A DNA stretch of 64,000 nucleotides from sequence record ON529855.1. The stretch is one strand, 5' to 3'. This document shows positions 1 through 64,000 of the stretch, piece by piece (position 1 is the stretch's first letter; the number at the start of each line of letters is the position of its first letter). The translations under genes were made by a program, and so were the position numbers. The notes under the pieces were generated by a model that ran no database searches, was not told where the DNA came from, and worked only from the letters and a program-made list of their open reading frames with translations.

Positions 1-8
1 TCCTGGGG

Positions 9-356
9 ATGTCGTGCCGGGGGACGGTGCGCGAGAAGTTCCACAACGTGGAGGCGCTGCTGGCGATGCGCGGGCTTAGCTACGGCCACGCGTGGACGGA
101 TGAAAACCGCACCTTCGGCGCGCTGTTCGCCCACTTGCTTCGGACCTATCAGCCGGACCAACGCCGCCACAGCCTGTCGATCTCGCCCGATCGACCTGTC
201 GCAACCTACACCTGCCACGACACCTATACGGCGGATTCCTCGGGGATCGCCTACGGCAAAGGGGTGAGCGCGACCGCGCCCCTGGCGCCGGTGATCTGGA
301 CCGTATCGATCAGCCACGACGTCCTGCATGATGTCGCCCTGTCGCTGCGCGCCTAA
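9..356 (+). CDS. hypothetical protein, probably the 3' end of a gene starting before the window
   Basis: Frame is open from base 3 and is followed by a terminator hairpin. Confidence 0.6.
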   Translation: MSCRGTVREKFHNVEALLAMRGLSYGHAWTDENRTFGALFAHLLRTYQPDQRRHSLSISPDRPVATYTCHDTYTADSSGIAYGKGVSATAPLAPVIWTVSISHDVLHDVALSLRA

Positions 357-374
357 TCCCTCAAGACGCCCAAC

Positions 375-412
375 AAAAAGGCCCTGCCCGTTCCCAGGTC
401 AGGGCCTTTATT
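375..412. terminator. bidirectional intrinsic terminator
   Basis: AAGGCCCTG(378-386)/CAGGGCCTT(400-408) stem with T/A tracts on both sides, between convergent genes. Confidence 0.75.
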
Positions 413-431
413 AGCAGTCGAGCCGCCTATA

Positions 432-1055
432 TTAGACGCCGTAGCCCGGCTCAAGCGCGCGCCGCATGTTCTGGCGCGCCTGCACTTCCAGCGGCTTGAA
501 CTGCTCGGTGAAGAAGATCGACGGTTGCTCCAGGGTGTGCTGGAGAAAGGCGCGACGCCCCTTCTCATAGGCGTCGGGGTCCAGCCCGCCCGACAGGAAC
601 TCCAGCTTCAGGTTCTCGCTGTTGCGGTCGTATTCGTCAGGGTCGGCCGCCAGCGGCGCCATGTCCAGGTCGACCATGTGGCGGATCATGTGGCGCACCG
701 ACGGGTCGTCATGCGGGAACTCGTCCGGATTGTGATTGATCGTCACCAGGATCAGCGCCTCGGCGATCTCCGGCCGAACGAACAGGCCCTTCGCGCGCCA
801 CGCCTCCAGGCTCTGGCGCTCGTTCCACCCCTTCTCGCGTCCGATCTGGTAGACGCAGTCGTGCGCGGCCACGGCGGTGCGGAAGATCACCTCCAGGTAG
901 GCCGGGAAGTAGGGCTTGCGGTAGCCGAGGACGCGCAGACCGCGCGTGGCGCCGCTGTCGTGCATCTCCAGCATCTCCAGGACGTGGAAGACGCTGTGGT
1001 AGCGGCGGTGCGGCTCGTCGTAGAGGCGCAGGAGTTCGAGTTGGGTGAGGTTCAT
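432..1055 (-). CDS. HD-superfamily metal-dependent phosphohydrolase (COG4339-like)
   Basis: Motifs YDEPHRRYHSVFHV, AAHDCVY, HMVDLDMAPLA and Y..GR..FL. Confidence 0.85.
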   Translation of the reverse strand: MNLTQLELLRLYDEPHRRYHSVFHVLEMLEMHDSGATRGLRVLGYRKPYFPAYLEVIFRTAVAAHDCVYQIGREKGWNERQSLEAWRAKGLFVRPEIAEALILVTINHNPDEFPHDDPSVRHMIRHMVDLDMAPLAADPDEYDRNSENLKLEFLSGGLDPDAYEKGRRAFLQHTLEQPSIFFTEQFKPLEVQARQNMRRALEPGYGV

Positions 1056-1067
1056 GTGGGCCTGCGG

Positions 1068-1301
1068 TTACCGGTTGAGCGAGAGGCGTCCCGCATGGAA
1101 CGCCCGGATCGGGTTGAGCCCGTCGTCCAGAGGCTGGAACGCCTTCCACAGGTCGTTGCGCCAGGGCTTGGTCAGGGCGAGGATGCGGTCGCGTTCGGCG
1201 CCCTCCAGCACTTCGCCGGTGTCGGGATCGACGACATAGAAGTCGTGCGTCATCAGCCGACGGAAGGCGTCGCACATCTGTTCGGAGGGGTTGGACCGCA
1301 T
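1068..1301 (-). CDS. hypothetical protein
   Basis: Fits operon geometry; TTGACA at 1330-1335 upstream. Confidence 0.6.
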   Translation of the reverse strand: MRSNPSEQMCDAFRRLMTHDFYVVDPDTGEVLEGAERDRILALTKPWRNDLWKAFQPLDDGLNPIRAFHAGRLSLNR

Positions 1302-1350
1302 AGCTTCACCTTGCGCATGCCGCCACGAATGTCAAGGATACCGACAATGC

Positions 1351-1377
1351 AAAACGCCCCCGGCGAACCGGGGGCGT
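1351..1377 (-). terminator. intrinsic terminator ending the 6S-like RNA
   Basis: ACGCCCCCGG-TTCG-CCGGGGGCGT followed by TTT on the minus strand. Confidence 0.85.
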
Positions 1378-1558
1378 CAGGGTGGCGTGGAATAAACGAC
1401 ACGATCCGAAAAGGGTCCGGGCTCCACTCCCCCGTTAGCTGTTCGGTCGGCTCACCGTAAGGCCCGACGGTGATCGTCGCCGGGTTGCAGTCCTACCCCC
1501 GGCTGGCTGGGCTTAATCCAGGAACCGAGGCCCCTAGTTGCTGCGCCGCTATGCCTGA
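1377..1558 (-). ncRNA. candidate 6S (SsrS)-like RNA
   Basis: No credible ORF; TTGACT upstream and terminator downstream; rod fold with large central bubble; blocks CUAGGGGCC, GUUCCUG, AGCUAAC, GGACCCU recalled from alphaproteobacterial 6S RNAs (not searched). Confidence 0.6.
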
Positions 1559-1584
1559 GCATGGTGCCTGAATAGGCGTAAAAG

Positions 1585-4500
1585 TCAAGCTTTCAGCGCC
1601 GCCTTGCGCATCCGGGCCGCCAGAGGATCGTCGGCGCCGCGAGGCTCGACGCCGTCCGGCAGCACGCTATAGGCGACGAACGGATTGCGCCGGTGCGCCC
1701 CGACCTTGATCATCGACAGCACGGTCTTCTCGCGCAGGACCAGGTAGCAGGGTTCGTCCCGAAACCAGACCTCATAGCGCCGACGTTTCGACATCAGCCG
1801 GGAAACATCGCCGAGCGCTGTTCCGGCGTCAGGCGCGGACTCGGCAGGCGTGTCCGTAGACGTGTGGCGATCCGCCGGGCCAGGTCATAGTCGGCCTCCT
1901 CCAGGAACTCGGGGGTCACGTCTTCCAGCGCGTTGAACCACTGGCGCAGCAGGTCGATCTCTTCGTCGCTGAAAATCACAGCTTCACAATCCCCTCGCAG
2001 GTGCGGGTGTAATAGAGCGCGCCCTGGACGGCCGGGTGCTGGTAGTAGGAGAAGCCGCAGCGGCAGACGACGTCGCCGCCGGCGCGCGGCACGCCGACCT
2101 CGTCGATGAAGAGGCGGTCCGCCTCGGCCAGAAGGGCGGGCGCGTTGCCGTTCTGGTCATAGCCCAGGCTCTCGCGCATGGTGTCGGGGATGCCGAACAA
2201 GCGCTTGTCGCGCCGGGCCTCGATCTCCTTGCACAGGTCGCTGTAGGCTTTGATGATCCACAGCGACGCGTCGCGTTGGGCGCTCGGGTCGCCCTCGTAG
2301 TAGGCGATGACTGGGTTCATCTCGTTGAGGTAAACAGTCCACCCCGGCCCTTTCGCCCTGGTCCCCTCGACCTGGACACCGTAGATGTCCCCTTGATACC
2401 TGCGCAGGACGGTCCTCAACAGGTCCCCGCCGGACCCAGGCTCCATCTCCACCACGCCTTCCGGCAGGAACTTCGCCCGCCGCTCGCGCGCTGTCGTCAT
2501 CCGTATCGTCCTTCATCTTCACGCCGACGCGGCATGTCATGATCTTCGCGACGGTCCTCGAAGACCTCGATCGCCCGCGTCAGGCGCTCTCGCACATGCT
2601 GCCGCCGCGCGTCTTTCCTGATCTTCGGCAGTTCATCCAGCGCCAGGCGCAGGGCGTCCTCGATCATGTCGCCGTAGTCGTCGTCGATGATCACGCGGGG
2701 TCCGCCTTCGGCAGCGAATCCACGATGACGTGCCCCGCGACGTCGAGCCGCAGGCCTTGACCGTCCCCCGCGAACTCGCCCGCCAACTGCTGGGCCGCGC
2801 CGGACGGATCAGGCTTGTGCCAGACCTGCCAGCCGCCGGCGCGGGTGCAGGTGATCTCGACATTGTAGGGCAGGTCGAAGATCGACGTGCGCTCCATGTC
2901 CTCGGTCGTCAGGTGCAGGTCGTGATATGAGGGCGCCTCGGTCACCGCTTGACCTCGAAGGTCGTGCCGTTCGGGCTCTGGAGGATTTCGCCGTAGAGCG
3001 GCACGACGTCGAACACCTCGGTCGAGCCGTCGGCCCAGCCCTTCGCCCCGCGCAGGTCCCGCGTTTGCAGCAGGCGCAGGTGCGCTTCGCCGATGTCGAA
3101 GTCGTGGAAGATCGTGCCGTGGTGGGGCGCTCGGGTCCAGGTCGACGGCGTCATGTAATAACGGACCTGGACGGCGCCGTCGGGCGCAGTCTTGGTCGAG
3201 CGCAGGACGTAGCAGTTCTCTTCCAGCAGGGTGATCTTGCTCACAGTCCGGCCGCCTGGCGCGCCGCCTTGATGTCGCCGATGCGCACCGAGACCTGATT
3301 GAGCATGACCCGGTCATTGTCCTTCAGCCCGTGCCAATCCCCGTCGCTCGGCCCGCCGTAATACCCGGCAGCGGTCTTGGCGACCTGATCCAAGACGCCA
3401 AGACGCACGAACGCCGCGCTCAACAGATCACGGGCGTGCCCGCCTAGTCCGTGCGGCGCCAGGGCGTCGGCCTCGTCCAGGGCCAGTATGGCACTGATGC
3501 TGCCCAGGAGGTTGGCGTTGTCGCCCCGGAAGGTGTCGGTGATTTCGGTCATGGCTTATCCAATACGGAAGACGATGCGTTCGACGCCGAGCGCCCGCAT
3601 CTGGTGAAGGTCAGAGAAGTAGGCCTCGCCCAGGTGTTCGCGCACCGACATGGACACGCCGGCGTCAGGCGGCCGCTGATTGACGAAGGTCTGATCGTAG
3701 TCGAACGCCAGCATCTCCTCCAGCGTCAGCCAGGACTTGACCCCGTCCCCGAGATCGTAGACGTCGGCCCAGGCGGTCCAGCGGGCGAACCCGCCCATCT
3801 CGTAGGGCGGTTCGTCGGGCCAGTCGGCGGGCAGGTGCCGGGGCTCTGCGATGCTGGGCGCGGCCGCGTAGTTGCGTTGGTTCGCCAGGACGCCGAAGAT
3901 GTCATAGGCGCCCCATTCCGGATCGAACGTGATCGGCTCCCAGACCCCGGCGCCGTTACGGCGTTGTGCGACCAGTTTGAGAGAGGCGCTCACGACACCA
4001 TATCCGCAAGCACCGTCTGCGCTTTCCTGTATTCGATCTCCAGGAGCCCGGCGATGTGGGCCTCAGGATCGTATTGAAGGGCGAAGTCCGGGTGGAACCA
4101 GAACCGGGCATGGTTGGAAATCCCGTCCGGCTCGCGGTAGGTCCAGAGCCCGCCATGGCCCTGCATCAGTCCTTCCGACAGGCTGTAGCCGGGGCGCCGC
4201 GTGATGCCGTCGAAATGCCCGCCGTCGATGTAGCCGGGTGTCGCCGCCCCGCCGAACGCAGCGTAGATGGCCTGGAACATGAGACGTTCCTTTTCGGTGG
4301 CGTAGCGGATCATGCGGCGGCCTCCCGCGCCAGGAACCGACGCCGAGCCTCGCGCGCCTTCATCCCGCACTCGGTCGTGATGGAGCCGAACGGCTCACCG
4401 ACGCCCTCCAGGCAGGCGTCCTCGTCGTTGGCGTAGCGCGCCAGCGCTTCATCGACCAGGGCCAGTTCGGCCTCCAGAGCCGCGATATGTTGGGCGGCGT

Positions 4501-4597
4501 CCTTGACCACGGCCGGTCCGCGCCAGTTATCGCAGCCCAGCTTGCCCGACTTGTCGAGGAAGTAGGCGGCGCGGGGTTTGATCAGATCAGGACCCAT
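1585..4597 (-). CDS. run of 10 small coupled hypothetical phage genes
   Basis: 1585-1794, 1794-1979, 1976-2500, 2497-2694, 2691-2945, 2942-3244, 3241-3552, 3556-3993, 3990-4313, 4310-4597; mostly ATGA/GTGA stop-start overlaps. Confidence 0.7.
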
Positions 4598-5294
4598 AGT
4601 CGTCCCCCAGCTTGATTTCCAGGTTGGCGTACAGGTCCTCGGCGGCGGCCTTGAACCATTCATGTCCGGGCCGGAAGGCGTTGAAGTCGATCTCCGACCC
4701 GGTCTCGCGAGGCTGGAGCGCGGCGTTGTGCCAGTTGTTCGGATCGATGCCGGCCTTGCGCGCCAGGGCGAAAGAGATTTGCCGGATGGCGGCGGGACGT
4801 TTGACCATGGAGCCGTGCTCCAGCGCCGACACCATCACCTCGACCAGATCGACCAGAGCCATGACCACCGAAGGATCGGCCTCGGCGGCGAAGGCGTTCT
4901 CTTCATGCCCGTCGAAGTTGGCGATCCAGTCACCGTTCTTGTCGGCCAGATAGCCTGCCTCGTTCCCATAGAGCGTGCGGGTGCGTTCGGTATGCTGCCA
5001 AGGGGTTGGCGACAGTTCCTGGGCGTCCTGGGCGGCCGCCCGCAAGCGGCGCAGGCGCGCCCGGTCGATCACGGTGTCGTCGGGTTTGTCCGCTGCGGGC
5101 GCGTAGCCGACCTGACGGGCGGCCGCCGGCCCCAGCACCAGGGCGTAGTGGCGCGCACAGACATAGGCCGTCAGATTGTGCCGGGAGGGGTGGGGGTCGT
5201 CGTGCGGGATTTCCTCGCCGATCTTGGCGACGGCGGGCGCGCCGCAGCGGCAGGTCTCGCCCTCGCAGGTGCTGGAGATGAAGGGCGCGCTCAC
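4587..5294 (-). CDS. Ead/Ea22-like domain protein with N-terminal Cys/His motif
   Basis: SPTPW...ENAFAAEADPSVVMALVDLVE matches the Ead/Ea22 pattern; GTG start overlaps the upstream stop. Confidence 0.6.
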   Translation of the reverse strand: MSAPFISSTCEGETCRCGAPAVAKIGEEIPHDDPHPSRHNLTAYVCARHYALVLGPAAARQVGYAPAADKPDDTVIDRARLRRLRAAAQDAQELSPTPWQHTERTRTLYGNEAGYLADKNGDWIANFDGHEENAFAAEADPSVVMALVDLVEVMVSALEHGSMVKRPAAIRQISFALARKAGIDPNNWHNAALQPRETGSEIDFNAFRPGHEWFKAAAEDLYANLEIKLGDDYGS

Positions 5295-6524
5295 AGTTCC
5301 AGCCCCGCGTCGAACAGCACCGTCTTCGCGCGCTCGATTTCGGGCGCGTCTTCCTGGCCCTCGGCCAGCGTGCCTTCGCCGACCGCCCAGTCCATCGTCG
5401 GGTAGATGCTTTCCCACGCGGCGCCCCAGTCGTCGCCTTCGCCGGCGGCGCGCGCCATCTCCATGGCCCACTGCGCCATAGGCAGGACGCCTTGCAGGGC
5501 CAGGGCGACTTCACTCGGCGCGGGCACGCCTTTGCTCCAGCCTTCCAGCGCCAGGGCGTTGCCGCGCACGCGTTCGATCAGGGTGGTGTAGGTCGAGGCG
5601 AGCGCACCCGTCTCCTCGGCGTCGAAGCCTTGCAGGAAGACGTGCAGGTCGCACAGGTCGTTGAAGGTTTCTCGGACGCACTCCGCCTGCACCGCGATGA
5701 CGGCGCGTGCGCGCTCCAGCGACAGGTCGGTCGTGATGCCCAGGAACTTCGCCTTCTCGGCCCCCTCGGCGTCGAGGATTTCCCAAGCGAGGGGGTCGAT
5801 GATGCGGGCGATTCGCTCGGTCGGGGTCATGGTTGCGCGGCCTTCGTGATGTCGTTGCTGCTGGCGGCGTGGAGACGCGGCGCCAGGACGTCTTTGATGG
5901 CGTCGTGAATGATGTAGCGGCTTGCTTCGTTGAAACCCGTGCTGTCCCCATAACAATGGGTCTGGTTGGCGCAGACCTGGATTCCCCATGCGCCGTTCGG
6001 CCACCAGATCGCCAGAGAACCGTCGAGCCGGGTGGCGGTGTGTGGGGTGATGGCCCAGCGTTCAGGGCGGTCACGGATGTCGCGGGCGACCGCCACGGCG
6101 GCGGGGTCAGGCTTAAGCCAGAAGGGGTAGATCATACCCTGGTTCGAGGCGAAAAGGGCGAGACCCGCCACCAACCCAGCCAGACTAAGGAGGGCGAAGG
6201 CCCCCGCGAGGGGCGTTCCTGGCGTGCGGGAAGTCTGGTCCGGCTTCATGCGGCGTCCTGACGAATCATGGCGGCAGCGCGCCGATAGATGGTGTCGTGC
6301 GGCGCGCCTTCATGCGCGGTGCGGTCGATGGTGTCGGCGATGTAGTCGAGGATGGCAGCGACGGCGTGGCGCTCTTCAGGGGCGTCATGGTCGTTCGCCA
6401 GAAGCGGCAGCGCGCGGCGGTAGACGTTGGTGGCGCGATAACGCACGTCCATCTGGAGCGCCTTGAAGATGAAGACTTCGGCGATGTCGCCGCAGCGCTG
6501 CGGCGTCACATAGACTGGCGTCAC
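5291..6524 (-). CDS. three hypothetical genes, one with an N-terminal TM helix
   Basis: 5291-5830, 5827-6249 (TM AFALLSLAGLVAGLALFA), 6246-6524. Confidence 0.7.
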
Positions 6525-6898
6525 CGCTGCATATCCTCAAAGGCGCCGAGACGGCAGCCCGCATGGAAGACCGATCCGTTACGGGTCCGCGCCATGTTGG
6601 GCGTCAGGCTTTCAGAGCCAGACATCAGGTACTCGCAACCCGTTTCGGGCTGGGTGACGATGTAGAAGGTGTCCGCGTGCCCCGCCGGATACCGGACGGT
6701 GAAGGTCCGAACGGCGCCAGGCGCGGGCGCCGTCGTAACGGTGCGGCCCAGGGGTTCAGGCTTGGCTTCCGCCGCTGCGGGCGCAGGCCTGCACCCCTCC
6801 AGGGCCACGCCCGCGCCGAGCAAGGCCGCCAACATCAACACGCTCACGGCGCGGCGTCCGAAGAAGAAGGCGCTCAAGGCGTCAATTGGATCACGCAT
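6521..6898 (-). CDS. predicted lipoprotein, DUF6440-like
   Basis: Hydrophobic segment ending in lipobox LEGC; IVTQPETGCEYL motif. Confidence 0.6.
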   Translation of the reverse strand: MRDPIDALSAFFFGRRAVSVLMLAALLGAGVALEGCRPAPAAAEAKPEPLGRTVTTAPAPGAVRTFTVRYPAGHADTFYIVTQPETGCEYLMSGSESLTPNMARTRNGSVFHAGCRLGAFEDMQR

Positions 6899-7974
6899 GG
6901 CGGCGCCTCCCCAGATAATGAAAGAACAGCCCCACGACGACAGCGGTCAGCCCCGCCGTCACCTGGGCCTCGATGGTCAAGACGCGCGTCACGCCGAACA
7001 GCGGCAGCCCGGCGTAGACGGCCGCCACTCCCGAGACCGCCACAAAGAAGAGGGCCGCAGCGAGCGACAGCCCGGCGAAGACGCGGTCGACCATCAGCGC
7101 TTGCCGAAGTCCACCGAGATGACGCGACCGGAAACCCCCATCACCTGGGGATGGCGCTCGCGCATGGCGGCCTTCTGCCGCGCCGCGATGGTCTCGTGGG
7201 CCTTGTCGATGGCGCGGGCGGCCTTGGACGCCGGCCGCAGCAGCGCCCCCAGGGTGTATTCCAGATCGGGTTCGAAGGTGTTGCCCATCAGTCTGCGCTC
7301 CTCGCCAGTTCAGCGGCCTCGGCCTCTGCAAATTCCGTTTCGTCGAACCGATCGCGCAGATAGGTCCGCATTTCCTCACCGACCCGCGACAGGCGCACGC
7401 CTTCCGGGGTCATCGGATCGGCGATCACGAGCCCCTTCATCTGAAGGTATTTCAGCGTGCGATCGTAACTCATTTCCGGTCGGCTCGACTGCTCGATCGC
7501 CTTGGCAAGGCCGACCTCCGGCATCAAGCGGATGACCTGCCGGACCTCCAGCCCGAGCATGACCGCGCGCCCGTACATCAGCGAATCTTCATCCCGGACG
7601 CGCGCGGCCTCGGCGACGGCGTCAGAGGAGCCGCGCATGTTCATTTCGGCCAGAGAGCGCAACATGGCGCAGGCGAGGGTATTGGACTGTTCGGCGGCCT
7701 CGACCTGTTCGGGGAGAATCCGATACGCCGACCAGACTTCCATACCGAAGTGGATGTAGTCGCGTCCGCTGTCCGGGTCGATCGTGCCGTCAGAGTTCAA
7801 GCCGGCCGATCCCTGGATGCGGAACCGCGCCGTCTGCATGAGCGCGCGCCACAGGCGCGCATCCTCCAACGCCGCCAGGACCGTCTCCAGTGCGGCGTAG
7901 GGCGGGTTCGCCGAGTTTTCCACGACCGCGCGCAGTTCGGCTTCGGCGGCGTTCAGGTCGATGGCTTGGGTCAT
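6891..7974 (-). CDS. three hypothetical genes, one a 2-TM protein
   Basis: 6891-7094 (2 TM), 7094-7288, 7288-7974. Confidence 0.7.
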
Positions 7975-8042
7975 GGGTCCTCCGTGGCGTCGTCACCAGC
8001 ACGCGTAAAGGAACGGCCAGCGACTGTCAACGGTGCTGACAA

Positions 8043-8426
8043 TCAGCGCCGTCGTTTTTTAAGGCGGGCCTCGACCAACTGGCGAACGATGTCGGGGTCA
8101 GCGGTGAAGGCGCGCTTCAGCGCCCACTTTTCCTCCAGGGGCCTTGAGCCGGCCTCGGTATTGCAGATGGCGTGGGCGACGACGACGTTTTCCGGCAGGT
8201 AGCCGTCGGGGTGGTCCCGTCCCAGCAGATGTTCGATCGTGCAGATCAACGCGCCGCTGGCGAAGGGCCTGGCGCAGAACCAGCAGACGTCGCCGTCGCG
8301 GGCTCGGGCGTTCTCTCTTAGAAAGACGCGATACTCGTCGCGATGGTGGCGCGGGTTCTTGTCGGACCAGACCCTCATCCCGAGGTGATAGACACGGCGC
8401 CACAATAGGGGCGTGGGCAGGGTCAT
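8043..8426 (-). CDS. HNH endonuclease family protein
   Basis: CWFC...TIEHLLGR...NVVVAHAICN. Confidence 0.75.
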   Translation of the reverse strand: MTLPTPLLWRRVYHLGMRVWSDKNPRHHRDEYRVFLRENARARDGDVCWFCARPFASGALICTIEHLLGRDHPDGYLPENVVVAHAICNTEAGSRPLEEKWALKRAFTADPDIVRQLVEARLKKRRR

Positions 8427-10321
8427 GCGTGAGGCCGGCGCGCCTTGATCCGGGCGATGATGTCGGTCATGACAGCCTCGTCGTCGATCCCATGCTTGTC
8501 CTTGAGCGCGTTCATGCGCCGGCGCGCTTTCCATTCAGGCTCGCCGCGTCGCCCTACTTTCGACCGGCGGCGGAAAGTCGGACTGAAGGCGAACAGACAG
8601 AAGAACACCACGGCCGCCAGAATCAGGGGAAGCCACAGGAAGGTCACGGCCAGCAGGCACAGGAACTGGTCCTTCAGGTCCATCATGTGGACCCGGAACC
8701 AACTCAGGAGCGCGAGGACCAGGCCGACGCCGATATAGGCGCCGGCGATGTCGTTCCAGGTCATAGGCCCTCCCTGGCGATGCGGTTTTCCAAAAGCTGG
8801 AGCAGGTAGAGATAGGCGTCGAAGTCGGTCAGCACCGGTTGGGTCGGCGTCCCGTCGATCTTCACATGGACCCATTCCGGGTCGTCGCGAGCGGCGTGCG
8901 GGCGATTGTCGAAGCGATAGATCATGACGTGCAGGGCGTGGTGGGCCTTCTCCACCAGCTTGCGCGCTCCCATGCAGGACAGGCTGGCGTAGCTGAAGCG
9001 GACATTCGCCTTGTGCGTGTCGCCCATGCCTTTCGGATAGCCGAAATTCGTCCCCCAAGGCAGGGTCAGCTTGATCAGGTAAAAGAGGTAGCGCAGCGCC
9101 ACCAAGTGGCCGCCAAGCAGATTATCCTCATCCATAATGAGGACCGTAGACCAGACAGGCCGCCCTTCAAAGCGCGCGGCCTCGTCGTACTCCGGCGCCA
9201 AAGAGCGTGGGTTCCGCACCGCCCGAATGCTCAGGCGCAGGGCCTCCAGAAGCTGCGTGCGGTCCATCGCCTTCAGGACCTTGACCTGATAGGACAGGAC
9301 GGCGCGTTCCCACGACTCTCGGGGCAGATTGATCACAGCGTGGAACTCCCGTCTTCGTCCAGATTGTGCCACCACTCGCCGATCGTGCTGCGGCTCAGCG
9401 CTTCGATCATTTCGGCGGTCAGGGTGCACCCGGTGCCGCGTTCGCTGGCGCGCTTCATGCGGCGCAGGGCGTCGCCCTGGAGCCGCTGCACCCGATCGTT
9501 CTCCGCTCGCCAGTCCTCCACCATCACCAGTAGGCCGTGACGCTGCGATGGTCGGGGAAGGTGGCGTTGAGCCAGGCCAGGGCCTCGGCCTTCAGCGGCG
9601 CTTCGGCGATCTCGTGGTCGCGGTAGGCCATGGGCTCGCACTGGTAGGTGCCGGTCTCGAACACGAAGACGTCGCAGGCGCGATCCTTGACCCCGAAGCC
9701 CTTGGCGAAGGCCTGAGGCTGCGGCTGCTGATCATCCGGCAACGGCACCTCGACCTCGCGCATCTCGTAACGCGGACCGGGCTCGTAACGCTCGCCGTAG
9801 TAGCCGTCCACGTCAGGGAAGAAGAGGCCGCGCGCCTGGACCCACTCGGGATCATAGGAGTCGACATGCCGCGCGCGCGCCTCGTCCTTGACGCGGACCT
9901 TGCGCATGACCTTCTGGGTCAAGGTTTCGGGGCGATGCAGGCGCCACCAATTCTCGGGGCGCACGTCATCGATCGCGTAGCGGGTCAGGAAGTAGAAGCT
10001 GGCGAAGCGGTCATGCCAGGAGCCCTTGTAACCCAGTTGACCCCGGACGCGTCCCTGAGCGTCCACGGCGTGCGAATACATATAGTGGTCGGTCGACACC
10101 AGGCCCCAGCCGGCCGGGGCCGTCACGGCGGTGAACAGGTCATCGACCGCCTCGCCGATGATGAACCCCAGGGTCTCAAGGTCGACGCGGTTCTCCGCGA
10201 CCGCGACGAACTCGGTCGGCAGGCGATTCAGGTCGCGCGGCTTGGTCGCGCGGGTCACCGTGTCCGGACCCGTCAGCAGGGTGGTCAGGGCTTCTTCCTG
10301 GATGCTCATCTGGGTCGACAT
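8423..10321 (-). CDS. four hypothetical genes, one a 2-TM protein
   Basis: 8423-8764 (2 TM), 8761-9336, 9333-9524, 9524-10321. Confidence 0.7.
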
Positions 10322-10535
10322 CGGGTCCTCCTCGGCGGTGATCAGAGGCGTGTAAAGGAATGTTTTGCGGCGGTCAAGCCGTAATCGTTGGAGGCCTGCA
10401 CGCGATCGGCGTATTTGAGCCCCGTGTTGATCAGGGCTTCCAGATGGTCCTCCATCGTTGAACCTGCCGTAAAGGAATGAGATGCGGATGTCAACCGGCT
10501 CGACATTTGTGTCGATAAGTGTCAGGTAAACCAAC

Positions 10536-11072
10536 ATGACCCAGTTGCGCCGCTACCACGTCGATCAGATCGAAATCACCGACCACCGGGAAGCGCGGCT
10601 TCCGCAGTCGGATGAATGGGCCTTCCCGATCCTCATCAACCACTCCAGAGAGATGGACACGGCCTACCTCCTGGGGGTCTGGCGCGCCAGCGTGCGGCTG
10701 GATGATCGACCGGGGCAGTCGGCTCCGCACGACCCGGCGGCGGTCGCGGCGGCCCTGGAGACCTGGGCGGTGTCCTGGAACGGACGGAATTTCCAGAAAC
10801 GGTTGAACGCCGTCCCCTTCGACGACGACCTGAAAACGACGCCAGGCCTGGAGCGGTTGGCGATCACCCTGTTCATCCAGGATCGAGAGTTCGACGGTCC
10901 CTACGAGGCCAGCGAAACCGAGGAAGGGAGCGAGATTTATCGCGCGGCCGACCCGAACGCCGTCACCCTGGTGACGGTGAACTATCTGGAGGACGAGAGC
11001 CTGGAGGACCATCAGGCGCGCGTGGCGGAGGTCGTGCGCGGCATGACCTGGGCGCTGCAAAACCCCGCGTGA
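10536..11072 (+). CDS. hypothetical protein
   Basis: 178 aa acidic ORF divergent from the promoter pair at 10352/10469. Confidence 0.75.
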   Translation: MTQLRRYHVDQIEITDHREARLPQSDEWAFPILINHSREMDTAYLLGVWRASVRLDDRPGQSAPHDPAAVAAALETWAVSWNGRNFQKRLNAVPFDDDLKTTPGLERLAITLFIQDREFDGPYEASETEEGSEIYRAADPNAVTLVTVNYLEDESLEDHQARVAEVVRGMTWALQNPA

Positions 11073-11132
11073 TGTCTGGTATAACGCTGGGTTGTAAACC
11101 GTCAGGAAAACTGACAGTTACTGCGCGGAATC

Positions 11133-11161
11133 TTGACTTTTAGCCCCTGAAATGGTAACGG
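11133..11161 (+). promoter_or_regulatory. sigma70-like promoter of the fibre cassette (class II, TTGACTTTTA)
   Basis: TTGACT(11133-11138)-17 bp-TAACGG. Confidence 0.6.
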
Positions 11162-11213
11162 TCAAGGCTTGTTCCCTGCCAAAGGGTCCTTGCCTTCCGC
11201 CACCTTTCATGGG

Positions 11214-11247
11214 AGCGGCCGGGCCTTTGAGGCTGCGGCCGTTTTTT
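11214..11247 (+). terminator. intrinsic terminator in the cassette leader (possible attenuator)
   Basis: AGCGGCCGGGCCT-TTG-AGGCT(G)CGGCCGTTTTTT, ending 2 nt before the first ORF. Confidence 0.7.
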
Positions 11248-11249
11248 AA

Positions 11250-11531
11250 TTGACGATTCTCGTTCTGGGCGCCCTGGGGCGTCACACCAATCTCCCCGTC
11301 AATGAACGGCCCGAGACCACTTTCACCGCCACCCGCCCTTCCGCTGATCACCTGATCAGCGCCACGGTGTCGGTCCACATCGCCCCGAGCGGCGAAAGCC
11401 CCACGTTCGATCACTTCAAGCTGCCCAAGGGCGTCTATGCGCGGGTTCGCCTGATGAAGGGCGAGACTCTGGGCTTCCTCGTCGGCGACGGCGAGCCCGA
11501 CGGCGTCGTCTCCATCACGGAGGCTGTGTGA
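11250..11531 (+). CDS. hypothetical protein, first gene of the fibre cassette
   Basis: TTG start, no clear RBS; stop overlaps the next start. Confidence 0.6.
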   Translation: MTILVLGALGRHTNLPVNERPETTFTATRPSADHLISATVSVHIAPSGESPTFDHFKLPKGVYARVRLMKGETLGFLVGDGEPDGVVSITEAV

Positions 11532-11929
11532 TGCCCGCTCTCTCCTACTACATGCACAACCGCCTGGTGAACTGGATGAAGGGGGCCTCGTTCGGCTTCC
11601 CGCCCACGGGCCTGCGTTTTGGTCTACTGACGGTCGAGCCCAGCGCCAACGGCCAGGGCGTCGTCGAGCCGCAGTCGTCTATGGGTTATGCGCGCCAGCC
11701 GATCACCCTGACTGACATCGAGCAGGCCAACGGCATCTCTTCGGTCAAGAACGTCCAGCCTCTGGTGTTCGGACCCGCCACCGGCAACTGGCCGGCGCTG
11801 ACCTGGGGCGCGATCTTCGACCAGGACGGCAACCTGCTGCTGCACGGCGCCCTGGCGGCGTCCCGTGTCGCCCCCACGGGAGATTCCATCTCCTTCGGCG
11901 CCGGCGCGATCCAGTTCCGCCTGAAGTAA
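11528..11929 (+). CDS. phage tail-fibre-associated small beta protein
   Basis: GYARQPI...VFGPATGNW...TWGAIFD..GNLL.HGAL...GDSISF pattern common in tail modules. Confidence 0.7.
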   Translation: MMPALSYYMHNRLVNWMKGASFGFPPTGLRFGLLTVEPSANGQGVVEPQSSMGYARQPITLTDIEQANGISSVKNVQPLVFGPATGNWPALTWGAIFDQDGNLLLHGALAASRVAPTGDSISFGAGAIQFRLK

Positions 11930-11930
11930 C

Positions 11931-12302
11931 ATGGCGACGCTTGAGGGTCGTCTGGGCATCAACATCGAGGTGGACCTTGCGCTCGCCTCGGTGATGATCC
12001 GTCGCGGGGCGTGTGAGATGGACGGCTCCGTCGAGGTGAACTTTGTGGGTGAGGTCGGCCGCGCCGCCGCCTTCAGTCCCCTCTTCACTGTCGATGGCGA
12101 CCCGAACTGGTTCAACGCCATCGGCTGGGCCACTGACCGCGCCGGACCCATCACCCACGCCTTCGGCGTCATCGACGACGGCGTCCCGCTCTGCACCGCC
12201 TACGAATTCGATACCGGCCCCGTCGTCTATGCCGAAGGCGGGGGCGGACCCGTCCCTGATCCCGGCGACCTCACCCTTCTTTTCGACAACCGCCTGATCT
12301 AG
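11931..12302 (+). CDS. hypothetical virion-type protein
   Basis: Position in cassette; ends DPGDLTLLFDNRLI. Confidence 0.6.
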   Translation: MATLEGRLGINIEVDLALASVMIRRGACEMDGSVEVNFVGEVGRAAAFSPLFTVDGDPNWFNAIGWATDRAGPITHAFGVIDDGVPLCTAYEFDTGPVVYAEGGGGPVPDPGDLTLLFDNRLI

Positions 12303-12320
12303 TCGGTCCGGAGTTCCCCC

Positions 12321-13124
12321 ATGTCCACGCTTACGGTCCGTCTACAGGACCTCACCACCCGCATCGCCACGGAATGCAAGGCGATCCGCACGTTGATGAA
12401 CGGCAATGCGGCGTCCAACAGCGCCTTGCTGACGACGGCCAAGTCCAACCTCCTGGCGGCGATCAATGAACTGCACACCCGCCTGGCGTCCGCCGAAGGC
12501 GCGCTGGGTGGAAAGGCCACGATCGACGACGAACTGTCGAGTCTGACGACGACCTTCTCGTCGAGCAAGATCAGCAACCTGATCAGCGCCAAGCCGTCGA
12601 TCAACGACAGCGCGGCGTCGGCCACCACCGTCTACTCTTCGTCCAAGACGGTCACGCTGATCGACGCCAAGGCGGCCATCAACGACGCCACGGGCTCGTC
12701 GGCGACCGAGACCTATTCGATCGACAAGATCAAGGCCGAGATCGCCGCCGCCGTCGGCGCCGTGGACGCCGGCGAAGTCATCAATGACGCCCTCTCTTCC
12801 TCGACCACCCGGACCTACTCGATCGACAAGATCAAGTCGGAACTGTCGGCGACCGCCATCGCCGTCAAGGATGAAATCCTGGGCGGCGCCGGCGCGGCCT
12901 ATGATACGCTGAAGGAACTGCAAGACCTGCTGATCGCCGCCGATGGCGACCTGACGGCCTTCAACACCGCGCTCGCCAACCGGGTGCGAACCGACATCAA
13001 CAATCAGAACCTGACGGCGCTCCAGAAACAGAACGCCCGCACCAACATCGACGCCTACGGCTCGCAGGAACTGGGCGACCCCGACACCGACCTCGTGGCG
13101 GTGTTCGTCGCCGCCCTGGTCTAA
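12321..13124 (+). CDS. fibre protein with four I(N/D)D-x5/6-T-x-S-x-x-K repeats
   Basis: TTAKSNLLAAINE, four repeats and DTLKEL..LL motif typical of phage fibres. Confidence 0.7.
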   Translation: MSTLTVRLQDLTTRIATECKAIRTLMNGNAASNSALLTTAKSNLLAAINELHTRLASAEGALGGKATIDDELSSLTTTFSSSKISNLISAKPSINDSAASATTVYSSSKTVTLIDAKAAINDATGSSATETYSIDKIKAEIAAAVGAVDAGEVINDALSSSTTRTYSIDKIKSELSATAIAVKDEILGGAGAAYDTLKELQDLLIAADGDLTAFNTALANRVRTDINNQNLTALQKQNARTNIDAYGSQELGDPDTDLVAVFVAALV

Positions 13125-13127
13125 GCT

Positions 13128-14306
13128 ATGGCGACGCTGATCAACCGCCTGTCGGCGGTGTTGCAACGCGTCGCCGACGAGTTCAACACCGTCGCCACGA
13201 CTCTGTCGGGGAAGGCGGACAAGGCCGACACCTACACCAAGGCTGAAGTCGACGCCTTGTCCGGAGGCGTAGCCGTCTGGACGGCTAAAACGGGAGCCTA
13301 CACGGCCGTGGACGGAGACCGCATTCTTGCGGATACGTCTGAGGCGGCCTGGACGCTGACCCTGCCTGAAGCCGGCGCCTTCGTCGAAGTGGCGGACCCG
13401 ATCGGAGCCTGGGCGTCCAACGCCCTGACTGTGAAACCGGTTGCGGGCGAAGCCCTGCGCGGGGTGGCGGGAGACCTGATTTGCGATCAGCCGGCGAACC
13501 TCCAGTTTCAGAAGCTGTCTGGCGGCGTCTGGCTGGTGAAGAAGATCGCCGTGGTGCCCGGCAAGCCGCCGGTCTCGATCGACCCGCCTGTCATTACGGG
13601 TTCCGCATGGGTGGGCGAAACGCTCACCGCCTCGGCGGGGACCTGGGAGAATGCGCCGACCCAGTTCAGTTGGCGCTGGTATGCGAATGGCGTGGTGATC
13701 GCCGGCGCAACCGCCTCCACCTACACCGTCGCCCAGGCGGATGTCGGCAAAGCGATTTCGGTTCGGGTCACCGCCACCAATGGCGACGGAGCCACCACGG
13801 CTGTATCCGTCGCGACGAGCCAGGTGCCGAAGTCTCAGGCGGACTGGCTGGCCCACATCGCGAGCCGCGCGCCGACCTTCGCGGACCCGAACCGACAGAT
13901 TTCCAACGTCGGCGCCGGCACGTTCCGCTATGTCGGAGGGACGTCGACCGAAACCAGCTACTGGGGCACGCCGTGGCGACCGCTCTATGCGAACGGCTTC
14001 GCCGGAGCCTTGCGTAGCGGTCTCATCCACGGATTCGCTTCGGCGGCCGCCTTCACCGCCCAGAACGGCAAGACGATGCTGTTCGTCTCCCGTCTGCTGG
14101 GCGAGTTTGCGCAGATCGACGGCCACACCCGTAACGGCCTCACCAGCGCCACCCTGACCCAGGCTCAGAACGGCGGGTCCCTGATCATGGGCTTTACGCT
14201 GGATGAAATCTCCTACTGGGACGCCGCGCTCGGCAAGCCGATGACCATGCGGCCGTCCGCCACTTCCAACAACGGCCCGAGCGATTACACGCACGCCGCC
14301 TGGTGA
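13128..14306 (+). CDS. fibre/adhesin with Ig-like domain
   Basis: N-terminus resembles the preceding gene; PPVITG...GETLTASAGTW...WRWY..G..IAGATASTYTV...DVGKAISVRVTATN. Confidence 0.75.
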   Translation: MATLINRLSAVLQRVADEFNTVATTLSGKADKADTYTKAEVDALSGGVAVWTAKTGAYTAVDGDRILADTSEAAWTLTLPEAGAFVEVADPIGAWASNALTVKPVAGEALRGVAGDLICDQPANLQFQKLSGGVWLVKKIAVVPGKPPVSIDPPVITGSAWVGETLTASAGTWENAPTQFSWRWYANGVVIAGATASTYTVAQADVGKAISVRVTATNGDGATTAVSVATSQVPKSQADWLAHIASRAPTFADPNRQISNVGAGTFRYVGGTSTETSYWGTPWRPLYANGFAGALRSGLIHGFASAAAFTAQNGKTMLFVSRLLGEFAQIDGHTRNGLTSATLTQAQNGGSLIMGFTLDEISYWDAALGKPMTMRPSATSNNGPSDYTHAAW

Positions 14307-15229
14307 CCATGACCCTTCTCAGCGAACTCTTCCCTGACGGCTCCAGCGGCGGCTTGCGCCGTGGCGCTCGGATCAGCCTTACCACCTCAACCACGCTCCA
14401 AGTGGCGGACCATGTCGCCCTGGCGCCTCCGGGCTACGGCCTGTGGGGGTGGGACGTCATCTGCATCGGGGCCGGCGGCTCAGGCATGCGTTACTTCGGC
14501 GGTTCCGGCGGCGGCCGAGAACAACGTTTCGTCCCGGTCGCGGAAGTGGGGACGTCGGTGGCGGTCGTGGTCGGCGCCGGCGGCGTCGCCGCGAGCCACA
14601 GCATCGGCTCGCCCGGAGGCGACACCAGCTTTGGCGTCTCGCTCGGGGCGAGCGGCGGCGGCGCCGGGCTAGGGTCAGCGGCGGTCGACGGCATCTTCCC
14701 GGCGCGGACCTCAAAACGACCGCTCGTCGACGTCGGACCGAGCAGCGCGACCGCCTGGGCCAACTATCAGACCGGCTCTCCAGGGACTTCGGCGACTGCG
14801 ACGGTTCCCACGAACGTGTTCGACGGCAGTCGGGGCGGCGGCGGCGGCGTGGGGGCGTCCCAGGCCGGAGGATCGGTCTGGCCTCACCCGAGCGCCATGA
14901 GCACCGTGCGTGCGGCGGGGGGCGGCTTTGGGGGCGTTGATGGCGGCGCCCCTGCTTCAGCCGCCCAACTTGCCCTGGTGCGCGTCCGCGCCGACATCGC
15001 TACAGCGGGGCCAGGCAACCCGTCCACAACGCCAGGCGCGCCCGGCCACCCCGGCGTGGGCGACTATCCGGGCGGCGGCGGCAACGGCAACGCAGGTTCC
15101 GCCGGCAATGCAGCGGGCGACGGCGGCTTTCCGGGCGGCGGCGGCGGCGGCAGCAACGGCACCAGCGGGACCCAGGGCAATGGCGCGGCCGGCGTCGTCT
15201 ACCTCTATCCGATTTTCGAGCCTCTTTGA
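14303..15229 (+). CDS. glycine-rich tail-fibre-like protein
   Basis: ICIGAGGSG, VVVGAGG, GGFPGGGGGG and GNGAAGVVYLY glycine-rich domain motifs. Confidence 0.75.
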   Translation: MTMTLLSELFPDGSSGGLRRGARISLTTSTTLQVADHVALAPPGYGLWGWDVICIGAGGSGMRYFGGSGGGREQRFVPVAEVGTSVAVVVGAGGVAASHSIGSPGGDTSFGVSLGASGGGAGLGSAAVDGIFPARTSKRPLVDVGPSSATAWANYQTGSPGTSATATVPTNVFDGSRGGGGGVGASQAGGSVWPHPSAMSTVRAAGGGFGGVDGGAPASAAQLALVRVRADIATAGPGNPSTTPGAPGHPGVGDYPGGGGNGNAGSAGNAAGDGGFPGGGGGGSNGTSGTQGNGAAGVVYLYPIFEPL

Positions 15230-15714
15230 TGCGCCACGCTCTCATCCGCGACGACCAGGTCGTCAACATCATCCTGTGCGGTCCTGAGTTCCAGCCGCCC
15301 GAAGGCCTCACGCTTGTTGCGTTGGGTGAAGCCGGAACGGCTGCGATCGGCTGGCTCTATGACGGCCAAAGCTTTGCACCCCCGCCCGATGCCGCGCCGG
15401 AGCCGCAAACGCCGGACCTGCGTCCGACCAAGGCGCGCTTCGGCGACCTGTTCACCGATGACGAGCACGCCGCTATGAACCTGATCCGGTGGCAATGCCG
15501 TCAGATGGACGCGGCCGAGCGCGCCATTCCCGGTAACCCGCTGGTCTACGCCGAGACCTTGTTCATCAAGTTCGATCTGCCGGCTGAATTCATTGAACTG
15601 GACCTGCCCATGGTGGCGCAGGGTCTGGGCCTGCTCGGCATGTTGGGTGTGTTCGGCGACCGCGCTGAGACGCGCATTCCCCAGGTCCTGGCGAACGAAG
15701 ACCCGCCGGCCTAA
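15226..15714 (+). CDS. putative fibre assembly/chaperone protein
   Basis: MRHALIRDDQVVNII...AAIGWLYDGQSFAPPP, typical of genes following Gly-rich fibres. Confidence 0.6.
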   Translation: MMRHALIRDDQVVNIILCGPEFQPPEGLTLVALGEAGTAAIGWLYDGQSFAPPPDAAPEPQTPDLRPTKARFGDLFTDDEHAAMNLIRWQCRQMDAAERAIPGNPLVYAETLFIKFDLPAEFIELDLPMVAQGLGLLGMLGVFGDRAETRIPQVLANEDPPA

Positions 15715-18068
15715 GTGATCGGCGGGTCGACCCATTCGCCGAACTTGAAGACGCCAGGGCAGGTCTGCCCGTCTTGACCCTTATGCCGGCGCGGAAAGCG
15801 CTCGGAGCCGTCCCCCTTATGGCGACCCAGGCGCGGCAGGCGGCCATTGGCGGTCTGCTTGCCGCAGACAACACACTGCACGATCAGCCAGATCGCCATC
15901 AGGAGTCCCGGTCAGTCCCCGGCTTGAGCCGCCAGGTGGCGACGGCGCCGTGCCGGGCGCCCCTCAGGGTGTTCCTGCGTTCCGCCTTCTTGGCGTTAAC
16001 CAGCATGCCGAGCATGCCTTGCAGCATCGTCGCGCTGCTGCGGTCGTCCCAGCGGCGGTGCAGGGCCTCGATGTCTTCCCAGTCGTCGGACAGGATGCCG
16101 AGGGCTTCCAGCGCCAGCGGCGGGATCGCGTCCTCGGCCAGACGTCGCGGCGGGCTCGTCGCCTCCCGCAGCGCCTTCTGGTGTTCGGCAGGCAGGCCGT
16201 AGAGCGCGATGAGGCCGTGGCTTAGCATTCGCGCCTGATCGTTCGACAGGTCAAGCGTGAAGCTGCCCAGGCTGATCTCACAGCGCCCGCTGCGATCAAT
16301 CGACATGCCGCAGTCGCCGTGCGGGCGGAAACGCCCTGTAAATCCAGCGGTCATGCCATCTTCCAACGATAGGTCGGCGACCCCGCGCCCGTGGGCTTCG
16401 GGTTCTGCTCAATACGCCCTTCCGCCAGCAGCGTGGCGACCGCGCGATTCAGGCGCGGCGTCGGAATGCCGGCCTCGCCCATGGAATCGTGGATTTGCAG
16501 CGGCGTGCGCCAGAACCCGCGAATGTGCTTCGCGACCGTCTCGACGTCCTGAACGGCGACCGACACCAGGCCCATGCGCTCCAGCCATTCCTTGTAGCGC
16601 AGGTCGCAGGCGGCCTTGGCCTGCTCCACCGTCTTGAACTCGTCGGTGCGGAAGGGCTGGCTGTTGACGTAGTCGTAGACCGTGACCACCTCGCCGACCT
16701 TCTGGATGTCGAACACCGAAGGACCGGCATGACCATCCATGTCCACAGCGCAGCCATGCGCCTCGTTCTTGTGTTCCGATTGCCAGATCAGCGCGCCCAT
16801 ACGGCCCTCCTCGAATGTCGTTGAGGTGGTTGTAAAGGAATGATTTGCGGCTGTCAATCCCACTGGAAGGCGTCCCAGTCGATCGCCAGCCGCGCCGCTT
16901 CCTCTTCCGAGATCGGGTGAGGGTCCGAACAGACCCGATAGGGCTCGCCCTTCAGGGTGACACGGCGGATGTGCCGCCCCTGGTGGCGTTCGTAGGCGCT
17001 GCACAGGCAATCGCCGCGAACTTCGTAAACCTCGACCACAATGCCAGGCTCGATCTTGCGCCGCCGTCGCCGGTTCATCGTCTTAAGGGTCGCCATGTCG
17101 CGCCTCCAGCTTGGTGTTGAGGTCAGCCCAGGCCTGGGCGACGCGACGGTCGCGCTCCCGATCGGTAATGCGCCCTTGGTTCCGCAGCAGGTCTGCGTCC
17201 TCGATCTTCCAGCGGCAATGGCGCTTCAGTTCCGCCTCCGAGGCGACATAGGCGCTCAATCGTCTAGTCCACGCAACGTGAGTTCCGAGAGTGCGCCGCG
17301 CCGCGCCATCGCCGCCCGACAACGGTTCAGGAAGTCGGGGTAGGCGGCGATCTTGTCCCGAGCGCAGTAGAGGATGCGCAGGTAGGTGACGATCTCGTTG
17401 TTGGACATCCGCGTCGGATCGCGCGCGGCGTAGACCTCCGACAGATAGACCCAGTTCTCGGCGTGGGCATGGTCGCTCAGATCGCGCATCAACGCCGTCA
17501 TCAGCGACGTCGACAGGGGCTCGGGGGTCTGGGCGATCGCCCAGCAGCGGTCCGCCGCCGACTGGGTGTGGAGGCAGGCGACCGTACCGCCGCTCGGATC
17601 GTATTCCCCGCCGTGACGGACATGGAATATGTCCCAGATGGCCCGGCCGATCTGCTCAATCTGCGCCTGCTCGTGCGTCAGTTGAGGCTCGGGAGGGCGG
17701 ACCCAATCGGGACCTTGCGGATAGGCTTTTTCGAAATCGGTCCAGGCCTCGGCCGCTTCACGTCGGGCGTCGTCATGGGACAGATAGCCCAGGCGACGCC
17801 GCCTCGCGGCGGTTTCCGCCCGGTATTCGGTCACAGCGCGGGCGTCGTCCTCGGACGTCTCGGCGTCGAAGTAGGGCATAGGGCCTCCGGGTTAGGCGTT
17901 GGCGGCGGACAGGAAATAGCGCTGGGTTTGGTCCAGCCAGAGATGAAACGGCCGTACCGCCGCCTTTACGCCGCCACGCGGGGCCGTCTGGTCGAACAGG
18001 GCTTGTGCGCGGCCGACCTGGTCGGCGGTGACGCCGAGGCGTCGCATCTCAGTCTCAACAGTCGTCAT
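15711..18068 (-). CDS. seven small hypothetical genes
   Basis: 15711-15899, 15899-16354, 16351-16800, 16854-17096, 17083-17259, 17256-17879, 17892-18068. Confidence 0.7.
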
Positions 18069-18090
18069 GGGGCTCCAAGTACGCAGGAGG

Positions 18091-18121
18091 GGAAGAAGGC
18101 GGGCCGCCGGAGCGGCCCGCC
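18091..18121 (-). terminator. intrinsic terminator
   Basis: GGCGGGCCGC-TCCG-GCGGCCCGCC then TTCTTCC. Confidence 0.75.
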
Positions 18122-18129
18122 GTTGTGGA

Positions 18130-19431
18130 TTAGGCGCTTGCCTTGTCCAGGGTCGTCGAGGTGGCATCGCGCGGCTGGAACTTGCCGTCCTCGGCGCGGG
18201 TCATGTTGGCGAGGCGCTCGGCCGGCGAGACCTTGGGCGCCGGCATGCGCAGGTCGGCGCGGGGGAAGGTCAGGCTGCTCGGGACATAGCCCATGATCGC
18301 CAGGTCCTTCTGGGTCGGGCTGGTGATGCCCCGGATCGTCGTCAGCGACTTGTCGACCGCAAAGGCGTTCCAGGCGCGGGCGGCGGCGCCGAAGGCGACG
18401 GACGGATGCACGATGTTGCGGCTGCGCGCGCGCTCCAGCGCCTCCCACTCACGCAGCGTCAGGCGCGGGTCGCCCTTCTCCAGTCCGGCGCCGGTTTCAA
18501 GCGCCTCCAGGAACTCGTCCACCTTCGAACTGAACAGGCCCTTGCTGTCGCCCAGCGCCAGCACGGCGGCGAGCGGACCCTTGGGGAAGCGAATCTTGCG
18601 CTTGGCGACCTTGTCGATGACGCCGTCCAGGACGGGGTTGGCTTCGATGAACTCCAGCAGGGCGACGCGGCCCAGCGGGCCGGTCAGCGACAGGTTGGCC
18701 CCGTAGTTGTGCACGAAGCGTCCGGCGGTCGCCAGCAGGCTGGAGTTCTCCTTGCCCGCCAAGGCGACGACGTCGCCGGCCGAACGGGTCTTGCCGTTGT
18801 CGATCGTGGTGAAGACTTCATCAGCCGCGTCGTAGGCGATCAACATCTTCAGCGTGACGCCGGCGCGGACGATGGCGTGCAGGCGGTGCTGACCGTCCAG
18901 CAGGCGGTTGGTGAGGCTCACCACGATGGTGGCGCCGTTCTGTTGCCAGGACCCGGCGATCATATCTTGCGCGTACTTCCGCACCAACGCTTCCGAGAGC
19001 GGGCGGTTGTGGGTGTTGGCTTTCAGCAGGGCTTCGGCCTCGTCGGGGCCGATCATTTCGAACTGGATACGGGGCTGCATGGGCGCGGGTTGTCCTTTCG
19101 TGGCAGGGGCGGACGAGACCAGGGTCGCGGCCGGAGCAGATGAAGGTGAAGGGATGGACTTGGGGACCACCTTGAGCGCACGCGGTTGAGCGCCTCGGGT
19201 GGAGAAGAGCGGCGTGACGTCGCCGGCGGTTGCGGCTCCGGTCGCAGAGGCGGTCGTTTTACCGGCCTTGCGGTCGGCGCGCACGCGTTCGTAAATATCG
19301 GGAGCCTTGGCTTTCACCATCTGCTGCACGCCTGTGCGGTCGACGTTGAAATGACGCCCAAGTTGGGCGAAGGAGTAGTTGCCCGTCGCGAACATCTTGA
19401 TCGCTTCGTCATGGTTATACTTGGCTTGCAA
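18130..19431 (-). CDS. N-terminal HTH plus ParB/Srx-like domain protein
   Basis: HTH (SFAQLGRHFNVDRTGVQQMV), low-complexity linker, then NRPLS...Y..DM..G.W..NG..I.....LLDGQHRLHAIV. Confidence 0.75.
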   Translation of the reverse strand: MQAKYNHDEAIKMFATGNYSFAQLGRHFNVDRTGVQQMVKAKAPDIYERVRADRKAGKTTASATGAATAGDVTPLFSTRGAQPRALKVVPKSIPSPSSAPAATLVSSAPATKGQPAPMQPRIQFEMIGPDEAEALLKANTHNRPLSEALVRKYAQDMIAGSWQQNGATIVVSLTNRLLDGQHRLHAIVRAGVTLKMLIAYDAADEVFTTIDNGKTRSAGDVVALAGKENSSLLATAGRFVHNYGANLSLTGPLGRVALLEFIEANPVLDGVIDKVAKRKIRFPKGPLAAVLALGDSKGLFSSKVDEFLEALETGAGLEKGDPRLTLREWEALERARSRNIVHPSVAFGAAARAWNAFAVDKSLTTIRGITSPTQKDLAIMGYVPSSLTFPRADLRMPAPKVSPAERLANMTRAEDGKFQPRDATSTTLDKASA

Positions 19432-19432
19432 T

Positions 19433-21815
19433 TCAGAACTCCTGGGTCTTAGGGGGCTTGGAGACGCAGACGCGCCGGGGCTTGACGGGGGTTACGTGGT
19501 CGGGGTGGCGTTTCAGCGCCCGGCCGGGATGGCCCAGACGTCGGAGCGTGGCGTGATTGGCGCGCGAGGAGACCCGTCCGACCGGGAAGGCGCCTTTGAC
19601 CGGGACCACCTTGCCGTAGCAATCGGGGTTCAAAGGGTCGTCGCCATACCACAGGCCCGTGAAAAGGTAGTCCCCCGGCACACGGATCAGGGAGGTCGGA
19701 CGCTCGACGTCCGCCTTGGACAGCGACAAACGCACCCACAGGCGGTCGCTGCGATCTCTCGGGCGGCGGTAGAGCGCGCTCATGCCGGGGCGTCCAGGAT
19801 GGCCGAGAGCGATTCGATCTCGGCGGTCGTCAGGTGCGAAGGCGGGTCCATGTCATCCGCAAGCTTCCGGAGCCGACGCCAGGCCGCCTTGCGACCCTGC
19901 TCGGCGTCGAAGGCGTCTCGGCTCGGCCAGAGTTGGGCGCGATGGCCGAAGTCGGAATCCTGGCGCCCCGAGAAGTCATAGCGGTCCTGGGACCAGGTTG
20001 CCGATTGCACCGTCAACCAGGCGCGACCGATCTTCACGACCTTCGCCTCGGAGGTCTCGATCCCGCGCCGGCCCGGATACGCGATGATCACCGCTTGGCC
20101 TTCGGTCCAGGTGCTTTTATCGAACGTCGGCATCAGCCCTCCCTCGCGTCTGAAGAGATGACGTAAAGGAATGGTTTCCGGCTGTCAACAGTCTCACGCT
20201 GAATATTCGCAACGTCGTAGCCGCTCGCATCGAGCAACGCGTAGGCGATGTCTCCGGCCCTTTCAAGCGGCGCCGCGCCGCTATGGACGAGACCCGCCGC
20301 AATGGCGTTGAGTTGACGCCGGGTGGCGACGGGGGCTGTCATGCGTGTCCTCGCGTGCGAACGGCCTCGCAGACCTCGCTGGCGGGGTCGCCGTCGTTGT
20401 TGCGCCGTCGTTCGCTGGCAGGGTGTTTGCGCCATCCCGACGGCTCGCCCTGGAAGTCCCGCTCGGACCATTCGATCAGGGCGAGCAGCGCGCGGCGGAA
20501 GTCCGCATAGCAGTAGCGGTCGAGATAGCCCGAACGATCGCCCACCTCCCCGATGTGCAGGGTCCAGTGGAAGAGCAGCGGCTTGACCCCGCACCACATG
20601 GCGTCCGGCATGATCAGCGCGGCGGCGTAGCCCTGGCTTTCCAGCCAGGTCAGGAACTCGGCTTCGGCGGCGTCCGGCTTAAGCATCGGGAGAACAGGCT
20701 GCGGCGCAGCGCAGCCCCATCGCCCAGCCGGCGGCGTTCGGGCGGAACCGGGCGATCGGCGAGAGGAAGTCGACGGATTCGCTGAAGTGCGGATCGACCA
20801 CGCCGCGATTGCGATCCACCACCGCCTCAAAGGAATCGGCCTGGAACAACATGATCTTGCGACCCTCGTAGTTGCTGGCGTCCGGATACTGGACCTCGAC
20901 GAGCACGAAGGCGCCGACGCGCAACTGCTGGATCAGGCGGAAGTTCGTAGCGACGGGATTTCCCGCCGCCGCCGCCGCCGGGCGATCGAAGGTGGAGCCG
21001 CTCAACCGGTAGCCGACCCCCATCACGACGCCCTTTCGCTCAGGTAGACGACATTGGAGCCGTCGATCGCGCCCAGCCCCTGGTCGGCGTTGAGCGCACG
21101 TTCGACGCGGCGCTGCGCGTCCAGGCGGAACTGATCGCGATCCGCCGTCGTCACCAGCGGAAGCGTCAAAGGCCCGCCCGTCAAGGCCAGGCCGTGGGAC
21201 CGCGCGGCATCGGCCGCGCCCGTCCGGGAGCCGAAAGCGCCGTAGTGCGGCTGCGCCTTACCGGGGAAGAGCGTGCTTTCACTGACCAGGCGGTATTGGT
21301 GGGGATGGCTGCGGTAGCCGGTAGACTCTTCTATGATCCAGGCTTTGCGCATCTCAGACCGCCTTGCTCTTGGGCCAGTGCCGCAGCACGCCGGCGGCGA
21401 TCTGCTGCCCGCGCGCGGTGAGCGTGGTCTTGCCCGTCAGCAGCCCCAGGCGGATGAGATGGTCGAAGATCGGTTGCAGAGACCCGACTTCGGCCGGCAT
21501 CGGGCGCTCCTGATGCAGACGGATCAGCACCCGGCGATCGTCTTCGTCAAGGGCGCTGTAGATTTGTTGACGTTCGCTGGCGTCGACTTCGCCCGTCTCG
21601 ATCAACGTGGAGTCGATCTCCAACGCGCGCGCCGTCAGCATGTCGGCGATCTCCATCGCGGTATGCATGGCGCTGTTGCGATCCTGCGTGCGGAACGCGG
21701 TGACAAGGCGATGGCCCATCTGCGCAGCCGCCCAGGCCGAGATCACCTTGGGAGAGCCTACAGGCTCCGCCGCCATCACGGTGTCCAGGGGAACTTCGAT
21801 GTCGAACTCTTCCAC
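19433..21815 (-). CDS. seven hypothetical genes
   Basis: 19433-19783, 19780-20133, 20133-20342 (doubtful, overlaps a promoter), 20339-20686, 20679-21026, 21023-21352, 21354-21815. Confidence 0.65.
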
Positions 21816-21903
21816 GCAGCCTCCTATGTGTCGTCGAACCACCGCGTAAAGGAATGAATCCTGACTGTCAACCACCGCCAGTTCTGCTGACGTAGCTTGT
21901 CCG

Positions 21904-21958
21904 TTCACCAGGCGGTGAGTTTTCACCATATGGTGAAACAGGTCGTCAGGGTGAAAAC
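21904..21958. promoter_or_regulatory. tandem palindromic operator-like sites TTCACC-N4-GGTGAR
   Basis: 21904-21919 and the perfect 18-bp palindrome TTTCACCATATGGTGAAA at 21921-21938, plus a half-site at 21950. Confidence 0.6.
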
Positions 21959-22022
21959 GGGAGAGGACTTGCGCGTGCGCCTGCCTGGGATAGGGTGGCG
22001 GACGGCCATGGGAGGCAAGCGC

Positions 22023-22322
22023 ATGACTTACATGACGATCGGGCAGGTGGGCGCGATGGCGCGAGGTCGGGGTATGGTTTTCAGCCGGACCGCCGACACC
22101 TATGAATTCCGGCTGCGGTATCGGGACCCGACCGCCTCTAATGCGGACGGCCGCGCGGAATGGATCACGGCGGACCTGCAAGAAATCATCGCGGTGCTGC
22201 GAACCATGGCGCCGTTCGAACCGCCGCCGGCCGTCACCATCCCCCGCCAGGCGAACTTCAGCAACAATCGGGCGTGCAGCGACCTGGAGCCGCGCGACAA
22301 GCGCTCGGCCAGCGACTACTAG
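22023..22322 (+). CDS. hypothetical protein
   Basis: GGAGG RBS; divergent from the promoter at 21846. Confidence 0.7.
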   Translation: MTYMTIGQVGAMARGRGMVFSRTADTYEFRLRYRDPTASNADGRAEWITADLQEIIAVLRTMAPFEPPPAVTIPRQANFSNNRACSDLEPRDKRSASDY

Positions 22323-22385
22323 GACAACGCCTACGGACAGGCTGTCCGCCTAAGTATACATCACGGGTAAAAAGAGTCCGATGGT

Positions 22386-22428
22386 TCACTCGTGGGCTTC
22401 GCCCCCTCGTGACCGGCTGCCGCCGGCC
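22386..22428. repeat. 43-nt dispersed repeat, copy 1
   Basis: 40/43 identical to 33686-33728. Confidence 0.85.
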
Positions 22429-22560
22429 TCCTCCGGACGCCCGCCTCCCCAGGCTGACCAGGACCGGCACGGCCGTCACGACCGCTGTGGACATTTTCAT
22501 GTTGCTTAAGTCAGCTTCATGCTGTTTAAGACGCGACATCGCTCAATCAAGGAGACCGCG

Positions 22561-22884
22561 ATGCGCTACACGCAAGAACAGATCGCCGCCCAGTCGCAAC
22601 TGGTGACGGACGCCCTGGAGGAACTGACCGAGCATCAAGCCCGGCTCGCCCACATGCTGAAGCAGAACGCCGCGCCGCTGAAGCCGGGGCCGAAACCGGC
22701 CCTGCTGAACATGTACGGCAAGCTGACCGAGTACGGCACAATGGTCATGTTCGGCATGTTCGCAGCCGGCGATCGCGATAGCGATATTGCAGCCCACTTT
22801 GAGATCACGCCCTCGGCCGTGTACGCGCGCCGCCAGCGCTGGGAGAGCGCCCAGCGCAAGAAGAAGGCGCTCCAGTCGGCCTGA
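22561..22884 (+). CDS. HTH DNA-binding protein
   Basis: AGGAG RBS; PGPKP...KLT...GDRDSDIAAHFEITPSAVYARRQRW. Confidence 0.75.
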   Translation: MRYTQEQIAAQSQLVTDALEELTEHQARLAHMLKQNAAPLKPGPKPALLNMYGKLTEYGTMVMFGMFAAGDRDSDIAAHFEITPSAVYARRQRWESAQRKKKALQSA

Positions 22885-22892
22885 CGCCGCCT

Positions 22893-22930
22893 TCGTGTTG
22901 CCGTATCGGGTGATACGGCAACACGATCTT
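22893..22930. terminator. perfect 15-bp inverted repeat, likely terminator
   Basis: TCGTGTTGCCGTATC-GGGT-GATACGGCAACACGA then TCTTT, just after the HTH stop. Confidence 0.6.
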
Positions 22931-22940
22931 TACACGAGGC

Positions 22941-23063
22941 CGGACAGTATCCGGACATAAGCGGACATCACGGTCGTCCATATATGGACGTTTAACCCGC
23001 TCAACGGCCTCAAACGTCCATATATGGATGGTAGGTTCGATTATCCGGACATTTGCTGGACAT
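22941..23063. repeat. GGACA/TGTCC iteron- or operator-like array
   Basis: CGGACA at 22941, 22952, 22962; CGTCCATATATGGAYG at 22975 and 23015; TATCCGGACAT at 22948 and 23042. Confidence 0.7.
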
Positions 23064-23593
23064 CAGGAGGGGCGAAGCTGGCTCCGCCGCATCTCGTCGA
23101 TCCCCTTCGCCAGGGCGTAGTTGGAATAGGCGTGGTCCCCGGTGATCTCGGCGTCGACGGCTTCGGCGAACCAGGCCGGCATGTTGACGCCGTGGTTCTC
23201 GTCCGGCAGTTCGACCTCCAGGATCATCAGGTGGCGCAGGGCGGGGTGATCGAACATGTCGAACTCCAGCGTCAGGTCGCCGTGCGGGATCGACCAACGC
23301 GTCTTCTCGATGCAGGCGCCTTTTGTGTGGTGGATCGCCAGGTTCAGGTAGGTCATCCCGTCGATCTCGAACTCGATCTCATGGCTGGCGAAGGCCGAAC
23401 CTTCGACGGGCCGCTTCATCGTCAGGTGATAGCGCGGGTTGAACAGCTTGCACGAGGTCTGGCGGATGCGCACGATCCAGTCGCCCGTCCCTTGGACGTA
23501 GGCCTGGGTGATCTTCACCACACGGGCGGCGTCCAGGACGGCTTCCGGCGGCAACGACTTCAGTCGGAACCGGCGTTCGATCTCTACGCTCAT
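23063..23593 (-). CDS. CYTH-domain triphosphatase/cyclase family protein
   Basis: VEIERRF (ExExK-like), ITQAY, VRIR, EIEFEI, IEKTR, EFDMF, LEVEL. Confidence 0.9.
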   Translation of the reverse strand: MSVEIERRFRLKSLPPEAVLDAARVVKITQAYVQGTGDWIVRIRQTSCKLFNPRYHLTMKRPVEGSAFASHEIEFEIDGMTYLNLAIHHTKGACIEKTRWSIPHGDLTLEFDMFDHPALRHLMILEVELPDENHGVNMPAWFAEAVDAEITGDHAYSNYALAKGIDEMRRSQLRPS

Positions 23594-24306
23594 GCCGGCG
23601 CTCCGACGCTGTAGGCGGCTTCCTGCATCCGGCGAAGGGCCTGCGGCCGATATGGGACTTCAGCCCGCACAACATCCCGCGCGGCGTCCGACGGCTTGAA
23701 CGTCACATGGGAGCCCTGGGGCGACCAAACCGCCCGCACCGGATAGACGAGGCCAGCCTGAACGGCGCCGGCGTACTCGTTGTGAATGAACGGCTCGTGG
23801 GTCCCGAACTCGCCGCCGCGCACCGGCAGCAACAAGCGGGCCACCCGCCGGTTCACCACCATCGGCTTAAAGGCCCATCCGCCCCGCTCGACCACTTGCC
23901 GGAAGGTGTAGACTTGGTCTGGATCGCCCTCCAGGGTCTTTTCGCAGGCGTAGAGACGCCCCTTCAGGGTCACTTCCCATACGACGTCCTGGCCCTGCGC
24001 ATCCTGTTCGCACGGCCGCAGGCGGCCGTCGGCGACCGCCGTCACGACCAGAGCGCGCAACGCCGGGTCTTCCCGCATCGGCGTGCGTCTCGCCTCGCCC
24101 AGCCAACTATACCGCAGGGTGTCGGCGCCGCTGTCGGCGGTGATGACCATGGCGCCGGCGCGGGCGACCGCCGCCCACATGGCGTCGTCCTCCATCTGGG
24201 CGCTCTCGGGGTCCATGCCTTGCGGCGCGGGCGCGATCCCAGCGACGGCCGGCAATCCGACCAGGGCGGCGAGCGCGGTGAAGACGGTGCGTCGGTTCAG
24301 GTTCAT
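23590..24306 (-). CDS. hypothetical protein with twin-arginine-like leader
   Basis: MNLNRRTVFTALAALVGLPAVAG. Confidence 0.6.
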   Translation of the reverse strand: MNLNRRTVFTALAALVGLPAVAGIAPAPQGMDPESAQMEDDAMWAAVARAGAMVITADSGADTLRYSWLGEARRTPMREDPALRALVVTAVADGRLRPCEQDAQGQDVVWEVTLKGRLYACEKTLEGDPDQVYTFRQVVERGGWAFKPMVVNRRVARLLLPVRGGEFGTHEPFIHNEYAGAVQAGLVYPVRAVWSPQGSHVTFKPSDAARDVVRAEVPYRPQALRRMQEAAYSVGAPA

Positions 24307-24389
24307 GCCGCTTTTCTGCCTTGTCGATTTTTTCGTGTCAACCGCAACGGCGCCGGTTGACAGCAATCCCGGCACATGCGAGAAGGACA

Positions 24390-24857
24390 CCTCGGCGGCG
24401 CGGTCCCAGGGCAGCGTCGTCGGGCGATCTCGACCGGCACACGGGCTTGGGAAGATCAGAGGAATAGATGGGGAACCACAGCAGCGCTCCGGCGGGCTGC
24501 CCGATCACCGCGCTATCCTTGCGGACCCCTCAGGGGATAGGCTCTGACGCCGCAAAGATGTCGAGAGGACGGACCCTGCTGAACGGCGCTGTAACGCCGC
24601 CTCGGTAGGAACAAGGTCGAGCCGTAGCGCCCTTCGGGCGCCGCATCGACTGGACCCCGCCCATTACCAGTATCGTAGGTGGCTAAGCGTTCGCCTCCCC
24701 CGTCCGGGACATGTACCGGCCGGACCGAGAGGTATTCGCGAGGCGAGCACGCCAGGGTTACGTCACCGAAGCCGGCTCACCCGCCCGGCGCGATCGAGGG
24801 TCCATGGCCCTCCTTACCAAACCCCCGTCGGCTCGCGCCGGCGGGGGTCTCTTCTTG
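24390..24857 (+). ncRNA. candidate large structured ncRNA of about 460 nt
   Basis: No credible ORF of 60 aa or more; TTGACA at 24357; multiple hairpins; plus-strand terminator at 24821-24856. Confidence 0.45.
24821..24856 (+). terminator. intrinsic terminator
   Basis: ACCCCCGTCGGC-TCGC-GCCGGCGGGGGT then CTCTTCTT; the T-G pair is valid only on plus. Confidence 0.7.
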
Positions 24858-24864
24858 AGGGCCT

Positions 24865-25083
24865 ATGCCGTACCAGATCAGAATCACCGCCGCCGACTGC
24901 GAAACCCTCTCGGGCCAGACAGGCCTCAAGGGGATGATCTCAGGCTTGCGCGCCATGAAGGCCTGGGCCGAGGAACATACACCGGGATGGACCTACATCG
25001 CGGGGCTCCAGCGGTTCCAATTCCAGACGGCGGAGGACCTGGATCGGTTCGAAGCGACGTTCAAAAGCGCTCCGGAGGCCTGA
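24865..25083 (+). CDS. hypothetical protein
   Basis: GAGGG RBS; natural amino acid composition. Confidence 0.6.
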   Translation: MPYQIRITAADCETLSGQTGLKGMISGLRAMKAWAEEHTPGWTYIAGLQRFQFQTAEDLDRFEATFKSAPEA

Positions 25084-25360
25084 CGAGTCTTCAAGGCTGT
25101 ATCGGGCGCCGACCTGGAGTTGCCAGGTCTCGGGATGATCAGGTCTGATTTTCCTGGTGTTTCCTGCGCCGTATCCCAACATTTTGTTAAGACTTCAAGA
25201 GGCGTTTCCAGGCGGACTCGCTGCGCTCCTGTCGGGCGGGGCTTCCCTGCCGCCGGGGGATGGCGGGGCCTCGCGGCCGGAGCGTAATCGGGGGGCGTCA
25301 TGCGCTCGCACAGGGAAGTGTCCTGCCAAGGACAGCCCTTTGTGGCACACTTGGGGCGAA

Positions 25361-25612
25361 ACGAAAAGCCCCGCCGGCGAACCGACGGGGCTTACCCACA
25401 AGGGAAGGTCCTAAGACCTCGCTCGATGCCTCTTGCCTTACGGCTATCCCGCATGACGCGTGGACCCCTTACAGGGCGGGTGGACGCTTTTGCCCCGAAG
25501 AGCGCAACCGATCTATCGTCCGAAACAGGGTGAGACCTCGGCGGCCGCACGAGGTCTCGGGCGTTCTCAAGCCGGCGTTCCGATCCTCGTACTGACCGGC
25601 GATTGAACAGCC
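25361..25612 (-). ncRNA. candidate structured ncRNA of about 250 nt with own promoter and terminator
   Basis: TTGACT-17-CATACT promoter (25644-25616), UUCG and GUAA tetraloop hairpins, terminator at 25361-25393. Confidence 0.65.
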
Positions 25613-25640
25613 GGGAGTATGGCCCAGCTTGACTGTAAAG

Positions 25641-25985
25641 TCAAGACCGCGCGGTGAGGGAGCAGGCCATGGAGTTTGGATCGTAGTCGTTGGATCGGTA
25701 GCCCTCCGCGAACAGGTAGGTCTGGCCGCCGGTCTGGAAGGTGTAGACGACGCAATGTTCGCCCGTGAAGACCCGCGTCAGGCCGACGGCGGCGCGTTCC
25801 TGGGCGGCCTTGTCGGCGGCGAAGCGCCGTCGTTCCTCGGCGGTCATCGGCCGGGTCTGATTCGGCCCCACGTCGACGAGGGTCGGGACGTGCTCGACCG
25901 GCGGCGCCGGGCTCTGCGACGGCGCATTGCAGGCGGCCGTCAGCAGCATGGCGGCGGCGGCGAGGATGAGTGTGGTCTTGGTCAT
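25641..25985 (-). CDS. predicted lipoprotein, paralog of 26431-26739
   Basis: Lipobox LTAAC; C-terminal C-x4-F-x3-GQTYL-x-A...C. Confidence 0.75.
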   Translation of the reverse strand: MTKTTLILAAAAMLLTAACNAPSQSPAPPVEHVPTLVDVGPNQTRPMTAEERRRFAADKAAQERAAVGLTRVFTGEHCVVYTFQTGGQTYLFAEGYRSNDYDPNSMACSLTARS

Positions 25986-26041
25986 GAGGTCCTTTCGAGG
26001 GAGCGGCCGGGATTCCTCCCGAGGGCGGCGCCGGGATGGGA

Positions 26042-26377
26042 TTAGTCGTCTAAATCAGGATGCCAGCCTGCTGGACGCGGCTCCGGCTTCCAGCGCCGAT
26101 CTTCCCCGGTCGGGAAGCCGAACTTCAGCACCATGTCGTAAGAGTCCCAGAACGCCCGCGCCTGGGGATAGGCGACCAGCACCAGATACAGCGCCATAAG
26201 GCCGTTCAGTGCGGGGATCAGGAAGAACAGCATCACCGGGAACATCATCATAGGTCGGATGACCGCGTTGCCGTAATCAGACCGGCTCCACCAGTGGGCG
26301 CTTTGGATGATAAATACCCCGCAGACACACATAGGTGCGAGCCAGTAGATCAGGAATGGATCAGGCATGGGGACCAC
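26042..26377 (-). CDS. 2-TM membrane protein
   Basis: Two hydrophobic segments. Confidence 0.65.
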   Translation of the reverse strand: MVPMPDPFLIYWLAPMCVCGVFIIQSAHWWSRSDYGNAVIRPMMMFPVMLFFLIPALNGLMALYLVLVAYPQARAFWDSYDMVLKFGFPTGEDRRWKPEPRPAGWHPDLDD

Positions 26378-26434
26378 CTAGATACAGATCAGGGCGAGGA
26401 TGAAGGTGAAGATGAAGACGCGCAGCGCGATCAT
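26378..26434 (-). CDS. 18-aa hydrophobic microprotein MIALRVFIFTFILALICI
   Basis: ATGA overlap with the upstream stop; abuts the next start. Confidence 0.5.
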   Translation of the reverse strand: MIALRVFIFTFILALICI

Positions 26435-26739
26435 CGGGGCGCCGGGGTGATGGCGCAGCCGGCCCGAGAATAACGCGCGCTGGCCGCAACGAGATAGGTC
26501 TGCCCGTCGTAGGTAAAGGCCCCGATCTCGCACTCACTCATCTGCGCCAGCGGCGTGTAGGTCCACAGGGGGTCGCCGGCCGGCTTGTCTTCGGTCTGGA
26601 TCGCCGCCTGCGACGGGCCAAAGGCTGCGGGCGCGGTCACCGCCGACGCTGCGGGCGCAGGGGCCTGGTTCGCCGGCTGGCAGGCCGCCAGTGAGGAGCC
26701 CAGGGCGGCGGCGAGCAGGGTGAGTTTGATACGGGTCAT
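26431..26739 (-). CDS. predicted lipoprotein
   Basis: Lipobox SLAAC; GGAGG RBS; directly downstream of the promoter at 26776. Confidence 0.75.
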   Translation of the reverse strand: MTRIKLTLLAAALGSSLAACQPANQAPAPAASAVTAPAAFGPSQAAIQTEDKPAGDPLWTYTPLAQMSECEIGAFTYDGQTYLVAASARYSRAGCAITPAPR

Positions 26740-26796
26740 GAAAAAGTCCTCCAGGCGTTGTCGTCTGGAGGACTTGTAAAGGAATGATTTGCGGTG

Positions 26797-26898
26797 TCAA
26801 CCCAGGAAGAAGCGGATCAGCAGCCCGGCGGCCCCGAACAGGCCGAAGATCAGCACCAGGTCGAGCGCCATGCTCGGCGGCTTGTCTCGCTGAGGCAT
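26797..26898 (-). CDS. 33-aa single-TM microprotein
   Basis: MPQRDKPPSMALDLVLIFGLFGAAGLLIRFFLG; TGATG coupling to the upstream gene. Confidence 0.55.
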   Translation of the reverse strand: MPQRDKPPSMALDLVLIFGLFGAAGLLIRFFLG

Positions 26899-29800
26899 CA
26901 GGCGCGGTTGAAGTTGAACGGGGTGAAGGGTCGCCCTTCGCCAGCGTCCAGCAGGGTGTCCAGCAAGGCCTGCCCCGCCGCCGACTGCGGATCGAGGGCG
27001 GCGCCGAAGCCGCTCGCATAGAGGTCCAGGGCCAGGAACCGCAGGTTGGCCTCGGTGTTGGCGACGGGTGCGCCCCGATCCATCGCGGCGTGATAGGCCT
27101 CGTGGGCGTCCTCGTCATGGGGCACGGCGACTGTCGTCTCGGGCTCATCCGCATCAAGCAGTAGCGGAATGTCCGGGTCCAGGGTCAGGCCGTACTGCTT
27201 GGCGAGCGCCCGCGCATAGGCTTCTGCGCCGGGCTCGTCATCATAGAAGTCGCGGCGCGCCGCCAGGGCGTAGTCACGTCGCTCGTAGTCGCACGCCGGG
27301 GTGATCTCGGCGATGCCGATCCGGGTCCGGTCGCCGCGCGGATAGATGATGATCCAAGTGCTGGGGACTAGGTCCCGATCAAGATGGTCGGTCATGCTGG
27401 CGCCAGGGTCAGGTGAATGGGCTCGAACGTCGGGTAGTCGACGCCGCCGCCGGTGGCGTTGGTCATCTGGGCCATACCTTGCCGCTCCAGCAGAATGGCG
27501 GCGGCGATCGCCTCGGCGCGCGTCATCCAAAACCCCTTCTTGGTGTTCAGGATGTCGTCGTCCAGGCTCACGGTCTTGGCGAGACCGGCTTCCCGCAAGG
27601 TCAGCCAGATCGCGCCGGCGGCCGTCGTCACCCAGCGCTTGTTCAGCACGACTTCCCTGATTTCGACGAGACCGCACCGCTCCAGCATGCGCAGTTGCGG
27701 TAGGCGGGCCAGGTTGATGGGGTGGCCCACCACCGACTCGTCTCGGGCGTAGACAGCGACGAGGTGGCGCAGGACGTCTTCGGCGTCGCGAGGGTCGTCA
27801 GTCGTTCGCATCTTGTTCTCCTTATTGATCGACGTCGTCGAAGATGTCTTCGATGGAGGCGCCTTGCAGGGCGAGCAGGCCGGCGGCGTTGGGCAGGATG
27901 TCGCCTCCGGAGATTCCGCCGGCCGACGGCGCCCACCCTGGACCGGTGATGAACTGCAACCACTGCTTCGCCGACAGGCCGTCCGAGTAGCGCAGGGAGA
28001 GGGACATGTAATCCGCCAACACCTCCGGGGTCGAGAACACCGGGGAGATCGGCCCGTCTGAAACGGTCTGCCACATCTGCCAGCCCTCGCCCTCGGGCGG
28101 CTCGGTGCGCACCCAGGCGTCGAGCGCCGCCTTGATCTCGGGGCTGTCATAGACCACGCCGCCGTGGCAGTCCGGGTTGGGGCAGTCCCAGCTTTCCCCG
28201 GCCTCGCGGATCACGCGGTCCATGCAGGCGCTCATGCCGATCTGGCTGTGGTTTAGGTTCATCGCTGAAAGCTGACGCGCCGTGAAGGACGGCGCGGGAT
28301 CATGTGGAATCCAGGCCTTAGCCTCGCGGTCGAACGCGCCCGTCAGATGCGGCGGGATGCCGTGCTCGGCCGCCAGGATGGCGTCCAGGTCGGCGTCGGA
28401 CAGGCGATACATCCAGGACTCGTTGAACAGAGACGCCAGGCGGACCGATTCGTGCACGATCGCCGCCCTCACATCGGGACGAGACAGATCATCCTGGGTC
28501 AGGGGCGTTTCATCGCGCAGGGCGCCTATGCGGCCATAGACATAGTATCCAGGCGACTGCATGACGCTCTTTTGAGCAAACTGGCGCACTTCGGGGTCTT
28601 CGGCAGACCAGCGGTGCGCGCCGGCGTCGTCGCCCATCTGGGTGTAATCCTCGCCTTGCCCATACCAGCGCTTCTGGAGTTTATTGGCGAAAGGGGATTG
28701 CGCCATGCCGTTGCAGACAGAGCAGTTGTGCACGCCGTCCGACGGGCGGATGTAGCCAGCCCAGGCCGACATGGGGGCGTCGAAGTCCAGGGCGACGCGT
28801 TTGACTTCACGACCCACTGGACAGGCCCTCCTCATGCAGTTGCTCTTGAAAGTCCGCGTCCGTCCAATCCAGCGGCTGGAAAAACCGGATGTCGCCTCGA
28901 ACAGACCAGTACCGAGAATTGTGCTCGTTTTTGCGCACCCACGCCGGCTTTTGCTTAAGACGCCGGCCGACCTCGTCGAAGTCGAATCCTTCGCCGCGCG
29001 CGCCGAGTTCCAGGACGTGTTTCCATTGCGCGTCGCTCAGGCGCCAGAAGGCGCCGAACTGGCAGACATAGACGAACCTCATGCGACTTCATCCTTTGGC
29101 AGGATCGCCAGTTCAGGGAAGTCTCGGCCGGCGACGAAGACGAAATCGGGCTGGCCCTGGGCGACGCGCCACATGGAATGCGCCAGGTCGTCGTGCAGCC
29201 TTTCGATCGGCAGGCCGTAACGGGTGTTGTAGGCGCGGTACTGGTCGTCGAACTGTTCGAACAGGGCCTTGACCGACGGGTCCGCCTGGAGCCGACGATA
29301 GGCGACCGCCCGCGAATGCTGCATCACCGCGCGCATGTCGGAGACGGTGTATTGCTGCTCCTGGGTCAGATTGCGGTAAGGCGTTTCAGGCGCGGCGAAG
29401 ATTTCTTCGATCAACTCGTCGTCGGTCCAGCGAAAGCGCTCGCCGTCCATGACGAAGTGGTCGACGCTGGACGACAGCAGGGTGCGGGCGCCGGGGTGCT
29501 TGATCTGAGCCGCGTAGGCGATCTGCTGCGCCCGCATGTAGTCGACGTCGGGCGCGCGGGAGTAGATGGTGAATTCACGCCCGCCGGGCAGGGTCAGGAC
29601 CACGCCGCGATAGGTCGACTGATCGCCTTCATCATAGTCGATTGCGATGTGGAAGTTCGGCGTCGCCATGGGTCGCTCCTCTAGGGTTTGGCGGTCAGGG
29701 CGCAGCGCCGGCAGACATCTCCCTCGTAGACACGCTTCTCTTCGATGTTGTGCCACTCGATGGGGCCGCCGAACCCGTGGTTGGGCTCAGACTCCATCAC

Positions 29801-30859
29801 CGAGATCGGCACCACCGAATAGCGGGGGCGCATCTTGTGGCCGAAAACTCGACACCACCAGGGGGTCTCCTGCGTCACGATCTGACCTTTCGAGGGTTCT
29901 GTAAAGGAATGTTTTGAGGTCGTCAAGCGCCGGCGCGCCCAGAGCGTCAGCGCCGTCGTTCACCGACGACCAGTCGGGCGCGTTCCAGCATTTCTGGCGC
30001 GCAGCCCGTCTCGCCGGCCGCCAGGCGCTCCGCCACGAAGGCGCGGCCCTTGTCGGTAGCCTCGTAGTCGCCCCGGCAGCCGCAGGGGCAGCCGTCAATC
30101 AGACCGCGCCGGATCAGGTTCGCCATCTTGCCGCGAAGCAGTTTTTCGGGGATGTCCTCGGGAAAGAGCGGCGCGACCGAATGGAACCAGAACTGGGGAT
30201 CGGCGTGGACGGTGTCGGTCCAGCACCAGGTCCCCCAGACGCCGTCCAGGGCGGTGACGAACTGGACGATCGGAAGGTCGGGGATGTCCTTGAGTTGACG
30301 CGGCATGGGGCCGGTCCAGTAGGAGACGAACGCGGTCATCGCGCAGCGCCCTGGCGCAGGCTGTCATAGACCCCCGAGGTGATGTCGGCGATCTCGCAGG
30401 CGGCCTTGCGGAAGATGCCGCGATAGGGTTCGGCGTGGGCCTCGATATGGGTGATCACGTCGATGACCTCCAGATCGGTCGACGCGGGGGTCAGCCGGGC
30501 GATCATGGCGGGGATCGGCGCCTCGGGGTGAAGGACGCCGGCCTCGCAGCAGGCGTCGTCCGGCTCGGCCTTGATCTTCTCCATCAGCCATTCGCGGGTG
30601 ATGTGCATCTTCATGCCTTGATCTCCTCAGGCGGACGATCCAGCCAACCCGGTTCTGACTTGAACCGGGTTGGCGCGGGCTCGTAGAGTTTCTCGATCGT
30701 CTCTCGTCGGCCCCAGTGCTGGACGTAGCCCTTGGCGTCGGTTACGACCCACGCCCCGACCCAAGGGCCGCTGACGACGCCCTCGAACTCCGCGAGGTTC
30801 TCGGCGGTGATCTGCTCGACGATGCAGGGCGCCGAACGACCCTTGAGGGCGACCTTCAT
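26898..30859 (-). CDS. nine hypothetical genes
   Basis: 26898-27395, 27392-27811, 27822-28817 (CxxC motifs), 28807-29082, 29079-29669, 29681-29878 (CRVFGHK, DUF1660-like), 29947-30339, 30336-30614, 30611-30859. Confidence 0.7.
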
Positions 30860-31287
30860 GCGCGACGGCCGTCGCACGCCAGGCAGGCCATCAGCGCCAG
30901 GGTCAGGCCGGAGGCGGAGCCGGCGGCGTCCACATGGAAGTAATCATCCATGTGATCGTCCGTGATGTAACCGGGACCGGCGACCCAGGCCCGCACCTCG
31001 GTCGCGCCATCGTCTCCTGCGCCCGGCATGGTGCAGTAGCCATGCACCCACTGGGGCAGGATGGTCTCGATCAGCCGGACGATCGAATCCACGGAGGCGG
31101 TGTAGCGCGGGACCGGCGTGCGGTCCGAAGCCTGGGGGTAGAGCAACGCATGAAGGTCGCGATCAATGGCCCGATCGGCGCCCTTGACGAGGCGCTCGGA
31201 CAGGGACTGGAGATGGGCCTTGGCGTCCGGGTCCAGCAGGATCGCGGGTTTCTGGACGGCGCCCGAGGCGGGGTCGTAGGCTTCAGT
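30856..31287 (-). CDS. phage ABA-sandwich-like domain protein
   Basis: DRAIDRDL...VPRYTASVDS...LI. Confidence 0.5.
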   Translation of the reverse strand, partial: TEAYDPASGAVQKPAILLDPDAKAHLQSLSERLVKGADRAIDRDLHALLYPQASDRTPVPRYTASVDSIVRLIETILPQWVHGYCTMPGAGDDGATEVRAWVAGPGYITDDHMDDYFHVDAAGSASGLTLALMACLACDGRRA

Positions 31288-31717
31288 CAAGGGTCGTGCT
31301 CCCCGGTTTGATAAGGGCTTTGCCGCGTCGCATCAGGTCAACCAGTAACGGGCTGGGCGCGCCCAGGGCCATGAACATCCTCACGAGCAACAGCTTGTGC
31401 GCCTTGGGGATGGTGATGGATTCGTCCGGATTGATGACGCACAAGCGGGTGAGGGTTTTTGCGGCCTCTTCGCCGCCGGCGCGGTCCCGGTAGTGCAGGT
31501 CGAGGCGATCGACGAGCGTTTCTTCGGCCTCCGGCTCCCAGGGCTTTCCATCCTGGAGCGCCAACATGAGGGCGCGAATCTGACCGGCGACCACCGGCGC
31601 GTCGATCAGATTATCGCGTTCAGCGAACTCGTCGAGCATCCCCGCCGCCGCCGCCATGACGTCGGGAAGCGGGGTGCGGCCGATCTTGTGCGGGACCTTC
31701 CGGGTCAGGAACTCCAC
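31283..31717 (-). CDS. hypothetical protein
   Basis: Fits operon geometry. Confidence 0.65.
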   Translation of the reverse strand: MEFLTRKVPHKIGRTPLPDVMAAAAGMLDEFAERDNLIDAPVVAGQIRALMLALQDGKPWEPEAEETLVDRLDLHYRDRAGGEEAAKTLTRLCVINPDESITIPKAHKLLLVRMFMALGAPSPLLVDLMRRGKALIKPGSTTLD

Positions 31718-31719
31718 GC

Positions 31720-32007
31720 TTAGGCGCTCGTCTTGGCCTTGGTGCGGCTGGCCGGCGACAGGGCGTCAGGCCCTTCGAACTCCAGGCCCTTGTAGAAGTG
31801 CGAGACCGGTTTGCCCAGCAGGCTCGCCAGGGCGAACAGGTTGTCCACCGTGATGCGGCGGTTGCCCTTCTCGTAGTGGTGCATCGCCACTTCGGAGATG
31901 CCCATGCCGCGCGCCAGTTCGGCGCGGCTCAAACCGCGCTTCTCGCGGGTCTCGGCGACGACGGCGCCGACATGATCGGAAACGCGTTGGTCGGTAGGTC
32001 TGGGCAT
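31720..32007 (-). CDS. XRE-family HTH transcriptional regulator
   Basis: REKRGLSRAELARGMGISEVAMHHYEKGNRRITVDNLFALASLLG. Confidence 0.92.
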   Translation of the reverse strand: MPRPTDQRVSDHVGAVVAETREKRGLSRAELARGMGISEVAMHHYEKGNRRITVDNLFALASLLGKPVSHFYKGLEFEGPDALSPASRTKAKTSA

Positions 32008-32020
32008 GGAATGTCCTTTC

Positions 32021-34098
32021 TTAGAACGGATTGACGGCGGCCTCGAAGGCCGCGATGAACTGGTGATGTCGGTCCACAGGCTTGGCGGTCATCCGTGCGG
32101 CGAGCGCGTTCAACCCCTGGCGATTACGCACGAACCCCGTCAGCCAGTCCGGCACCTGGTAGGCGGTATGCCCGGTCTCCACGCACTGGATCGACAGGGT
32201 CTGATTCCGCTTGACCACGAAATAGGTGAACACCGCCGGATCATCCTTGGTGTAGGGTAGGGCCGGCTGGAACCACCGCAACAGGCGACGGGCTTGCTGC
32301 CGGGCGTAGACGCCGGCCTCGAAATCGCCCGACCGCCCCGAGCCGATCAGCGGAATCTTGTGACGTGAGCCGTCCGGCGCGATGATCCGCGCCATGTTGT
32401 GCTTCTTGGCGGGCTCGAAATCCACGCGGAATCCTTCGGGCTCCAGCACCGCACGGATGGCGTCAAGACCGGCTCGTTCATGGGATGTCATAGCGCCCTC
32501 CTTTCCCTCTGCGCTGTAAAGGAACGAGGGCGGGATGTCAAACTATTTGTTAAGCCTTCAAGGCGCTCTGCCAAGAATCTCGGCAGCCTTTGCCCATGCT
32601 CTTTGGGTCGGGGGCACGATCACAGGAAGGCGCATGTTATAGCGCGAGGCGCTGACCACGTTGGCGACCCACTCCAGTTGCTGGTCCCGCAGCCGGGCGA
32701 ACCAGTATTGCGCCACCAGACGCTCATCGTCGCCGCCGTCCTGCGCCCGACGCTTGGCGTCTTCGGTATCCTGGCGTGCGGACGCCAGCAGGCCTTTGAG
32801 ATCGTCAGCGTCGACCGTCTCGCGGGCCTCGCTGAACCCGCGCAAGGCTCCGGCGCGCTTGTAGGGGTCGGTATAGGCCAGGCCCACCTCGGCCTCGCCG
32901 TCGGCGCAGATTCGGCCTACGAACTCTCTATAGGACAGACCCATCAGGATTCCCCCTCCTCGGGCGACAGTTCATCCAGCGGGCCGAAGGACCAGTCCGG
33001 CCCCGGAACCGCGCAATGCAGGGCGACGTCGTGTTCAGGTCGCCACAAAGGAAGCAGTTGACTTTTGGCGAGGTGGAGCGTGCGGGCGTCCTCGGATTCC
33101 GCCTTCACGGCCCGCAGATAGAGCCACAGAAGGATTTGCAGCCCGCCGAACACGGCGCCGGCGAAAAATCCCGGCAAGCCCATGAGGTAGACCGACCCGG
33201 CGATGATGCTCGCGGCGCCCGACCATACGAGGGCGATTCGCCGCGCCTTGCGCGCCCACTGGCGCTCAATCCGCTCAGCCGCCGCCGCCCGCTCGGCGGC
33301 GGCTGCTTCGAAATGCGCCTTGACGAGTTCGGCGTGTTCTCGCCGAAGCCGGTTCAGGGTCTGCTTCTGCCGCAGATAGAGGTCCATGTTGCCGGGCTTG
33401 CGCAACCAGGCGACCAGGGCGTCGTCGCGCGCCTGGCGCACCGCCTGCTTAGCCTGCGCGAGTTCGCGTAGCGCCGCCATCTCTTCCTCGGTCTCGTGGA
33501 TCGTCGAGGCGGCGGAACCACCGGATGAACGGTGCGACGCACTGGAACCGCTGTCCATGAACGCCAGGGGCAGCAGTCCTGGGTTGGCGACGCCCAAGGC
33601 GAGAAAAGCGGCGTTCATGGGAGGCTCCTTTGGTTCAGCGACGGTCCCGCCGTAAAGGAATGATGCGCGGTTGTCAACAACGGCGTCACTCGTGCGCTAC
33701 GCGCCCTCGTGACCGGCTGCCGCCGGCCCACCTTCGGTCGGCTCTTTCACTGGAACATCCACGGCTCCGCGTCGGTCGCGTTGCCGCCAGGTCTCGCGCA
33801 TCCAGATCAACCACCGATCATGAAGAAGGTCCGCCAGCATGTCCAGTTTGGCCGCCAGCACGGGATGATCCTTACTCACCCTCGCCTGGGTCGCCCTGAC
33901 GACTCTGAACCACTCGTGGAGGTCTTGTTCTGACACGTCGTCGCGGCGGATCACCTTCATGGTCAATCCGCGAAACGTCTGCGCCAGGCGATCGACCTTA
34001 TCGGGGTGTTCGTCCAGGAAGGCGCGCAGGATCGGCCGCGCCTCGGCGGGCGTGCAGGTCCAGCACTGGATGCGGTGGAGACCGGGGTAGACGATCAT
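32021..34098 (-). CDS. four hypothetical genes, one coiled-coil plus 2 TM
   Basis: 32021-32491, 32558-32944, 32944-33618 (TM), 33697-34098. Confidence 0.7.
33686..33728. repeat. 43-nt dispersed repeat, copy 2
   Basis: 40/43 identical to 22386-22428; lies 8 nt from the class I promoter at 33652-33677. Confidence 0.85.
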
Positions 34099-34352
34099 CG
34101 GCCCGCCTTGCGCGCCTGTTCGTCGGCGCAGTGTGGGTCGCCGTAGCCCCCATGCATGGGAGAGGTGCAGCCCGCCATGCAGGCCCAGTTGCAGGGGTGT
34201 TCTTCCGCCGCGATCGGCTCCGCCAGGGCGGCGCGCACCGCCTCGACCATGACGTCGTTCTGGGTCCGGTTGTTGCGGAAGGCATGGACGCGCAGCTTCT
34301 CGGCCAGTCCGGGAGGAAGGTAGAAGGTGCGGCCGACAGGACGATCGCTCAC
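34095..34352 (-). CDS. ribbon-helix-helix DNA-binding protein
   Basis: RTFYLPPGLAEKLRVHAFRNNRTQNDVMVEAVRAAL. Confidence 0.8.
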   Translation of the reverse strand: MSDRPVGRTFYLPPGLAEKLRVHAFRNNRTQNDVMVEAVRAALAEPIAAEEHPCNWACMAGCTSPMHGGYGDPHCADEQARKAGR

Positions 34353-37300
34353 CAGCCGTCTCCGTCATCGCCGGGCAGACTGCTCAGATAGCGCTGCCGT
34401 TCTTCCTCGGCGATTTCGCGCTGAAGCGCCGCTTCACGCTCCTGCTCCTCGCGCGCCCACTTGGCTTCCAGGTGCTCCTGATAGATCGCGTTGGCGCCGG
34501 TGCCCCAGTAGTCGCATTCCAGGCCGCAAGAGCGGCACTTCTCCCGCGACACCGTTTCCACGTAGTCGGTGGAATTGCACTTCGGGCAGCGCTTCTGCCG
34601 GCTGGTCGCCAGGAGCGGGACGCCGGTGTCGACGTGGCCGTTGCTGTAGCGAGGGTAGGTCAAGAGACCGACACCCGACAGCCTGCGGCGCGAACCTCGG
34701 CGGCGAACTCGCCCAGTGAGACGCGCCCGTCCGTCATCGCCAGATTGGACCGGAGCCCGGCGTTGTTCGTCAGGTCGATGCGCGCGGACTGCGGCGGGTT
34801 CAGCCGCAGGCGGCGGTCCGTCGGGTCCTCGTAGGCTTCACCCTCTTCATAAGGGTCGAAGTTCAGAGCCTCGGGCCGCACGCCCGTGACGTCTTCCTCG
34901 ACCACGTAGGTGATGGTGAACTCCAGGTCATGGCGCGCCGTGTCCGCTGTGGGTTCGGCGCCGTCCACGTCTTCATCCTGGATCGCGCGACCCACCACCG
35001 GCAACCGGTGGGCGTCAACGTACTGCCGCAGGGCCAAACGCGCCAGTTCATTGGCCTCGTCGTCGCTCAGCAGGTCGGCCTCGTCTTCTCCGTCCTCGGG
35101 GGCTTCGATGTAGTCCGAGTAATAGGTCAGGCTGAACACCTGCACCCGTGTGGGGAAGGCGGTGGCCCGGCCGTCGCGCGAGTTCGTGCGCCGGCCGGAG
35201 CCCAGGGACACCTCCATCGAGGGCGCGTCGAGGATATAGCGGCTGGCGAGGAAGGCTTCAGGGGTTGTCGGGGGCGTCGTCATGCTTGATCTCCTCGCCG
35301 TCGATAAACAGGATGCCGGCGCCGTCGTTGGCGTCCAGCGCGGCGAGGTAGGTGCGCCACCCCGCGTCCGTAATGGGCAAATTCCCCGGCGGATCGCCCA
35401 GGATGAAGTGGGTCGTCGCAGCCGCGTAGGCTTCGAGGTCCTGCGCCATCTGCTCGGCGACCGCCTCGGGCACGACGCCGTCAGGGAACAGCGGCGGCGT
35501 CGTTTCGTCCGTCCAGAGCGGGGACGACCAGGTGGACAGGGTCATGCCCATGCGGGCGGGCCACTCCTGAGGGAAGAGGCGGGTGAACCATTCCTTGACC
35601 TTCTCGCGCTGCTCGGGCGTGTCCGGACCGCCGACGTCGTCAATGATCTGCAACGGGGACTTGGGGTCCTCGCCGCGCCAGTGCGTCAGGAGGTCCTCCA
35701 TCGCCTGCCGCTGGTGCGGGTAGAGGCCGTCAGTCTCGATGTCCATGAGGACGGTCGGCGGCGCCGCCAGCCCCGCGCGGGCGCGACTGACATGACGACC
35801 GGTGCCGGAACAGACGCGGCAGCGCTTATAGTAGGGCGGCATGGTCATGTAGACGTCAGGACCGCCGCGCTTCAGTTGCGCCAGGTATTCATCTTCCCCG
35901 TCGACACGGCCGGTCCCCTCGCAGGTCCGGCAACGCAGCGGCTCCAGTTCGAAAGAGGTGGCGTAGGCGATGGTCACGCGGGAACCTCGGTGAAGACGTC
36001 TTCGGTCAGGTGGTAGGAGCGGCGCGAGACGATTCGCAGGGCCTCGTCGCCCCGACGGAAATCGCCGCACCGGGCTTTCGCCAAGGCGAGGGAATGGAAT
36101 TCCACCACGTCGCCGAGGCTCAGGCCGATGTCCCGCCACTCGTCGCCGACCTTGCGCTGCACGAAATGGGTTTCGTCCCACTGGCTTCGGCCCTGGGGGC
36201 GGACGACGGGCAGCGTCGGGTTCTGGATATGGGCGACGAGCGCCTTCAACGCCCGGTCCAGGTCGGGCGCGGAATCCAGGTCGCCATCATCATCCGGCGG
36301 CGGCAGCGTGTCCCAGCTAAAGGCGGCCGTGCCGCGCATGAGGGTGGAGAGGTCCAGCGTTTCCAGGACCTTCAGCGCCAGGCTGGCGTGTTCCAAGTAG
36401 GCGGTCCAGGCCGGTCCGCCCATGTCCACCTTCCGTTTCGGATTGTAGTCGAACCAGTGTTCGTCCTCATGATGCCCCTCGGCCAGGCAGATGGCGCGCG
36501 CCATCTTCTCCAGCGCCGGATGGATCGTCGTGATGTCGACCAGGGGCTCGCGCGGGACGGCGCAGGGCGGCGGCGCGTCAGCGGCCATGGAGCGCTTCCT
36601 TATGTTGATCGAGAAAGGCTTGGGCGGAGGCCCCGGCGGCGGATTGCTGCGCCCCTTGGCCGCCGCCCTGGGCGATCGCCGTCAGTACGCCGAGGGCGCG
36701 ATCCAGCAAGGTCGCTTCATGATAGGCGCGGTAAGCCATCTGCAAGGTTTGGGTCAGCAGGGTGCTTTCGCTGCGCTCCCACCCCCGGTGCTGATCCAGC
36801 AGGGTGAGGAGGCCCGCCTTGTCGTACTGGATGAGGTCCAGCAGGGCGTCGGGCGTCATCCAACCTTCGCGGTCGATGCGCACAAAGGCCGCATGGGTGT
36901 CTCTCGCGGTGATGCTGACGTTGGTCCCGCCGACATGGTTGGTGCGGAGGGTCAGGGCGTTGGTGTCGCGGATCACGAAGCCGAGGCTGGTCGAGCCGTC
37001 GGCGGCGAAGGCTCGAACGGTGACGTCGGACCCTTCATCCTGCTCGATTTCCGGCTCCAGATAAAGGACGAGGTCGCCGCCGGCGCAGGCCGGGCAAGGC
37101 TTCATCACCGGACCGTGGTCGGTCGGGACCTTGATCTCGCGATGGTCGCCGCAGAGACGGCAGCGGACGTCAGCACCCATGACGGCTCTCCTGGATGATC
37201 AGGGCCATGTGCTCCGCCTGGGCCTGTCGCAGGCGTTCGGCCGCCTCGGTCATGCGACTGGGCTGGGCCACCACCATGGCGTCGATCGCCGCCGAGACCC

Positions 37301-39462
37301 GATCCCAGGACGCGATCACAACGTCGGGCACGCGGCGGTAGGATCGAGGCGGGACTCCGCCCATGCCGTCGCCGCCGGTCATTCCACCAGCTTCCGGTCG
37401 ATCCAGTAGACGTCGTCGTCGCGCGACGACGTCGCCTTGATGACGTAGCCGATCAGGTCTCCGTTGTGGCGCCAGTCGACGCGCGGCGGCAGGCCCGGCA
37501 CGGGATTCTCGAAGGCGAGCCCGCCATGGCGCATCTCGTAGCGGCGCACGGCGTCATAGAAGGCGCGCTTGCCGATGCGGCGGTAGTCGGAACGGATCAT
37601 GGTCTGGGTCACGAGCGCGTCGCCTGCTCGACCATGACGTCCATGGTGCAGTCGTCGCACAGCGTCTCGCCGTCGACGACGTTCTCGTTGCCCAGGGTTC
37701 CGCCGCGCACGCCGTGACAGCGTTTGCAGTTGTCAGGCCCCGGCGCCACGGACAGGCGGCTCGCCAGGCCGCCGGCGTTCTCCAGGTCGGTGTGGATCGT
37801 GTCGAACAGGGCGCGCTCGCCGTCCTGGAGGTGCAGGGCGTCCTCCACCTGGTAGAGGTCATCACGCGCGCCCTGGATCAGGGTCGCGGCCTCGGCCGCC
37901 ATGGCGGCGTGCTTCTCCAGCGGCTCCAGGGTTCGGGCGATCCGCATCGACATGATCAGGTCCGACTGGGCCTTGTCCCGCAGGTCGGCCGGCACGCGGT
38001 CTTCCTGAAGGGCGTTTTCCAGATCAACCGCCCATTGGCGGTGATGGGTGACGATCTCGGCCAGGGTCAGCGGCGGGACCTTGTCCTCGGCGCGCCCCGG
38101 CAGATAGCCCAGTTGGGTCTGGATGCCGTCCGGATAGCCCAACGCCTTGTCGCGGGCCGACATGCGCTCCGCCGGCTGCGGGTTCTTGGGATCATGCAGC
38201 GGACGCGCGACGGCGTCCTCCAGCTTGCGGAAGACGTCGACGAAGTCGCGCGTCTCCGACCACAGCAGAATCTGACCCACGGAGACGGGCAGGCCGTCGA
38301 TGTATTGCACCTCGTGGAGGCCGTATTCCGGGCCGTCCTCGGTCCGGTATTCCACCACCCGGAAGCCCCAGGTGCGGACCGATTCCACTTCATCAGCCAT
38401 GCAGATACATCTCCTTGTCGTCGTAGCGGCTCCAATGGAGCCCGGCGTAGACCGCCAGCGCGAGAGGGATCGCCACCACCAGAAGAACCAGCGCCGCCGG
38501 GATCATCCACAGCAGGTTGAGGGCTTCGAGATCGGTCACGGTCGTCTCCCTTATCATTTTGTTACGAGCACGCTAGTCTGTGCCGTCAATCCTGACAAGA
38601 GGCGCCAGCGATTTTTAAGTCCAGCCGATCGCCTTGCTGAGTTCGGGCGTCCAGTCGCCCAGGGCGCGGAACCGTGCCTGGATGCGTTCCAGGATGGCGA
38701 TCTCGGCGTCGAGGACCTCATGAAAGTCGTCGCGGCCCAGGGCATGGTTGGCGGGGGACGGCAGATGCCGCAGCCAGCGGCCCAACTGCATCTTGTCAGC
38801 GGTCTCGACCTGTTCGGGCGTCGGATAGAGGTTCATGCGCACGCGCGCCATTCCGCGTGCTCGCGCAGGATCGCCGCCACTTCCCGCTCCTGCGGCGTTT
38901 CCACATAGAGGGCGTCATGGCGCCGGCGCTCGACCCAGGATGCGGGCGGCCGGTAGGCCGCCAGCGCCTTGATGAAGAAGGGTGCGATCTCGTCCCACTC
39001 CATATAACCGTCCAGCGGATGGACGCTGGTGCGGCGATGCTCGGCGTGGGGATGCTTGTTGACGCCGGCGTCGATCGCGCCGTCCCGACTATGCGGGTGC
39101 AGGCCGATGCGAACGCGGGCGCCGCGATACCGGGCGTAGAAGACCGTGCCGTCGGACAGTCGCCCTTCCCACTGACTGGGGCAGACCCGACAGGTCTGGA
39201 CGACCTCGGCGAACACGTCGGGGTCCAGGCGGAAGTCGCGCACGTCGAAGCGCGTCCAACTGAAGCCGAGGTGCTTGTGGATCGCCCGGCTGCGGCGGCC
39301 GGGCCGGACCTGGGCGGTCATCGAATGGAATTGGGCGAAAACCGAGCGCGCCAACAGGGCGGCGGGCGCATGGCGCCAGGCCCGAGAAGGTTCGTTTCGA
39401 ATCAGCGCGCGCTGCCCGCGCAGGTGCGGGATCGGGCCGACATAGGTGGCGACAACGATCAT
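34349..39462 (-). CDS. eleven hypothetical genes, several with Cys-rich zinc motifs
   Basis: 34349-34663, 34660-35283, 35258-35977 (CxxCxGxG twice), 35974-36588, 36578-37180, 37170-37382, 37379-37612, 37609-38400, 38393-38539 (48-aa TM), 38615-38851, 38833-39462. Confidence 0.7.
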
Positions 39463-39959
39463 GGCTTGGCTTTCAAATGACGCTCGACGCTCGGCGGCAC
39501 GAGCCAGGACATATCCTCGCCGATGCGCGCGAGTTCACGGGCCATGCTGGAGGAGACGTGCAGGTAGTCCGACTGGCAGATCAGATAGACCATCGGCAGG
39601 TCGGGGGCGATTCGTTCCATGACGCCGTGAATACCGAACTCGTCGTTGAAATCGCTGGCCTGACGGAAGGCGCGCACGAGGTGGGTCGCTTCCACGGACC
39701 GGGCGGCGGCCGCCAGGCTGCCTTCGAAGGCGAGCGTAAAGATGCGCGACGCGTCCTCGGGGAACTGCGCCTGGCATGCCTCGTAGGCCATAAAGGACCG
39801 TTCTTTGGGATCGAACAGCCCCTGTTTGGCGGCGTTGCTGCCCACCGCCACATACAGAACGTCAAAGACGGTCAGGGCCTGCCGGATCACGTCGAGGTGC
39901 CCCCGCGTGATCGGATCAAACGACCCTGCGTAAAAGCCGATTTTCGGCCCTTCACTCAC
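39459..39959 (-). CDS. coaD: phosphopantetheine adenylyltransferase (CoaD/PPAT)
   Basis: YAGSFDPITRGHLDVI (HxGH), VAVGSN..K..LF, VR.FR..SDF..E, HVSSSMARELA. Confidence 0.93.
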   Translation of the reverse strand: MSEGPKIGFYAGSFDPITRGHLDVIRQALTVFDVLYVAVGSNAAKQGLFDPKERSFMAYEACQAQFPEDASRIFTLAFEGSLAAAARSVEATHLVRAFRQASDFNDEFGIHGVMERIAPDLPMVYLICQSDYLHVSSSMARELARIGEDMSWLVPPSVERHLKAKP

Positions 39960-40381
39960 GGATGCAGGTCCAACGGCGCCACGGCGCGTTCGATGGCGAT
40001 CTTCGGGCCGAAGATGTAGGCGCAGGTGTCCAGCGGGAACAGATGCACCACCGAGCCGTCCAGCAGCGGGTAGGACGGATCGTTGACCACGGCGCAGGGG
40101 AAGCCCAGGCGGGTGGCGATCGCCAGCGCCTCGTTCATCTGCCGGTTGTCGCAGCCCAACGTCAGCACGGTGCCGAAACCGCGCGACTCGGCCCAGTCCC
40201 GAAGCCAGTTCTGTTGCGTGACCGTCCAGGTCTGGCGATCCTTAAGCGCCATCTGGGTGCCGGCGTGGTGCGACTGGGCATGACCCTTGCCCGCGTTCAT
40301 CGACGCCATGTCGGTGCGCATCAGCAGGTAGACGCACAGCAGTTCCTCGGCGCTCTCGGCCGGGGTTGGCAAATCAGTCAA
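39956..40381 (-). CDS. peptidyl-tRNA hydrolase type 2 (PTH2)-like
   Basis: YLLMRTDM.SMNAGKGHAQSHHA...W...G...VL...V.DP...T.....GP. Confidence 0.75.
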   Translation of the reverse strand: MTDLPTPAESAEELLCVYLLMRTDMASMNAGKGHAQSHHAGTQMALKDRQTWTVTQQNWLRDWAESRGFGTVLTLGCDNRQMNEALAIATRLGFPCAVVNDPSYPLLDGSVVHLFPLDTCAYIFGPKIAIERAVAPLDLHP

Positions 40382-43300
40382 GCTTCATGTCCTTGCAGGG
40401 CGGGGAAGGCGTCGATCAACGCGTTCGCCAGTCGGGTCTTCGATCCTCCGAGAGGACCAGGGTAGAAGTGGTGGTAGACGACCTGTTCCACGGTCTCGAC
40501 CAGAGCCGGTCCCGCGTTGGCCGGGGGACGCATCAGGGCGGTGATGACCGCCTCACGGTTCTCCAGCACAAAGAGCGCCAGAACTTCGCGGGCGGAGGGG
40601 TCTTCAGAAACCGACGCCGTGTCGCACGCCGACATCAACGCCCGCAACTTTTCGACCCGTTTCAGGTCAATCGGCATCGGGATGCTCCTGGGCGCCCGGC
40701 GTCTTCGGCAACAGCAGCCACAGGGTCGGCTCCGGGCCGTCCCAGGGAATCAGTTGATCGGTATCGGCGCGATACCATGACCACTCGTATTCATGGCCGG
40801 GATGATGGTCGACGGAGCCGACCGCCGCCCGCCACTCCTCCGGCGTGCCCCAGCGCGTGACCATGCCGGACAACGGCGTCGCCCAGTCGGGTCCGCAGAA
40901 CAGCACATCCGCCTGCTGAGCCACGGGGCAGGGCGCGCCGTCAATCAACCGGTTCCAGGTCGTGGCGCCGCCGTAGAGGCGGTCGCGGGCGTCCTGCACG
41001 AACTCCGAACACTGACGCCCCGAGAAGGGCGCGGCCGGGTGCTCGCGCAGATGCGCCGCGATCGTCGTCATCGCGTCGTAGTCGTGCTGGTTCTGATCAA
41101 ACCGCCCCGCCAAGTCTCGGGCGATGGCGACCTGATCCACCGCAGGCGAGAGCCTTACGTTGACCATGGGCGTGTCGAGGTTCATGCGGTCCTGAATGCT
41201 CATGCGCACACGCACTGGCCCAGCAGCAGGCGCGCGCGCTGGGCGCGTTCGGCGGCACTCGGAATCGCCTGGCGCTTGCCGTGCTCCTGGCGGCGGCGCG
41301 GCGGGAGGACGGGGCTGTGGACAAAGGCTTCAAAAGCCTCGTCGCGGCCGGGGATGGTGTAGGTCGTCGAGTGCAATAGGTCCTCCTCAAATCGTCGGAG
41401 AGGGCGTAAAGGAACGATCAGCGACTGTCAACCATCCTGACTCACTTTCGGACGCCGTCGCGCCTCTTTCTCAGCCCGCCGCCATTCACTGATGTCACGG
41501 GCGATCTCGATGGTGTTCTCGGCGCAAACCTTCTGGCCCACGACCTTGACCAGGGCCTCGACCTCGTGGCGCTTGAGGTCCAGAGCGCACTTCATCGCCC
41601 GCACGAATCGCTCGAATTCCATACTGGACCGCTCACTCGCCACATAGAGGCGGATGATGATCTCGATCTCCTCGGCGCTGGCGGTCGGCTTCAGGCGGGC
41701 GACGCAATCGAGTCGGTAACACTCTTCGATGTAGCGCCCAAGCAGGGACAGGTTGAAGCGCCCGTCCAGGCCGATGTCGTGGTCGTCTTCCTCCCAGACG
41801 TGCGGCGCGCGCGACGGCAGGATCGCGTCGCGGTAAAGGGCGAACGCGCGGCGCAGGACTTCGGGCGTGATATGGGTCGGGTCAAGCAGGTTCAACGACG
41901 CGCCTCCAGAAGCCGCAGCGCTTCTTCGAGCGCCTGCGAGCGTTTGACAAAAACCTTGTCGCTGATTTCTCCCGCGAGGTAGGCGTCGTGAGCCTGGCGC
42001 AGGCGCGTCAGGAGGAGACGACGGACGCGGTCGACGTTCGCCTGACGATACCACCGCCAGCCGAACCACGCCCCGACCACCAGGAGGATCAACAGTTCAG
42101 CCATGTTCTCCTCCTGTTCTACGTCAAAAACGGTCGTCTAGTTTGTGAAGCCCTCTGATTCGGCCCTACGGTCATTGTAGGCCTGCATCCAGGGATTCGC
42201 CGCGTAACGCCAGGTCCATGGAGTTTCGCCTGGCTTCGCCCCGTTGAAGGCGCACAACCATTTATAGGCGCGCGCTGACAACGGGTAGTTGTAAGCTTCA
42301 CCGGTCCGCCCGCCAAGCCTAAAACTGGCGTGAATCTGTTCCGGCGTCAGATTTGCGGGCTCGTCACGACCCACCTTGATCTTGATCTCCGGAGCATGAA
42401 CGTCCGATGACTCCGGCGGCTCCACGCTCCACCCGGCTTTTCGCAGCAGCTTGATGGCCGCCTTGAGGTCTGCATCCATGTCGCCCGCCTCAATTCGGTT
42501 CAATATGAGTAGCCATCATCGACCTCGGTCAGGGGATGGGACTCCTCCAGCATCTCCAGAGCGCGTGCGCGCCAACGCGCCCGCTCCTGCCGCTCCAGTT
42601 CCGCCCACGGGGCGTAAGAGGCGGTGGCGACAACGGCGGCGCGAACCTGATTATCCTGGGTCGACAGCCCGCCGCTGTACCAGGACGCCCTGCCCTTGTC
42701 GAAAGACCGGCAATCGCTCTCGTAAAGGGCGATCGCCACCATTTCGATGTCTGCCCGTGTCGGCGCCTCGGTCATTGGACGACGTCCGGCGCCGGGACGA
42801 TAGGCTGGGTCACGGCCGCATACTGGTTCATGAAGGCCGACACCAGGGAGGCGTCCTCCAGGGTGGCGTGGAAGGTGTAGACGCCCAGTCGCCAACGATC
42901 CTTGTCCGCCTTGATCTCAGCGGTCACGACGCCGTCGCCGGCCTCGGGCACGCCGGTGCGCACCCACGTCAACACGTCTTCCTTGATCCGGTCCCCCAGC
43001 CAGCGCGCCTCGCCTTCGGTGACGATGTCCTCAATCACCATGATCGCCAGGATGTGATCGTTCGGCCCCTTCATGACGCCGACCTTGATAGACTGGTCGG
43101 CGACGGTGAAGTGTTCCGCGTCGTCGAGGTGCTTGGTCAGATCATGTGTCAGCATTGCGGGTGCTCCCCGCCAGGCGGGCGAACCAGCCGGGCTTCTTGA
43201 CGTCGGGCGCCGGCGCTGCGGCGGGTTGAGGATGGTCGGGCGCCCCGAAGGCGCGGGGGCTGAGCCCGCCGACCGTGACCGGCTTCACCGTAGGTTTGTG

Positions 43301-45357
43301 GCCCAGCTTGGCGATTCGGTCCAGTTCCTTTCGGACATCCTTCCACAGGTGATCCTCATCGAAGTAGATTTCCCCGACCACGCGACATTCCGCACGCCGG
43401 CGCACCAGGATGCCCATGCAGAACAGCCAGAACTCATCCCGCGCCTGGCGCTTCAGATAGTCGGAGTGACCGGTGAACAGCGTCTGCTGCTCGAACATGA
43501 TGTCGAAGGCAGAGAAACCGGTCTTGCCGTGTTCGGGGCACTCCCAAAGGCGCGGCGCCATGTCGCCGGCGCTCGCCTTGGCGCTGCACACGCAAGGCAC
43601 GCTACCCATCAGCGGCGCTCCGCCAGGGCGTGCAGCCGCTGTTCGAGGTCGATCACGCGATCTTCGATGGCGGCGGCCTGGTTTGAGACTTTCTCGGCCG
43701 CCGCGTCCAGCATCACCTTGGTGTCGACCTTGATCTGCTCCATCAGAGCGGACTGACGCGCCTCGATCTGCTCGACCTCATGAGCGCCGTCGTCGAACAG
43801 CTTCTCCTGAAGCGTCTTCAAGGCCTTGACCTCGTCCTTCATGGCCTCGATCTCAAGCGCGTCCTGCGAGGACGTCTCGTTGATGTCGGGGCCGTACAGC
43901 ATGGCCTCACGCCGTTCCGCCACCCACTCGGCAGGAACCCCCAGCAGGTCCGCCAATGCGGCGTCCGAGAAGTCCCCGGCGTAGTAGCCGCCCTCGCCGT
44001 TGCTGGTGGCGCGGACATAGTGATCGTTCAGCGCCTCGCCGATCTTGATCCGGTCCAGAACGCCAGGCGCTGAGGGCGTCACGGTGTTGTCGTGGATAGG
44101 CATGGGAGCCGGTTTGGCGTTCATCGGGGTCTCCGGCTTGGGGGTCTGAGGGGCAGGCTCGACGAGCCGCAGGCGGGGTGGGGCGGACGCGCGCACGGCC
44201 TTTGCCTGTCGGCGCGTTTCGGCTTCGGACTTGCGCGTCTCGTTGCGCTCGGTCCACTCTTCGAGGGACAGGCCCGCCTTGGCGGCGAACTTCATATTGC
44301 GCTTGAGGGACATACGCGCGACCCGGTCGGCGTGCTCCTCCGGCGTCATGCTGTCCCAGCCTCCGGTGCGCTTGACCCGGTTGGGCGCCTTGCGCGCCGG
44401 CGCCGGCTCCTGTGAGGGGACGACCTCCGTCGGAGCGGCGATGGGTAGGGGTGCGGATTGCTTGGATTTCACGACCGGCAGAGGCGCCTTGCGGGCCTTA
44501 CCGACCATCTTGACGCCTCGACGGTCGTCGCGGGCCTGATCGGAAATCAGCTTGTCGAGCGCTGCCTGGTCCTCAGGCGAGCGTGGCGGCCTCTGGGCGC
44601 CGGCCTGCTTGATCTTGTCGGTCTGCGCCTTGACAAAGGCGGCGCCCAACGCGGTGTCGGGTCGTGCGGTACGGGGCTGCATGGGTTCGGCCTCCTTTGC
44701 GGGACGGGGCTGGGGCATGTCCGTCGCGTTGACCTGCTCCATAAGGGGGATAAGCGTGACGGCTTGTTCATCCAGTTCCGCCATCAGGACATGGATTTGC
44801 GCGATTCGGTCGTTGATCTCGGACAGCATGGCGTCGTCCAGAAGGTGATCGCGCCGGGCGCGCTTCAATGCGGCCTGGAGCAGGACTTCCGCGCGCGTCT
44901 GGAAATTGGACGGCAGGGCGCGCCCCTGCTCGGCGTGCTCGATCTCCACGGACGCCATAAGGATCGCCAGCAGAGGGAAGTCCTGATAGAGGACGTCATA
45001 TTCCTTCTGGCGCGTGTATTCCGGGTCGAGCGCCACGCGGCTTTTCAGCTTCTCGCTGAGGTCCGCCAGCGTTGCCTGGCGCTTGTCCTGAGGCACGCAG
45101 GCGATCTTGCTGCGCGCGGCGCAACTGGGGCAGACGTCCTTGTTGCGGTGGGCGCCCATCTTCCATCCGAGCCTCCGGCGGAACATCTTGGAGCCGGCTT
45201 CCGGCGGCACAGACCCGGCGTTGTTCGGGATCAGGATGGCGCCCTCGGCGTCGCAGTTTCGGCAGAAGGCCAGAATATGCGATTTGTAATCGTCGGTGCC
45301 GGGAACTTTACGGGTTTCGGTCGGGAACGCGGTACGCGATGACGCTTGACGAATCAT
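40378..45357 (-). CDS. nine hypothetical genes including a 582-aa protein
   Basis: 40378-40677, 40667-41215, 41428-about 41897, 41892-42104, 42138-42503, 42500-42775, 42772-43155, 43142-43609, 43609-45357. Confidence 0.7.
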
Positions 45358-46136
45358 AGGCGGCGCAGACCCAGGCTGGAGACACGATCGTCGGTGTAGA
45401 GCACTGAGCGAACGACGTAATCGCCCCAGAGGTCCTCATTGTCCGTGCGGTCCCAACCGAGCGACAAAGTCGCGTGGGTCTCGGCCAGGTCGATTTCGTC
45501 CTGCGTGAGGGTCAGGCTGACGTCGTCCATATCGGCGAACGTCAGCGTGACCGCGTGGCCCTCGGGCGCTGCATCCCCCGGCAGTTCACCGACCGAGGCA
45601 AAACGGCCGTCCTGCATCTCGGCGGGTGGACGCAGGAACCAGGCGCCGTCGATCTCGTCGCGATAGATGGTCAGGGCGGCGCCGTCGGTCAGGGGGCGCT
45701 CGGTCTGGAGCATGCCCACCGCGTGCACGGCGTAGGTGGTGCCGCGTTTCTTATGCCTCAGCGTGGGGCGCTCCGCCGCCTCCGCCAGCAGGATCAGCGC
45801 GGTCTGGACAGCCTCGGCGCGCTCGTCGCGCATCTTGATCTCGCGATCCATTTCTTCGCGCGAGAAGGAGCCCTTTTCCATCCCTTCAACCAGGCGGTCC
45901 AGCCGCTTGGACTCGAACCGGTCATCAATCAGCAGCGCGTTGAGTATGTCCAGAGCCTTGCCGGCGCGGACGCCGCTGATCGGCTGCGTCAGTTCAGTCC
46001 ATATGGCCCTATGCTCCTCCAGGGCCTTGCGGGCCGTTTCGCGATGGTGATCGCTGTAGAGGTTGCCGTCGGTGTCCAGGACCTGCTGGTTCTGGCGTAT
46101 CTGTTCTTGATGGAAAGCTAGGGCGCGCTCGAACAT
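45354..46136 (-). CDS. protein with DUF1653-like domain
   Basis: RHKKRGTTYAV...IYRDEIDGAWFLRPPAEMQDGRF. Confidence 0.65.
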   Translation of the reverse strand: MFERALAFHQEQIRQNQQVLDTDGNLYSDHHRETARKALEEHRAIWTELTQPISGVRAGKALDILNALLIDDRFESKRLDRLVEGMEKGSFSREEMDREIKMRDERAEAVQTALILLAEAAERPTLRHKKRGTTYAVHAVGMLQTERPLTDGAALTIYRDEIDGAWFLRPPAEMQDGRFASVGELPGDAAPEGHAVTLTFADMDDVSLTLTQDEIDLAETHATLSLGWDRTDNEDLWGDYVVRSVLYTDDRVSSLGLRRL

Positions 46137-46185
46137 GGGGCCTCCGTTGATGTCGTCACCGGTGTAAAAGAATGATTTGCGGTTG

Positions 46186-49100
46186 TCAACCAAGCGCGGC
46201 GTCGAAAGCCTTTTGGCGCTCTTCGGCCAGGCCGACGAACACCGTCACTGCCCAGAACGCTACATCCTCGTCGCCGGCCCGGTCCAGGATGAGGGCCTTG
46301 GCGGCGGCGAAGGCCTCATCATAGTCCGACGCTGCGAGCACTGAGGTCTGGCCCTGGATTTCCACGCTGTAGGCTTCGTCCGCCTTGGCGTAGCGCAGCC
46401 ATCCGACGGGAGTGCTCGCGACCGCCAGGATGCACTGAAGCGTGAGATCGGAGCGGTGCGGCAGGCGGTTGGAGACGTCCTGGATCGTGATCTGATCCTG
46501 CGCAGGGTAGTCGGCCGTGGCGGCGATCGTCGCCAGGGCGTCCGCATGCAAGGCTTTCAGTTTGGCGCGCACAGATGTGAACGAAGGGCCTTTGAAATCT
46601 CGCAAGAGATCATTCAGCGTTCCCAGCGATCGCAACGCGGCGGCGCAGGCCGTCTTGTTCGGGGTCAATCCCTCGGGGTCGGCGGAGACGAAGCGGTCCG
46701 GGTCATAGCCCACGACCTTGCCGTCATCCGAAGCGACCCGGCACCATTCCTGGACGCCGCAGCCGGAGTGTCCGTCGTAGGAGGAGTGGACCCGGTAGGC
46801 GCGCCCGGCGGTCATGCGATCGCTGTCGATCAGGTTGACGACAAGCTGGTTGGCCGCGAAGGTGTGGGACATGCGGGTTCCTCTCAGAAAGGGCGGATGA
46901 CGGCGTCGGTCAGGCGGATCGCCAGGGGATCGCCGGAGGTGGAATAGCGCAGGAAGACTTCGGCGGTCTGGGCGGCGATCAACTTGCGCACCGTCTTGAT
47001 GTCGACGCTCCAGGCGTCTTCGGCCAGGGTGACAGCGCCGGGGTTCGAGACGTCGCCGATGACCGACTTGACCGACCAGCGCCCGCCATGGGTCTTGAAC
47101 AGGCTGTAGGCCTCGCCGGGCTCCAGCATCCGGCGCTTAGCCTCGGCGAGCGCATCTTCGGCCGCCTTGTCCTTTTCAGCCTTGATGCGCGCCTGCACGG
47201 CGCGGCGCGCCTCCCGGCGCATCTCCCGCTCATTGGGCTGGAGACTTGACCACAGGATGTCGCCGTCGAGCCGAGCGGCGAAGCCGTAGCGCCGTGTCAC
47301 GTTGAAGACGGACTGGTTGCCGCCGATCAACGGCGTGAAGACCTTGCGGAGCGACTGGGCGTCGGCGGCGTGCGCCTTGGGCGCCCGCGCGAAGAGTTCC
47401 GCGCTGGTCAGGGCGACGATGCTGTCGTCCAGACTGGCGACCCAGAACCACCCGCGTCGCCAGGCGTAACCGGGCTCGTCGCTCTCGATCGGCCCTTCTT
47501 CCGGCTCAAACTGCGGCCAGGCGGCGTGGACTTCGGCGCTGAGTTCGCTAGAGGCGAAATGGCTCTGGAGCGCCATGTCTTGCGCCGACTTCAAGGCGGA
47601 GGCCTCGTCGCGCGCCATGACGTGAATCTGAATGCGGTTGGTCTGCGTGACCAAGACGCTGTAGTTCCGAAACTCGTCGCTCATAAGCCCCTCCGATCTA
47701 TTCTACGTCACTCCCTACGGCAGTGATTGCCGGCTGTCAACGACCTCAAGCCAGAACATCATGCTCCGTGAGAACGGGCTTCGTTGACAGCGCCTTGACC
47801 ACCACGGTCCAGATCGTGGCCCGTTTCAGCCGAGCGTGGGCCATCAGCTTCTCCACGACGCCGGACGTATCAAAAACAGCCCGGATACCAAAGTCGCGCA
47901 TGGATTGTGTCTGAGCCTGTGCGATCTTCTCGCCGTGCTGGGCCAAGACCGGCTCGATTTGCGCGCGATAGGCGCGGAGCCCCTCGCCGGCGTCTTCCCA
48001 GGCCTTGTCCAACATCGTCTTCAGCGTCATGATCTGGGCGACGTCGTTGCTTCGGGTGACGATGGTGTTCGGCGGGATCGCGACGGGTTCGTCCTTAGGG
48101 TCCCGATCGTGCCGCAGTCCCAGGCATCCGCCAGGAAACTCATAGAGGAGCCGGTAGACCGAGCACGTTCCGGGATCGCTGACGACGTCCGCCACCAGGG
48201 CATAGGCATGCTGGGTCACTGCATGGGCGGGATCAGGAGTCAGGGTCATGCGCCTTGAATGTCCTTGCGATAGTCGTCAATGGCGCCGACGGACCGACCA
48301 ATCTCCAGGATGGCCTTGTTCACATCGAACTCCGCCCGGACGAGATAGGGGAAGATGTCGTGGTCGTACCAGCACTCCAGAACGAAGTCCCAGCCGCCCG
48401 TTTCATAGTGGGCCTGGGCGTGGGTCTTGATCTCGTCGATCAGAGCGCGCTGCTCGGGGGTCGCGGCCGCCATGGCGGCCTTGCCGGCCTCCTCCTGGGC
48501 CACGAACTCTTCATGGGACGTCGGCGTCTTATACATCAGGGTTCTCGCGTTGAAGCTTTTCAAGTCGGCGGCGCCAGCCCTGAATCCAGGTGTTCACGCG
48601 GCCGCGCATGTAGACGTCGGACAGCGCGCCGCCGCTTTCGACGAAGATGACAGTGAAGGCGTCCAGCGACTTGATGCCGTCGGCGATCGTGACGGTGCGA
48701 TTGGCGAAGGCCTGAAAGACATGGCGCTCGGCCACAGCATCGACCAGGGCGTTGGAGGCGCCCGCGCGTTCGAGCACCTCATAGGCGTCATCCGCCAGAC
48801 CCTGGACAAACTGACCGATCACGAGATCAAGCCGTTTTCCGTGCTCTGTCTTGAAAGCTGCGTAGGCAACGTGAGGCATCAGAAGTCCACCTGAGTACGA
48901 AAGTCGAGGATGCGGAAGAAGCGGGAGCAGGCGTCGTCGAAGAACCGATGCGCCTCGCCAAGGTCGTCGAAATGACGGGAAATGCGGTGGGCCGCGAAGG
49001 CGTCGGCCTTGACGAACCCCGCCGCCTTGACGAAGCCCTCCACGTCGTAGGTGAAGTCCACCGAGTCGACCGCCAACTTCAGGGCGAAGCAGTTGGTGCG

Positions 49101-50204
49101 GACCTCGGCCAGGGTCGCGCTGGTGTCACGATAGGGGTCGTTGGTCAGCATCGCCGGCGCGTACCCGCCCCTGGCGTAGACTTCATCGGCGCGCTGACGC
49201 ATCATCTGCGCCGTGTCCAGCTTGGCCTGATTGACCGCGACCGTCAGCCGCGACTTGGCCTTCAGGCGCTCGGACTCGGCAATGCGTTCGTGCAGACGTT
49301 GTTGGCTCGCCAACAGTTCAGCCATGGCGACCGGGGTCACGACGCCCTCGGGGGTCTGGTTCGGGTTGGGAGTCTGCATGGGAAAGCCCTCCTTGTTGTC
49401 GTCTAGGTGGGCTGTAAAGGAATGATTCGAGGTTGTCAAGCGGCCACGGCCGCCGGGCGGCGTTTTCTGGGCGGGCCTTTGATCCGCGCCGGTTTCAGCC
49501 TCGCCGGCGCGGTCTGCAAGCCGGCGAACTTGCCGTTGCGGGTGACGCCCACGGGATCGACGCCGGCGATATACCAGCGCTTGTCCTTCTCGTAGATGTA
49601 GGCGATCCCGTCAGGGTCTCTCATGTTATAGCACCGAAACTCGCCGTCCCACCCGCTCGGGAGCGGGACGATATAGACCGCCGCCGGCGTCCCGCGCGGC
49701 GGCTTTACGCTGTAATCCATCATCCCTTGAGGGCATCCTGCATCACGTTGCGCACCCACTGCGCGGTTTCCTGGGTCTGGTAGCGCGCGATGACGACCTC
49801 GCCCTGCGCGCTGATTTCGATGACGCCGAGACGCCCCTGGGGGCCGGCGGGCGGCAGGGGGCGGACCTCGTAGCGGGTGGTCGGGCGCTTGCGCGGTGCG
49901 GCGAGCCTCGCGTCGATGCGCTCGACCATGCGCTTCATGGCCTTCTTCTTTTCAGCCTTCTTGCCCATCAGTCGGCACGCTCATAGTCGACGAAGGTCGC
50001 GCCGCCGGTCAGGTCGTCGATATAGCCTTCAGGGCCGTTTTCGCAGCGGGCGGCGATCTCGTCGATCAGGGCGGTCCAGTCGGCGCCGCGTTTCCTGGCC
50101 TCGCGCTGGGCCACCTCGCGGAAGCGGGCGATACAGGCCTCGGGCGTGTCCGCGAACACCTCGATCTTGAGGTAGGCGCGCATATTGGCGATCAGTCGAT
50201 ACAT
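46186..50204 (-). CDS. nine hypothetical genes
   Basis: 46186-46872, 46884-47684, 47746-48249, 48246-48563, 48529-48879, 48879-49379, 49436-49759, 49720-49968, 49968-50204. Confidence 0.7.
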
Positions 50205-50274
50205 GGGGTCCTCCCTGTTTGTCGTCAGCCTTTCTCCTAGAGGGCCGAGTGACGGTTGTCAACGCTCTCGCGCC

Positions 50275-50305
50275 AAAGAAAAAGCGGCGGGATTGCTCCC
50301 GCCGC
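50275..50305 (-). terminator. intrinsic terminator closing the hfa-like operon
   Basis: GCGGCGGGA-GCAA-TCCCGCCGC then TTTTTCTTT. Confidence 0.88.
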
Positions 50306-50331
50306 CTCTCATTCAGCCTTGATCCGAAGAC

Positions 50332-51327
50332 TTACGGACGGGTGCCGGCCGTCACGGTCACGGTGTTGCCGATAGCGGTGGCTCCCACCGTGGCGCTGCC
50401 GCCGATGAAGCTGTTGTTCAGGTTCATCGTGGCGATTTGCGGCGTATTCAGCCCTTGCGCGCTGATGTTGGCGAGGACGCCGCCGGCGCCGTTGATGTTG
50501 ACCATGTTACCGAACGCCCCGGCGTTGCCCGTCAGCGAGGAGCCGAACGACGCCGAAGAGATGTTGGTGGTCGCCGTCTGGGTCGCGCCCGGATAGCCGC
50601 CAGTCCCGAAACCATTGGTCTGGAGGACCGTGGCGTTGACGAAACCGTCGGCCGACACGTCAAGGGCCGTGCCAACCGCTTGAGAGATCAGGCCGGCGGA
50701 GCCGCCGACGCTGCCGTTCGAGTAGTTCAGCGCCGCGTTTTGGACTGCACCGGAGTTCACCAGCAGGGGCACGTTGCCGCCATTGATCAGGACGTCACGG
50801 TCCGCATCAATGTTGATCGCGGCGCCCACTGCGCCAGAGACGCCATCCAGGCGACCATCCACGCGGGTCGAGCCCATGTTCAAGGTCGAGGATTGGTTGC
50901 CTTGGTTGACGATCGCGAAGTTCGAGTTGACCACCGCGTCGAACGCACGCACGTCGAGCGCCCCGCCCAGGGACTGAGCGCGCAGGTCAGCGCGATCGAT
51001 GGACGAGGAGTTGACGTTGAGCGTCGAGGTTTGCACGCCGCCATTCGCGATGTGCGCGCCGCCGATATAGGGGTTGTTGTAGTAGGCGGCATTGCCCGAA
51101 ATCGTGGCGGTTCCGAACGCCTCGACGTTCAGTGCCGAACCCACGGCCGCAGCTTGGCCCGTCAGCAGGTGATCGACACGGACGTTGGCGACATTGGCCG
51201 TGGCGGTTTGAGTGTTCGGCGAGTGGATGCCGAGGTTACTGCCGACGCGGACGTCGACCGACTGCGCCGAAGCGGCGCCGGCGAACAGGACGACCGAAGC
51301 GGCCGCCAGAAGGAAAGTCTTACGCAT
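50332..51327 (-). CDS. HfaD-like secreted beta-repeat (curlin/amyloid-like) protein
   Basis: Sec signal (ASA|Q); six Q-x-[AS]-T-x-N...A-x-G-x-x-[LV] repeats starting at Q40, Q99, Q145, Q196, Q250, Q297; ends ATAIGNTVTV; downstream of hfaB. Confidence 0.7.
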   Translation of the reverse strand: MRKTFLLAAASVVLFAGAASAQSVDVRVGSNLGIHSPNTQTATANVANVRVDHLLTGQAAAVGSALNVEAFGTATISGNAAYYNNPYIGGAHIANGGVQTSTLNVNSSSIDRADLRAQSLGGALDVRAFDAVVNSNFAIVNQGNQSSTLNMGSTRVDGRLDGVSGAVGAAINIDADRDVLINGGNVPLLVNSGAVQNAALNYSNGSVGGSAGLISQAVGTALDVSADGFVNATVLQTNGFGTGGYPGATQTATTNISSASFGSSLTGNAGAFGNMVNINGAGGVLANISAQGLNTPQIATMNLNNSFIGGSATVGATAIGNTVTVTAGTRP

Positions 51328-51476
51328 TGAGATATTCTCCCGTTGATGAATGGACGAGGCTCGAATGAGCCCCGCTTAATCCCGACCGCTGAACTGGGAG
51401 CGGTCGTCCCTCCCGCCGGGAAGCCCCGGAGGTTGGCGACGCGGTGACCCAGGGCCGCCGCGAATAGGGGTGCGGC

Positions 51477-52367
51477 TTAAGACCGGAAGCTGGCGTCGAC
51501 GAGCGGCGCGCAGTCGCGGAAGTAGTTGCCGTAGAGCGGGTTCAGCAGTTCCAGCGTGGCGTATTCCAGCGTGGCGCGGACGCCGAGTTGGAGCGGCTCC
51601 TGGCCCTGCTTGCCGGTGTTGATGTCCACCAGATAGTCGCCGAAGAAGCGGAACAGGCCGGCGCGGGTCTCGTAGCCGATGATCTGCTTCTGCACCGAGA
51701 CGGTCTTGACGACCTTCAGCGACTTGGTGTCGACCAGGCGCAGGTCCACCGCCGTGTTGATCACGTAGTAGCGCATGCCGGCCTCGAACAGGCTGACGCC
51801 CAGTTCGGCGCCGCCCGAGACGATGTCGTAGTTGACCTCGGTGATGCCGCCGACGATGTAGTAGTCGGAGCCCTGATACTGACCAGCGGTCAGGTTCAGG
51901 CGGCGCAGCGTGGCGGCCTGAGGGTTCGCGGGATCGTAGGCCGGGTCCTGGATCAGTTGGTTCTGGGTCAGGGTGGCTTCGTTGGAGGCGATGTCCATGT
52001 CGAAGCGCTCGACCTGTTCGATGCCGTCCAGCTTGCCCAGAGCCGACATGACCATGAGCGAGCCGCCCTGGGTGATGCGGAAGCCGCCTTCACTGGCCTC
52101 GTTCGAGAACTTGCCGGTGTAGTCGCGGATTTGGCCCACGGCGATGCGGTTCGGAACCACGCTTTGACGCGTCGCCTGGGCGAAGCATTGCATGGCGGGG
52201 TCCATCGGGCTGGAGTTCAGCGTCGGGCGGGTGCCGACCACGACCGGGGCCTGGCCTTGGGCGTTCAGAACCGGCGAGACGGGGGCGGTCGTTGAGGCGC
52301 AGGCAGCCGTCGACAGGGCCAGCACCGACAGCGCGGCCAGGGTGATGATGCGGTTCTTCATGCTCAA
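51477..52367 (-). CDS. hfaB: HfaB / CsgG-family outer-membrane secretion lipoprotein
   Basis: Lipobox STAAC; IAVGQIRDYTGK, ITQGGSLMVMSALGK, VERFD, GSDYYIVGGITEVNYDI, AVDLRLVDT, QKQIIG, EPLQLGVR. Confidence 0.9.
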   Translation of the reverse strand: MSMKNRIITLAALSVLALSTAACASTTAPVSPVLNAQGQAPVVVGTRPTLNSSPMDPAMQCFAQATRQSVVPNRIAVGQIRDYTGKFSNEASEGGFRITQGGSLMVMSALGKLDGIEQVERFDMDIASNEATLTQNQLIQDPAYDPANPQAATLRRLNLTAGQYQGSDYYIVGGITEVNYDIVSGGAELGVSLFEAGMRYYVINTAVDLRLVDTKSLKVVKTVSVQKQIIGYETRAGLFRFFGDYLVDINTGKQGQEPLQLGVRATLEYATLELLNPLYGNYFRDCAPLVDASFRS

Positions 52368-52861
52368 GCAGCCCCGCCCGGTTGACCATTCGTCTGCGAG
52401 CCGGAGCCCGTGTTCGTATTGGTCTGGTTGCCCTGGCTCGTGACGGTGTTGTCACGAATGGTGTTGGTCGCGTCCTGGGTGTTGCCGGTCGAGGTCTGGT
52501 TGTTGCTGACCTGATTGGACGAACCCGAGCACGTCAGCGAGGCGCCGACGGCGGAGGCCGAGCAGTTGTTGTGGGTCACCGACTGGTCGATGAACTGGAA
52601 CACGTTGTTGGTGTTCGCGGCCGAGCCGCCCAGAAGACCGCCGGCTCCAGCGACGGCGGCGGGATTGCCGGCCTGAAGCTGATCGAAATAACCGGCCTTG
52701 TTCAGTTCGAACAGTTGCAGGCTGTTCTGCTTGGCGACGCGGTCGTTGGCCGTCCCGAAGCGCCACGGGGCGTCTTCGCCGATGGCGCGATCCTGGGCGT
52801 GCGCGGCGCTCGCCGCCATGGCGAGGGCGACAGCCACCCCCGCGAGAATCTTCATTCTCAT
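52364..52861 (-). CDS. HfaA-like secreted N/Q/S/T-rich protein
   Basis: Sec signal (AHA|Q); C-terminal half rich in N/Q/S/T/G with SASAVGASLT; hfaA position; GGAGG RBS. Confidence 0.55.
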   Translation of the reverse strand: MRMKILAGVAVALAMAASAAHAQDRAIGEDAPWRFGTANDRVAKQNSLQLFELNKAGYFDQLQAGNPAAVAGAGGLLGGSAANTNNVFQFIDQSVTHNNCSASAVGASLTCSGSSNQVSNNQTSTGNTQDATNTIRDNTVTSQGNQTNTNTGSGSQTNGQPGGAA

Positions 52862-52972
52862 ATAAAAGTCCCTCCGTATCGGCGCGTGCGCCTTGATGAT
52901 GGGCCGGGGCGCGGGAGAGTTCCCGCCGGCCCCGGTCAGTGATCGAGGGTGTAAAGAAACGATTTACGTCTG

Positions 52973-53572
52973 TCAACACTCGACGTCATTTTTCTTGAAT
53001 CGGTTGATCGGGATGCCGCTCAGCGCCTCCCGATACCGCGAGACCGCCGCCTCTGGCGTCAGGAATTCTGACGTGCTCAAGGTCGCAGCGATCCACAGGC
53101 GTTGAGGACGATCCGCCCACACGCCGCCCCAGTCCGCCGCCAAATGTCGGGAATCCTGCCGTTCAGACCCGCATTGAGTCAGAGCGTGTAGATGGGTCTG
53201 CTGTTTCAGGCAGATCAGATCGCCCGCGAGATGCGGGGCGTCGAGCCCGCGCCAGACGCGCGGACCGGTCACATTGTAGCCCGAGGCCCGGAGGATCAGG
53301 AGGTAGCCGTAACGGGGGAAGCCCTGGTCGCGGTGGAAGCCGATCTCGCCGTTGGCCGAGATCACCTGGACCTCGCCAAAGGCCTGACCCATGTTGACCT
53401 CGGATTCCCACAGGCGGTGGCGCATGTGCGGCCGTTGCTGGCGAACGTAGTCGAGTTGCTCGCGCTTGAGGTTGGCGATCCACTCGGGCGGCACCAGAGG
53501 CAGCAGGGCCTTGCCGACGCCGCGCGCCACCCAGCCGATGGCGTCGTATTTAGGCGGGCTCAGGTCGTGCAA
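52973..53572 (-). CDS. putative 2OG-Fe(II)/cupin-fold oxygenase-like protein
   Basis: GFHRDQ (HxD) and distal THLHAL; TTG start inferred. Confidence 0.45.
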   Translation of the reverse strand: MHDLSPPKYDAIGWVARGVGKALLPLVPPEWIANLKREQLDYVRQQRPHMRHRLWESEVNMGQAFGEVQVISANGEIGFHRDQGFPRYGYLLILRASGYNVTGPRVWRGLDAPHLAGDLICLKQQTHLHALTQCGSERQDSRHLAADWGGVWADRPQRLWIAATLSTSEFLTPEAAVSRYREALSGIPINRFKKNDVEC

Positions 53573-55643
53573 GGCAGGCCTCGCCGCAGACGCCCGACAC
53601 CGAGTTCGACCGCCGCCTTGGCCTCGCGCAGCGAGGGCGCTTCCCCCTCGGCGAGCGGCGGACCGCCGGGCGCGGCCGGGTTGTCGATCAACCAGGCGTA
53701 GGTCTTGCCGTCCCAGAGCCCCGAAGGCCCGATCGAGACCCGGCCCAGACGCGGCGCCTCGCGGGTGTTGCGCGGCTCGTCGAGGTCGATCACGGGGGTG
53801 TTGGACCACAGGCCGTGACAGCGATGACCGCGCTCCCAGTGCGCGCCGCGCATCAGGTCCTTGCGCGCCTGGCGTGCGACGCGCTCCAGGACGCGCCCTT
53901 CTTCAGCGAGGATTTCCCGGCGCCCGAGGCGGGTCAGAATATAGGCCGGCTCACCGGGCGCGAGGCGTGCGTTCCGGCCCTGCCAGACGATGAAGCCCGC
54001 CCGTTCCGCCGCGCTCAGGGTCGCCCCGCGCCCGACGGTGCGAGACTGCGACCCCCGCCCGTTCACCAGCGGGACCCAGGACGGATCGTTCCCGGATTCC
54101 AGCAGCTTGAGGACGTGCATGATTTCGGCGGAAACGCTCAAGACGCGAGGCTTTCAGCTTCGCGTTCCAGACCCTCGGCGCGGGCGATCACGGCAGCGCG
54201 CGCCTCGCCGTCCAGAACCCTCGCGGTGTCGCGCATCTCCTGCGCGGCGCGGCGCAGGCCGGCGATCTCCAGGTCCAGGCCGTTGGACGGTTTGTCGATG
54301 ACGATCACGCGGACCTTGTCGGCGCGGGCGCGATCGCTGGACTGCTTCTTGGGCTTGATCCGGTTTGCGATCGGTTTGTAGCCGCCACTCTGGCCCTCGA
54401 TCGGTCCATAGGTATGGTCGAGCGTGAACCAGCCCGGCTGCGTGGCGCTCGGGCGGCGAATCTGGCGCGCCTGGAGGGGGAACTCCGGCGCGGCGATTCT
54501 CACCCAGCGCTCTTCGTCGAAGGGGATGAAGGGTTCGAACGTCTTGGGACCGCCCATGTCGGGGCTGTCGCGGCCGATCTTGACCCCGTCCATGGCGAAG
54601 AGCACGAGGTCCATAAAGACCGCGTCGCCGGAGAAGTAGGCCTGACGCACGCGGCCGACGCGCACGGCGCCGAGGCCATCGCGCCTTTCAGCCACCCAGT
54701 CGCCCTGCGCGATAGGGAGAACCCGTTCTGCTTCGGTCACGCGGCGGCCTCCAGTTCTTCTTCCAGGGACGCCAGCGCCAGGAAATGGGTTTGACGATAG
54801 GTGCGCCACACGTCGCCGGGGCGCTTGATCCACCACATCCGTTCCAGTCCGTCGCGTCGGACCTCCACGCCCAGCTTGGCGGCGGCGGCCTCCACCTGCG
54901 CACGGGTGACGCGCGGCGCGCCCGGCGGGTTGAGCGGCGGCGGCTTGGCCTGATCCTGGCCCATGGTGTGGCGGGTGCGCATCAGAGGCTGTCGATCCCG
55001 ATGGTGAACGCCTGGCCGTCGACCGTGACGAGGTTGATCGCCATGACGGTGACGGTTTCGACTTCGAACTCGGGGTTGACCACCGGCAGGGTGATGCCGG
55101 CGTCGGACAGGGCGCGCACGATGCGGCCCATCAGGTCGGCTTCGTTCTCGACCTCAGCGAGGTCATGCAGGGTATGGGCCATGGCAGGCTCTCCATAAAA
55201 GCGATGATGGGCGGCGATGTAGGTGTCGGCGAGGGCGAGCCGCGCCGCCTGTTCGTCGGGCGGCAGGCGGTCAAACTCCTGCGCCAGGTCCTCGTCAGTG
55301 GGTAGGGTGGTGACGTAGCTGTCGGTCATCAGTCGAACCCGTCGTCGAGGCCTTGAGCCGCGCACAGGGCGCTGTGCTCATCCATTTCGCGATCCCCTTC
55401 GGCGACGAAACGTCGACGGGTCTCTTCGTCCAGACCGGCGAAGACGCCGACGCGGAACAGGCCGTAGCGGGGGTCCGCCAGGACGGCGGGGTCCGGTTCG
55501 GGGATGCCCTTGAGGATGTCCGAGATCGGCCGCTCATGACCGAAGCGGACGTCGAAGATCATTTCTTCGGGCGTGTCGTCCGTCGTCAGCGGCTCGCAGG
55601 CGGACCACTGGGCGTCACAGGCGATTTCATCCGCAGGGTGCAT
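53560..55643 (-). CDS. five hypothetical genes
   Basis: 53560-54141, 54138-54740, 54737-54982, 54982-55329, 55329-55643. Confidence 0.7.
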
Positions 55644-55695
55644 TCCATCTCTCCGTCGTTGTCTTGAGCGGTTGTAAAGGAATGTTCTGAGGCTG

Positions 55696-56145
55696 TCAAT
55701 CGCCTTCGTCTTCGAGCGCGGCGGCGCCGGCCTCCAGGGCGGCGATCACCTCTTCGGCCGTGCGATCCTTGCGGTTGTTCCAGGCGTTGGCGTGTTGCGG
55801 CAGGTCCATGATCCGGGTCGCTTCGGACATCATGGCGAAACCGTAGGAGTCGGCATCGGTCCAATCGCCGTTCCAATGGGATAGGCTTGCCTGGGGATGG
55901 AACAGGTCCAGATCGACGCCGGCGCGCACCAGGGCGCCCATGATGCAGAAGCAGGCTGCCTCGGGAGCCTCGATGTTGCACACGCGGCCGCCCTGGTCAT
56001 GCGGTCCGGTGGCCGCGAACACCTCGCGGGTGTGTCCCTTGGTGCGGATCAGATCGGCGGCGGCCCGGTAGACGGCGGGATTGCGCACCGCCGTCTCGAC
56101 CTCTTGAAGCACCTGGCTGTAGCGGGCGTCGCGTTCCGGCGTCAT
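55696..56145 (-). CDS. DUF6197-like protein
   Basis: CFCIMGAL...WNNRKDRTAEEVIAALEAGA. Confidence 0.6.
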   Translation of the reverse strand: MTPERDARYSQVLQEVETAVRNPAVYRAAADLIRTKGHTREVFAATGPHDQGGRVCNIEAPEAACFCIMGALVRAGVDLDLFHPQASLSHWNGDWTDADSYGFAMMSEATRIMDLPQHANAWNNRKDRTAEEVIAALEAGAAALEDEGD

Positions 56146-56534
56146 CAGGCGGCGTCCTGTGCGACGCGGCACGCGTCGAGCGATTGGATGAGGAAGTCGA
56201 GGTCCTGCCCCTCGATCCAGGACGCCGAATCGGACAGGCAGATGTCGCCGACCATGCGCACGATCTCCGACAGGCAGGTGATCGAGCCTACGGGCGCCAT
56301 GTCCGGCATGACGTCGTAGACGTCGGTCATGCCCTTTGCGCGGTTCGCGATGGCCGCGCGATATTTCTCGCTCCGCTGCACGGCCCTCTGGGCGTCGGCG
56401 ATCAGATCATAGACCGGTCGGGCGTAGATCGTCGGCATCGGTTTCACCGCCGCGCTCATGCGGCGCAGCGCGTTCAGGCTGGCGCGCCCGCGCGCCTCGT
56501 TGGCGATCTCGGTCTCGGTCTTTTCGCGGGGCAT
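56145..56534 (-). CDS. hypothetical protein
   Basis: GAGGAG RBS, downstream of the promoter at 56567. Confidence 0.7.
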   Translation of the reverse strand: MPREKTETEIANEARGRASLNALRRMSAAVKPMPTIYARPVYDLIADAQRAVQRSEKYRAAIANRAKGMTDVYDVMPDMAPVGSITCLSEIVRMVGDICLSDSASWIEGQDLDFLIQSLDACRVAQDAA

Positions 56535-56587
56535 CGGGCTCTCCTCTCGTCGGTGTCGGGAGGGTTGTAAAGGAATGCTGCGCGGTG

Positions 56588-57415
56588 TCAACCCATCGCG
56601 TCGCCGTAGTCGCGTTCAATCGGGTCCGCGCCCGCCATGATGAACTCGGTGCGGTTGACGATGCGCTGGAGCGGCGGGACCGACAGTCGGGTCATGGAGG
56701 AGCGAACCACCGACGTGTCCTCAAGTCGCGCCGGGCGCATGGCGGCGGGAATGCGGGCGGCCTCGGCCGGCGTCAGGGGCCGCTCGACCGTCTCCTTGCG
56801 CACGAACGTCCCCAGGCGGAACGCCTCGGGGTAGTCGGCGAACACCACGCCCTTCCCGGCGATCATGTCGATCATCGCCTGGCGCCCCTTGCCATGCATC
56901 TGACTCGGCGAGTATTGCGCCCGGCACGCCATGGAGGCGGCGTTCTTCTGGCAGTCGAGGTTGCGCCACAGGAACATGTTGGCGGCTTCCCAAGGATGAG
57001 GAAGCTGACAGACGCGCGCGTCGAACGCCGGCAGGCGATCGTTGAAGGGCTCCCAGAAGCGGATGGCGTGCGCCATGCGCGCGGCCGCCATCGACGCCAA
57101 CACCGAGGTCATCTTGACGATCTTGCCGGAGAAGAAGATGTCGCTCTCGTAGTCGGGCGCCTCCCACACCAGGCTGATCTCGTCAGACTGAACGTAACCG
57201 ATCTTGGCGTGGGTCTTGTCGACCAGATACTCCGCCACCACGATCATCGCCTCGGTCATGCGCGGATCAAACGGCCGCTCCATGCCCTTGGTGAACTTGG
57301 AGAAGCCTCGGCCGTCGATGCGGGCGTAGACTGGCAGGGACGGGAAGAAGCGGCGCGCGGTCTCGCGGCGCTCATAGTCCTTCATCCGGTCGCCGAGTTC
57401 GTCCTTTGTCGTCAT
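56588..57415 (-). CDS. Thg1-like protein (3'-5' tRNA nucleotidyltransferase)
   Basis: RMKDYE, ARIDGRGFSKFT, PFD, YVQSDEISL, FSGKIVK..SV.AS, AFDAR, F.WR..DC.KNA. Confidence 0.93.
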   Translation of the reverse strand: MTTKDELGDRMKDYERRETARRFFPSLPVYARIDGRGFSKFTKGMERPFDPRMTEAMIVVAEYLVDKTHAKIGYVQSDEISLVWEAPDYESDIFFSGKIVKMTSVLASMAAARMAHAIRFWEPFNDRLPAFDARVCQLPHPWEAANMFLWRNLDCQKNAASMACRAQYSPSQMHGKGRQAMIDMIAGKGVVFADYPEAFRLGTFVRKETVERPLTPAEAARIPAAMRPARLEDTSVVRSSMTRLSVPPLQRIVNRTEFIMAGADPIERDYGDAMG

Positions 57416-60322
57416 GGGAATCGTTTCCTCCGCGCTGCGGCGACGATGGGATCGGGCTTCTTTGCGACCACCGCTCGGGGTGATCGCTCGCTGGCCTTCG
57501 GCTGCGCTCGCGCCCGGCTGCCGCCGGCCTGTCCTTCGGACGCCGAGGCGCCCGCTTCGGCCGCTGCGCCCTTCTTGGACGTCTCGGCCTTCTTGCGCTC
57601 CGCCATCTGGGCCATCACGGCTGGATCGGGCGGGGCGATCTCGTATTTGATCGGCGCCAGCTTGTCCCAGCCGAGCGTCTTTTCGTTCTCCATGGCGGCG
57701 CGCCCCGCGTCCTCCAGGCTCAACAGCCGCCCGACCTTCTTGGTCCGGCCCGATTCGGTCGGCAGGTGGACCTCGTAGAGGACGCGCCCGGTCTTGGTCT
57801 CGACCTTGCCGGTCTGGACCAGATGCATGATGACCATGCCGGCCTTGTTGGCGTAGGGGCAGCTATGCAGAGGCGCGCTCAAGGCAGACCCTTCCAGAAC
57901 GGCACGAAATGGAGGGTGACAGCGCTGACGTCGCCCAACCGCATGTAGAAGGGGAATCCTCTGTGGTCGTCGGCGGTGAGATTGGTCAGGGCGCCCGTCT
58001 CGGTGTTGTAGGTCCGGGTAACGCCGCGCGCGAAGAATCGCAGCACCTTACCGCTCTTGAGGTGCACGCGCACCTCCTGCTTGACGAAGGGATTCCGCAT
58101 CAGCGGGTGTTCCTCATGATGCGGGTGGCGCGGACCCAGGGGATGTAGTGCTCAATCAGGAACTCGGCGGCCTTGGCCTCGACGTCGCCGTAGCTTTCAG
58201 GCCAGTGGATCGGCCAGATGTCGCCCTTCTGGGTCGTGACGGAGGTCTCGACGAACAGCAGGTTGGTCCACCAGGAATGGTTCCCGTGGAACTCGGCCTT
58301 GAAGCCCCCACGGTCGGTCCAGGCGTAGATGGCGCCCTTGCCGATGTCCAGTTCGTAGAGGGTGGGGATGTGGGTGGTCGGCTTGAAGTCAGCGGCCTGC
58401 AACACCTCGACCACCGTTCCGACGGCCGGTCGCGGGTCACGAAGGCGCTCGATCAGCGCGATCAGCATCTCCATGCGCGAGCAGTAGATGATCTCGCTCT
58501 GGGGAGAGATATGCGCCCAGAGTTTGCGGAACTCGGGATCGGCGATGTAGTCGTGCGTGTCGTCCTTGGGCCAGGCCTGATAGGCCGCCATCTTGTCCGG
58601 CGTCATCGGCAGCGTCAGGCTGCCGTGGGCGACGTCGTCGCGGCGGTCCGCCAGCCACCAACGGCAGCCGTCAGGCTGGAACCCTTCGCGGACGTCCGAT
58701 GTCGAGCCCTTGATCGGGACGGTGCGAAATTGAATCGGTTCCATGGGGTCCTCCGTTGCGTCAGAGGTTGCGTAAAGGAACGATCCGCGAATGTCAACTA
58801 TCCTGTCAGCCGCATCCGCCGCAAATACCCCCGCCGATCGGCCCGCGCCCGAAGCAGGAAGTGCAGACCTCGGGACCAGCGACGCGCACCAAGCGCGCCG
58901 CCTCCTCAAAGGCCTTCGCCAGGGTCTCGCGTCGCGCCTGCGAAGCCGGAAGCCAGAAGGTGACGGCCGAGCGATCGTCGTCCATGGGCGGATGGTGAAG
59001 CTGCCCTGACGAATGCAGCATGAACATGACGGCGCTGTAGGTCTCCCCGTCCTCGCCGTCCTTGGTCGTCAGGTTCACCTCGTCGGTGAGTTCCTGGCTA
59101 TAGACGTTGACCCGCATCAGGAGGCCTTGCCAGCCCGTGCGTCGTGCTTCGCCTTGCGGTCCTCCTCGCGCTTCCACACGGCGGCGGACATGCGCAGCAG
59201 GCGCGCCTCTTCCAGGAGCGGTTCAGCAGGATGGTGGTCGCCGGTCCACATGCAATGCTCCAGGTTCTTGGCCTGGGCTTCGGCGGCCTCGGCCTTCTTG
59301 ATCAACTGCGCGCTCATCGGCAGACGGGAGGTGGCGAGCATGTCGGCCAGCCAGTCGGGCGGGGCGGTGTCCATCTCAGAATTCCCGAAAGCTGTAATGA
59401 TACTCCAGGCTCGTCTCTTTGTAGTCCATCGACCCCGCCGAAGCGATGTCGACCAGACGACGCGTATGGGGCCACACGCGGCGCGACGACAGGTTGAAGC
59501 CAGGGTATTCGCCCTTGATCAGCGGATGCAAGTGCGCGGCGACCGCGACGTCATCGGACGACACATAGCATCCGGCCCAGTTTTCGATCAGGTGTTTGGT
59601 GGCCTGATGGCGCCGATTTCTGTTCTCTCGGACCAGTTGCGCATCCAGCCACTGGAAGGCGATCAGCACGGGGTCGACTTGATCGGCCGGCAGGTTAAGC
59701 GCGACACGCGCCGCGATGACCTGCTCGGGGGACGGGGGTGTATGGGGCCGCAGGGTTTCGATGGTCTTCATGGGTCAGTCTTTCGGAGGAGGTGAATAAT
59801 CAGGCCCGCGTTCGATCACGTCGGGGTCGGGGTCGCCGGGCTTCCAGTCGGACGGCACCAGAGTCATAGGCCCTTGCGGGTAGGCCTTGCCGCACTTCTC
59901 CTCTCGCGTCCCGTAGCGGGCGATGAAGGCTGCCTGGCGCAGGGCCTCCAGAATTTGCTCCGGCGTGCCCAGCAGGCTCACGACAACAGGCTCTCGTCGA
60001 AGGTGGGCCAGGTCAGCACCGGCTCGATCACGGCCGCCTTGCCGTTCTTGAAATAGTGGCGGCTCTCGTAGGTCATGTCGTACTCGACCGTCGCCTCGAC
60101 CACGATCAGCACCTTGGGATGCTTGAGCGAGAAGACCTTCATGTCTTCGTCAAACTCCCACTCGCTGCCGGCGCCGATCGGCTTACCGTCCTCGTCGATG
60201 AAGTGCTTCGCGTCGGGAACCTGCTTGCGCAGGCTGTAGATGAAGTAATCGAGATCGAAGCTTTCGAGGTCGCTCGGCGACACCATCGGCTTCAGGGTAT
60301 AGCTGGCGGATTCCACGCCCAT
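57412..60322 (-). CDS. eight hypothetical genes
   Basis: 57412-57882, 57879-58100, 58100-58744, 58806-59117, 59117-59374, 59376-59771, 59775-59981, 59978-60322. Confidence 0.7.
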
Positions 60323-60345
60323 GGGTCAGTCCTTTTCTTGAGGCG

Positions 60346-61500
60346 TCAGCCGCCTGGCGCCTGGCGCACGCCGTCGAGCGCCTTCAACATGTCTTCACGG
60401 GTCGCGGTGTAGTCGCTCAAGGCCCAGGTCAGGCGCGCCGCCATCAAACCGGCGCCGATTTCCTTGGGCTTGAACCCCTTCGCGACGAAATCATCCCCAT
60501 TGATGGGCAGCGTCGGAACCGTCCAGGAAGAGACTTCGGCGAAGACTTCGGGGACCCCGGTTGCTCGCGCCCAAGCCTCGGCATAGGCGGGCGAGGCTTT
60601 TTCGCATGCCAGGAGGTATTTCAGGTTCTTCAGGGACGGCGGGATATACTGGCGGTTCTCCAGGAATTTCGCCAGAGCCGTCTCGGGATTCGACCAGCGC
60701 CAGCGCTTGGCGATCGGCGGCCAGTTCTTGGCGAGCGCGCTCATCAGGACCACAGGATCGCGGGTGTGGGCATGCGCGATGTCCATGCGTTCCGGCAGGA
60801 CTTCTCCGGAGACCTCCAGATGTTCCAGCAGCCCCAGGCGGCGCATCTCGCGCACCATGCGCGGCCCGCTGTCGTGGGCCACCACCTTCTTCATCTCGAC
60901 CCAGATGCGTTCGCCGGAAATGCCGCGCAAGCCGTGACCGAACAGGGCGCAGGCCGCCGCCGCCGCCGGGTCTAGGGGACCTCGCCCGTAACGCCCCTGG
61001 AAGCGGAAGAAGCGCAGGATGCGCAGATGGTCTTCCTCAATCCGCTCGGAGGCGTCGCCGACGAAGCGGACCACGCCGGCGTCCAGATCGTCCGCGCCCC
61101 CGTAGGGGTCGATCAGGACGCCTTGGAAGGTCATCGCCATGGCGTTGATCGTCAGATCGCGTCGCGCCAGGTCCTCATGCAGATCGCGGGTGAAGGCGAC
61201 CGTGGCGTGGCGGCCGTCGTGCTCCGATTCCGTGCGCAGGGTGGTGATCTCATAGGGCTCCGCGCCGATCACGACCGTCAAGGTGCCGAACTCGATCCCC
61301 GTCGGATAGCAGACCAGGCCCAGGGCCTCATAGAGGGCCTGCTGCTCGTCGGGCGTGGCGTCCGTGCACAGGTCGACATCCTTGTGGGCTTCGCCCCGCA
61401 AGGCGTCACGCACGCAGCCGCCGACGAACCACAGACTGAAGCCGCGCTCCTGGTAGGCGCGTTCGACCGCCGCCAGTTCTGGGGTGACCGGCATACGCAT
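60346..61500 (-). CDS. cca: CCA-adding tRNA nucleotidyltransferase (class II)
   Basis: FVGGCVRD...DVD, GIEFGT, EITTLRTE, EDLARRDLTINAMA, DPYGG..DL, EDHLRILRFFRF; CC- or A-only activity not excluded. Confidence 0.9.
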   Translation of the reverse strand: MRMPVTPELAAVERAYQERGFSLWFVGGCVRDALRGEAHKDVDLCTDATPDEQQALYEALGLVCYPTGIEFGTLTVVIGAEPYEITTLRTESEHDGRHATVAFTRDLHEDLARRDLTINAMAMTFQGVLIDPYGGADDLDAGVVRFVGDASERIEEDHLRILRFFRFQGRYGRGPLDPAAAAACALFGHGLRGISGERIWVEMKKVVAHDSGPRMVREMRRLGLLEHLEVSGEVLPERMDIAHAHTRDPVVLMSALAKNWPPIAKRWRWSNPETALAKFLENRQYIPPSLKNLKYLLACEKASPAYAEAWARATGVPEVFAEVSSWTVPTLPINGDDFVAKGFKPKEIGAGLMAARLTWALSDYTATREDMLKALDGVRQAPGG

Positions 61501-63341
61501 CTATTCGATCTCCAGGTCGGCTTCGGTCCAGCCGAATTCCCGCAACAGACTGGCGCGAAGCGCGCCGCCAGTGGAGCGGATGCGCTTCACCTGTTCTTCC
61601 CGATAAAGCCTGGCCTTCTCCAGCACCGCCGCCACGTCTGCGGCGCGGCCGCCGGCGGTGTCATAGAGGCGCAAGGCCCGCTGGAAATCGTTGAGGTGCA
61701 CGGCGTTCTCGATCACCGTGAGGTCTTCGGGGCGAACGGGATAGCCGTCGATCTCCAGTATGGCGCCTTCGTCTTTGGCGTAGGCGACGACGCCCTGGAG
61801 AGCGCCCGAGCGAGCGTACTTGCCCACCAGGCAGTCCGCATCGGTGTAGTCGTCGACGCTACGCCACCGGCCCGACCAGGTCAGAGGATCGCCCCGCTCC
61901 AACACGCGCCACTCGCGGGTCGAACGGCGCAGCGAGGTCGAATAGGAGCCGTAGCGGGCGGGGATGCGCGGCCCCGGCACGACGTCGTCGCGTTGGTGTT
62001 CGGGCAGCAGAGGCAGATCGGACTGGCTCACAGGGTCACCGGGGTCTTGATGATGCGCAGACCGTGCGCGGCGGCGTAGGCGCGGTAGCGGTCGGTCTTT
62101 GTGGTGTATCGCCCGAACGCCCGGTCATAGTTCATCTGCTGGATCACCACCGCATGACGTCTGATCTGGAACGACCACCGTTTCGTCAGCGCCAGCTTTT
62201 CGTTGAGCGTCAACCGCGACAAATCCACGTCCGGCTCGAAGCTGAGCGCGTATTGCGTGGCGTGCACGGCGGCCGTGTAGGGATCGGCGCTGAAGCAGAC
62301 GACGTCGCGCCCCTTCAGGGTCACGTAGATCGTGCGCGCGCCGTCCTGGAAGGTGAAGGTGTAGATCACCCCTGGCGCAGCCGTGCGCCGGATCAGGGTC
62401 AGGCCTTCAGCGGTCTCACCCTTGCGCAGCTTGCTGCTCAGGCGCCGGATCGCCTTCAGACGGTCTTCACCGAACTGACGCGCGAAACCGTCGGACGGGT
62501 CCTTGACCTCGTCTTCACGGATGATGCGCTCGGTGCCGCGCCGGGTGTATTTGTCCAGCACCACGGGCGCCTTCGGATCGGCGGCCGGCGTGCGCTTGGT
62601 GTTCCATTGAACGGTGGCGACGGTCACGACGGTTCAGGCCCTTTCGGCAGCATCGAGCCCAGGTCGATCAGGGCGTCTCGGGCTTCGACCCCTCGCGCCA
62701 TTTCGGCCGTCAAGGCGGCGACCTCGCCCAACTGATGCTGGAGCGCGTTGATCTGTTCGTCACGGCGGCTGACCATGTTGAACAGGTCGATCACCGTGTC
62801 GACCAGGTCGGGGTAGGATTCGTAGAGCAGGTCGTGTTCGGCGTCGTCCTGCCGGGCGTCGCCGTTCTCGATGACGTCGGCCAGCAGCAGGACCTTGACC
62901 CAGTCGTCGCCCTTCATTTCCTGCACCTGCGTGCGGGCGTTCGGGCTCAGCCAGGGGCCGTCGCGCAGCAGGGCGCCGACCAGCAGGCTCTGCACCCGGT
63001 TGTCGCGCGCGCTCGCCGTCCACTCGCGACCGCCCATGGAGGGCTCGTGGCGCAGGTCGATGGTGTGATTCATATCAGTCTACTCCGTAGGCGCCGGGTT
63101 CGTGGATGTGCATCTCGCATCCATGCAGACCCACGATTCGCTGCGCCGCTTCAAGTGGCATGCCGGCGTTTTCCACACAATATCCCAGCAGACGCCCCAC
63201 CAGGTCCTGCAAATCGGTGATGTCGGCCGCCATCCGATCGAGCGTGTCGCTTCGGTCGTTCGGGTCTGGCGTCAGGGCGTCGTCCACCGCCATCACCTGG
63301 GGCGCACGGCCGGACCACTTGCGCGTGACGACGACCTTCAT
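61501..63341 (-). CDS. four hypothetical genes
   Basis: 61501-62031, 62028-62627, 62624-63073, 63075-63341. Confidence 0.7.
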
Positions 63342-63634
63342 CGGGCGGCCCCCTCGGCGCGACGCAGCAGGGCGATGACCTCGTCCTGGGTGCGGGCCTC
63401 GTCGTTCAGCCAATCCGTCAGCGACCACACCTCCAGAATGTGCCCCAGAAACCAGACGGCTTCCTGGTAGAGGGCGGCGATGCTCTGTTCATCGGTCTGC
63501 ATGGGGTAGTGTCTCAGCGCCGCGCGATAGACGGCGGCGTGCAGGCTTAGCCCCGCGCCATCGGGGGCGAACCGGGGCGGCTTCCAGCCAGCCGCCGTGA
63601 GCATGTTGGCGGCCAGATCGTACAGGCTATGCAC
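63338..63634 (-). CDS. DUF6197-like protein
   Basis: [19 protein letters not shown], similar to the C-terminus of 55696-56145. Confidence 0.5.
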
Positions 63635-64000
63635 AGGACGTTTCCTTCAAGCCCGTCAGCACCTCCGGCTCCAGGAACATGCCGCACGACGCCTTCACGT
63701 CCAGACCCACACGGGGCACGATGCGCGATTTCGGCGCGTCAAGGGCCGTCGCCAGCTTGGCGGTCAGGTAGGCCAGGTCGCGCTCGTCGGGCTCGACCCC
63801 CTGGGCGGGGCTGTAGGGATTGTAGCGCACGCAGTTGAAACGGGTCTTGAGTCCGCGATCCTTCGCCGCCTGGATGATCTCGTCGACGGTGTCTTCGTCG
63901 TCGTTCTGGCCCTTGATGAAGGACCAATGCAGGACGATTTCGCCGGGCTCGCGACCGTAATCCGGGGCTGTGCGTTGGAACTCCGCCAGCATGTCCAGGG
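63627..64000 (-). CDS. RlmN/Cfr-like radical SAM RNA methyltransferase, C-terminal part (5' end outside window)
   Basis: [27 protein letters not shown] corresponding to RlmN RG.DIDAACGQL with its conserved Cys. Confidence 0.75.

Follow-up and report, generated by a model that had tools for sequence, protein, structure and literature searches.

The gap between two genes of a giant Brevundimonas phage raises the question of whether it holds a small-RNA gene, and whether the RNA imitates bacterial 6S RNA. 6S RNA is a rod with a central bubble, which mimics an open promoter and sequesters the sigma70 holoenzyme. An initial annotation of this DNA had proposed that the phage uses such a mimic to titrate host RNA polymerase; to our knowledge, such a mimic would be the first known from a phage. 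We analyzed a window of 64,000 nucleotides (ON529855.1; positions are counted from the first letter of the window) of Brevundimonas phage vB_BpoS-Domovoi, whose genome has 352 kb. Judged from this DNA and its relatives, the gap contains a real small-RNA gene of about 200 bases that was previously unannotated. The predicted non-coding minus-strand RNA unit of the phage, with its own −35 box, UUCG terminator and two named hairpins, stood up to the analysis, but the 6S function did not.

Coding content and strand of the locus

No gene is annotated in GenBank across 1302-1584. The open reading frames in this gap have only 31-49 codons, and none of them is conserved, as their start codons and frames are lost in the relatives by indels or a missing ATG. 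The locus had been described as an ORF-free unit of about 180 nt ending at a UUCG terminator. The body of the element has about 180 nt (181) without the terminator, and the element including the terminator has about 205 nt. The alignment indicates the strand, since 11 cells that form G-U pairs would be A-C if read from the opposite strand.

Every sequence string quoted in the initial annotation was found at its position on the minus strand: TTGACTTTTA at 1588-1579, UCAGG at 1558-1554 and CCUGA at 1381-1377, AGGGGCC at 1535-1529, GGACCCU at 1418-1412, GGUUCC at 1526-1521, and GGAGCC at 1425-1420. The features of the locus are summarized in Table 1.

Table 1 Predicted features of the RNA element and its surroundings in the window.
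Feature	Position	Strand	Remarks
−35 box TTGACT of the RNA's own promoter	1583..1588	-	Overlaps the stop codon of the upstream gene 1585-1794
−10 region GCACCATG (GCATGATC in Kikimora)	1560..1567	-	14 nt past TTGACTT; probable position
Predicted transcript	1351..1556	-	About 200-206 nt; probable start 1556-1552; end in U tract 1354-1351
Hairpin HP1, AGGGGC-CUCG-GUUCCU	1520..1535	-	Sequence hypervariable, structure kept; GGAGAU-UUCG-GUCUCC in Kikimora
Hairpin HP2, GCCGGG / CCCGGC	1479..1503	-	13-nt loop GGUAGGACUGCAA; present in all folds
Hairpin HP3, UCACCGU / ACGGUGA	1452..1473	-	8-nt loop, variable at two positions; seven invariant pairs
Long hairpin P5, GACCGAACAG / CUUUUCGGAUC	1403..1448	-	Distal stem CGGG/CCCG; apical loop GGAGUGGAG
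3′ tail CGCCAC	1382..1387	-	Pairs with GCGGCG 1549-1544 or with GUGG 1427-1424 (P5 apical loop)
Intrinsic terminator	1351..1377	-	10-bp G+C stem, UUCG loop, U4 tail; from the fold
Second promoter-like site (CTTGACATT...)	1308..1336	-	Between the terminator and the next gene (start 1301); pattern match

Conservation among giant Brevundimonas phages

Seven giant B. pondensis phages carry the element, in six distinct sequences that fall into two clades. Both flanks of the element in Kikimora and Gurke differ from those in Domovoi. The proteins encoded upstream share no similarity with those of Domovoi, and the genes downstream are convergent, while in every case the element comes after a minus-strand operon. 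Between these differing flanks, the element itself keeps 83-84% identity in Kikimora and Gurke; megablast recovered only two matches from window 1-25000, and this was the better one. The best coding stretches elsewhere in the window reached 75-81% nucleotide identity, and the neighboring HD phosphohydrolase has 59% protein identity. A match to a "second place" in Kikimora and Gurke was not a paralogue; with Kikimora's own copy as the query, one place only was found. A second conserved non-coding island lies at 24410-24590.

The −35 box and the U tract mark the two limits of the conserved block. The clades diverge by 17% within the element, and outside HP1, 134 of the 181 body positions include only about 14 variable columns. 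By these comparisons, the element is the best-conserved sequence in this part of the seven giant Brevundimonas phages. The high identity between unrelated flanks could reflect a recent lateral transfer of the module instead of constraint.

Promoter and terminator

None of the six distinct copies has a change in the block AAAGCTTGACTTT, despite the unrelated upstream genes in the two clades, and the block fits the consensus of the Caulobacter RpoD −35 element, TTGaCgS (PMC8144410). The −10 region is a partial match to the corresponding RpoD consensus, GCtANAWC (PMC8144410). The spacer between the two is constant in length and variable in sequence, and is followed by invariant G, C, and A..AT positions. 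The combined promoter pattern occurred three times in the window, compared with 0.28 expected. A simple promoter and terminator scan listed neither signal at the locus; the promoter was called from the conservation pattern and the Caulobacter RpoD consensus, and the terminator from the fold and partial Rfam matches of the terminator type. We infer a promoter of the RpoD class and the transcription start given in Table 1.

The terminator has a single change in Papperlapapp, C-G to U-G. The partial Rfam matches at the 3′ end covered terminator portions only and came from unrelated sRNA families. The second promoter-like site is kept in the Domovoi group, indicating that transcription of the next gene requires no read-through from the RNA.

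Test for 6S RNA

We searched the locus with the covariance model of 6S RNA (RF00013; gathering score, 46.4 bits). No match was found in the whole window at the gathering threshold, or at E ≤ 10 in 1200-1750, in 1340-1575 (searches of 236-551 nt) or in the Kikimora copy, whereas the positive control, E. coli ssrS, scored 139.8 bits (E 1e-30). The initial annotation had itself named an empty RF00013 search as the first of three results that would speak against 6S RNA, and the copies of both clades gave no signal.

The proposed rod had AGGGGCC paired with the distant GGACCCU. In every thermodynamic and alignment fold, AGGGGCC instead pairs locally with GGUUCCU. Three of the first seven AGGGGCC/GGACCCU pairs are broken in Kikimora and Gurke, and this central helix has 82% of its cells paired; the local hairpins reach 93-94%. 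In Kikimora and Gurke, the rod model weakens from −44 to −21 and −15 kcal/mol, a loss of more than 20 kcal/mol. The central helices of the rod thus decay in the related phages, where a covarying local hairpin is found instead. An exhaustive helix scan of the element detected no other conserved long-range helix and no extended complementarity between the 5′ half and the 3′ half. The z-score of the fold was +0.9 for the body and −5.75 for E. coli 6S RNA. As to a large central bubble resembling an open promoter, unpaired stretches (CAGCAACU and GUGUCGUUUAUUCCA) adjoin a possible closing stem, but the distal flanking helix is unsupported, and the closing stem competes with a pairing between the P5 loop and the tail.

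The initial annotation had also listed four sequence blocks of Rhodobacteraceae-type 6S RNAs. Three of them, CUAGGGGCC, GUUCCUG and GGACCCU, read CUCGGAGAU, GUCUCCC and AGAACCU in Kikimora, and are not signatures of the family because they vary among the phage copies themselves.

A 6S-like decoy would be an open-promoter mimic that binds the host RpoD holoenzyme and draws it away from host and early promoters. The length is suitable, at about 180 nt ahead of the terminator, although the 160-200 nt expected of 6S RNA is not a discriminating property. Short end-to-end pairing (CAGG/CCUG and GGCG/CGCC) is possible, but the CAGG strand may partly precede the probable transcription start. The central helix of the rod even has one compensatory pair (C-G to U-A, alignment columns 30/142). 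Against these points stand the empty RF00013 search in both clades, the decay of the central helices, the z-score, and the lack of complementarity between the two halves. Titration of host RNA polymerase by a 6S mimic found no support, as there is no RF00013 signal and the long-range helices of the rod are not conserved, and we regard this reading as very improbable. A 6S-like function exerted through a fold other than that of 6S RNA is unlikely.

Local hairpin architecture

The element folds as a series of local hairpins. In HP1, two pairs have changed on both sides and three more have changed between G-C and G-U or between A-U and G-U, with 94% of cells paired. Two extra apical hairpins of the initial annotation, GCCGGG/CCCGGC (1503-1479) and UCACCGU/ACGGUGA (1473-1452), were both recovered as HP2 and HP3. 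HP2 gives no covariation evidence either way, because its stem is invariant and the only change is in the loop. P5 has one compensatory pair (C-G to U-A) and three pairs with G-U changes, with 93% of cells paired; one of its mismatches becomes C-G in Kikimora.

The 3′ tail has two candidate partners. The closing stem with 1549-1544 has 86% of cells paired and a C-A mismatch in four copies. The candidate pseudoknot between the P5 loop and the tail has 100% of cells paired and a double change, U-A to C-G, and was picked post hoc from the exhaustive scan. All three changes that bear on the two pairings sit on one tree branch. An extra helix, GACGA/UCGUU, that would close HP3 and P5 was energetically neutral and without support, and was kept out of the model.

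The energy of the hairpin model was −44 to −58 kcal/mol across all six copies. Three to four pairs show double changes, all on one branch, and the covariation statistics are weak because only six distinct sequences from two clades exist. The covariation score of the model with the hairpins and the closing stem was matched by 34 of 500 shuffles. For the pseudoknot model, which was chosen post hoc, 1 of 500 shuffles reached the score. The single-sequence fold was no better than that of shuffles (z −1.20 for 246 nt and z +0.91 for the 181-nt body).

Searches for families, homologues and targets

The whole window was searched with Rfam 15 (4227 models) at the gathering threshold, and three sub-regions and the Kikimora copy at E ≤ 10. 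Only sub-threshold matches of at most 17 bits, mostly to the terminator hairpin, were obtained, and no riboswitch family was matched. ARAGORN detected no tRNA or tmRNA in the whole window; likewise, the genome paper reports no tmRNA (PMC10070969). Exact-pattern scans of IMG/VR, metagenome contigs and GTDB genomes with the most conserved blocks gave zero or single chance matches in coding sequences, one of them inside an argS-like gene. A covariance model of the element was run against the window and against 40 kb each of phage Bajun and Caulobacter phage C1. Besides the known copies, there was a single 19.7-bit match in Bajun, which was judged spurious as it spans two genes on the opposite strand.

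Pfam identified no family among ten neighboring proteins, and thus no partner protein is suggested. Antisense complementarity was not above chance in the 64-kb window, the DNA covered by this search; the best matches had 11-12 nt (E > 0.6). A 15-nt repeat (42859-42873, E 0.01) runs in the same sense and is no antisense target. Two further candidates were rejected. The plus-strand sequence GUCCGGGCUCCA resembles CR-I of RNase P, but it is on the wrong strand, there is no Rfam RNase P match, and the element is far too short. A CsrA sponge was considered from about six GGA motifs, compared with about three expected, two of which are lost in Kikimora.

Proposed function and alternative explanations

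We consider it reasonably probable that the element is an autonomous, trans-acting structured sRNA gene of the phage that belongs to a new sequence family. It has the properties of a generic autonomous phage sRNA gene, namely its own promoter and terminator, no conserved ORF, and conservation independent of its neighbors, the transcript being a predicted one. The transcription unit would be self-contained and "moron"-like. A host RpoD-type promoter (TTGACT, 16-nt spacer, CAnnAT) would drive a minus-strand transcript of about 200 nt, which would end at the intrinsic terminator with the UUCG loop. The RNA would fold into the variable HP1, the invariant HP2 and HP3, and the long P5, with no rod of the 6S type, and the series would be held together by the short closing stem or by the pairing of the P5 loop with the 3′ tail. 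The folded RNA may be recognized in trans by a protein or other macromolecule, as a decoy, scaffold or sensor, and not act via a short seed. We infer action in trans as a folded RNA because the loops and joining strands outside HP1 vary as little as the stems and no antisense target stood out in the window; binding of a protein would be consistent with the same conservation pattern. A decoy or sensor of a new structural class made by the phage, for example a 6S analogue with a multi-hairpin fold that captures RNA polymerase or another core host machine, or a stand-alone ligand-sensing RNA, seems improbable. If it were true, the element and the island at 24410-24590 would be a small set of structured RNAs that is kept more strictly than the protein genes of the window.

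The stand-alone unit would also suit a classical base-pairing sRNA, as a promoter and an intrinsic terminator of this kind are typical of most trans sRNAs. One conserved single-stranded stretch (the HP2 loop or GUGUCGUUUAUUC) would then pair with host or phage mRNAs and alter their translation or stability. Several unpaired stretches are indeed invariant, and phage sRNAs are documented, including ncRNAs encoded by a jumbo phage (PMC8545117). Conservation, however, extends over nearly the whole molecule with no focus on a single seed, the U tail is short (4 U), and the best antisense matches in the window are those expected by chance. A base-pairing sRNA is conceivable but rather unlikely. The element could instead act in cis with no role in trans, as a leader, attenuator or riboswitch for the downstream 77-aa protein and HD phosphohydrolase, or as the structured 3′ UTR of the operon that lies upstream. 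The Domovoi group has, all on one strand, the promoter, the structured RNA, the terminator and then the genes. The 5′ arm of the terminator could face competition from CGGGGG stretches in HP2 and P5, and a minus-strand operon always precedes the element. The RNA is nevertheless conserved in Kikimora and Gurke, where read-through has nothing to regulate because the next downstream genes are convergent, so that a co-oriented gene directly downstream is not common to all members. The two clades have unrelated genes upstream, Domovoi has a separate promoter-like site ahead of the next gene, and no riboswitch family was matched. We find a purely cis-acting role quite improbable.

The element might also have no function as RNA and either be recently exchanged DNA or act at the DNA level, for example as a promoter-terminator insulator or as a site bound by a protein, with hairpins that are incidental in DNA of 65% G+C. 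The fold is no more stable than that of shuffles, the covariation is confined to one branch, and both flanks differ, as for a laterally moved cassette. However, the substitutions are not random. They are concentrated in HP1, with its pairing preserved through double and G-U changes, and those outside HP1 are either in loops or compensated. The few variable columns outside HP1 and the exact bounding of the conserved block by the promoter and terminator also argue for an RNA, and any transfer was not very recent because the clades are 17% diverged. The lack of an RNA function is very unlikely, and the autonomous structured sRNA gene is the reading that we prefer.

Comparison with known systems

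The cataloguing of phage sRNAs is still poor, and annotations of giant phages consist almost entirely of hypothetical proteins. Within 25 kb of this 352-kb phage genome, the stretch with the highest conservation appears to be an unannotated RNA gene without an Rfam family. Deletion, Northern blotting and pull-down of this well-defined target would be cheap in B. pondensis LVF1, a non-pathogenic laboratory host. The negative 6S result also matters as evidence against a phage 6S mimic. A plausible rod drawn on one G+C-rich sequence dissolved once the relatives were aligned.

Compared with 6S RNA (SsrS, RF00013), the element is a stand-alone, non-coding candidate for a stable RNA of similar length, whose ends can form a short stem. 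It differs in having no covariance-model match, no conserved rod, and no clear central bubble between long helices. Further differences are the weak thermodynamic signal, an intrinsic terminator of its own, and a location in phage genomes, restricted to seven phages.

In PhiKZ, two ncRNA candidates of about 100 nt were found by Grad-seq (PMC8545117). Like the predicted Domovoi transcript, they are small, unannotated and intergenic, in a phage genome of more than 200 kb. The PhiKZ RNAs were found by expression, whereas the Domovoi RNA, of about 200 nt, was found by conservation only, and no sequence relationship is expected.

Riboswitch and attenuator leaders share with the element a multi-hairpin domain of about 180 nt directly 5′ of an intrinsic terminator, including G-runs that could pair with a terminator arm. 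The element differs in that it has no Rfam riboswitch match, that Kikimora and Gurke lack a co-oriented gene downstream of it, and that the downstream gene in Domovoi has a promoter-like site of its own. Phage "morons", a concept from lambdoid phage genomics, are autonomous cassettes of promoter, gene and terminator inserted between genes. The Domovoi unit resembles them in having its own predicted promoter and terminator and different neighbors in different genomes, but its cargo would be a structured RNA and not a protein gene.

Conservation and genomic context of the element

The window is identical to vB_BpoS-Domovoi (ON529855.1) from base 62001 onward. This phage, obtained from sewage on B. 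pondensis, belongs to the Dolichocephalovirinae and is a siphovirus with a genome of 352,705 bp. The element, a candidate small-RNA gene on the minus strand, sits in a 283-nt gap without annotation (1302-1584) amid a long, tightly packed run of minus-strand genes, and all genes around the gap are annotated as hypothetical. The published annotation covers proteins and tRNAs only, tmRNA was reported absent, and the giant phages of this set carry 24-29 tRNA genes each (PMC10070969).

BLAST analysis detected the element in seven giant B. pondensis phages, at 94-100% identity among the five phages of the Domovoi group and at 83-84% in Kikimora and Gurke (312-321 kb), which form a second clade. Against Kikimora and Gurke, it was the sole megablast match in window 1-6000 and the better of only two in window 1-25000. 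Between the clades, the nearby HD phosphohydrolase shares 59% protein identity, the most conserved coding stretches in other parts of the window share 75-81% nucleotide identity, and similarity was undetectable in the genes upstream of the element. The genes downstream of it in Kikimora and Gurke are on the plus strand and convergent. In the aligned copies, the conserved block runs from AAAGCTTGACTTT to the U tract of the terminator. These comparisons indicate that the element is real and autonomous. Recent lateral transfer of a cassette could have inflated its apparent conservation; the non-random distribution of the substitutions suggests constraint as well.

GenBank annotates tRNA and translation genes at ~39459-40381 and within 50001-64000, encoding peptidyl-tRNA hydrolase, pantetheine-phosphate adenylyltransferase, tRNA nucleotidyltransferase, and tRNA-His guanylyltransferase. 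The first two are among the few coding stretches with nucleotide-level conservation across the clades. The related phage Marchewka additionally encodes an rRNA large-subunit methyltransferase.

Promoter, predicted transcript, and strand

TTGACT and a G-C-A..A-T block are both invariant, and the spacer that separates them is fixed in length and variable in sequence, a promoter signature. Both boxes are compatible with the RpoD consensus of Caulobacter, TTGaCgS (-35) and GCtANAWC (-10) (PMC8144410), and their joint pattern is present at three sites in the window, where 0.28 would be expected. We infer that transcription starts at 1556-1552, and the predicted transcript would be ~200-206 nt. One of the other two sites (1336-1308) separates gene 1068-1301 from the terminator of the RNA, so that this downstream 77-aa gene, together with the HD phosphohydrolase, appears to be served by a separate promoter.

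Promoter and terminator are readable on the minus strand only, and the supported helices contain 11 G-U cells in the alignment, which would turn into A-C mismatches on the plus strand. The gap contains ORFs of 31-49 codons, none of which is kept across the aligned relatives: the ATG at 1562 is replaced by ATA or CTC, and the frames are shifted by three 1-nt indels.

Secondary structure of the RNA

Six distinct copies were aligned, that of Kabachok being identical to Domovoi. The resulting local hairpins are listed with the flanking signals below.

Predicted features of the RNA and its downstream flank
Feature	Position	Strand	Description
HP1	1535-1520	minus	AGGGGC paired locally with GUUCCU, CUCG or UUCG loop; in RNAalifold and all single-sequence folds
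HP2	1503-1479	minus	invariant among six copies
HP3	1473-1452	minus	invariant among six copies
P5	1448-1403	minus	long hairpin GACCGAACAG / CUUUUCGGAUC
Terminator	1377-1351	minus	10-bp G+C stem, UUCG loop, four U; in minimum-energy fold
Promoter-like site	1308-1336	minus	CTTGACATT-N14-CAAGGT; past the terminator, ahead of gene 1068-1301; pattern match

In HP1, which reads GGAGAU-UUCG-GUCUCC in Kikimora, two pairs are altered on both sides and three more alternate G-C or A-U with G-U. P5 shows one double change from C-G to U-A, three G-U switches, and one mismatch converted to C-G. Because of their invariance, HP2 and HP3 are neither supported nor contradicted by covariation. The 3-4 double-changed pairs come from two clades and the observed score was reached by 34 of 500 shuffles, so that covariation is suggestive, not strong, evidence for the hairpin fold.

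The initial annotation had read this stretch as a rod-shaped, 6S-like decoy for sigma70-RNA polymerase. Every string it quoted was found in place on the minus strand, as was the UUCG terminator; the rod itself found no statistical or comparative backing. Its two long-range helices, AGGGGCC/GGACCCU and GGUUCC/GGAGCC, are paired in 82% of cells, versus 93-94% for HP1 and P5. When each model was evaluated per sequence, the hairpin model kept -44 to -58 kcal/mol across all copies, whereas the rod, at about -44 kcal/mol in Domovoi, reached only -20.8 and -15.4 kcal/mol in Kikimora and Gurke, respectively. Against dinucleotide shuffles, fold z was -1.20 for the 246-nt stretch and +0.91 for the 181-nt body; E. 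coli 6S RNA, our yardstick in the same test, gave -5.75 and an obvious rod.

An exhaustive scan for helices kept in six of six copies revealed no further long-range pairing between the halves. The closing stem of the rod (CAGG/CCUG plus GGCG/CGCC) is possible and carries a C-A mismatch in four copies. Alternatively, its 3' strand may pair with GUGG in the apical loop of P5, where U-A is cleanly replaced by C-G; the statistics of this pairing are biased because it was picked by scanning. All three substitutions that bear on this choice fall on a single branch.

Searches for relatives

When the most conserved blocks were used as exact patterns against IMG/VR, JGI metagenome contigs, and a single genome for each GTDB species, only chance matches in coding sequence were returned; such scans are poorly suited to detecting remote RNA homologues. 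A covariance model of the six copies found nothing further in the window or in the 40 kb taken from each of two phages, Bajun of Brevundimonas and C1 of Caulobacter. We judged one Bajun hit (38051-38223, minus strand; 19.7 bits, rough E 0.012) to be spurious; it spans two plus-strand genes and a 65-nt spacer. About six genes of 97-186 codons lie there at regular ~60-nt spacers, which may hold hairpins of their own. As far as these searches reach, the family seems limited to the seven giant phages of B. pondensis.

Fifteen nucleotides of the 3' tail of the RNA (TTCCACGCCACCCTG) recur exactly and in the same sense at 42859-42873 on the minus strand, inside gene 42772-43155, with a window-wide E of 0.01. 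This repeat is probably due to chance, and is not an antisense target.

Other non-coding candidates in the window

A second non-coding island common to both clades (24410-24590, 85.6% identity) lies in the unannotated gap 24306-24865, and the rest of 24300-25700 has no match between clades. Covariation is better here than in the main element, with compensatory double changes at 5-6 pairs in four sequences. Consensus folding favors the plus strand (-58.4 versus -37.1 kcal/mol). The island is ~275 nt upstream of plus-strand gene 24865-25083 and, in Kikimora, ~340 nt upstream of a plus-oriented gene. It matched no Rfam family and may itself be a structured RNA or a leader.

On the minus strand of the unannotated gap 25084-25640, the promoter-like motif CTTGACTTT of the main RNA recurs at 25645-25617. 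Next come ~230 nt that lack any annotated gene, and then a hairpin, AAGCCCCGUCGG-UUCG-CCGGCGGGGCUUUUCGUUU, at ~25393-25360. This stretch (~25645-25360), a possible third small-RNA unit, is conserved within the Domovoi group only. An inverted repeat GCTGTCAACCGG...CGGTTGACAC (24330-24400, minus strand) directly precedes gene 23590-24306; its outer half-sites are kept in Kikimora, and it looks like an operator or promoter region.

Nature of the RNA

The Rfam 6S model RF00013 gave no match at the gathering threshold, nor at E<=10 with lax filters, on 551 or 236 nt, nor on the Kikimora copy; with the same tool, E. coli ssrS scored 139.8 bits. Three of the four sequence blocks that the initial annotation had named as typical of 6S RNA vary among the phage copies themselves. 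We reject 6S membership because of the missing RF00013 match, the unconserved rod, its absent thermodynamic signal, and these variable blocks. The initial observation is partly borne out: its reading as a phage non-coding RNA with promoter and terminator is right, and its 6S-like part is unsupported. A 6S-like function through a different fold is very improbable, and nothing in the sequence analysis speaks for it.

No Rfam family fits the RNA, its terminator hairpin being the part weakly matched by several unrelated sRNA models, and ARAGORN found no tRNA or tmRNA in the window. A leader or riboswitch was rejected: in Kikimora and Gurke no gene downstream is co-oriented, and in Domovoi another promoter-like site lies past the terminator. 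A classical base-pairing sRNA is possible; however, complementarity to the 64-kb window does not exceed chance, and conservation covers nearly the entire molecule rather than a single seed. Outside HP1, ~14 of 134 alignment columns vary; HP1 changes in sequence with its structure kept, and loops and junctions are invariant. A variable but maintained spacer hairpin with invariant loops and junctions is the pattern of protein-bound or tertiary-folded RNAs. We therefore favor a trans-acting structured RNA that a protein or complex would recognize; confidence in this mode of action is low. The RNA is of moderate interest for its strong conservation and its easy testability in a harmless host. It constitutes a new sequence family among the phage-encoded small structured RNAs, a known category.

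Follow-up and report, generated by a model that had tools for sequence, protein, structure and literature searches.

The minus strand of the window analyzed here, a 64,000-nt stretch of sequence record ON529855.1, carries at positions 25612-25358 what is best explained as an independent gene for a stable, trans-acting structured non-coding RNA (ncRNA), the first recognized member of an undescribed phage RNA family. We give this reading as a whole a probability of about 0.6. That a real family of structured ncRNAs is involved is nearly certain, and action in trans as a stable RNA is probable on the comparative evidence set out below. All members have in common a core of about 80 nt (25521-25423 in the window) that folds as an H-type pseudoknot and that went unnoticed in an earlier note made from the letters of the window. 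The RNA is not confined to the phage from which the window comes and defines a family that, in other phages, is fused to tRNA genes.

Source Phage and Transcription Unit

The window comes from Brevundimonas phage vB_BpoS-Domovoi, a 352.7-kb jumbo siphovirus of the Dolichocephalovirinae, positions 87340-87660 of the record matching window positions 25340-25660 at 100% identity by blastn. The ncRNA interval sits in an unannotated gap of 557 bp between DOMOVOI_01690 and the convergent gene DOMOVOI_01680 (Table 1). Annotation in the Domovoi genome paper was restricted to CDSs and ARAGORN-predicted tRNAs, and no such RNA is mentioned there (PMC10070969). These jumbo-phage genomes contain several RNA genes that lack annotation: besides the core RNA there are a YrlA-like RNA, a permuted tmRNA, and other non-coding blocks that are conserved. 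In this Brevundimonas phage group the permuted tmRNA lies at another locus, and the Ro60 protein (TROVE plus vWA) and the YrlA-like RNA are likewise encoded at loci other than that of the core RNA. A peptidyl-tRNA hydrolase is annotated in phage Bambus.

The RNA has its own signals for transcription. A consensus scan found the near-consensus promoter proposed earlier, which is of the sigma-70 (host) type, to be the sole promoter-like site in 2 kb (0.2 in shuffled sequences). The palindrome that had been noticed over the -35 hexamer is also present, with only five of its seven positions kept in Bambus, and it may be an operator. At the other end, the claimed terminator proved to be a 12-bp stem with a U tract behind it. 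Just past this terminator, on the same strand, is a structured block that is 100% conserved in five phages. The copies in phages Kikimora and Gurke likewise possess their own promoter (TTGACG-17-TATACA) and their own terminator, with a further promoter directly behind it.

The interval was said earlier to hold no credible ORF, and the comparison of the five syntenic phages agrees. Variable columns are spread 15/12/12 over the three phases, without coding periodicity, and several of the seven gap columns are 1-nt indels that break the frame. The control, DOMOVOI_01680, gave 9/3/22 in the same test, a third-position bias that marks it as a real gene. With a promoter, an intrinsic terminator, and no ORF, the locus has the makeup of a stand-alone bacterial or phage sRNA gene. 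What had been described as a stand-alone structured ncRNA of about 250 nt is therefore sound as regards its own promoter, its terminator, and its non-coding nature, but the conserved unit is only the core of about 80 nt.

Such an arrangement, together with the U tail of the terminator and the purine-rich, Shine-Dalgarno-like unpaired stretches, might suggest an sRNA of the Hfq type that controls mRNAs of the phage or the host by base pairing through an exposed seed. The part of the RNA that is retained across clades is, however, almost wholly structured, its conserved single-stranded stretches not exceeding about 5 nt, and members located in tRNA arrays have no terminator tail. We regard a base-pairing sRNA of this type as very improbable.

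Table 1. Features of the RNA gene and its flanks in the window (descending coordinates follow the minus strand)
Feature	Position	Strand	Sequence or remarks
DOMOVOI_01690	25641-25985	minus	Gene on promoter side of gap
Inverted repeat	25628-25645	minus	CTTGACT-N4-AGTCAAG; spans -35 and DOMOVOI_01690 stop codon
Promoter	25644-25616	minus	TTGACT-17-CATACT
-35 hexamer	25639-25644	minus	TTGACT; consensus scan; conserved in all five syntenic phages
-10 hexamer	25616-25621	minus	CATACT, after 17-nt spacer; consensus scan; conserved
Predicted primary transcript	25358-25612	minus	About 250 nt; predicted start about 25612-25608, predicted 3′ end in U tract at about 25362-25355
5′ domain	25532-25608	minus	Clade-specific; interrupted stem arm plus 9-bp hairpin 25558-25532
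Interrupted stem of 5′ domain	25608-25605 with 25566-25563; 25600-25595 with 25576-25571	minus	GUUC/GAAC; GCCGGU/GCCGGC
Hairpin in interrupted stem	25600-25571	minus	GCCGG/CCGGC; listed earlier, confirmed
9-bp hairpin	25558-25532	minus	GAGACCUCG/CGAGGUCUC; listed earlier, confirmed
Core	25521-25423	minus	H-type pseudoknot
P2 5′ strand	25517-25521	minus	GGACG; P2 is a hairpin stem
P1 5′ strand	25507-25511	minus	UCGGU; inside P2 loop, followed by invariant UG
Optional hairpin He	25492-25503	minus	GCUC-UUCG-GGGC; loop 2 of pseudoknot; listed earlier, confirmed
P2 3′ strand	25482-25486	minus	CGUCC; pairs with GGACG
Hairpin Hb	25464-25477	minus	G-CCCU-GUAA-GGGG-U; loop 3; in all members, loop variable; CCCU-GUAA-GGGG (25476-25465) listed earlier, confirmed
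Hairpin Hc	25448-25463	minus	CC-A-CGC/loop/GCG-GG; loop 3; invariant including bulged A, followed by invariant AU
Optional hairpin Hd	25435-25444	minus	GCC-GUAA-GGC; loop 3; listed earlier, confirmed
P1 3′ strand	25423-25427	minus	AUCGA; pairs with UCGGU, closing pseudoknot
Hairpin Hf	25406-25419	minus	AGGUC-UUAG-GACCU; four nt beyond P1; listed earlier, confirmed
Intrinsic terminator	25355-25393	minus	12-bp stem 25393-25366, UUCG loop, then U tract
Conserved structured block	25246-25333	minus	Just past terminator
DOMOVOI_01680	24865-25083	plus	Convergent gene on other side of gap

A Pseudoknotted Core with Exchangeable Additions

The pseudoknot emerged from a comparison of the Domovoi and Kikimora clades. 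In the family as proposed here, the P2 hairpin carries the 5′ strand of P1 and the dinucleotide UG in its loop, and the 3′ strand of P2 is followed by Hb, by Hc with its AU, by a purine-rich linker, and by the 3′ strand of P1. The Domovoi RNA contains every one of these elements. All of the hairpins listed in the earlier note are present as well. A possible long-range pairing, GGCUGUUC/GGAUAGCC, had also been put forward and is not supported: it can form in Domovoi, but three phages (Papperlapapp, Bambus, and Marchewka) have a G-to-C change in it that nothing compensates, and two supported hairpins are incompatible with it.

The most constant part of the core is Hc. In the 11 sequences collected (seven from cultivated Brevundimonas phages and four from IMG/VR contigs, L149, L158, L048, and L161), the invariant positions are the five Hc pairs, the bulged A, the first G of the Hc loop, the UG after the 5′ strand of P1, and the AU after Hc. 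The IMG/VR members were found with exact Hc patterns, so the invariance of Hc among them is partly a matter of ascertainment, and members with a changed Hc would have been invisible. The identity of Hc between the Domovoi and Kikimora clades, both of which were found by BLAST, is a genuine observation. Overall, the core has about 20 invariant nucleotides across loci that range from 42% to 66% in G+C, and Hc is likely its recognition element.

Other parts come and go. He is missing from Kikimora and Gurke and from three IMG/VR members, and where it is present its pairs exchange among U.G, U-A, and C-G. Hd reads GUC-GAAA-GAC in Kikimora and GCC-UUCG-GGC in Bambus and is missing from the IMG/VR members. 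The position of Hf is taken elsewhere by the terminator (Kikimora), by a small hairpin (L158), or by the acceptor stem of the next tRNA (L149 and L048). The 5′ domain is 94% identical to that of Bambus and is replaced or missing in all other clades; it varies too little within the Domovoi clade for a covariation analysis, and no informative covariation was seen in it. The 5′ domain, He, and Hd are dispensable add-ons, and the RNA is modular, with a shared core and exchangeable 5′ domains. Since L048 and L158 have no 5′ domain, the core alone would be the functional unit.

Compensatory Changes

Domovoi has a genome of 65% G+C in which both strands fold well, and the folding energy of the interval is unexceptional (z = -1.8 for the minus strand and -2.4 for the plus strand). 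Folding energy by itself is not decisive; covariation is what raises the observation above chance. In a plain MAFFT alignment of the seven phages, which was not fitted to the structure and on which the pseudoknot was written explicitly, 96.1% of the cells are paired, versus 31-58% when the partners are slid. The few unpaired cells are due to a 1-nt loop indel that MAFFT misplaced in Bambus and Marchewka. Double-sided changes occur in six pairs of this alignment, a count reached by only 3 of 500 shuffles. Between Domovoi and Kikimora, the 10 substitutions in paired columns resolve into five compensated Watson-Crick pairs (P about 8e-6 for random placement). Strand specificity, which had been claimed earlier from the G-U pairs, is also upheld: 18 G.U cells would be A.C mismatches on the opposite strand, which identifies the minus strand as the one that folds.

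A second, hand-curated alignment comprises all 11 sequences, which represent about six clades. Here, 261 of 262 base-pair cells pair, and compensatory double changes are found in 16 of the 27 pairs, including all 10 pairs of P1 and P2. P2 appears across clades as GGGGA/UCCCC, AGGCG/CGCCU, GGAUG/CAUCC, and UUUAC/GUAAG, and P1 as ACGGU/AUCGU, CCGGC/GCCGG, CUGGC/GCCAG, and ACCCU/AGGGU, with five of five pairs covarying in each helix. Three of the five Hb pairs also show compensatory changes, and changes of this kind support the tetraloop hairpins pointed out in the earlier note. A further test of P2 was a blind one. The covariance model used in the searches (R1) paired P1, He, Hb, Hc, and Hd and left P2 unpaired, yet a complementary P2 at the right spacing was present in every new member that the model found, which makes these members an independent test of that helix.

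Several other helices were considered and rejected. A hairpin designated Ha (CUGUU/GAUAG in Domovoi and GUCUCUC/GAGAGAC in Kikimora) is out of register between clades, does not pair properly in Gurke, and would compete with both P1 and P2. A helix designated S (UCCAC/GUGGG) shows only purine transitions opposite U, varies in position by clade, and is missing from the IMG/VR members. A closing helix, ACCC/GGGU, is not conserved, and the pairing CCCGC/GCGGG in place of Hc is broken in Gurke.

These data bear directly on the question of whether there is an RNA gene at all. The interval could conceivably be a DNA element (an operator, an origin, or a site for packaging), the gene for a small protein, or a chance collection of G+C-rich hairpins, as might be expected in a 65% G+C genome that folds well on both strands and where several spurious ORFs overlap the interval. 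However, the G.U pairs and their exchanges to G-C or A-U fit one strand only, a pseudoknot with 16 compensated pairs is unexpected for a DNA site, and the frame-breaking indels and lack of periodicity exclude coding. It is scarcely credible, then, that the interval is anything other than an RNA gene.

Distribution and tRNA Context

A blastn search of 50,697 phage records found the region in seven phages only, all of them B. pondensis jumbo phages (Domovoi and six others). Four are syntenic with Domovoi: Kabachok and Papperlapapp, which are 97.8% identical to the Domovoi region, and Bambus and Marchewka, at about 86%. Kikimora and Gurke have only a central stretch of about 70 nt in common with it, at about 80% identity, and in a different neighborhood. 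In its 5′ half, the Kikimora RNA shows homology to another unannotated RNA of the Domovoi-like phages, which is fused to tRNA-Cys and lies next to the permuted tmRNA and near the Ro60 gene. Model R1, when run on the window and on 100 kb of Bambus, detected no paralogs, so that the RNA is single-copy in the sequence searched; a "second place" reported by BLAST in Bambus is merely a similar terminator.

More distant members, three to four in number and all uncultivated, were recovered from IMG/VR by exact-pattern scans centered on Hc and filtered with model R1. The best is L149 (also L112), a 161-kb contig that scores 32.9 bits (E about 1e-7 to 1e-10), with P2 as AGGCG/CGCCU, P1 as CCGGC/GCCGG, Hb as CCAG-GAAA-CUGG, and an Hc identical to that of Domovoi. 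L158, which is 54.6 kb long and has 42% G+C at the locus, scores 21.4 bits, with P2 as UUUAC/GUAAG (extendable to 7 bp) and P1 as ACCCU/AGGGU. L048, a 22.8-kb contig, reaches 12.9 bits with P2 as GGAUG/CAUCC and P1 as CUGGC/GCCAG. The last, L161 (12.7 bits; P2 GUUUG/CAAAU, P1 ACUAU/AUGGU), has a 40-nt insertion between Hb and Hc and is, on its sequence, a probable member.

Other searches returned nothing of use. A strict 20-nt pattern run on metagenome and genome collections gave chance matches (Kelch-like coding repeats and an unrelated acidobacterial element); this pattern demanded GGGG before UCC and would miss the clades found later. The first IMG/VR patterns also gave only chance matches, one of which (L008) lies inside an ORF of 1295 aa. 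Other weak R1 matches were inside ORFs of 200-790 aa and were discarded. A loose architecture screen was too permissive in G+C-rich DNA, its extra candidates lying in ORFs of at least 200 aa.

Three of the uncultivated members adjoin tRNA genes. In L149, the core ends where tRNA-Gly(UCC) starts, within a same-strand array of about 17 kb and 19-20 tRNAs that also holds a GOLLD RNA (154.3 bits; gathering threshold 150) fused to tRNA-Val. In L158, the core begins 3 nt past the CCA end of tRNA-Gly(UCC) and is the last gene of a five-tRNA operon, followed by a terminator. In L048, tRNA-like genes flank a bare core of 79 nt on both sides, at distances of 0-4 nt. The Domovoi copy, by ARAGORN analysis of the window, is not near tRNAs. 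As for proteins, no shared family was found between the neighborhoods of different clades, the flanking proteins received no Pfam or PHROG assignment, and a neighbor-protein search showed the upstream protein to be confined to the five syntenic phages.

Possible Functions

Three alternatives to a trans-acting RNA are live: a function as a ribozyme or in processing, attenuation in the manner of a riboswitch, and a decoy related to tRNA. The first follows from the tRNA context. With spacers of 0-4 nt between the core and the adjoining tRNA genes in L149, L158, and L048, the core might be a small ribozyme or an RNase recognition module, self-cleaving or guiding the processing of polycistronic tRNA transcripts, with the Brevundimonas copy being derived. 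A compact pseudoknot with about 20 invariant nucleotides would be in keeping with small ribozyme classes. Nevertheless, none of the known ribozyme families matches, no conserved feature of a cleavage site could be made out, and the RNA is not beside any tRNA in the seven phages and probably not in L161 either. Moreover, RNase P and RNase Z already generate the ends of tRNAs. On balance, a role of this kind is unlikely.

The same context and the tRNA-like size of the core (79 nt in L048) could point instead to a decoy that titrates a tRNA-targeting defense enzyme of the host or a tRNA-binding factor, and an invariant hairpin does suggest recognition by a conserved macromolecule. However, the core has no cloverleaf, no T-loop or D-loop motif, no pairing of its 5′ and 3′ ends as an acceptor, and no CCA end, and it is not seen by ARAGORN or by the Rfam tRNA and YrlA models. 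We consider a decoy a decidedly poor prospect.

The terminator raises the third alternative, namely that the core is the aptamer of a cis-acting riboswitch or attenuator that controls termination at 25393-25366 and thereby read-through into the downstream block, antisense to DOMOVOI_01680. The conserved junction bases and covarying stems do look aptamer-like, a terminator follows the core in both the Domovoi and Kikimora clades, the fully conserved block lies on the same strand just downstream, and the 3′ strand of P2 can pair instead, by eye, with downstream G-rich segments. Those alternative pairings, though, are not conserved. In L149 and L048, what comes immediately after the core is a tRNA and not an expression platform or an ORF; Kikimora has a separate promoter behind its terminator; and no downstream gene is common to the clades. 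Beyond the core, Domovoi has a convergent gene, Kikimora a new promoter, and L149 and L048 tRNAs, and this is not the setting of a riboswitch in a 5′ leader with an expression platform. Control in cis of this sort is about as doubtful as a decoy.

Since the RNA itself is the only thing conserved across the clades, action in trans is the most likely, and this is the basis of the reading preferred here, a stable trans-acting RNA encoded by its own gene. The pseudoknot would serve as a rigid scaffold that presents the invariant face formed by Hc and the junctions to a partner that very different hosts have in common. With some 20 nucleotides invariant over loci of such different G+C, this partner probably exists in all bacteria and could be either a small ligand or a universally conserved part of the machinery for translation or tRNA processing; a link of the partner to translation or to tRNA is offered only tentatively. 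In other phages, the core would be made within polycistronic tRNA transcripts and freed by tRNA-processing enzymes, and in the Brevundimonas jumbo phages it would have gained a promoter, a terminator, and a 5′ domain of its own. The repeated fusion to tRNAs, along with the tRNAs, tmRNA, peptidyl-tRNA hydrolase, and Ro60/YrlA of the Brevundimonas phages, suggests that the core RNA may be part of an auxiliary toolkit of the phage for translation and RNA maintenance (tRNAs, tmRNA, and Ro60/Y RNA), much like GOLLD and ROOL.

Certain observations weigh against this preferred reading. The Domovoi gene is not near tRNAs, and its folding energy is not exceptional. The family has only 11 sequences in about six clades, of which L048 and L161 score about 13 bits with R1, and L161 needs its 40-nt insertion to fit. 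For the Brevundimonas clade in particular, the conserved block past the terminator leaves room for read-through and hence for a role in cis.

A more novel but unlikely idea is that the core is a functional module of a new class made of RNA alone: an aptamer for a universal small molecule (e.g., a nucleotide-derived signal), which it would bind or sponge, or else a new small ribozyme. If so, the invariant face of Hc, UG, and AU would be a ligand pocket or an active site, carried beside tRNAs in phages of very different hosts.

Relationship to Known RNAs

The earlier note could not assign the RNA to a family, and our searches bear this out. At gathering thresholds, Rfam 15 gave no match anywhere in the 64-kb window, and at E<=10 it gave only terminator-like fragments of 15-18 bits; the Kikimora homolog is also without a family. 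Weak matches to sraL, sar, suhB, and anti-hemB reflect the terminator or chance. ARAGORN found no tRNA or tmRNA genes in the window, and no tRNA-clan model of Rfam matched the interval. A resemblance to the S-domain of RNase P and to the peptidyl-transferase region of 23S rRNA had no support from cmscan. The Kikimora copy resembles SraL/RyjA (RF01408) over 24 nt around the 3′ strand of Hc and Hd, but at 11.4 bits against a gathering threshold of 39 (E = 2), and this segment is unpaired in SraL and a covarying hairpin here, so the likeness is put down to chance. No prior description of the RNA was found; the unnamed ones among 10,006 viral candidate structured RNAs (PMC10690425) lie outside this comparison.

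The core shares its topology with aptamers and ribozymes of the H-type pseudoknot kind, such as the SAM-II, preQ1-II, c-di-GMP-II, and pistol classes, which likewise pair a loop with a downstream strand and have conserved junctions and covarying stems. Unlike these, it has two hairpins in loop 3, of which one does not vary in sequence, it does not lie in a 5′ UTR, and none of their Rfam models matches it. YrlA (RF02553), which works with Ro60/Rsr, invites comparison in that the same phage group encodes Ro60 and a YrlA-like RNA and in that YrlA and the core RNA would both be stable RNAs of an RNA-quality-control and translation toolkit. However, there is no RF02553 match, the core RNA has neither a tRNA-like T/D module nor a terminal stem with an Rsr site, and its gene is not beside rsr.

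Phage T4 offers a parallel in its "species 1 and 2" RNAs (RNA C and D), which are small and stable, have no known function, are encoded among tRNA genes, are released by tRNA-processing enzymes, and are specific to T4-like phages. To our knowledge, these do not fold as the core pseudoknot does, and they are likened to it by description only.

The closest systems are GOLLD and ROOL, structured ncRNAs of phages and prophages that are often located near tRNA islands and form RNA cages (10.1101/2024.12.08.627333; PMC5737381). The core RNA is likewise phage-borne and, in L149, L158, and L048, adjacent to tRNAs, although the Domovoi copy is not, and the Brevundimonas copies are stand-alone genes far from tRNAs. 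Like GOLLD (RF02032), it combines a conserved 3′ region with a variable 5′ region, and in L149 both RNAs occupy one tRNA array, each directly upstream of a tRNA. The differences are in size and build: GOLLD and ROOL are 500-800 nt long, with many junctions, and assemble into homo-oligomeric cages, whereas the core, part of a whole RNA of about 250 nt, measures about 80 nt, roughly one tenth as much, contains a single pseudoknot, falls outside the 400-800 nt and multistem junctions that mark membership in those families, and shares no sequence or model similarity with them. What it adds to the enigmatic phage RNAs associated with tRNA arrays, whose role is still open, is a much smaller and more tractable member. 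It exists as a separate gene, which could be deleted or mutated, in seven cultivable Brevundimonas phages, and the family as a whole spans phages of low- to high-G+C hosts. Given its small size and probably universal partner, it could directly reveal what GOLLD, ROOL, and the other RNAs of phage tRNA arrays do.

Conserved non-coding DNA beside the RNA

The interval from the terminator of the RNA to where the convergent gene ends contains a non-coding block whose conservation in the five phages (Domovoi and the syntenic Kabachok, Papperlapapp, Bambus and Marchewka) exceeds that of the flanking genes. Indels rule out a coding role for this block. It folds as a four-way junction with an 8-bp closing stem, CUUCCCUG/CAGGGAAG, and includes a GGCC-GCGA-GGCC hairpin as well as a second hairpin with a C-rich loop of variable length.

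The convergent gene itself, DOMOVOI_01680, is a genuine coding gene, since its variable sites are distributed 9/3/22 over the three codon positions. Its protein has no Pfam or PHROG match, and the only protein of the neighbourhood with a recognisable domain is a CYTH-domain protein. Large conserved non-coding regions flank DOMOVOI_01680 on both sides. The upstream stretch contains two blocks that are near-invariant in the five phages (24385-24593 and 24683-24772), and shows compensatory changes in one hairpin. At its end, 16 nt ahead of the start codon, stands a G+C-rich hairpin of 12 bp (24821-24848). The whole stretch may serve as a long structured leader, or be a further ncRNA.

Another element of this region is a recurring motif, ATGTTGGGATAY-N4-CAGGAAA-N3-CAGGAAR, which is also found in Bambus, where one copy comes immediately after a terminator that lies downstream of the gene for the large terminase. 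The motif is a candidate for a phage-specific promoter or a regulatory site, and transcription from the window copy would be antisense to DOMOVOI_01680.

Features in the window and in retrieved sequences (L016, L040 and L041, Bambus; L017, Kabachok; L149, an uncultivated IMG/VR phage contig of 161 kb)
Feature	Location	Strand	Details
CYTH-domain protein (inorganic triphosphatase)	window 23063-23593	-	PF01928, E = 5e-6; two genes downstream
Conserved non-coding stretch	window 24307-24864		558 bp; upstream of DOMOVOI_01680 (+)
DOMOVOI_01680	window 24865-25083	+	72 aa
CAGGAAA motif	window 25155-25191	-	
Non-coding conserved block	window 25246-25333 (within 25084-25363)		100% identity in five phages
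CAGGAAA motif copies	L041 about 26076-26107 and 35345-35378		
RNA joined to tRNA-Cys 5' end	L016 about 2490-2700; L017		~200 nt; structured, unannotated
Permuted (two-piece) tmRNA	L016 2864-3121		RF04321, 57.9 bits (gathering 47); unannotated
BAMBUS_03890	L040 1166-2551	-	TROVE, E = 2.6e-12, and vWA domain; annotated 'RNA-binding protein'
YrlA-like RNA	within L040 2552-3540		32.6 bits, below gathering 69; in an unannotated stretch of 1 kb
tRNA-Tyr-like gene	L149 about 10161-10246		unusual T-loop; not called by ARAGORN
GOLLD RNA fused to tRNA-Val	L149 14831-15315		within array of about 20 tRNAs

Structured RNAs in other phages

The RNA fused to tRNA-Cys in Bambus and Kabachok shares its 5' module, a stem GGGCCGC/GCGGUCC around ACACGAUC...GUGCAA, with the Kikimora and Gurke RNA, where it likewise forms the 5' module, and this suggests that RNA modules have been shuffled between loci. 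In the Gurke record (L004), the locus tag GURKE_00080 is absent exactly at the gap holding the RNA (2512-3102), and curation apparently took out a predicted CDS that had covered the RNA. A highly conserved stretch of ~250 nt around GGGGTCCACGCGTTGTCTGCGGGAT recurs in many acidobacterial contigs (L018, L019, L023-L025, L027, L029, L034 and L037, from soil metagenomes and Acidobacteriota MAGs); this stretch, which may be coding or RNA, is not related to the phage RNA.

Bambus also carries a permuted tmRNA, whose promoter is similar to the one that precedes the RNA in Kikimora. The genome paper (PMC10070969) reports that no tmRNA was detected.

In the tRNA array of L149, a GOLLD RNA is fused to tRNA-Val. 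The array includes a predicted suppressor tRNA with anticodon tta, and L149 also contains tRNA-like genes whose T-loops are unusual (AUCGUUR) and which escape ARAGORN.

Finally, the Bambus stretch upstream of BAMBUS_03890 holds several further T-arm-like modules, none called by ARAGORN, in addition to an RNA resembling YrlA, a bacterial Y RNA. On its domain content, BAMBUS_03890 is an orthologue of Ro60/Rsr.

What the first reader, a model, noticed from the sequence alone, without database searches (positions are those of the whole stretch)
50275..52976. Phage-encoded holdfast-anchor (hfaA-like, hfaB, hfaD-like) secretion operon
Seen: three co-oriented exported proteins bracketed by a class I phage promoter (52951-52976) and a strong terminator (50275-50305). 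They are a Sec-exported N/Q/S/T-rich protein, a CsgG-family lipoprotein with motif-for-motif resemblance to HfaB, and a Sec-exported protein with six beta-solenoid-like repeats. Established: Caulobacterales hfaABD tethers the holdfast to the cell pole, HfaB is related to the curli secretin CsgG, and HfaA/HfaD form SDS-resistant, amyloid-like complexes. Inference: the phage carries its own outer-membrane channel plus fibre subunits, expressed with its early-type genes. It could remodel the polar surface of the infected cell by altering attachment or shedding, clumping hosts, or masking polar receptors against superinfection. No hfs polysaccharide genes are in the window. I do not know of a functional description of such a phage module, but could not check the literature.
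Basis: partly seen in the sequence, partly recalled or inferred. Interest (0 to 1): 0.92.

Follow-up and report, generated by a model that had tools for sequence, protein, structure and literature searches.

The report
Phage-borne HfaB-type secretion and fibre operon
A giant Brevundimonas phage carries a three-gene operon for an outer-membrane channel related to the holdfast/curli secretins plus two exported partner proteins, one of them swapped wholesale between near-identical phages. It probably decorates the infected cell's surface, and it is not a copy of the host's holdfast anchor.

Summary
Window 50275-52977 (minus strand) is one operon of Brevundimonas phage vB_BpoS-Domovoi: a recurrent phage promoter motif, three exported proteins (A 165 aa, B 296 aa lipoprotein, D 331 aa with six repeats) and a strong terminator.

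- B is a CsgG/HfaB-family channel: NCBIfam HfaB 236.6 bits, below the 300-bit cut-off, and 44% identical to a true HfaB.
- D is at best a very distant HfaD relative. D itself gets no hit, its relatives score 20-28 bits, and hhalign gives 61% probability.
- A is not HfaA: 0 of 69 family members hit the HfaA model.

A belongs to an unnamed family that sits upstream of HfaB-like channels in Sphingomonadales, Cardiobacteriaceae and a conjugative element, and in large phage contigs, some of them low-GC. The module therefore looks like a self-contained, mobile secretion-plus-fibre cassette, not a holdfast anchor.

The mature part of D is a sharply bounded hypervariable cassette. There are three alleles about 36% identical, while A and B are 92-100% identical.

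Only B had been annotated before, in CcrColossus and CcrPW, and I found no paper that discusses the module. Its function in infection is inferred, not shown.

The parts
52951..52977 (-). Phage promoter-like motif: GTTGACA, spacer, then a TTTCTTTAC box
   Evidence: Read. It is one of 14 coding-strand GTTGACA copies (16 in all against 4.5 expected). About 11 of them share the TC[AG]TTCCTTTAC box at fixed spacing. Activity and timing were not tested.
52862..52950 (-). Structured 5' leader with a G+C-rich hairpin, ending in the Shine-Dalgarno sequence GGAGGG before the ATG of A
   Evidence: Sequence. Fold gives -40.8 kcal/mol, z -2.8. No Rfam family matched.
52364..52861 (-). Gene A: 165-aa Sec-exported protein. 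It has a conserved N-terminal domain of about 40 residues, then an N/Q/S/T/G-rich tail with two Cys.
   Evidence: ORF. There are 21, then 68, relatives, none of them named HfaA. The N-terminal motif is shared with the upstream genes of cellular and conjugative-element HfaB-like loci. No Pfam, NCBIfam or PDB hit. AlphaFold2 gives one confident helix (residues 37-54) and a low-confidence tail (71-164).
51477..52367 (-). Gene B: 296-aa lipoprotein of the CsgG/HfaB family, the predicted outer-membrane secretion channel. It overlaps the stop codon of A.
   Evidence: Pfam CsgG E 1e-17. NCBIfam HfaB 236.6 bits against a 300-bit cut-off; CsgG equivalog 37.9 bits against 505. 44% identity to a true HfaB, E 1e-58. 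The family profile matches solved CsgG structures at E 5e-19 over almost the whole mature protein. Falls in PHROG 20175. Overlap with A shown.
51328..51476 (-). 149-nt structured spacer between B and D, conserved among the Brevundimonas phages
   Evidence: Fold gives -69.1 kcal/mol, z -2.8. It lies inside the 92-96% identical block shared with Kabachok, Bambus and Marchewka.
50332..51327 (-). Gene D: 331-aa Sec-exported protein with six repeats, rich in G/A/N/V/S/T and without Cys. The mature part (about 50343-51251) is a hypervariable cassette.
   Evidence: ORF. Six repeats. Three alleles are 35-38% identical while A and B are 92-100% identical. Nucleotide similarity stops at 51252-51259 and resumes at 50342-50344. 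Only 6 relatives among 1.84 billion representative proteins. Relatives hit the HfaD model weakly. hhalign against HfaD gives 61.5% probability.
50275..50305 (-). Intrinsic terminator closing the operon
   Evidence: Hairpin plus U-run. -35.3 kcal/mol for the 74-nt stretch, z -3.4. A terminator is annotated at the same relative position in CcrColossus.

Best explanation
This is a self-contained secretion-and-fibre operon of the HfaB branch of the CsgG (type VIII-like) secretins, carried by a lytic giant phage and made in the infected cell.

Proposed mechanism:
1. Transcription starts at a phage promoter with a perfect TTGACA -35 box and ends at the terminator after D.
2. A and D cross the inner membrane by the Sec pathway.
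3. B is lipidated, sorted to the outer membrane and assembles a CsgG-like oligomeric channel.
4. A and D leave through B. D, built of six beta-rich repeats, is the exposed, polymer- or layer-forming subunit. A docks at or primes the channel through its conserved N-terminal domain, with its low-complexity tail outside the cell.
5. The result is a remodelled surface on the infected cell.

Shown here: the gene content, the export signals, the family of B, the conserved three-gene layout across phages, a conjugative element and bacteria, and the cassette-like hypervariability of D.

Inferred: channel formation, secretion of A and D through B, fibre formation, and purpose. My preferred purpose is masking or altering the cell surface in competition with other phages, or sticking infected cells to neighbours or surfaces. 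The wholesale exchange of D alleles between near-identical phages fits an exposed protein under diversifying pressure.
For: - Operon anatomy and export signals.
- B belongs to the CsgG/HfaB family.
- In Caulobacter crescentus, HfaB is needed for HfaA and HfaD to reach the surface, and these form heat- and SDS-resistant multimers (PMC6707917, read).
- The A-B-D layout is conserved in five Brevundimonas and two Caulobacter phages, in phage-like metagenome contigs, in IMG/VR viral contigs of 107-500 kb, and in a conjugative element, a Cardiobacteriaceae genome and a Novosphingobium genome.
- The A N-terminal motif is shared across all of these.
- D carries the repeat motif also seen in true HfaD and shows weak homology to it.
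- D is hypervariable with sharp boundaries just after its signal peptide and just before its stop codon.
- The high-GC phage copies of B form their own clade, so this is an old phage lineage and not a recent capture from the host (crude neighbour-joining tree, no support values).
Against: - There is no expression, localisation or assembly evidence of any kind.
- A and D gave low-confidence structure models (pLDDT 51 and 44), and Foldseek found nothing significant for D. A beta-solenoid or fibre fold is therefore not shown.
- A and D match no curlin, CsgE/CsgF or PDB profile.
- The residues aligned with the CsgG constriction loop differ from those of CsgG, so the channel's properties are unknown.
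- The host's own hfa genes could not be fetched for comparison.
Confidence: 0.55

Rival explanations
1. Literal holdfast-anchor mimic. The phage proteins are HfaA/HfaB/HfaD equivalents that join or displace the host holdfast anchor at the pole, changing attachment or shedding.
For: B scores higher on the HfaB model (236.6 bits) than any of the ten other phage or cellular HfaB-like proteins tested (188-228 bits). The gene order matches hfaA-hfaB-hfaD in a true locus. D-family members hit only the HfaD model, or hit it best. The hosts are Caulobacterales.
Against: A is a different family from HfaA. B is below the equivalog cut-off and only 44% identical to a true HfaB. D itself fails the HfaD model. 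The same cassette occurs in non-Caulobacterales genomes, in a conjugative element and in low-GC viral contigs. No holdfast polysaccharide genes are annotated in the parts of the window that were read, window 1-61000.
Confidence: 0.15
2. B serves as an outer-membrane pore for some other purpose in infection, such as envelope permeabilisation, export of a small product or help with lysis. A and D would then be periplasmic accessories, not surface fibres.
For: Only the family of B is firmly established. The tail of A is predicted with low confidence (pLDDT below 50, read as possible disorder) and no fold was obtained for D.
Against: The strict three-gene linkage across very different carriers and the hypervariability of D point to A and D as the cargo, and to an exposed D. 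The operon is not among genes annotated as lysis or structural.
Confidence: 0.12
3. D, with or without A, is a virion or adsorption-related fibre. Its variability would then reflect host-range specificity.
For: Allele swapping with sharp boundaries is typical of phage receptor-binding proteins. The non-significant Foldseek neighbours are beta-helical tailspikes and fibres.
Against: A and D carry cleavable Sec signals and B is a lipoprotein. These send the products out of the cytoplasm, where tailed-phage virions assemble. The module lies in an accessory region far from annotated structural genes. The same cassette is present in non-phage genomes.
Confidence: 0.05
4. Assembly artefact, host-contig contamination, or a decaying passenger without function.
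For: G+C content is like the host's.
Against: The region is 100% identical in two independently sequenced phages. The module is conserved in five Brevundimonas and two Caulobacter phages with intact reading frames, a phage-type promoter, a terminator and the same flanking phage genes.
Confidence: 0.02

Closest known systems
HfaA-HfaB-HfaD holdfast anchor of Caulobacter crescentus and other Caulobacterales (NCBIfam NF037934, NF037935, NF037936)
   Same: The gene order is the same: small exported protein, then CsgG-like lipoprotein, then repeat-rich exported protein. B is 44% identical to a true HfaB and matches that model end to end. D shares the recurring A-x-G-N-type repeat motif and has weak profile similarity to HfaD.
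   Different: A has no detectable similarity to HfaA. B scores 236.6 bits against a 300-bit cut-off. D is shorter (six repeats), lacks Cys and is hypervariable. The carrier is a lytic phage. No holdfast polysaccharide genes are nearby, and related cassettes occur outside holdfast-forming lineages.
Curli (type VIII) secretion system of Enterobacteria: CsgG channel with CsgE, CsgF, CsgA and CsgB
   Same: B has the CsgG domain and aligns with solved CsgG over nearly the full mature protein. The logic is the same: a lipoprotein channel plus Sec-exported, repeat-rich, N/Q/G-rich cargo.
   Different: Similarity to CsgG is weak (37.9 bits against a 505-bit cut-off). A, D and their relatives get no curlin-repeat, CsgE or CsgF hit. 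The residues aligned with the CsgG constriction loop differ.
Caulobacter phage CcrColossus gp241-gp243 and CcrPW gp250-gp252
   Same: It is the same three-gene module in the same subfamily (Dolichocephalovirinae). A is about 41% identical, B about 54% and D about 33%, and a terminator follows D.
   Different: Only the middle gene carries a family name there: 'putative CsgG-like curli assembly protein', or the legacy name 'putative transcription activator protein hfaB'. The CcrColossus genome paper does not mention CsgG or hfa.
Unnamed cassettes (A-like protein, CsgG/HfaB-family protein, large repeat protein) in Pseudomonadota, including one at the end of a Trb type IV secretion gene row on an integrative conjugative element
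   Same: The layout is the same, A has the same N-terminal motif, and B is 45-52% identical.
   Different: The third protein is much larger (454-1054 aa) and not alignable with D. Many cellular B proteins carry an extra OmpA-like domain. No function is described for these cassettes either.

Membership tests
HfaB, holdfast anchoring protein (NCBIfam NF037935, equivalog) | Whole-protein score at or above the curated cut-off of 300 bits | tested here: not met
   236.6 bits, E 2.6e-70, covering model positions 4-262 of 264. The positive control, a true HfaB from a Robiginitomaculum genome, scores 407 bits.
CsgG/HfaB superfamily (Pfam PF03783) | CsgG domain above the gathering score, with full-length similarity to solved CsgG | tested here: met
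   64.6 bits against a 20.8-bit cut-off. PDB CsgG at E 1.4e-9 for the single sequence and 5e-19 for the family profile.
CsgG/HfaB superfamily (Pfam PF03783) | Lipoprotein signal peptide with the acylated Cys | tested here: met
   The signal peptide ends in a Cys that aligns with the lipobox Cys of the true HfaB. This was judged by eye; no lipoprotein predictor was available.
HfaA, holdfast anchoring protein (NCBIfam NF037934, equivalog) | Score at or above 50 bits, or at least detectable profile similarity | tested here: not met
   A gets no hit at E <= 1. None of 69 family members hits. hhalign of the A family against four true HfaA gives 0.3% probability. The positive-control HfaA scores 77.5 bits.
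HfaD, holdfast anchor protein (NCBIfam NF037936, equivalog) | Score at or above 100 bits | tested here: not met
   D gets no hit at E <= 1. Its relatives P0193, P0194 and P0195, CcrColossus gp243 and the D-like protein of L020 reach only 20-28 bits. The positive control scores 174 bits.
HfaD, holdfast anchor protein (NCBIfam NF037936, equivalog) | Remote homology, meaning the same repeat superfamily | tested here: inconclusive
   hhalign gives 12% probability with 6 sequences and 61.5% (E 7.8e-5, 245 columns) with 13 sequences. The repeat motif is shared. Repeat and low-complexity composition inflates such scores.
Holdfast anchor system as a whole | Works with hfs holdfast polysaccharide synthesis and export genes, and has polar localisation | not testable with these tools
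   None of the gene products annotated in window 1-61000 is a polysaccharide gene. The host genome and protein localisation are out of reach.
Holdfast anchor system as a whole | A and D equivalents form heat- and SDS-resistant multimers that depend on the channel | not testable with these tools
   This is known for Caulobacter crescentus HfaA and HfaD (PMC6707917). It is a biochemical property.
Curli system (CsgA/CsgB curlin repeat; CsgE and CsgF accessory proteins) | Cargo with curlin repeats, and accessory proteins of the CsgE or CsgF families | tested here: not met
   A, D, 69 A-family members and eight D-like or large downstream proteins get no curlin, CsgE or CsgF Pfam hit. The A N-terminal profile finds no CsgF chain in the PDB at E <= 10.
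Unnamed A-B-D cassette of Pseudomonadota, conjugative elements and large phages | A-family N-terminal motif, immediately followed by an HfaB-like gene and then an exported repeat protein | tested here: met
   This grouping is defined here and is not a curated family.

The most novel reading that the evidence does not exclude
Large lytic phages and conjugative elements share a portable, self-sufficient HfaB-type secretion module. It builds a fast-evolving fibre or coat on the carrier cell, and its exposed subunit (D) is exchanged as a cassette between co-circulating phages. On this reading it acts as a surface weapon or shield in competition between mobile elements, or as a device that glues infected cells to fresh hosts. 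That would be a class of phage-directed surface remodelling not yet described.
Probability: 0.35. Interest if true: 0.78.

Novelty: new variant of a known kind. Interest (0 to 1): 0.62.

Why it matters
Phages are known to alter host surfaces with enzymes and exclusion proteins. A complete outer-membrane secretion channel with its own cargo, carried by a lytic phage, has not been discussed in any paper I could find.

If the module does build a surface structure, three things follow:
- It would show that CsgG/HfaB-type secretion is a mobile trait shared among phages, conjugative elements and bacteria.
- The hundreds of uncharacterised CsgG/HfaB-family cassettes in Pseudomonadota would get a first working model.
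- The D cassette would be a readable marker of an arms race at the infected-cell surface.

It also corrects the annotation. All three genes are 'hypothetical' in Domovoi, and B carries a misleading legacy name in CcrPW.

Tried and rejected
- HfaA identity of A. Tested with the NCBIfam HfaA model on A and on 69 relatives, and by profile-profile comparison with four true HfaA. All negative.
- CsgF-like docking peptide in A. The N-terminal motif of the A family reminded me of the N-terminus of curli CsgF. No CsgF Pfam hit appeared in 69 members, and the full-length and N-terminal profiles found no CsgF chain in the PDB. It remains an idea only.
I relied only on the alignment printed.
- Structure route. 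D folded alone gave pLDDT 44 and A with 69 sequences gave pLDDT 51. Foldseek with the D model returned nothing significant, so no fold claim is made.
- Fetching the hfaABD genes of Brevundimonas or Caulobacter. The single genome-collection scan returned Robiginitomaculum, Hyphomicrobiales and Gemmatimonadales loci only. The comparison with true Hfa proteins therefore rests on four closely related Robiginitomaculum loci.
- Defence and other libraries. PADLOC gave no hits. PHROGs gave only an unnamed family for B. Rfam gave nothing above threshold. Ten neighbouring genes had no Pfam domain.
- Diversity-generating retroelement as the source of D variability. I rejected this because the alleles are only about 36% identical along their whole length and D has a single copy in the genome.
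- Literature. Searches combining hfaB, CsgG, curli or holdfast with phage, CcrColossus or jumbo phage found no discussion of the module.


Full report
**1. What the window is.** The 2.8-kb region is 100% identical to Brevundimonas phage vB_BpoS-Domovoi (ON529855.1, 352.7 kb, Dolichocephalovirinae) and to its sibling Papperlapapp. Window position equals record position minus 62000. These phages were isolated from sewage on Brevundimonas pondensis and described in PMC10070969, which mentions neither curli nor holdfast. In the Domovoi record all three genes are 'hypothetical protein'. The surrounding tens of kilobases are mostly small minus-strand genes of unknown function, with a few tRNA-related and nucleotide enzymes. 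Ten neighbouring genes have no Pfam domain.

**2. The observation.** Three minus-strand ORFs are present as described: A (52861-52364, 165 aa), B (52367-51477, 296 aa) and D (51327-50332, 331 aa).
- A and D start with Sec-type signal peptides.
- B has a signal peptide ending in a Cys that aligns with the lipobox Cys of a genuine HfaB.
- A and B overlap by four bases. A and D have good Shine-Dalgarno sequences.
- The terminator at 50305-50275 is a G+C-rich hairpin plus U-run. The 74-nt stretch folded gives -35.3 kcal/mol, z -3.4.
- The promoter-like element at 52977-52951 is one copy of a recurrent motif: GTTGACA, then 9-10 nt, then TC[AG]TTCCTTTAC. GTTGACA occurs 16 times against 4.5 expected, 14 of them on the coding strand, usually 40-60 nt before a start codon.
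- The 89-nt leader and the 149-nt B-D spacer are both more structured than shuffled controls (z about -2.8). No Rfam family explains them.
- D contains six repeats of 47-58 residues.

The labels 'class I' and 'early-type' could not be tested.

**3. What the proteins are.**

*B* is a CsgG/HfaB-family lipoprotein.
- Pfam CsgG E 1e-17.
- NCBIfam HfaB 236.6 bits over the full model, below the 300-bit equivalog cut-off. The curli CsgG equivalog gives only 37.9 bits.
- The family profile matches solved CsgG structures at E 5e-19 over nearly the whole mature chain.
- In the printed alignment, the residues opposite the CsgG constriction loop differ from those of CsgG.

*Positive control.* I needed real Hfa proteins to test A and D. 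The one genome-collection scan returned four Robiginitomaculum loci. Their three consecutive genes pass the NCBIfam equivalog models for HfaA (77.5 bits, cut-off 50), HfaB (407 bits, cut-off 300) and HfaD (174 bits, cut-off 100). So the three models exist and work.

*Comparison with that control.*
- B is 44% identical to the true HfaB (E 1e-58).
- A has no similarity to HfaA by BLASTP, by the HfaA model (0 of 69 relatives) or by hhalign (0.3% probability).
- D does not hit the HfaD model itself and is not significantly similar by BLASTP.
- True HfaD is built from the same kind of recurring A-x-G-N-x-hydrophobic motif.
- Five D relatives hit the HfaD model weakly, and it is their only or best hit (E 1e-6 to 2e-4, 20-28 bits).
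- hhalign probability rises from 12% to 61.5% (E 7.8e-5, 245 columns) as the D profile deepens.

I read D as a probable, very distant member of the HfaD repeat superfamily, with the usual caution for repeat proteins.

**4. Relatives and context.**

*Known phages.* The A-B-D module is in all five Brevundimonas phages of this group and in Caulobacter phages CcrColossus (gp241-243) and CcrPW (gp250-252), and in no other of the 50,697 phage records. In CcrColossus, B is annotated 'putative CsgG-like curli assembly protein'. In CcrPW it is 'putative transcription activator protein hfaB'. The CcrColossus genome paper does not mention it, and literature searches found no discussion of such a phage module.

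*Metagenomes.* Phage-like contigs (small genes without Pfam hits, a homing endonuclease, Thg1) carry the same trio. So do IMG/VR contigs of 499.6 kb (59% G+C) and 229.5 kb (38% G+C). A 107-kb, 39% G+C contig has a shorter version.

*Bacteria.* The closest cellular B proteins (45-52% identical) are generic 'CsgG/HfaB family' proteins of Sphingomonadales, Shinella, Solimonas and Cardiobacteriaceae, many fused to an OmpA-like domain. They score 188-228 bits on the HfaB model, so they too are HfaB-like without being HfaB.

Their loci have the same layout:
- a 173-203-aa exported protein with the A-family N-terminal motif (pairwise E 1e-8; alignments);
- the channel;
- a large repeat-rich exported protein of 454-1054 aa.

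One such cassette, found in many genomes, sits right after the TrbL-VirB8-TrbG-TrbI genes of an integrative conjugative element.

*A family.* A profile search retrieved 68 proteins, none named HfaA and one labelled 'Curlin' by UniRef.

*Tree.* A crude neighbour-joining tree puts the high-GC phage B proteins in a clade of their own, apart from true HfaB and from the cellular HfaB-like proteins. This argues against a recent capture from the host.

**5. The hypervariable cassette.** Among the five Brevundimonas phages, A is 92-100% and B 96-100% identical. D falls into three alleles only 35-38% identical: Domovoi with Papperlapapp, Kabachok with Marchewka, and Bambus alone.
- Bambus and Marchewka have identical A and B but D proteins 36% identical.
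- Kabachok is the same species as Domovoi (PMC10070969) yet carries the Marchewka-type D.
- Nucleotide similarity runs through A, B, the spacer and the D signal peptide, stops at window 51252-51259, and resumes at 50342-50344, a few codons before the stop.
- A search of 1.84 billion representative proteins found only six relatives of D at E <= 0.001.

This is allele replacement by recombination at fixed borders, the pattern expected for an exposed product under diversifying pressure.

**6. Structure attempts.** AlphaFold2 on A with 69 sequences gave pLDDT 51: one confident helix in the conserved N-terminal domain and a low-confidence tail. D alone gave an all-beta model at pLDDT 44. Foldseek found nothing significant with it; the non-significant neighbours are beta-helical proteins. 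A and D have no PDB relatives by sequence. No fold claim is made.

**7. Explanation.** The best reading is a self-contained secretion-plus-fibre operon of the HfaB branch of CsgG-like secretins, made in the infected cell. B would be the outer-membrane channel, D the exposed repeat subunit, and A a channel-associated adaptor or primer.
- *Shown:* gene content, export signals, the family of B, conserved linkage across carriers, and the hypervariability of D.
- *By analogy with C. crescentus*, where surface display of HfaA and HfaD depends on HfaB (PMC6707917): secretion of A and D through B.
- *Inferred:* purpose. I favour surface masking in competition with other phages, or adhesion and aggregation. 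The presence of the cassette beside conjugation genes on a mobile element is compatible with a cell-contact role, but that too is inference.

The literal holdfast-anchor reading is weakened by A not being HfaA and by the cassette's presence outside holdfast-forming lineages. A virion role is unlikely given the export signals. Contamination is excluded.

**8. Novelty and verdict.** The kind of system (a CsgG/HfaB channel with secreted partners) is known, and the middle gene had been named in two phage records. New as far as I can tell are:
- the recognition of the three genes as one conserved phage module;
- its membership in a wider, mobile A-B-D cassette family distinct from hfaABD proper;
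- the D hypervariable cassette.

I rate it a new variant of a known kind, of moderate to high interest, with function still unproven.

Noticed in passing
window, minus strand; motif starts at 8031, 10495, 20189, 21872, 26801, 33678, 41432, 46190, 52977, 56592, 58798 (weaker copies at 24342, 47741, 50263): A recurrent two-box promoter-like motif (GTTGACA, about 10 nt, TC[AG]TTCCTTTAC) heads many transcription units of this accessory region. It looks like a phage-specific promoter class with a perfect host-type -35 box.
   Followed up: partly
window 50237-50263 (-): A second GTTGACA lies 12 nt after the terminator's U-run, with a degenerate second box. It probably restarts transcription for the next small gene (50204-49968).
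   Followed up: no
L003:4459-7363 (CP045434.1); the same in L004 and L005: An A-like, HfaB-like and 454-aa repeat-protein cassette sits directly after the TrbL, VirB8, TrbG, TrbI and DUF2274 genes and before a serine recombinase, on an integrative conjugative element. Its channel protein is labelled MULTISPECIES Pseudomonadota and occurs on many contigs.
   Followed up: partly
one search hit list (for example P0070, P0072, P0082, P0099; P0036): Many cellular HfaB-like proteins are fused to an OmpA-like peptidoglycan-binding domain (PF00691), and one is fused to a SPOR domain (PF05036). The phage proteins lack such anchors.
   Followed up: no
L019:2539-5134 (IMG/VR contig of 229.5 kb, 38% G+C) and L023:3050-5068 (107 kb, 39% G+C): Low-GC 'viral' contigs carry an analogous trio whose A-like proteins show the same N-terminal motif. 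L023 has sugar-nucleotide enzyme-like neighbours and may be cellular or a prophage, so its viral status is uncertain.
   Followed up: partly
window 52862-52950 (-) and 51328-51476 (-): Both the operon leader and the B-D spacer fold more stably than shuffled controls (z about -2.8) and are conserved among the Brevundimonas phages. They may have a regulatory or RNA-processing role. No Rfam match.
   Followed up: partly
L016:3893-4738 (CcrPW gp251): The GenBank product name 'putative transcription activator protein hfaB' is a legacy misnomer for a CsgG/HfaB-family lipoprotein.
   Followed up: yes
window 56588-57415 (-) and L026:2010-2831; L025:1690-2142: A tRNA-His guanylyltransferase (Thg1) gene, or a His-tRNA-synthetase-like fragment, lies a few kilobases upstream of the module in Domovoi and in related metagenome contigs. 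This shows conserved synteny of the accessory arm.
   Followed up: no
window 49968-50204 (-) against L017:5150-5386 and L018:5237-5473: The small gene just downstream of the terminator is 100% identical between Domovoi and Kabachok but only 38.5% identical to the gene at the same position in Bambus and Marchewka. DNA identity there is about 72%, so variability extends beyond D on that side.
   Followed up: no
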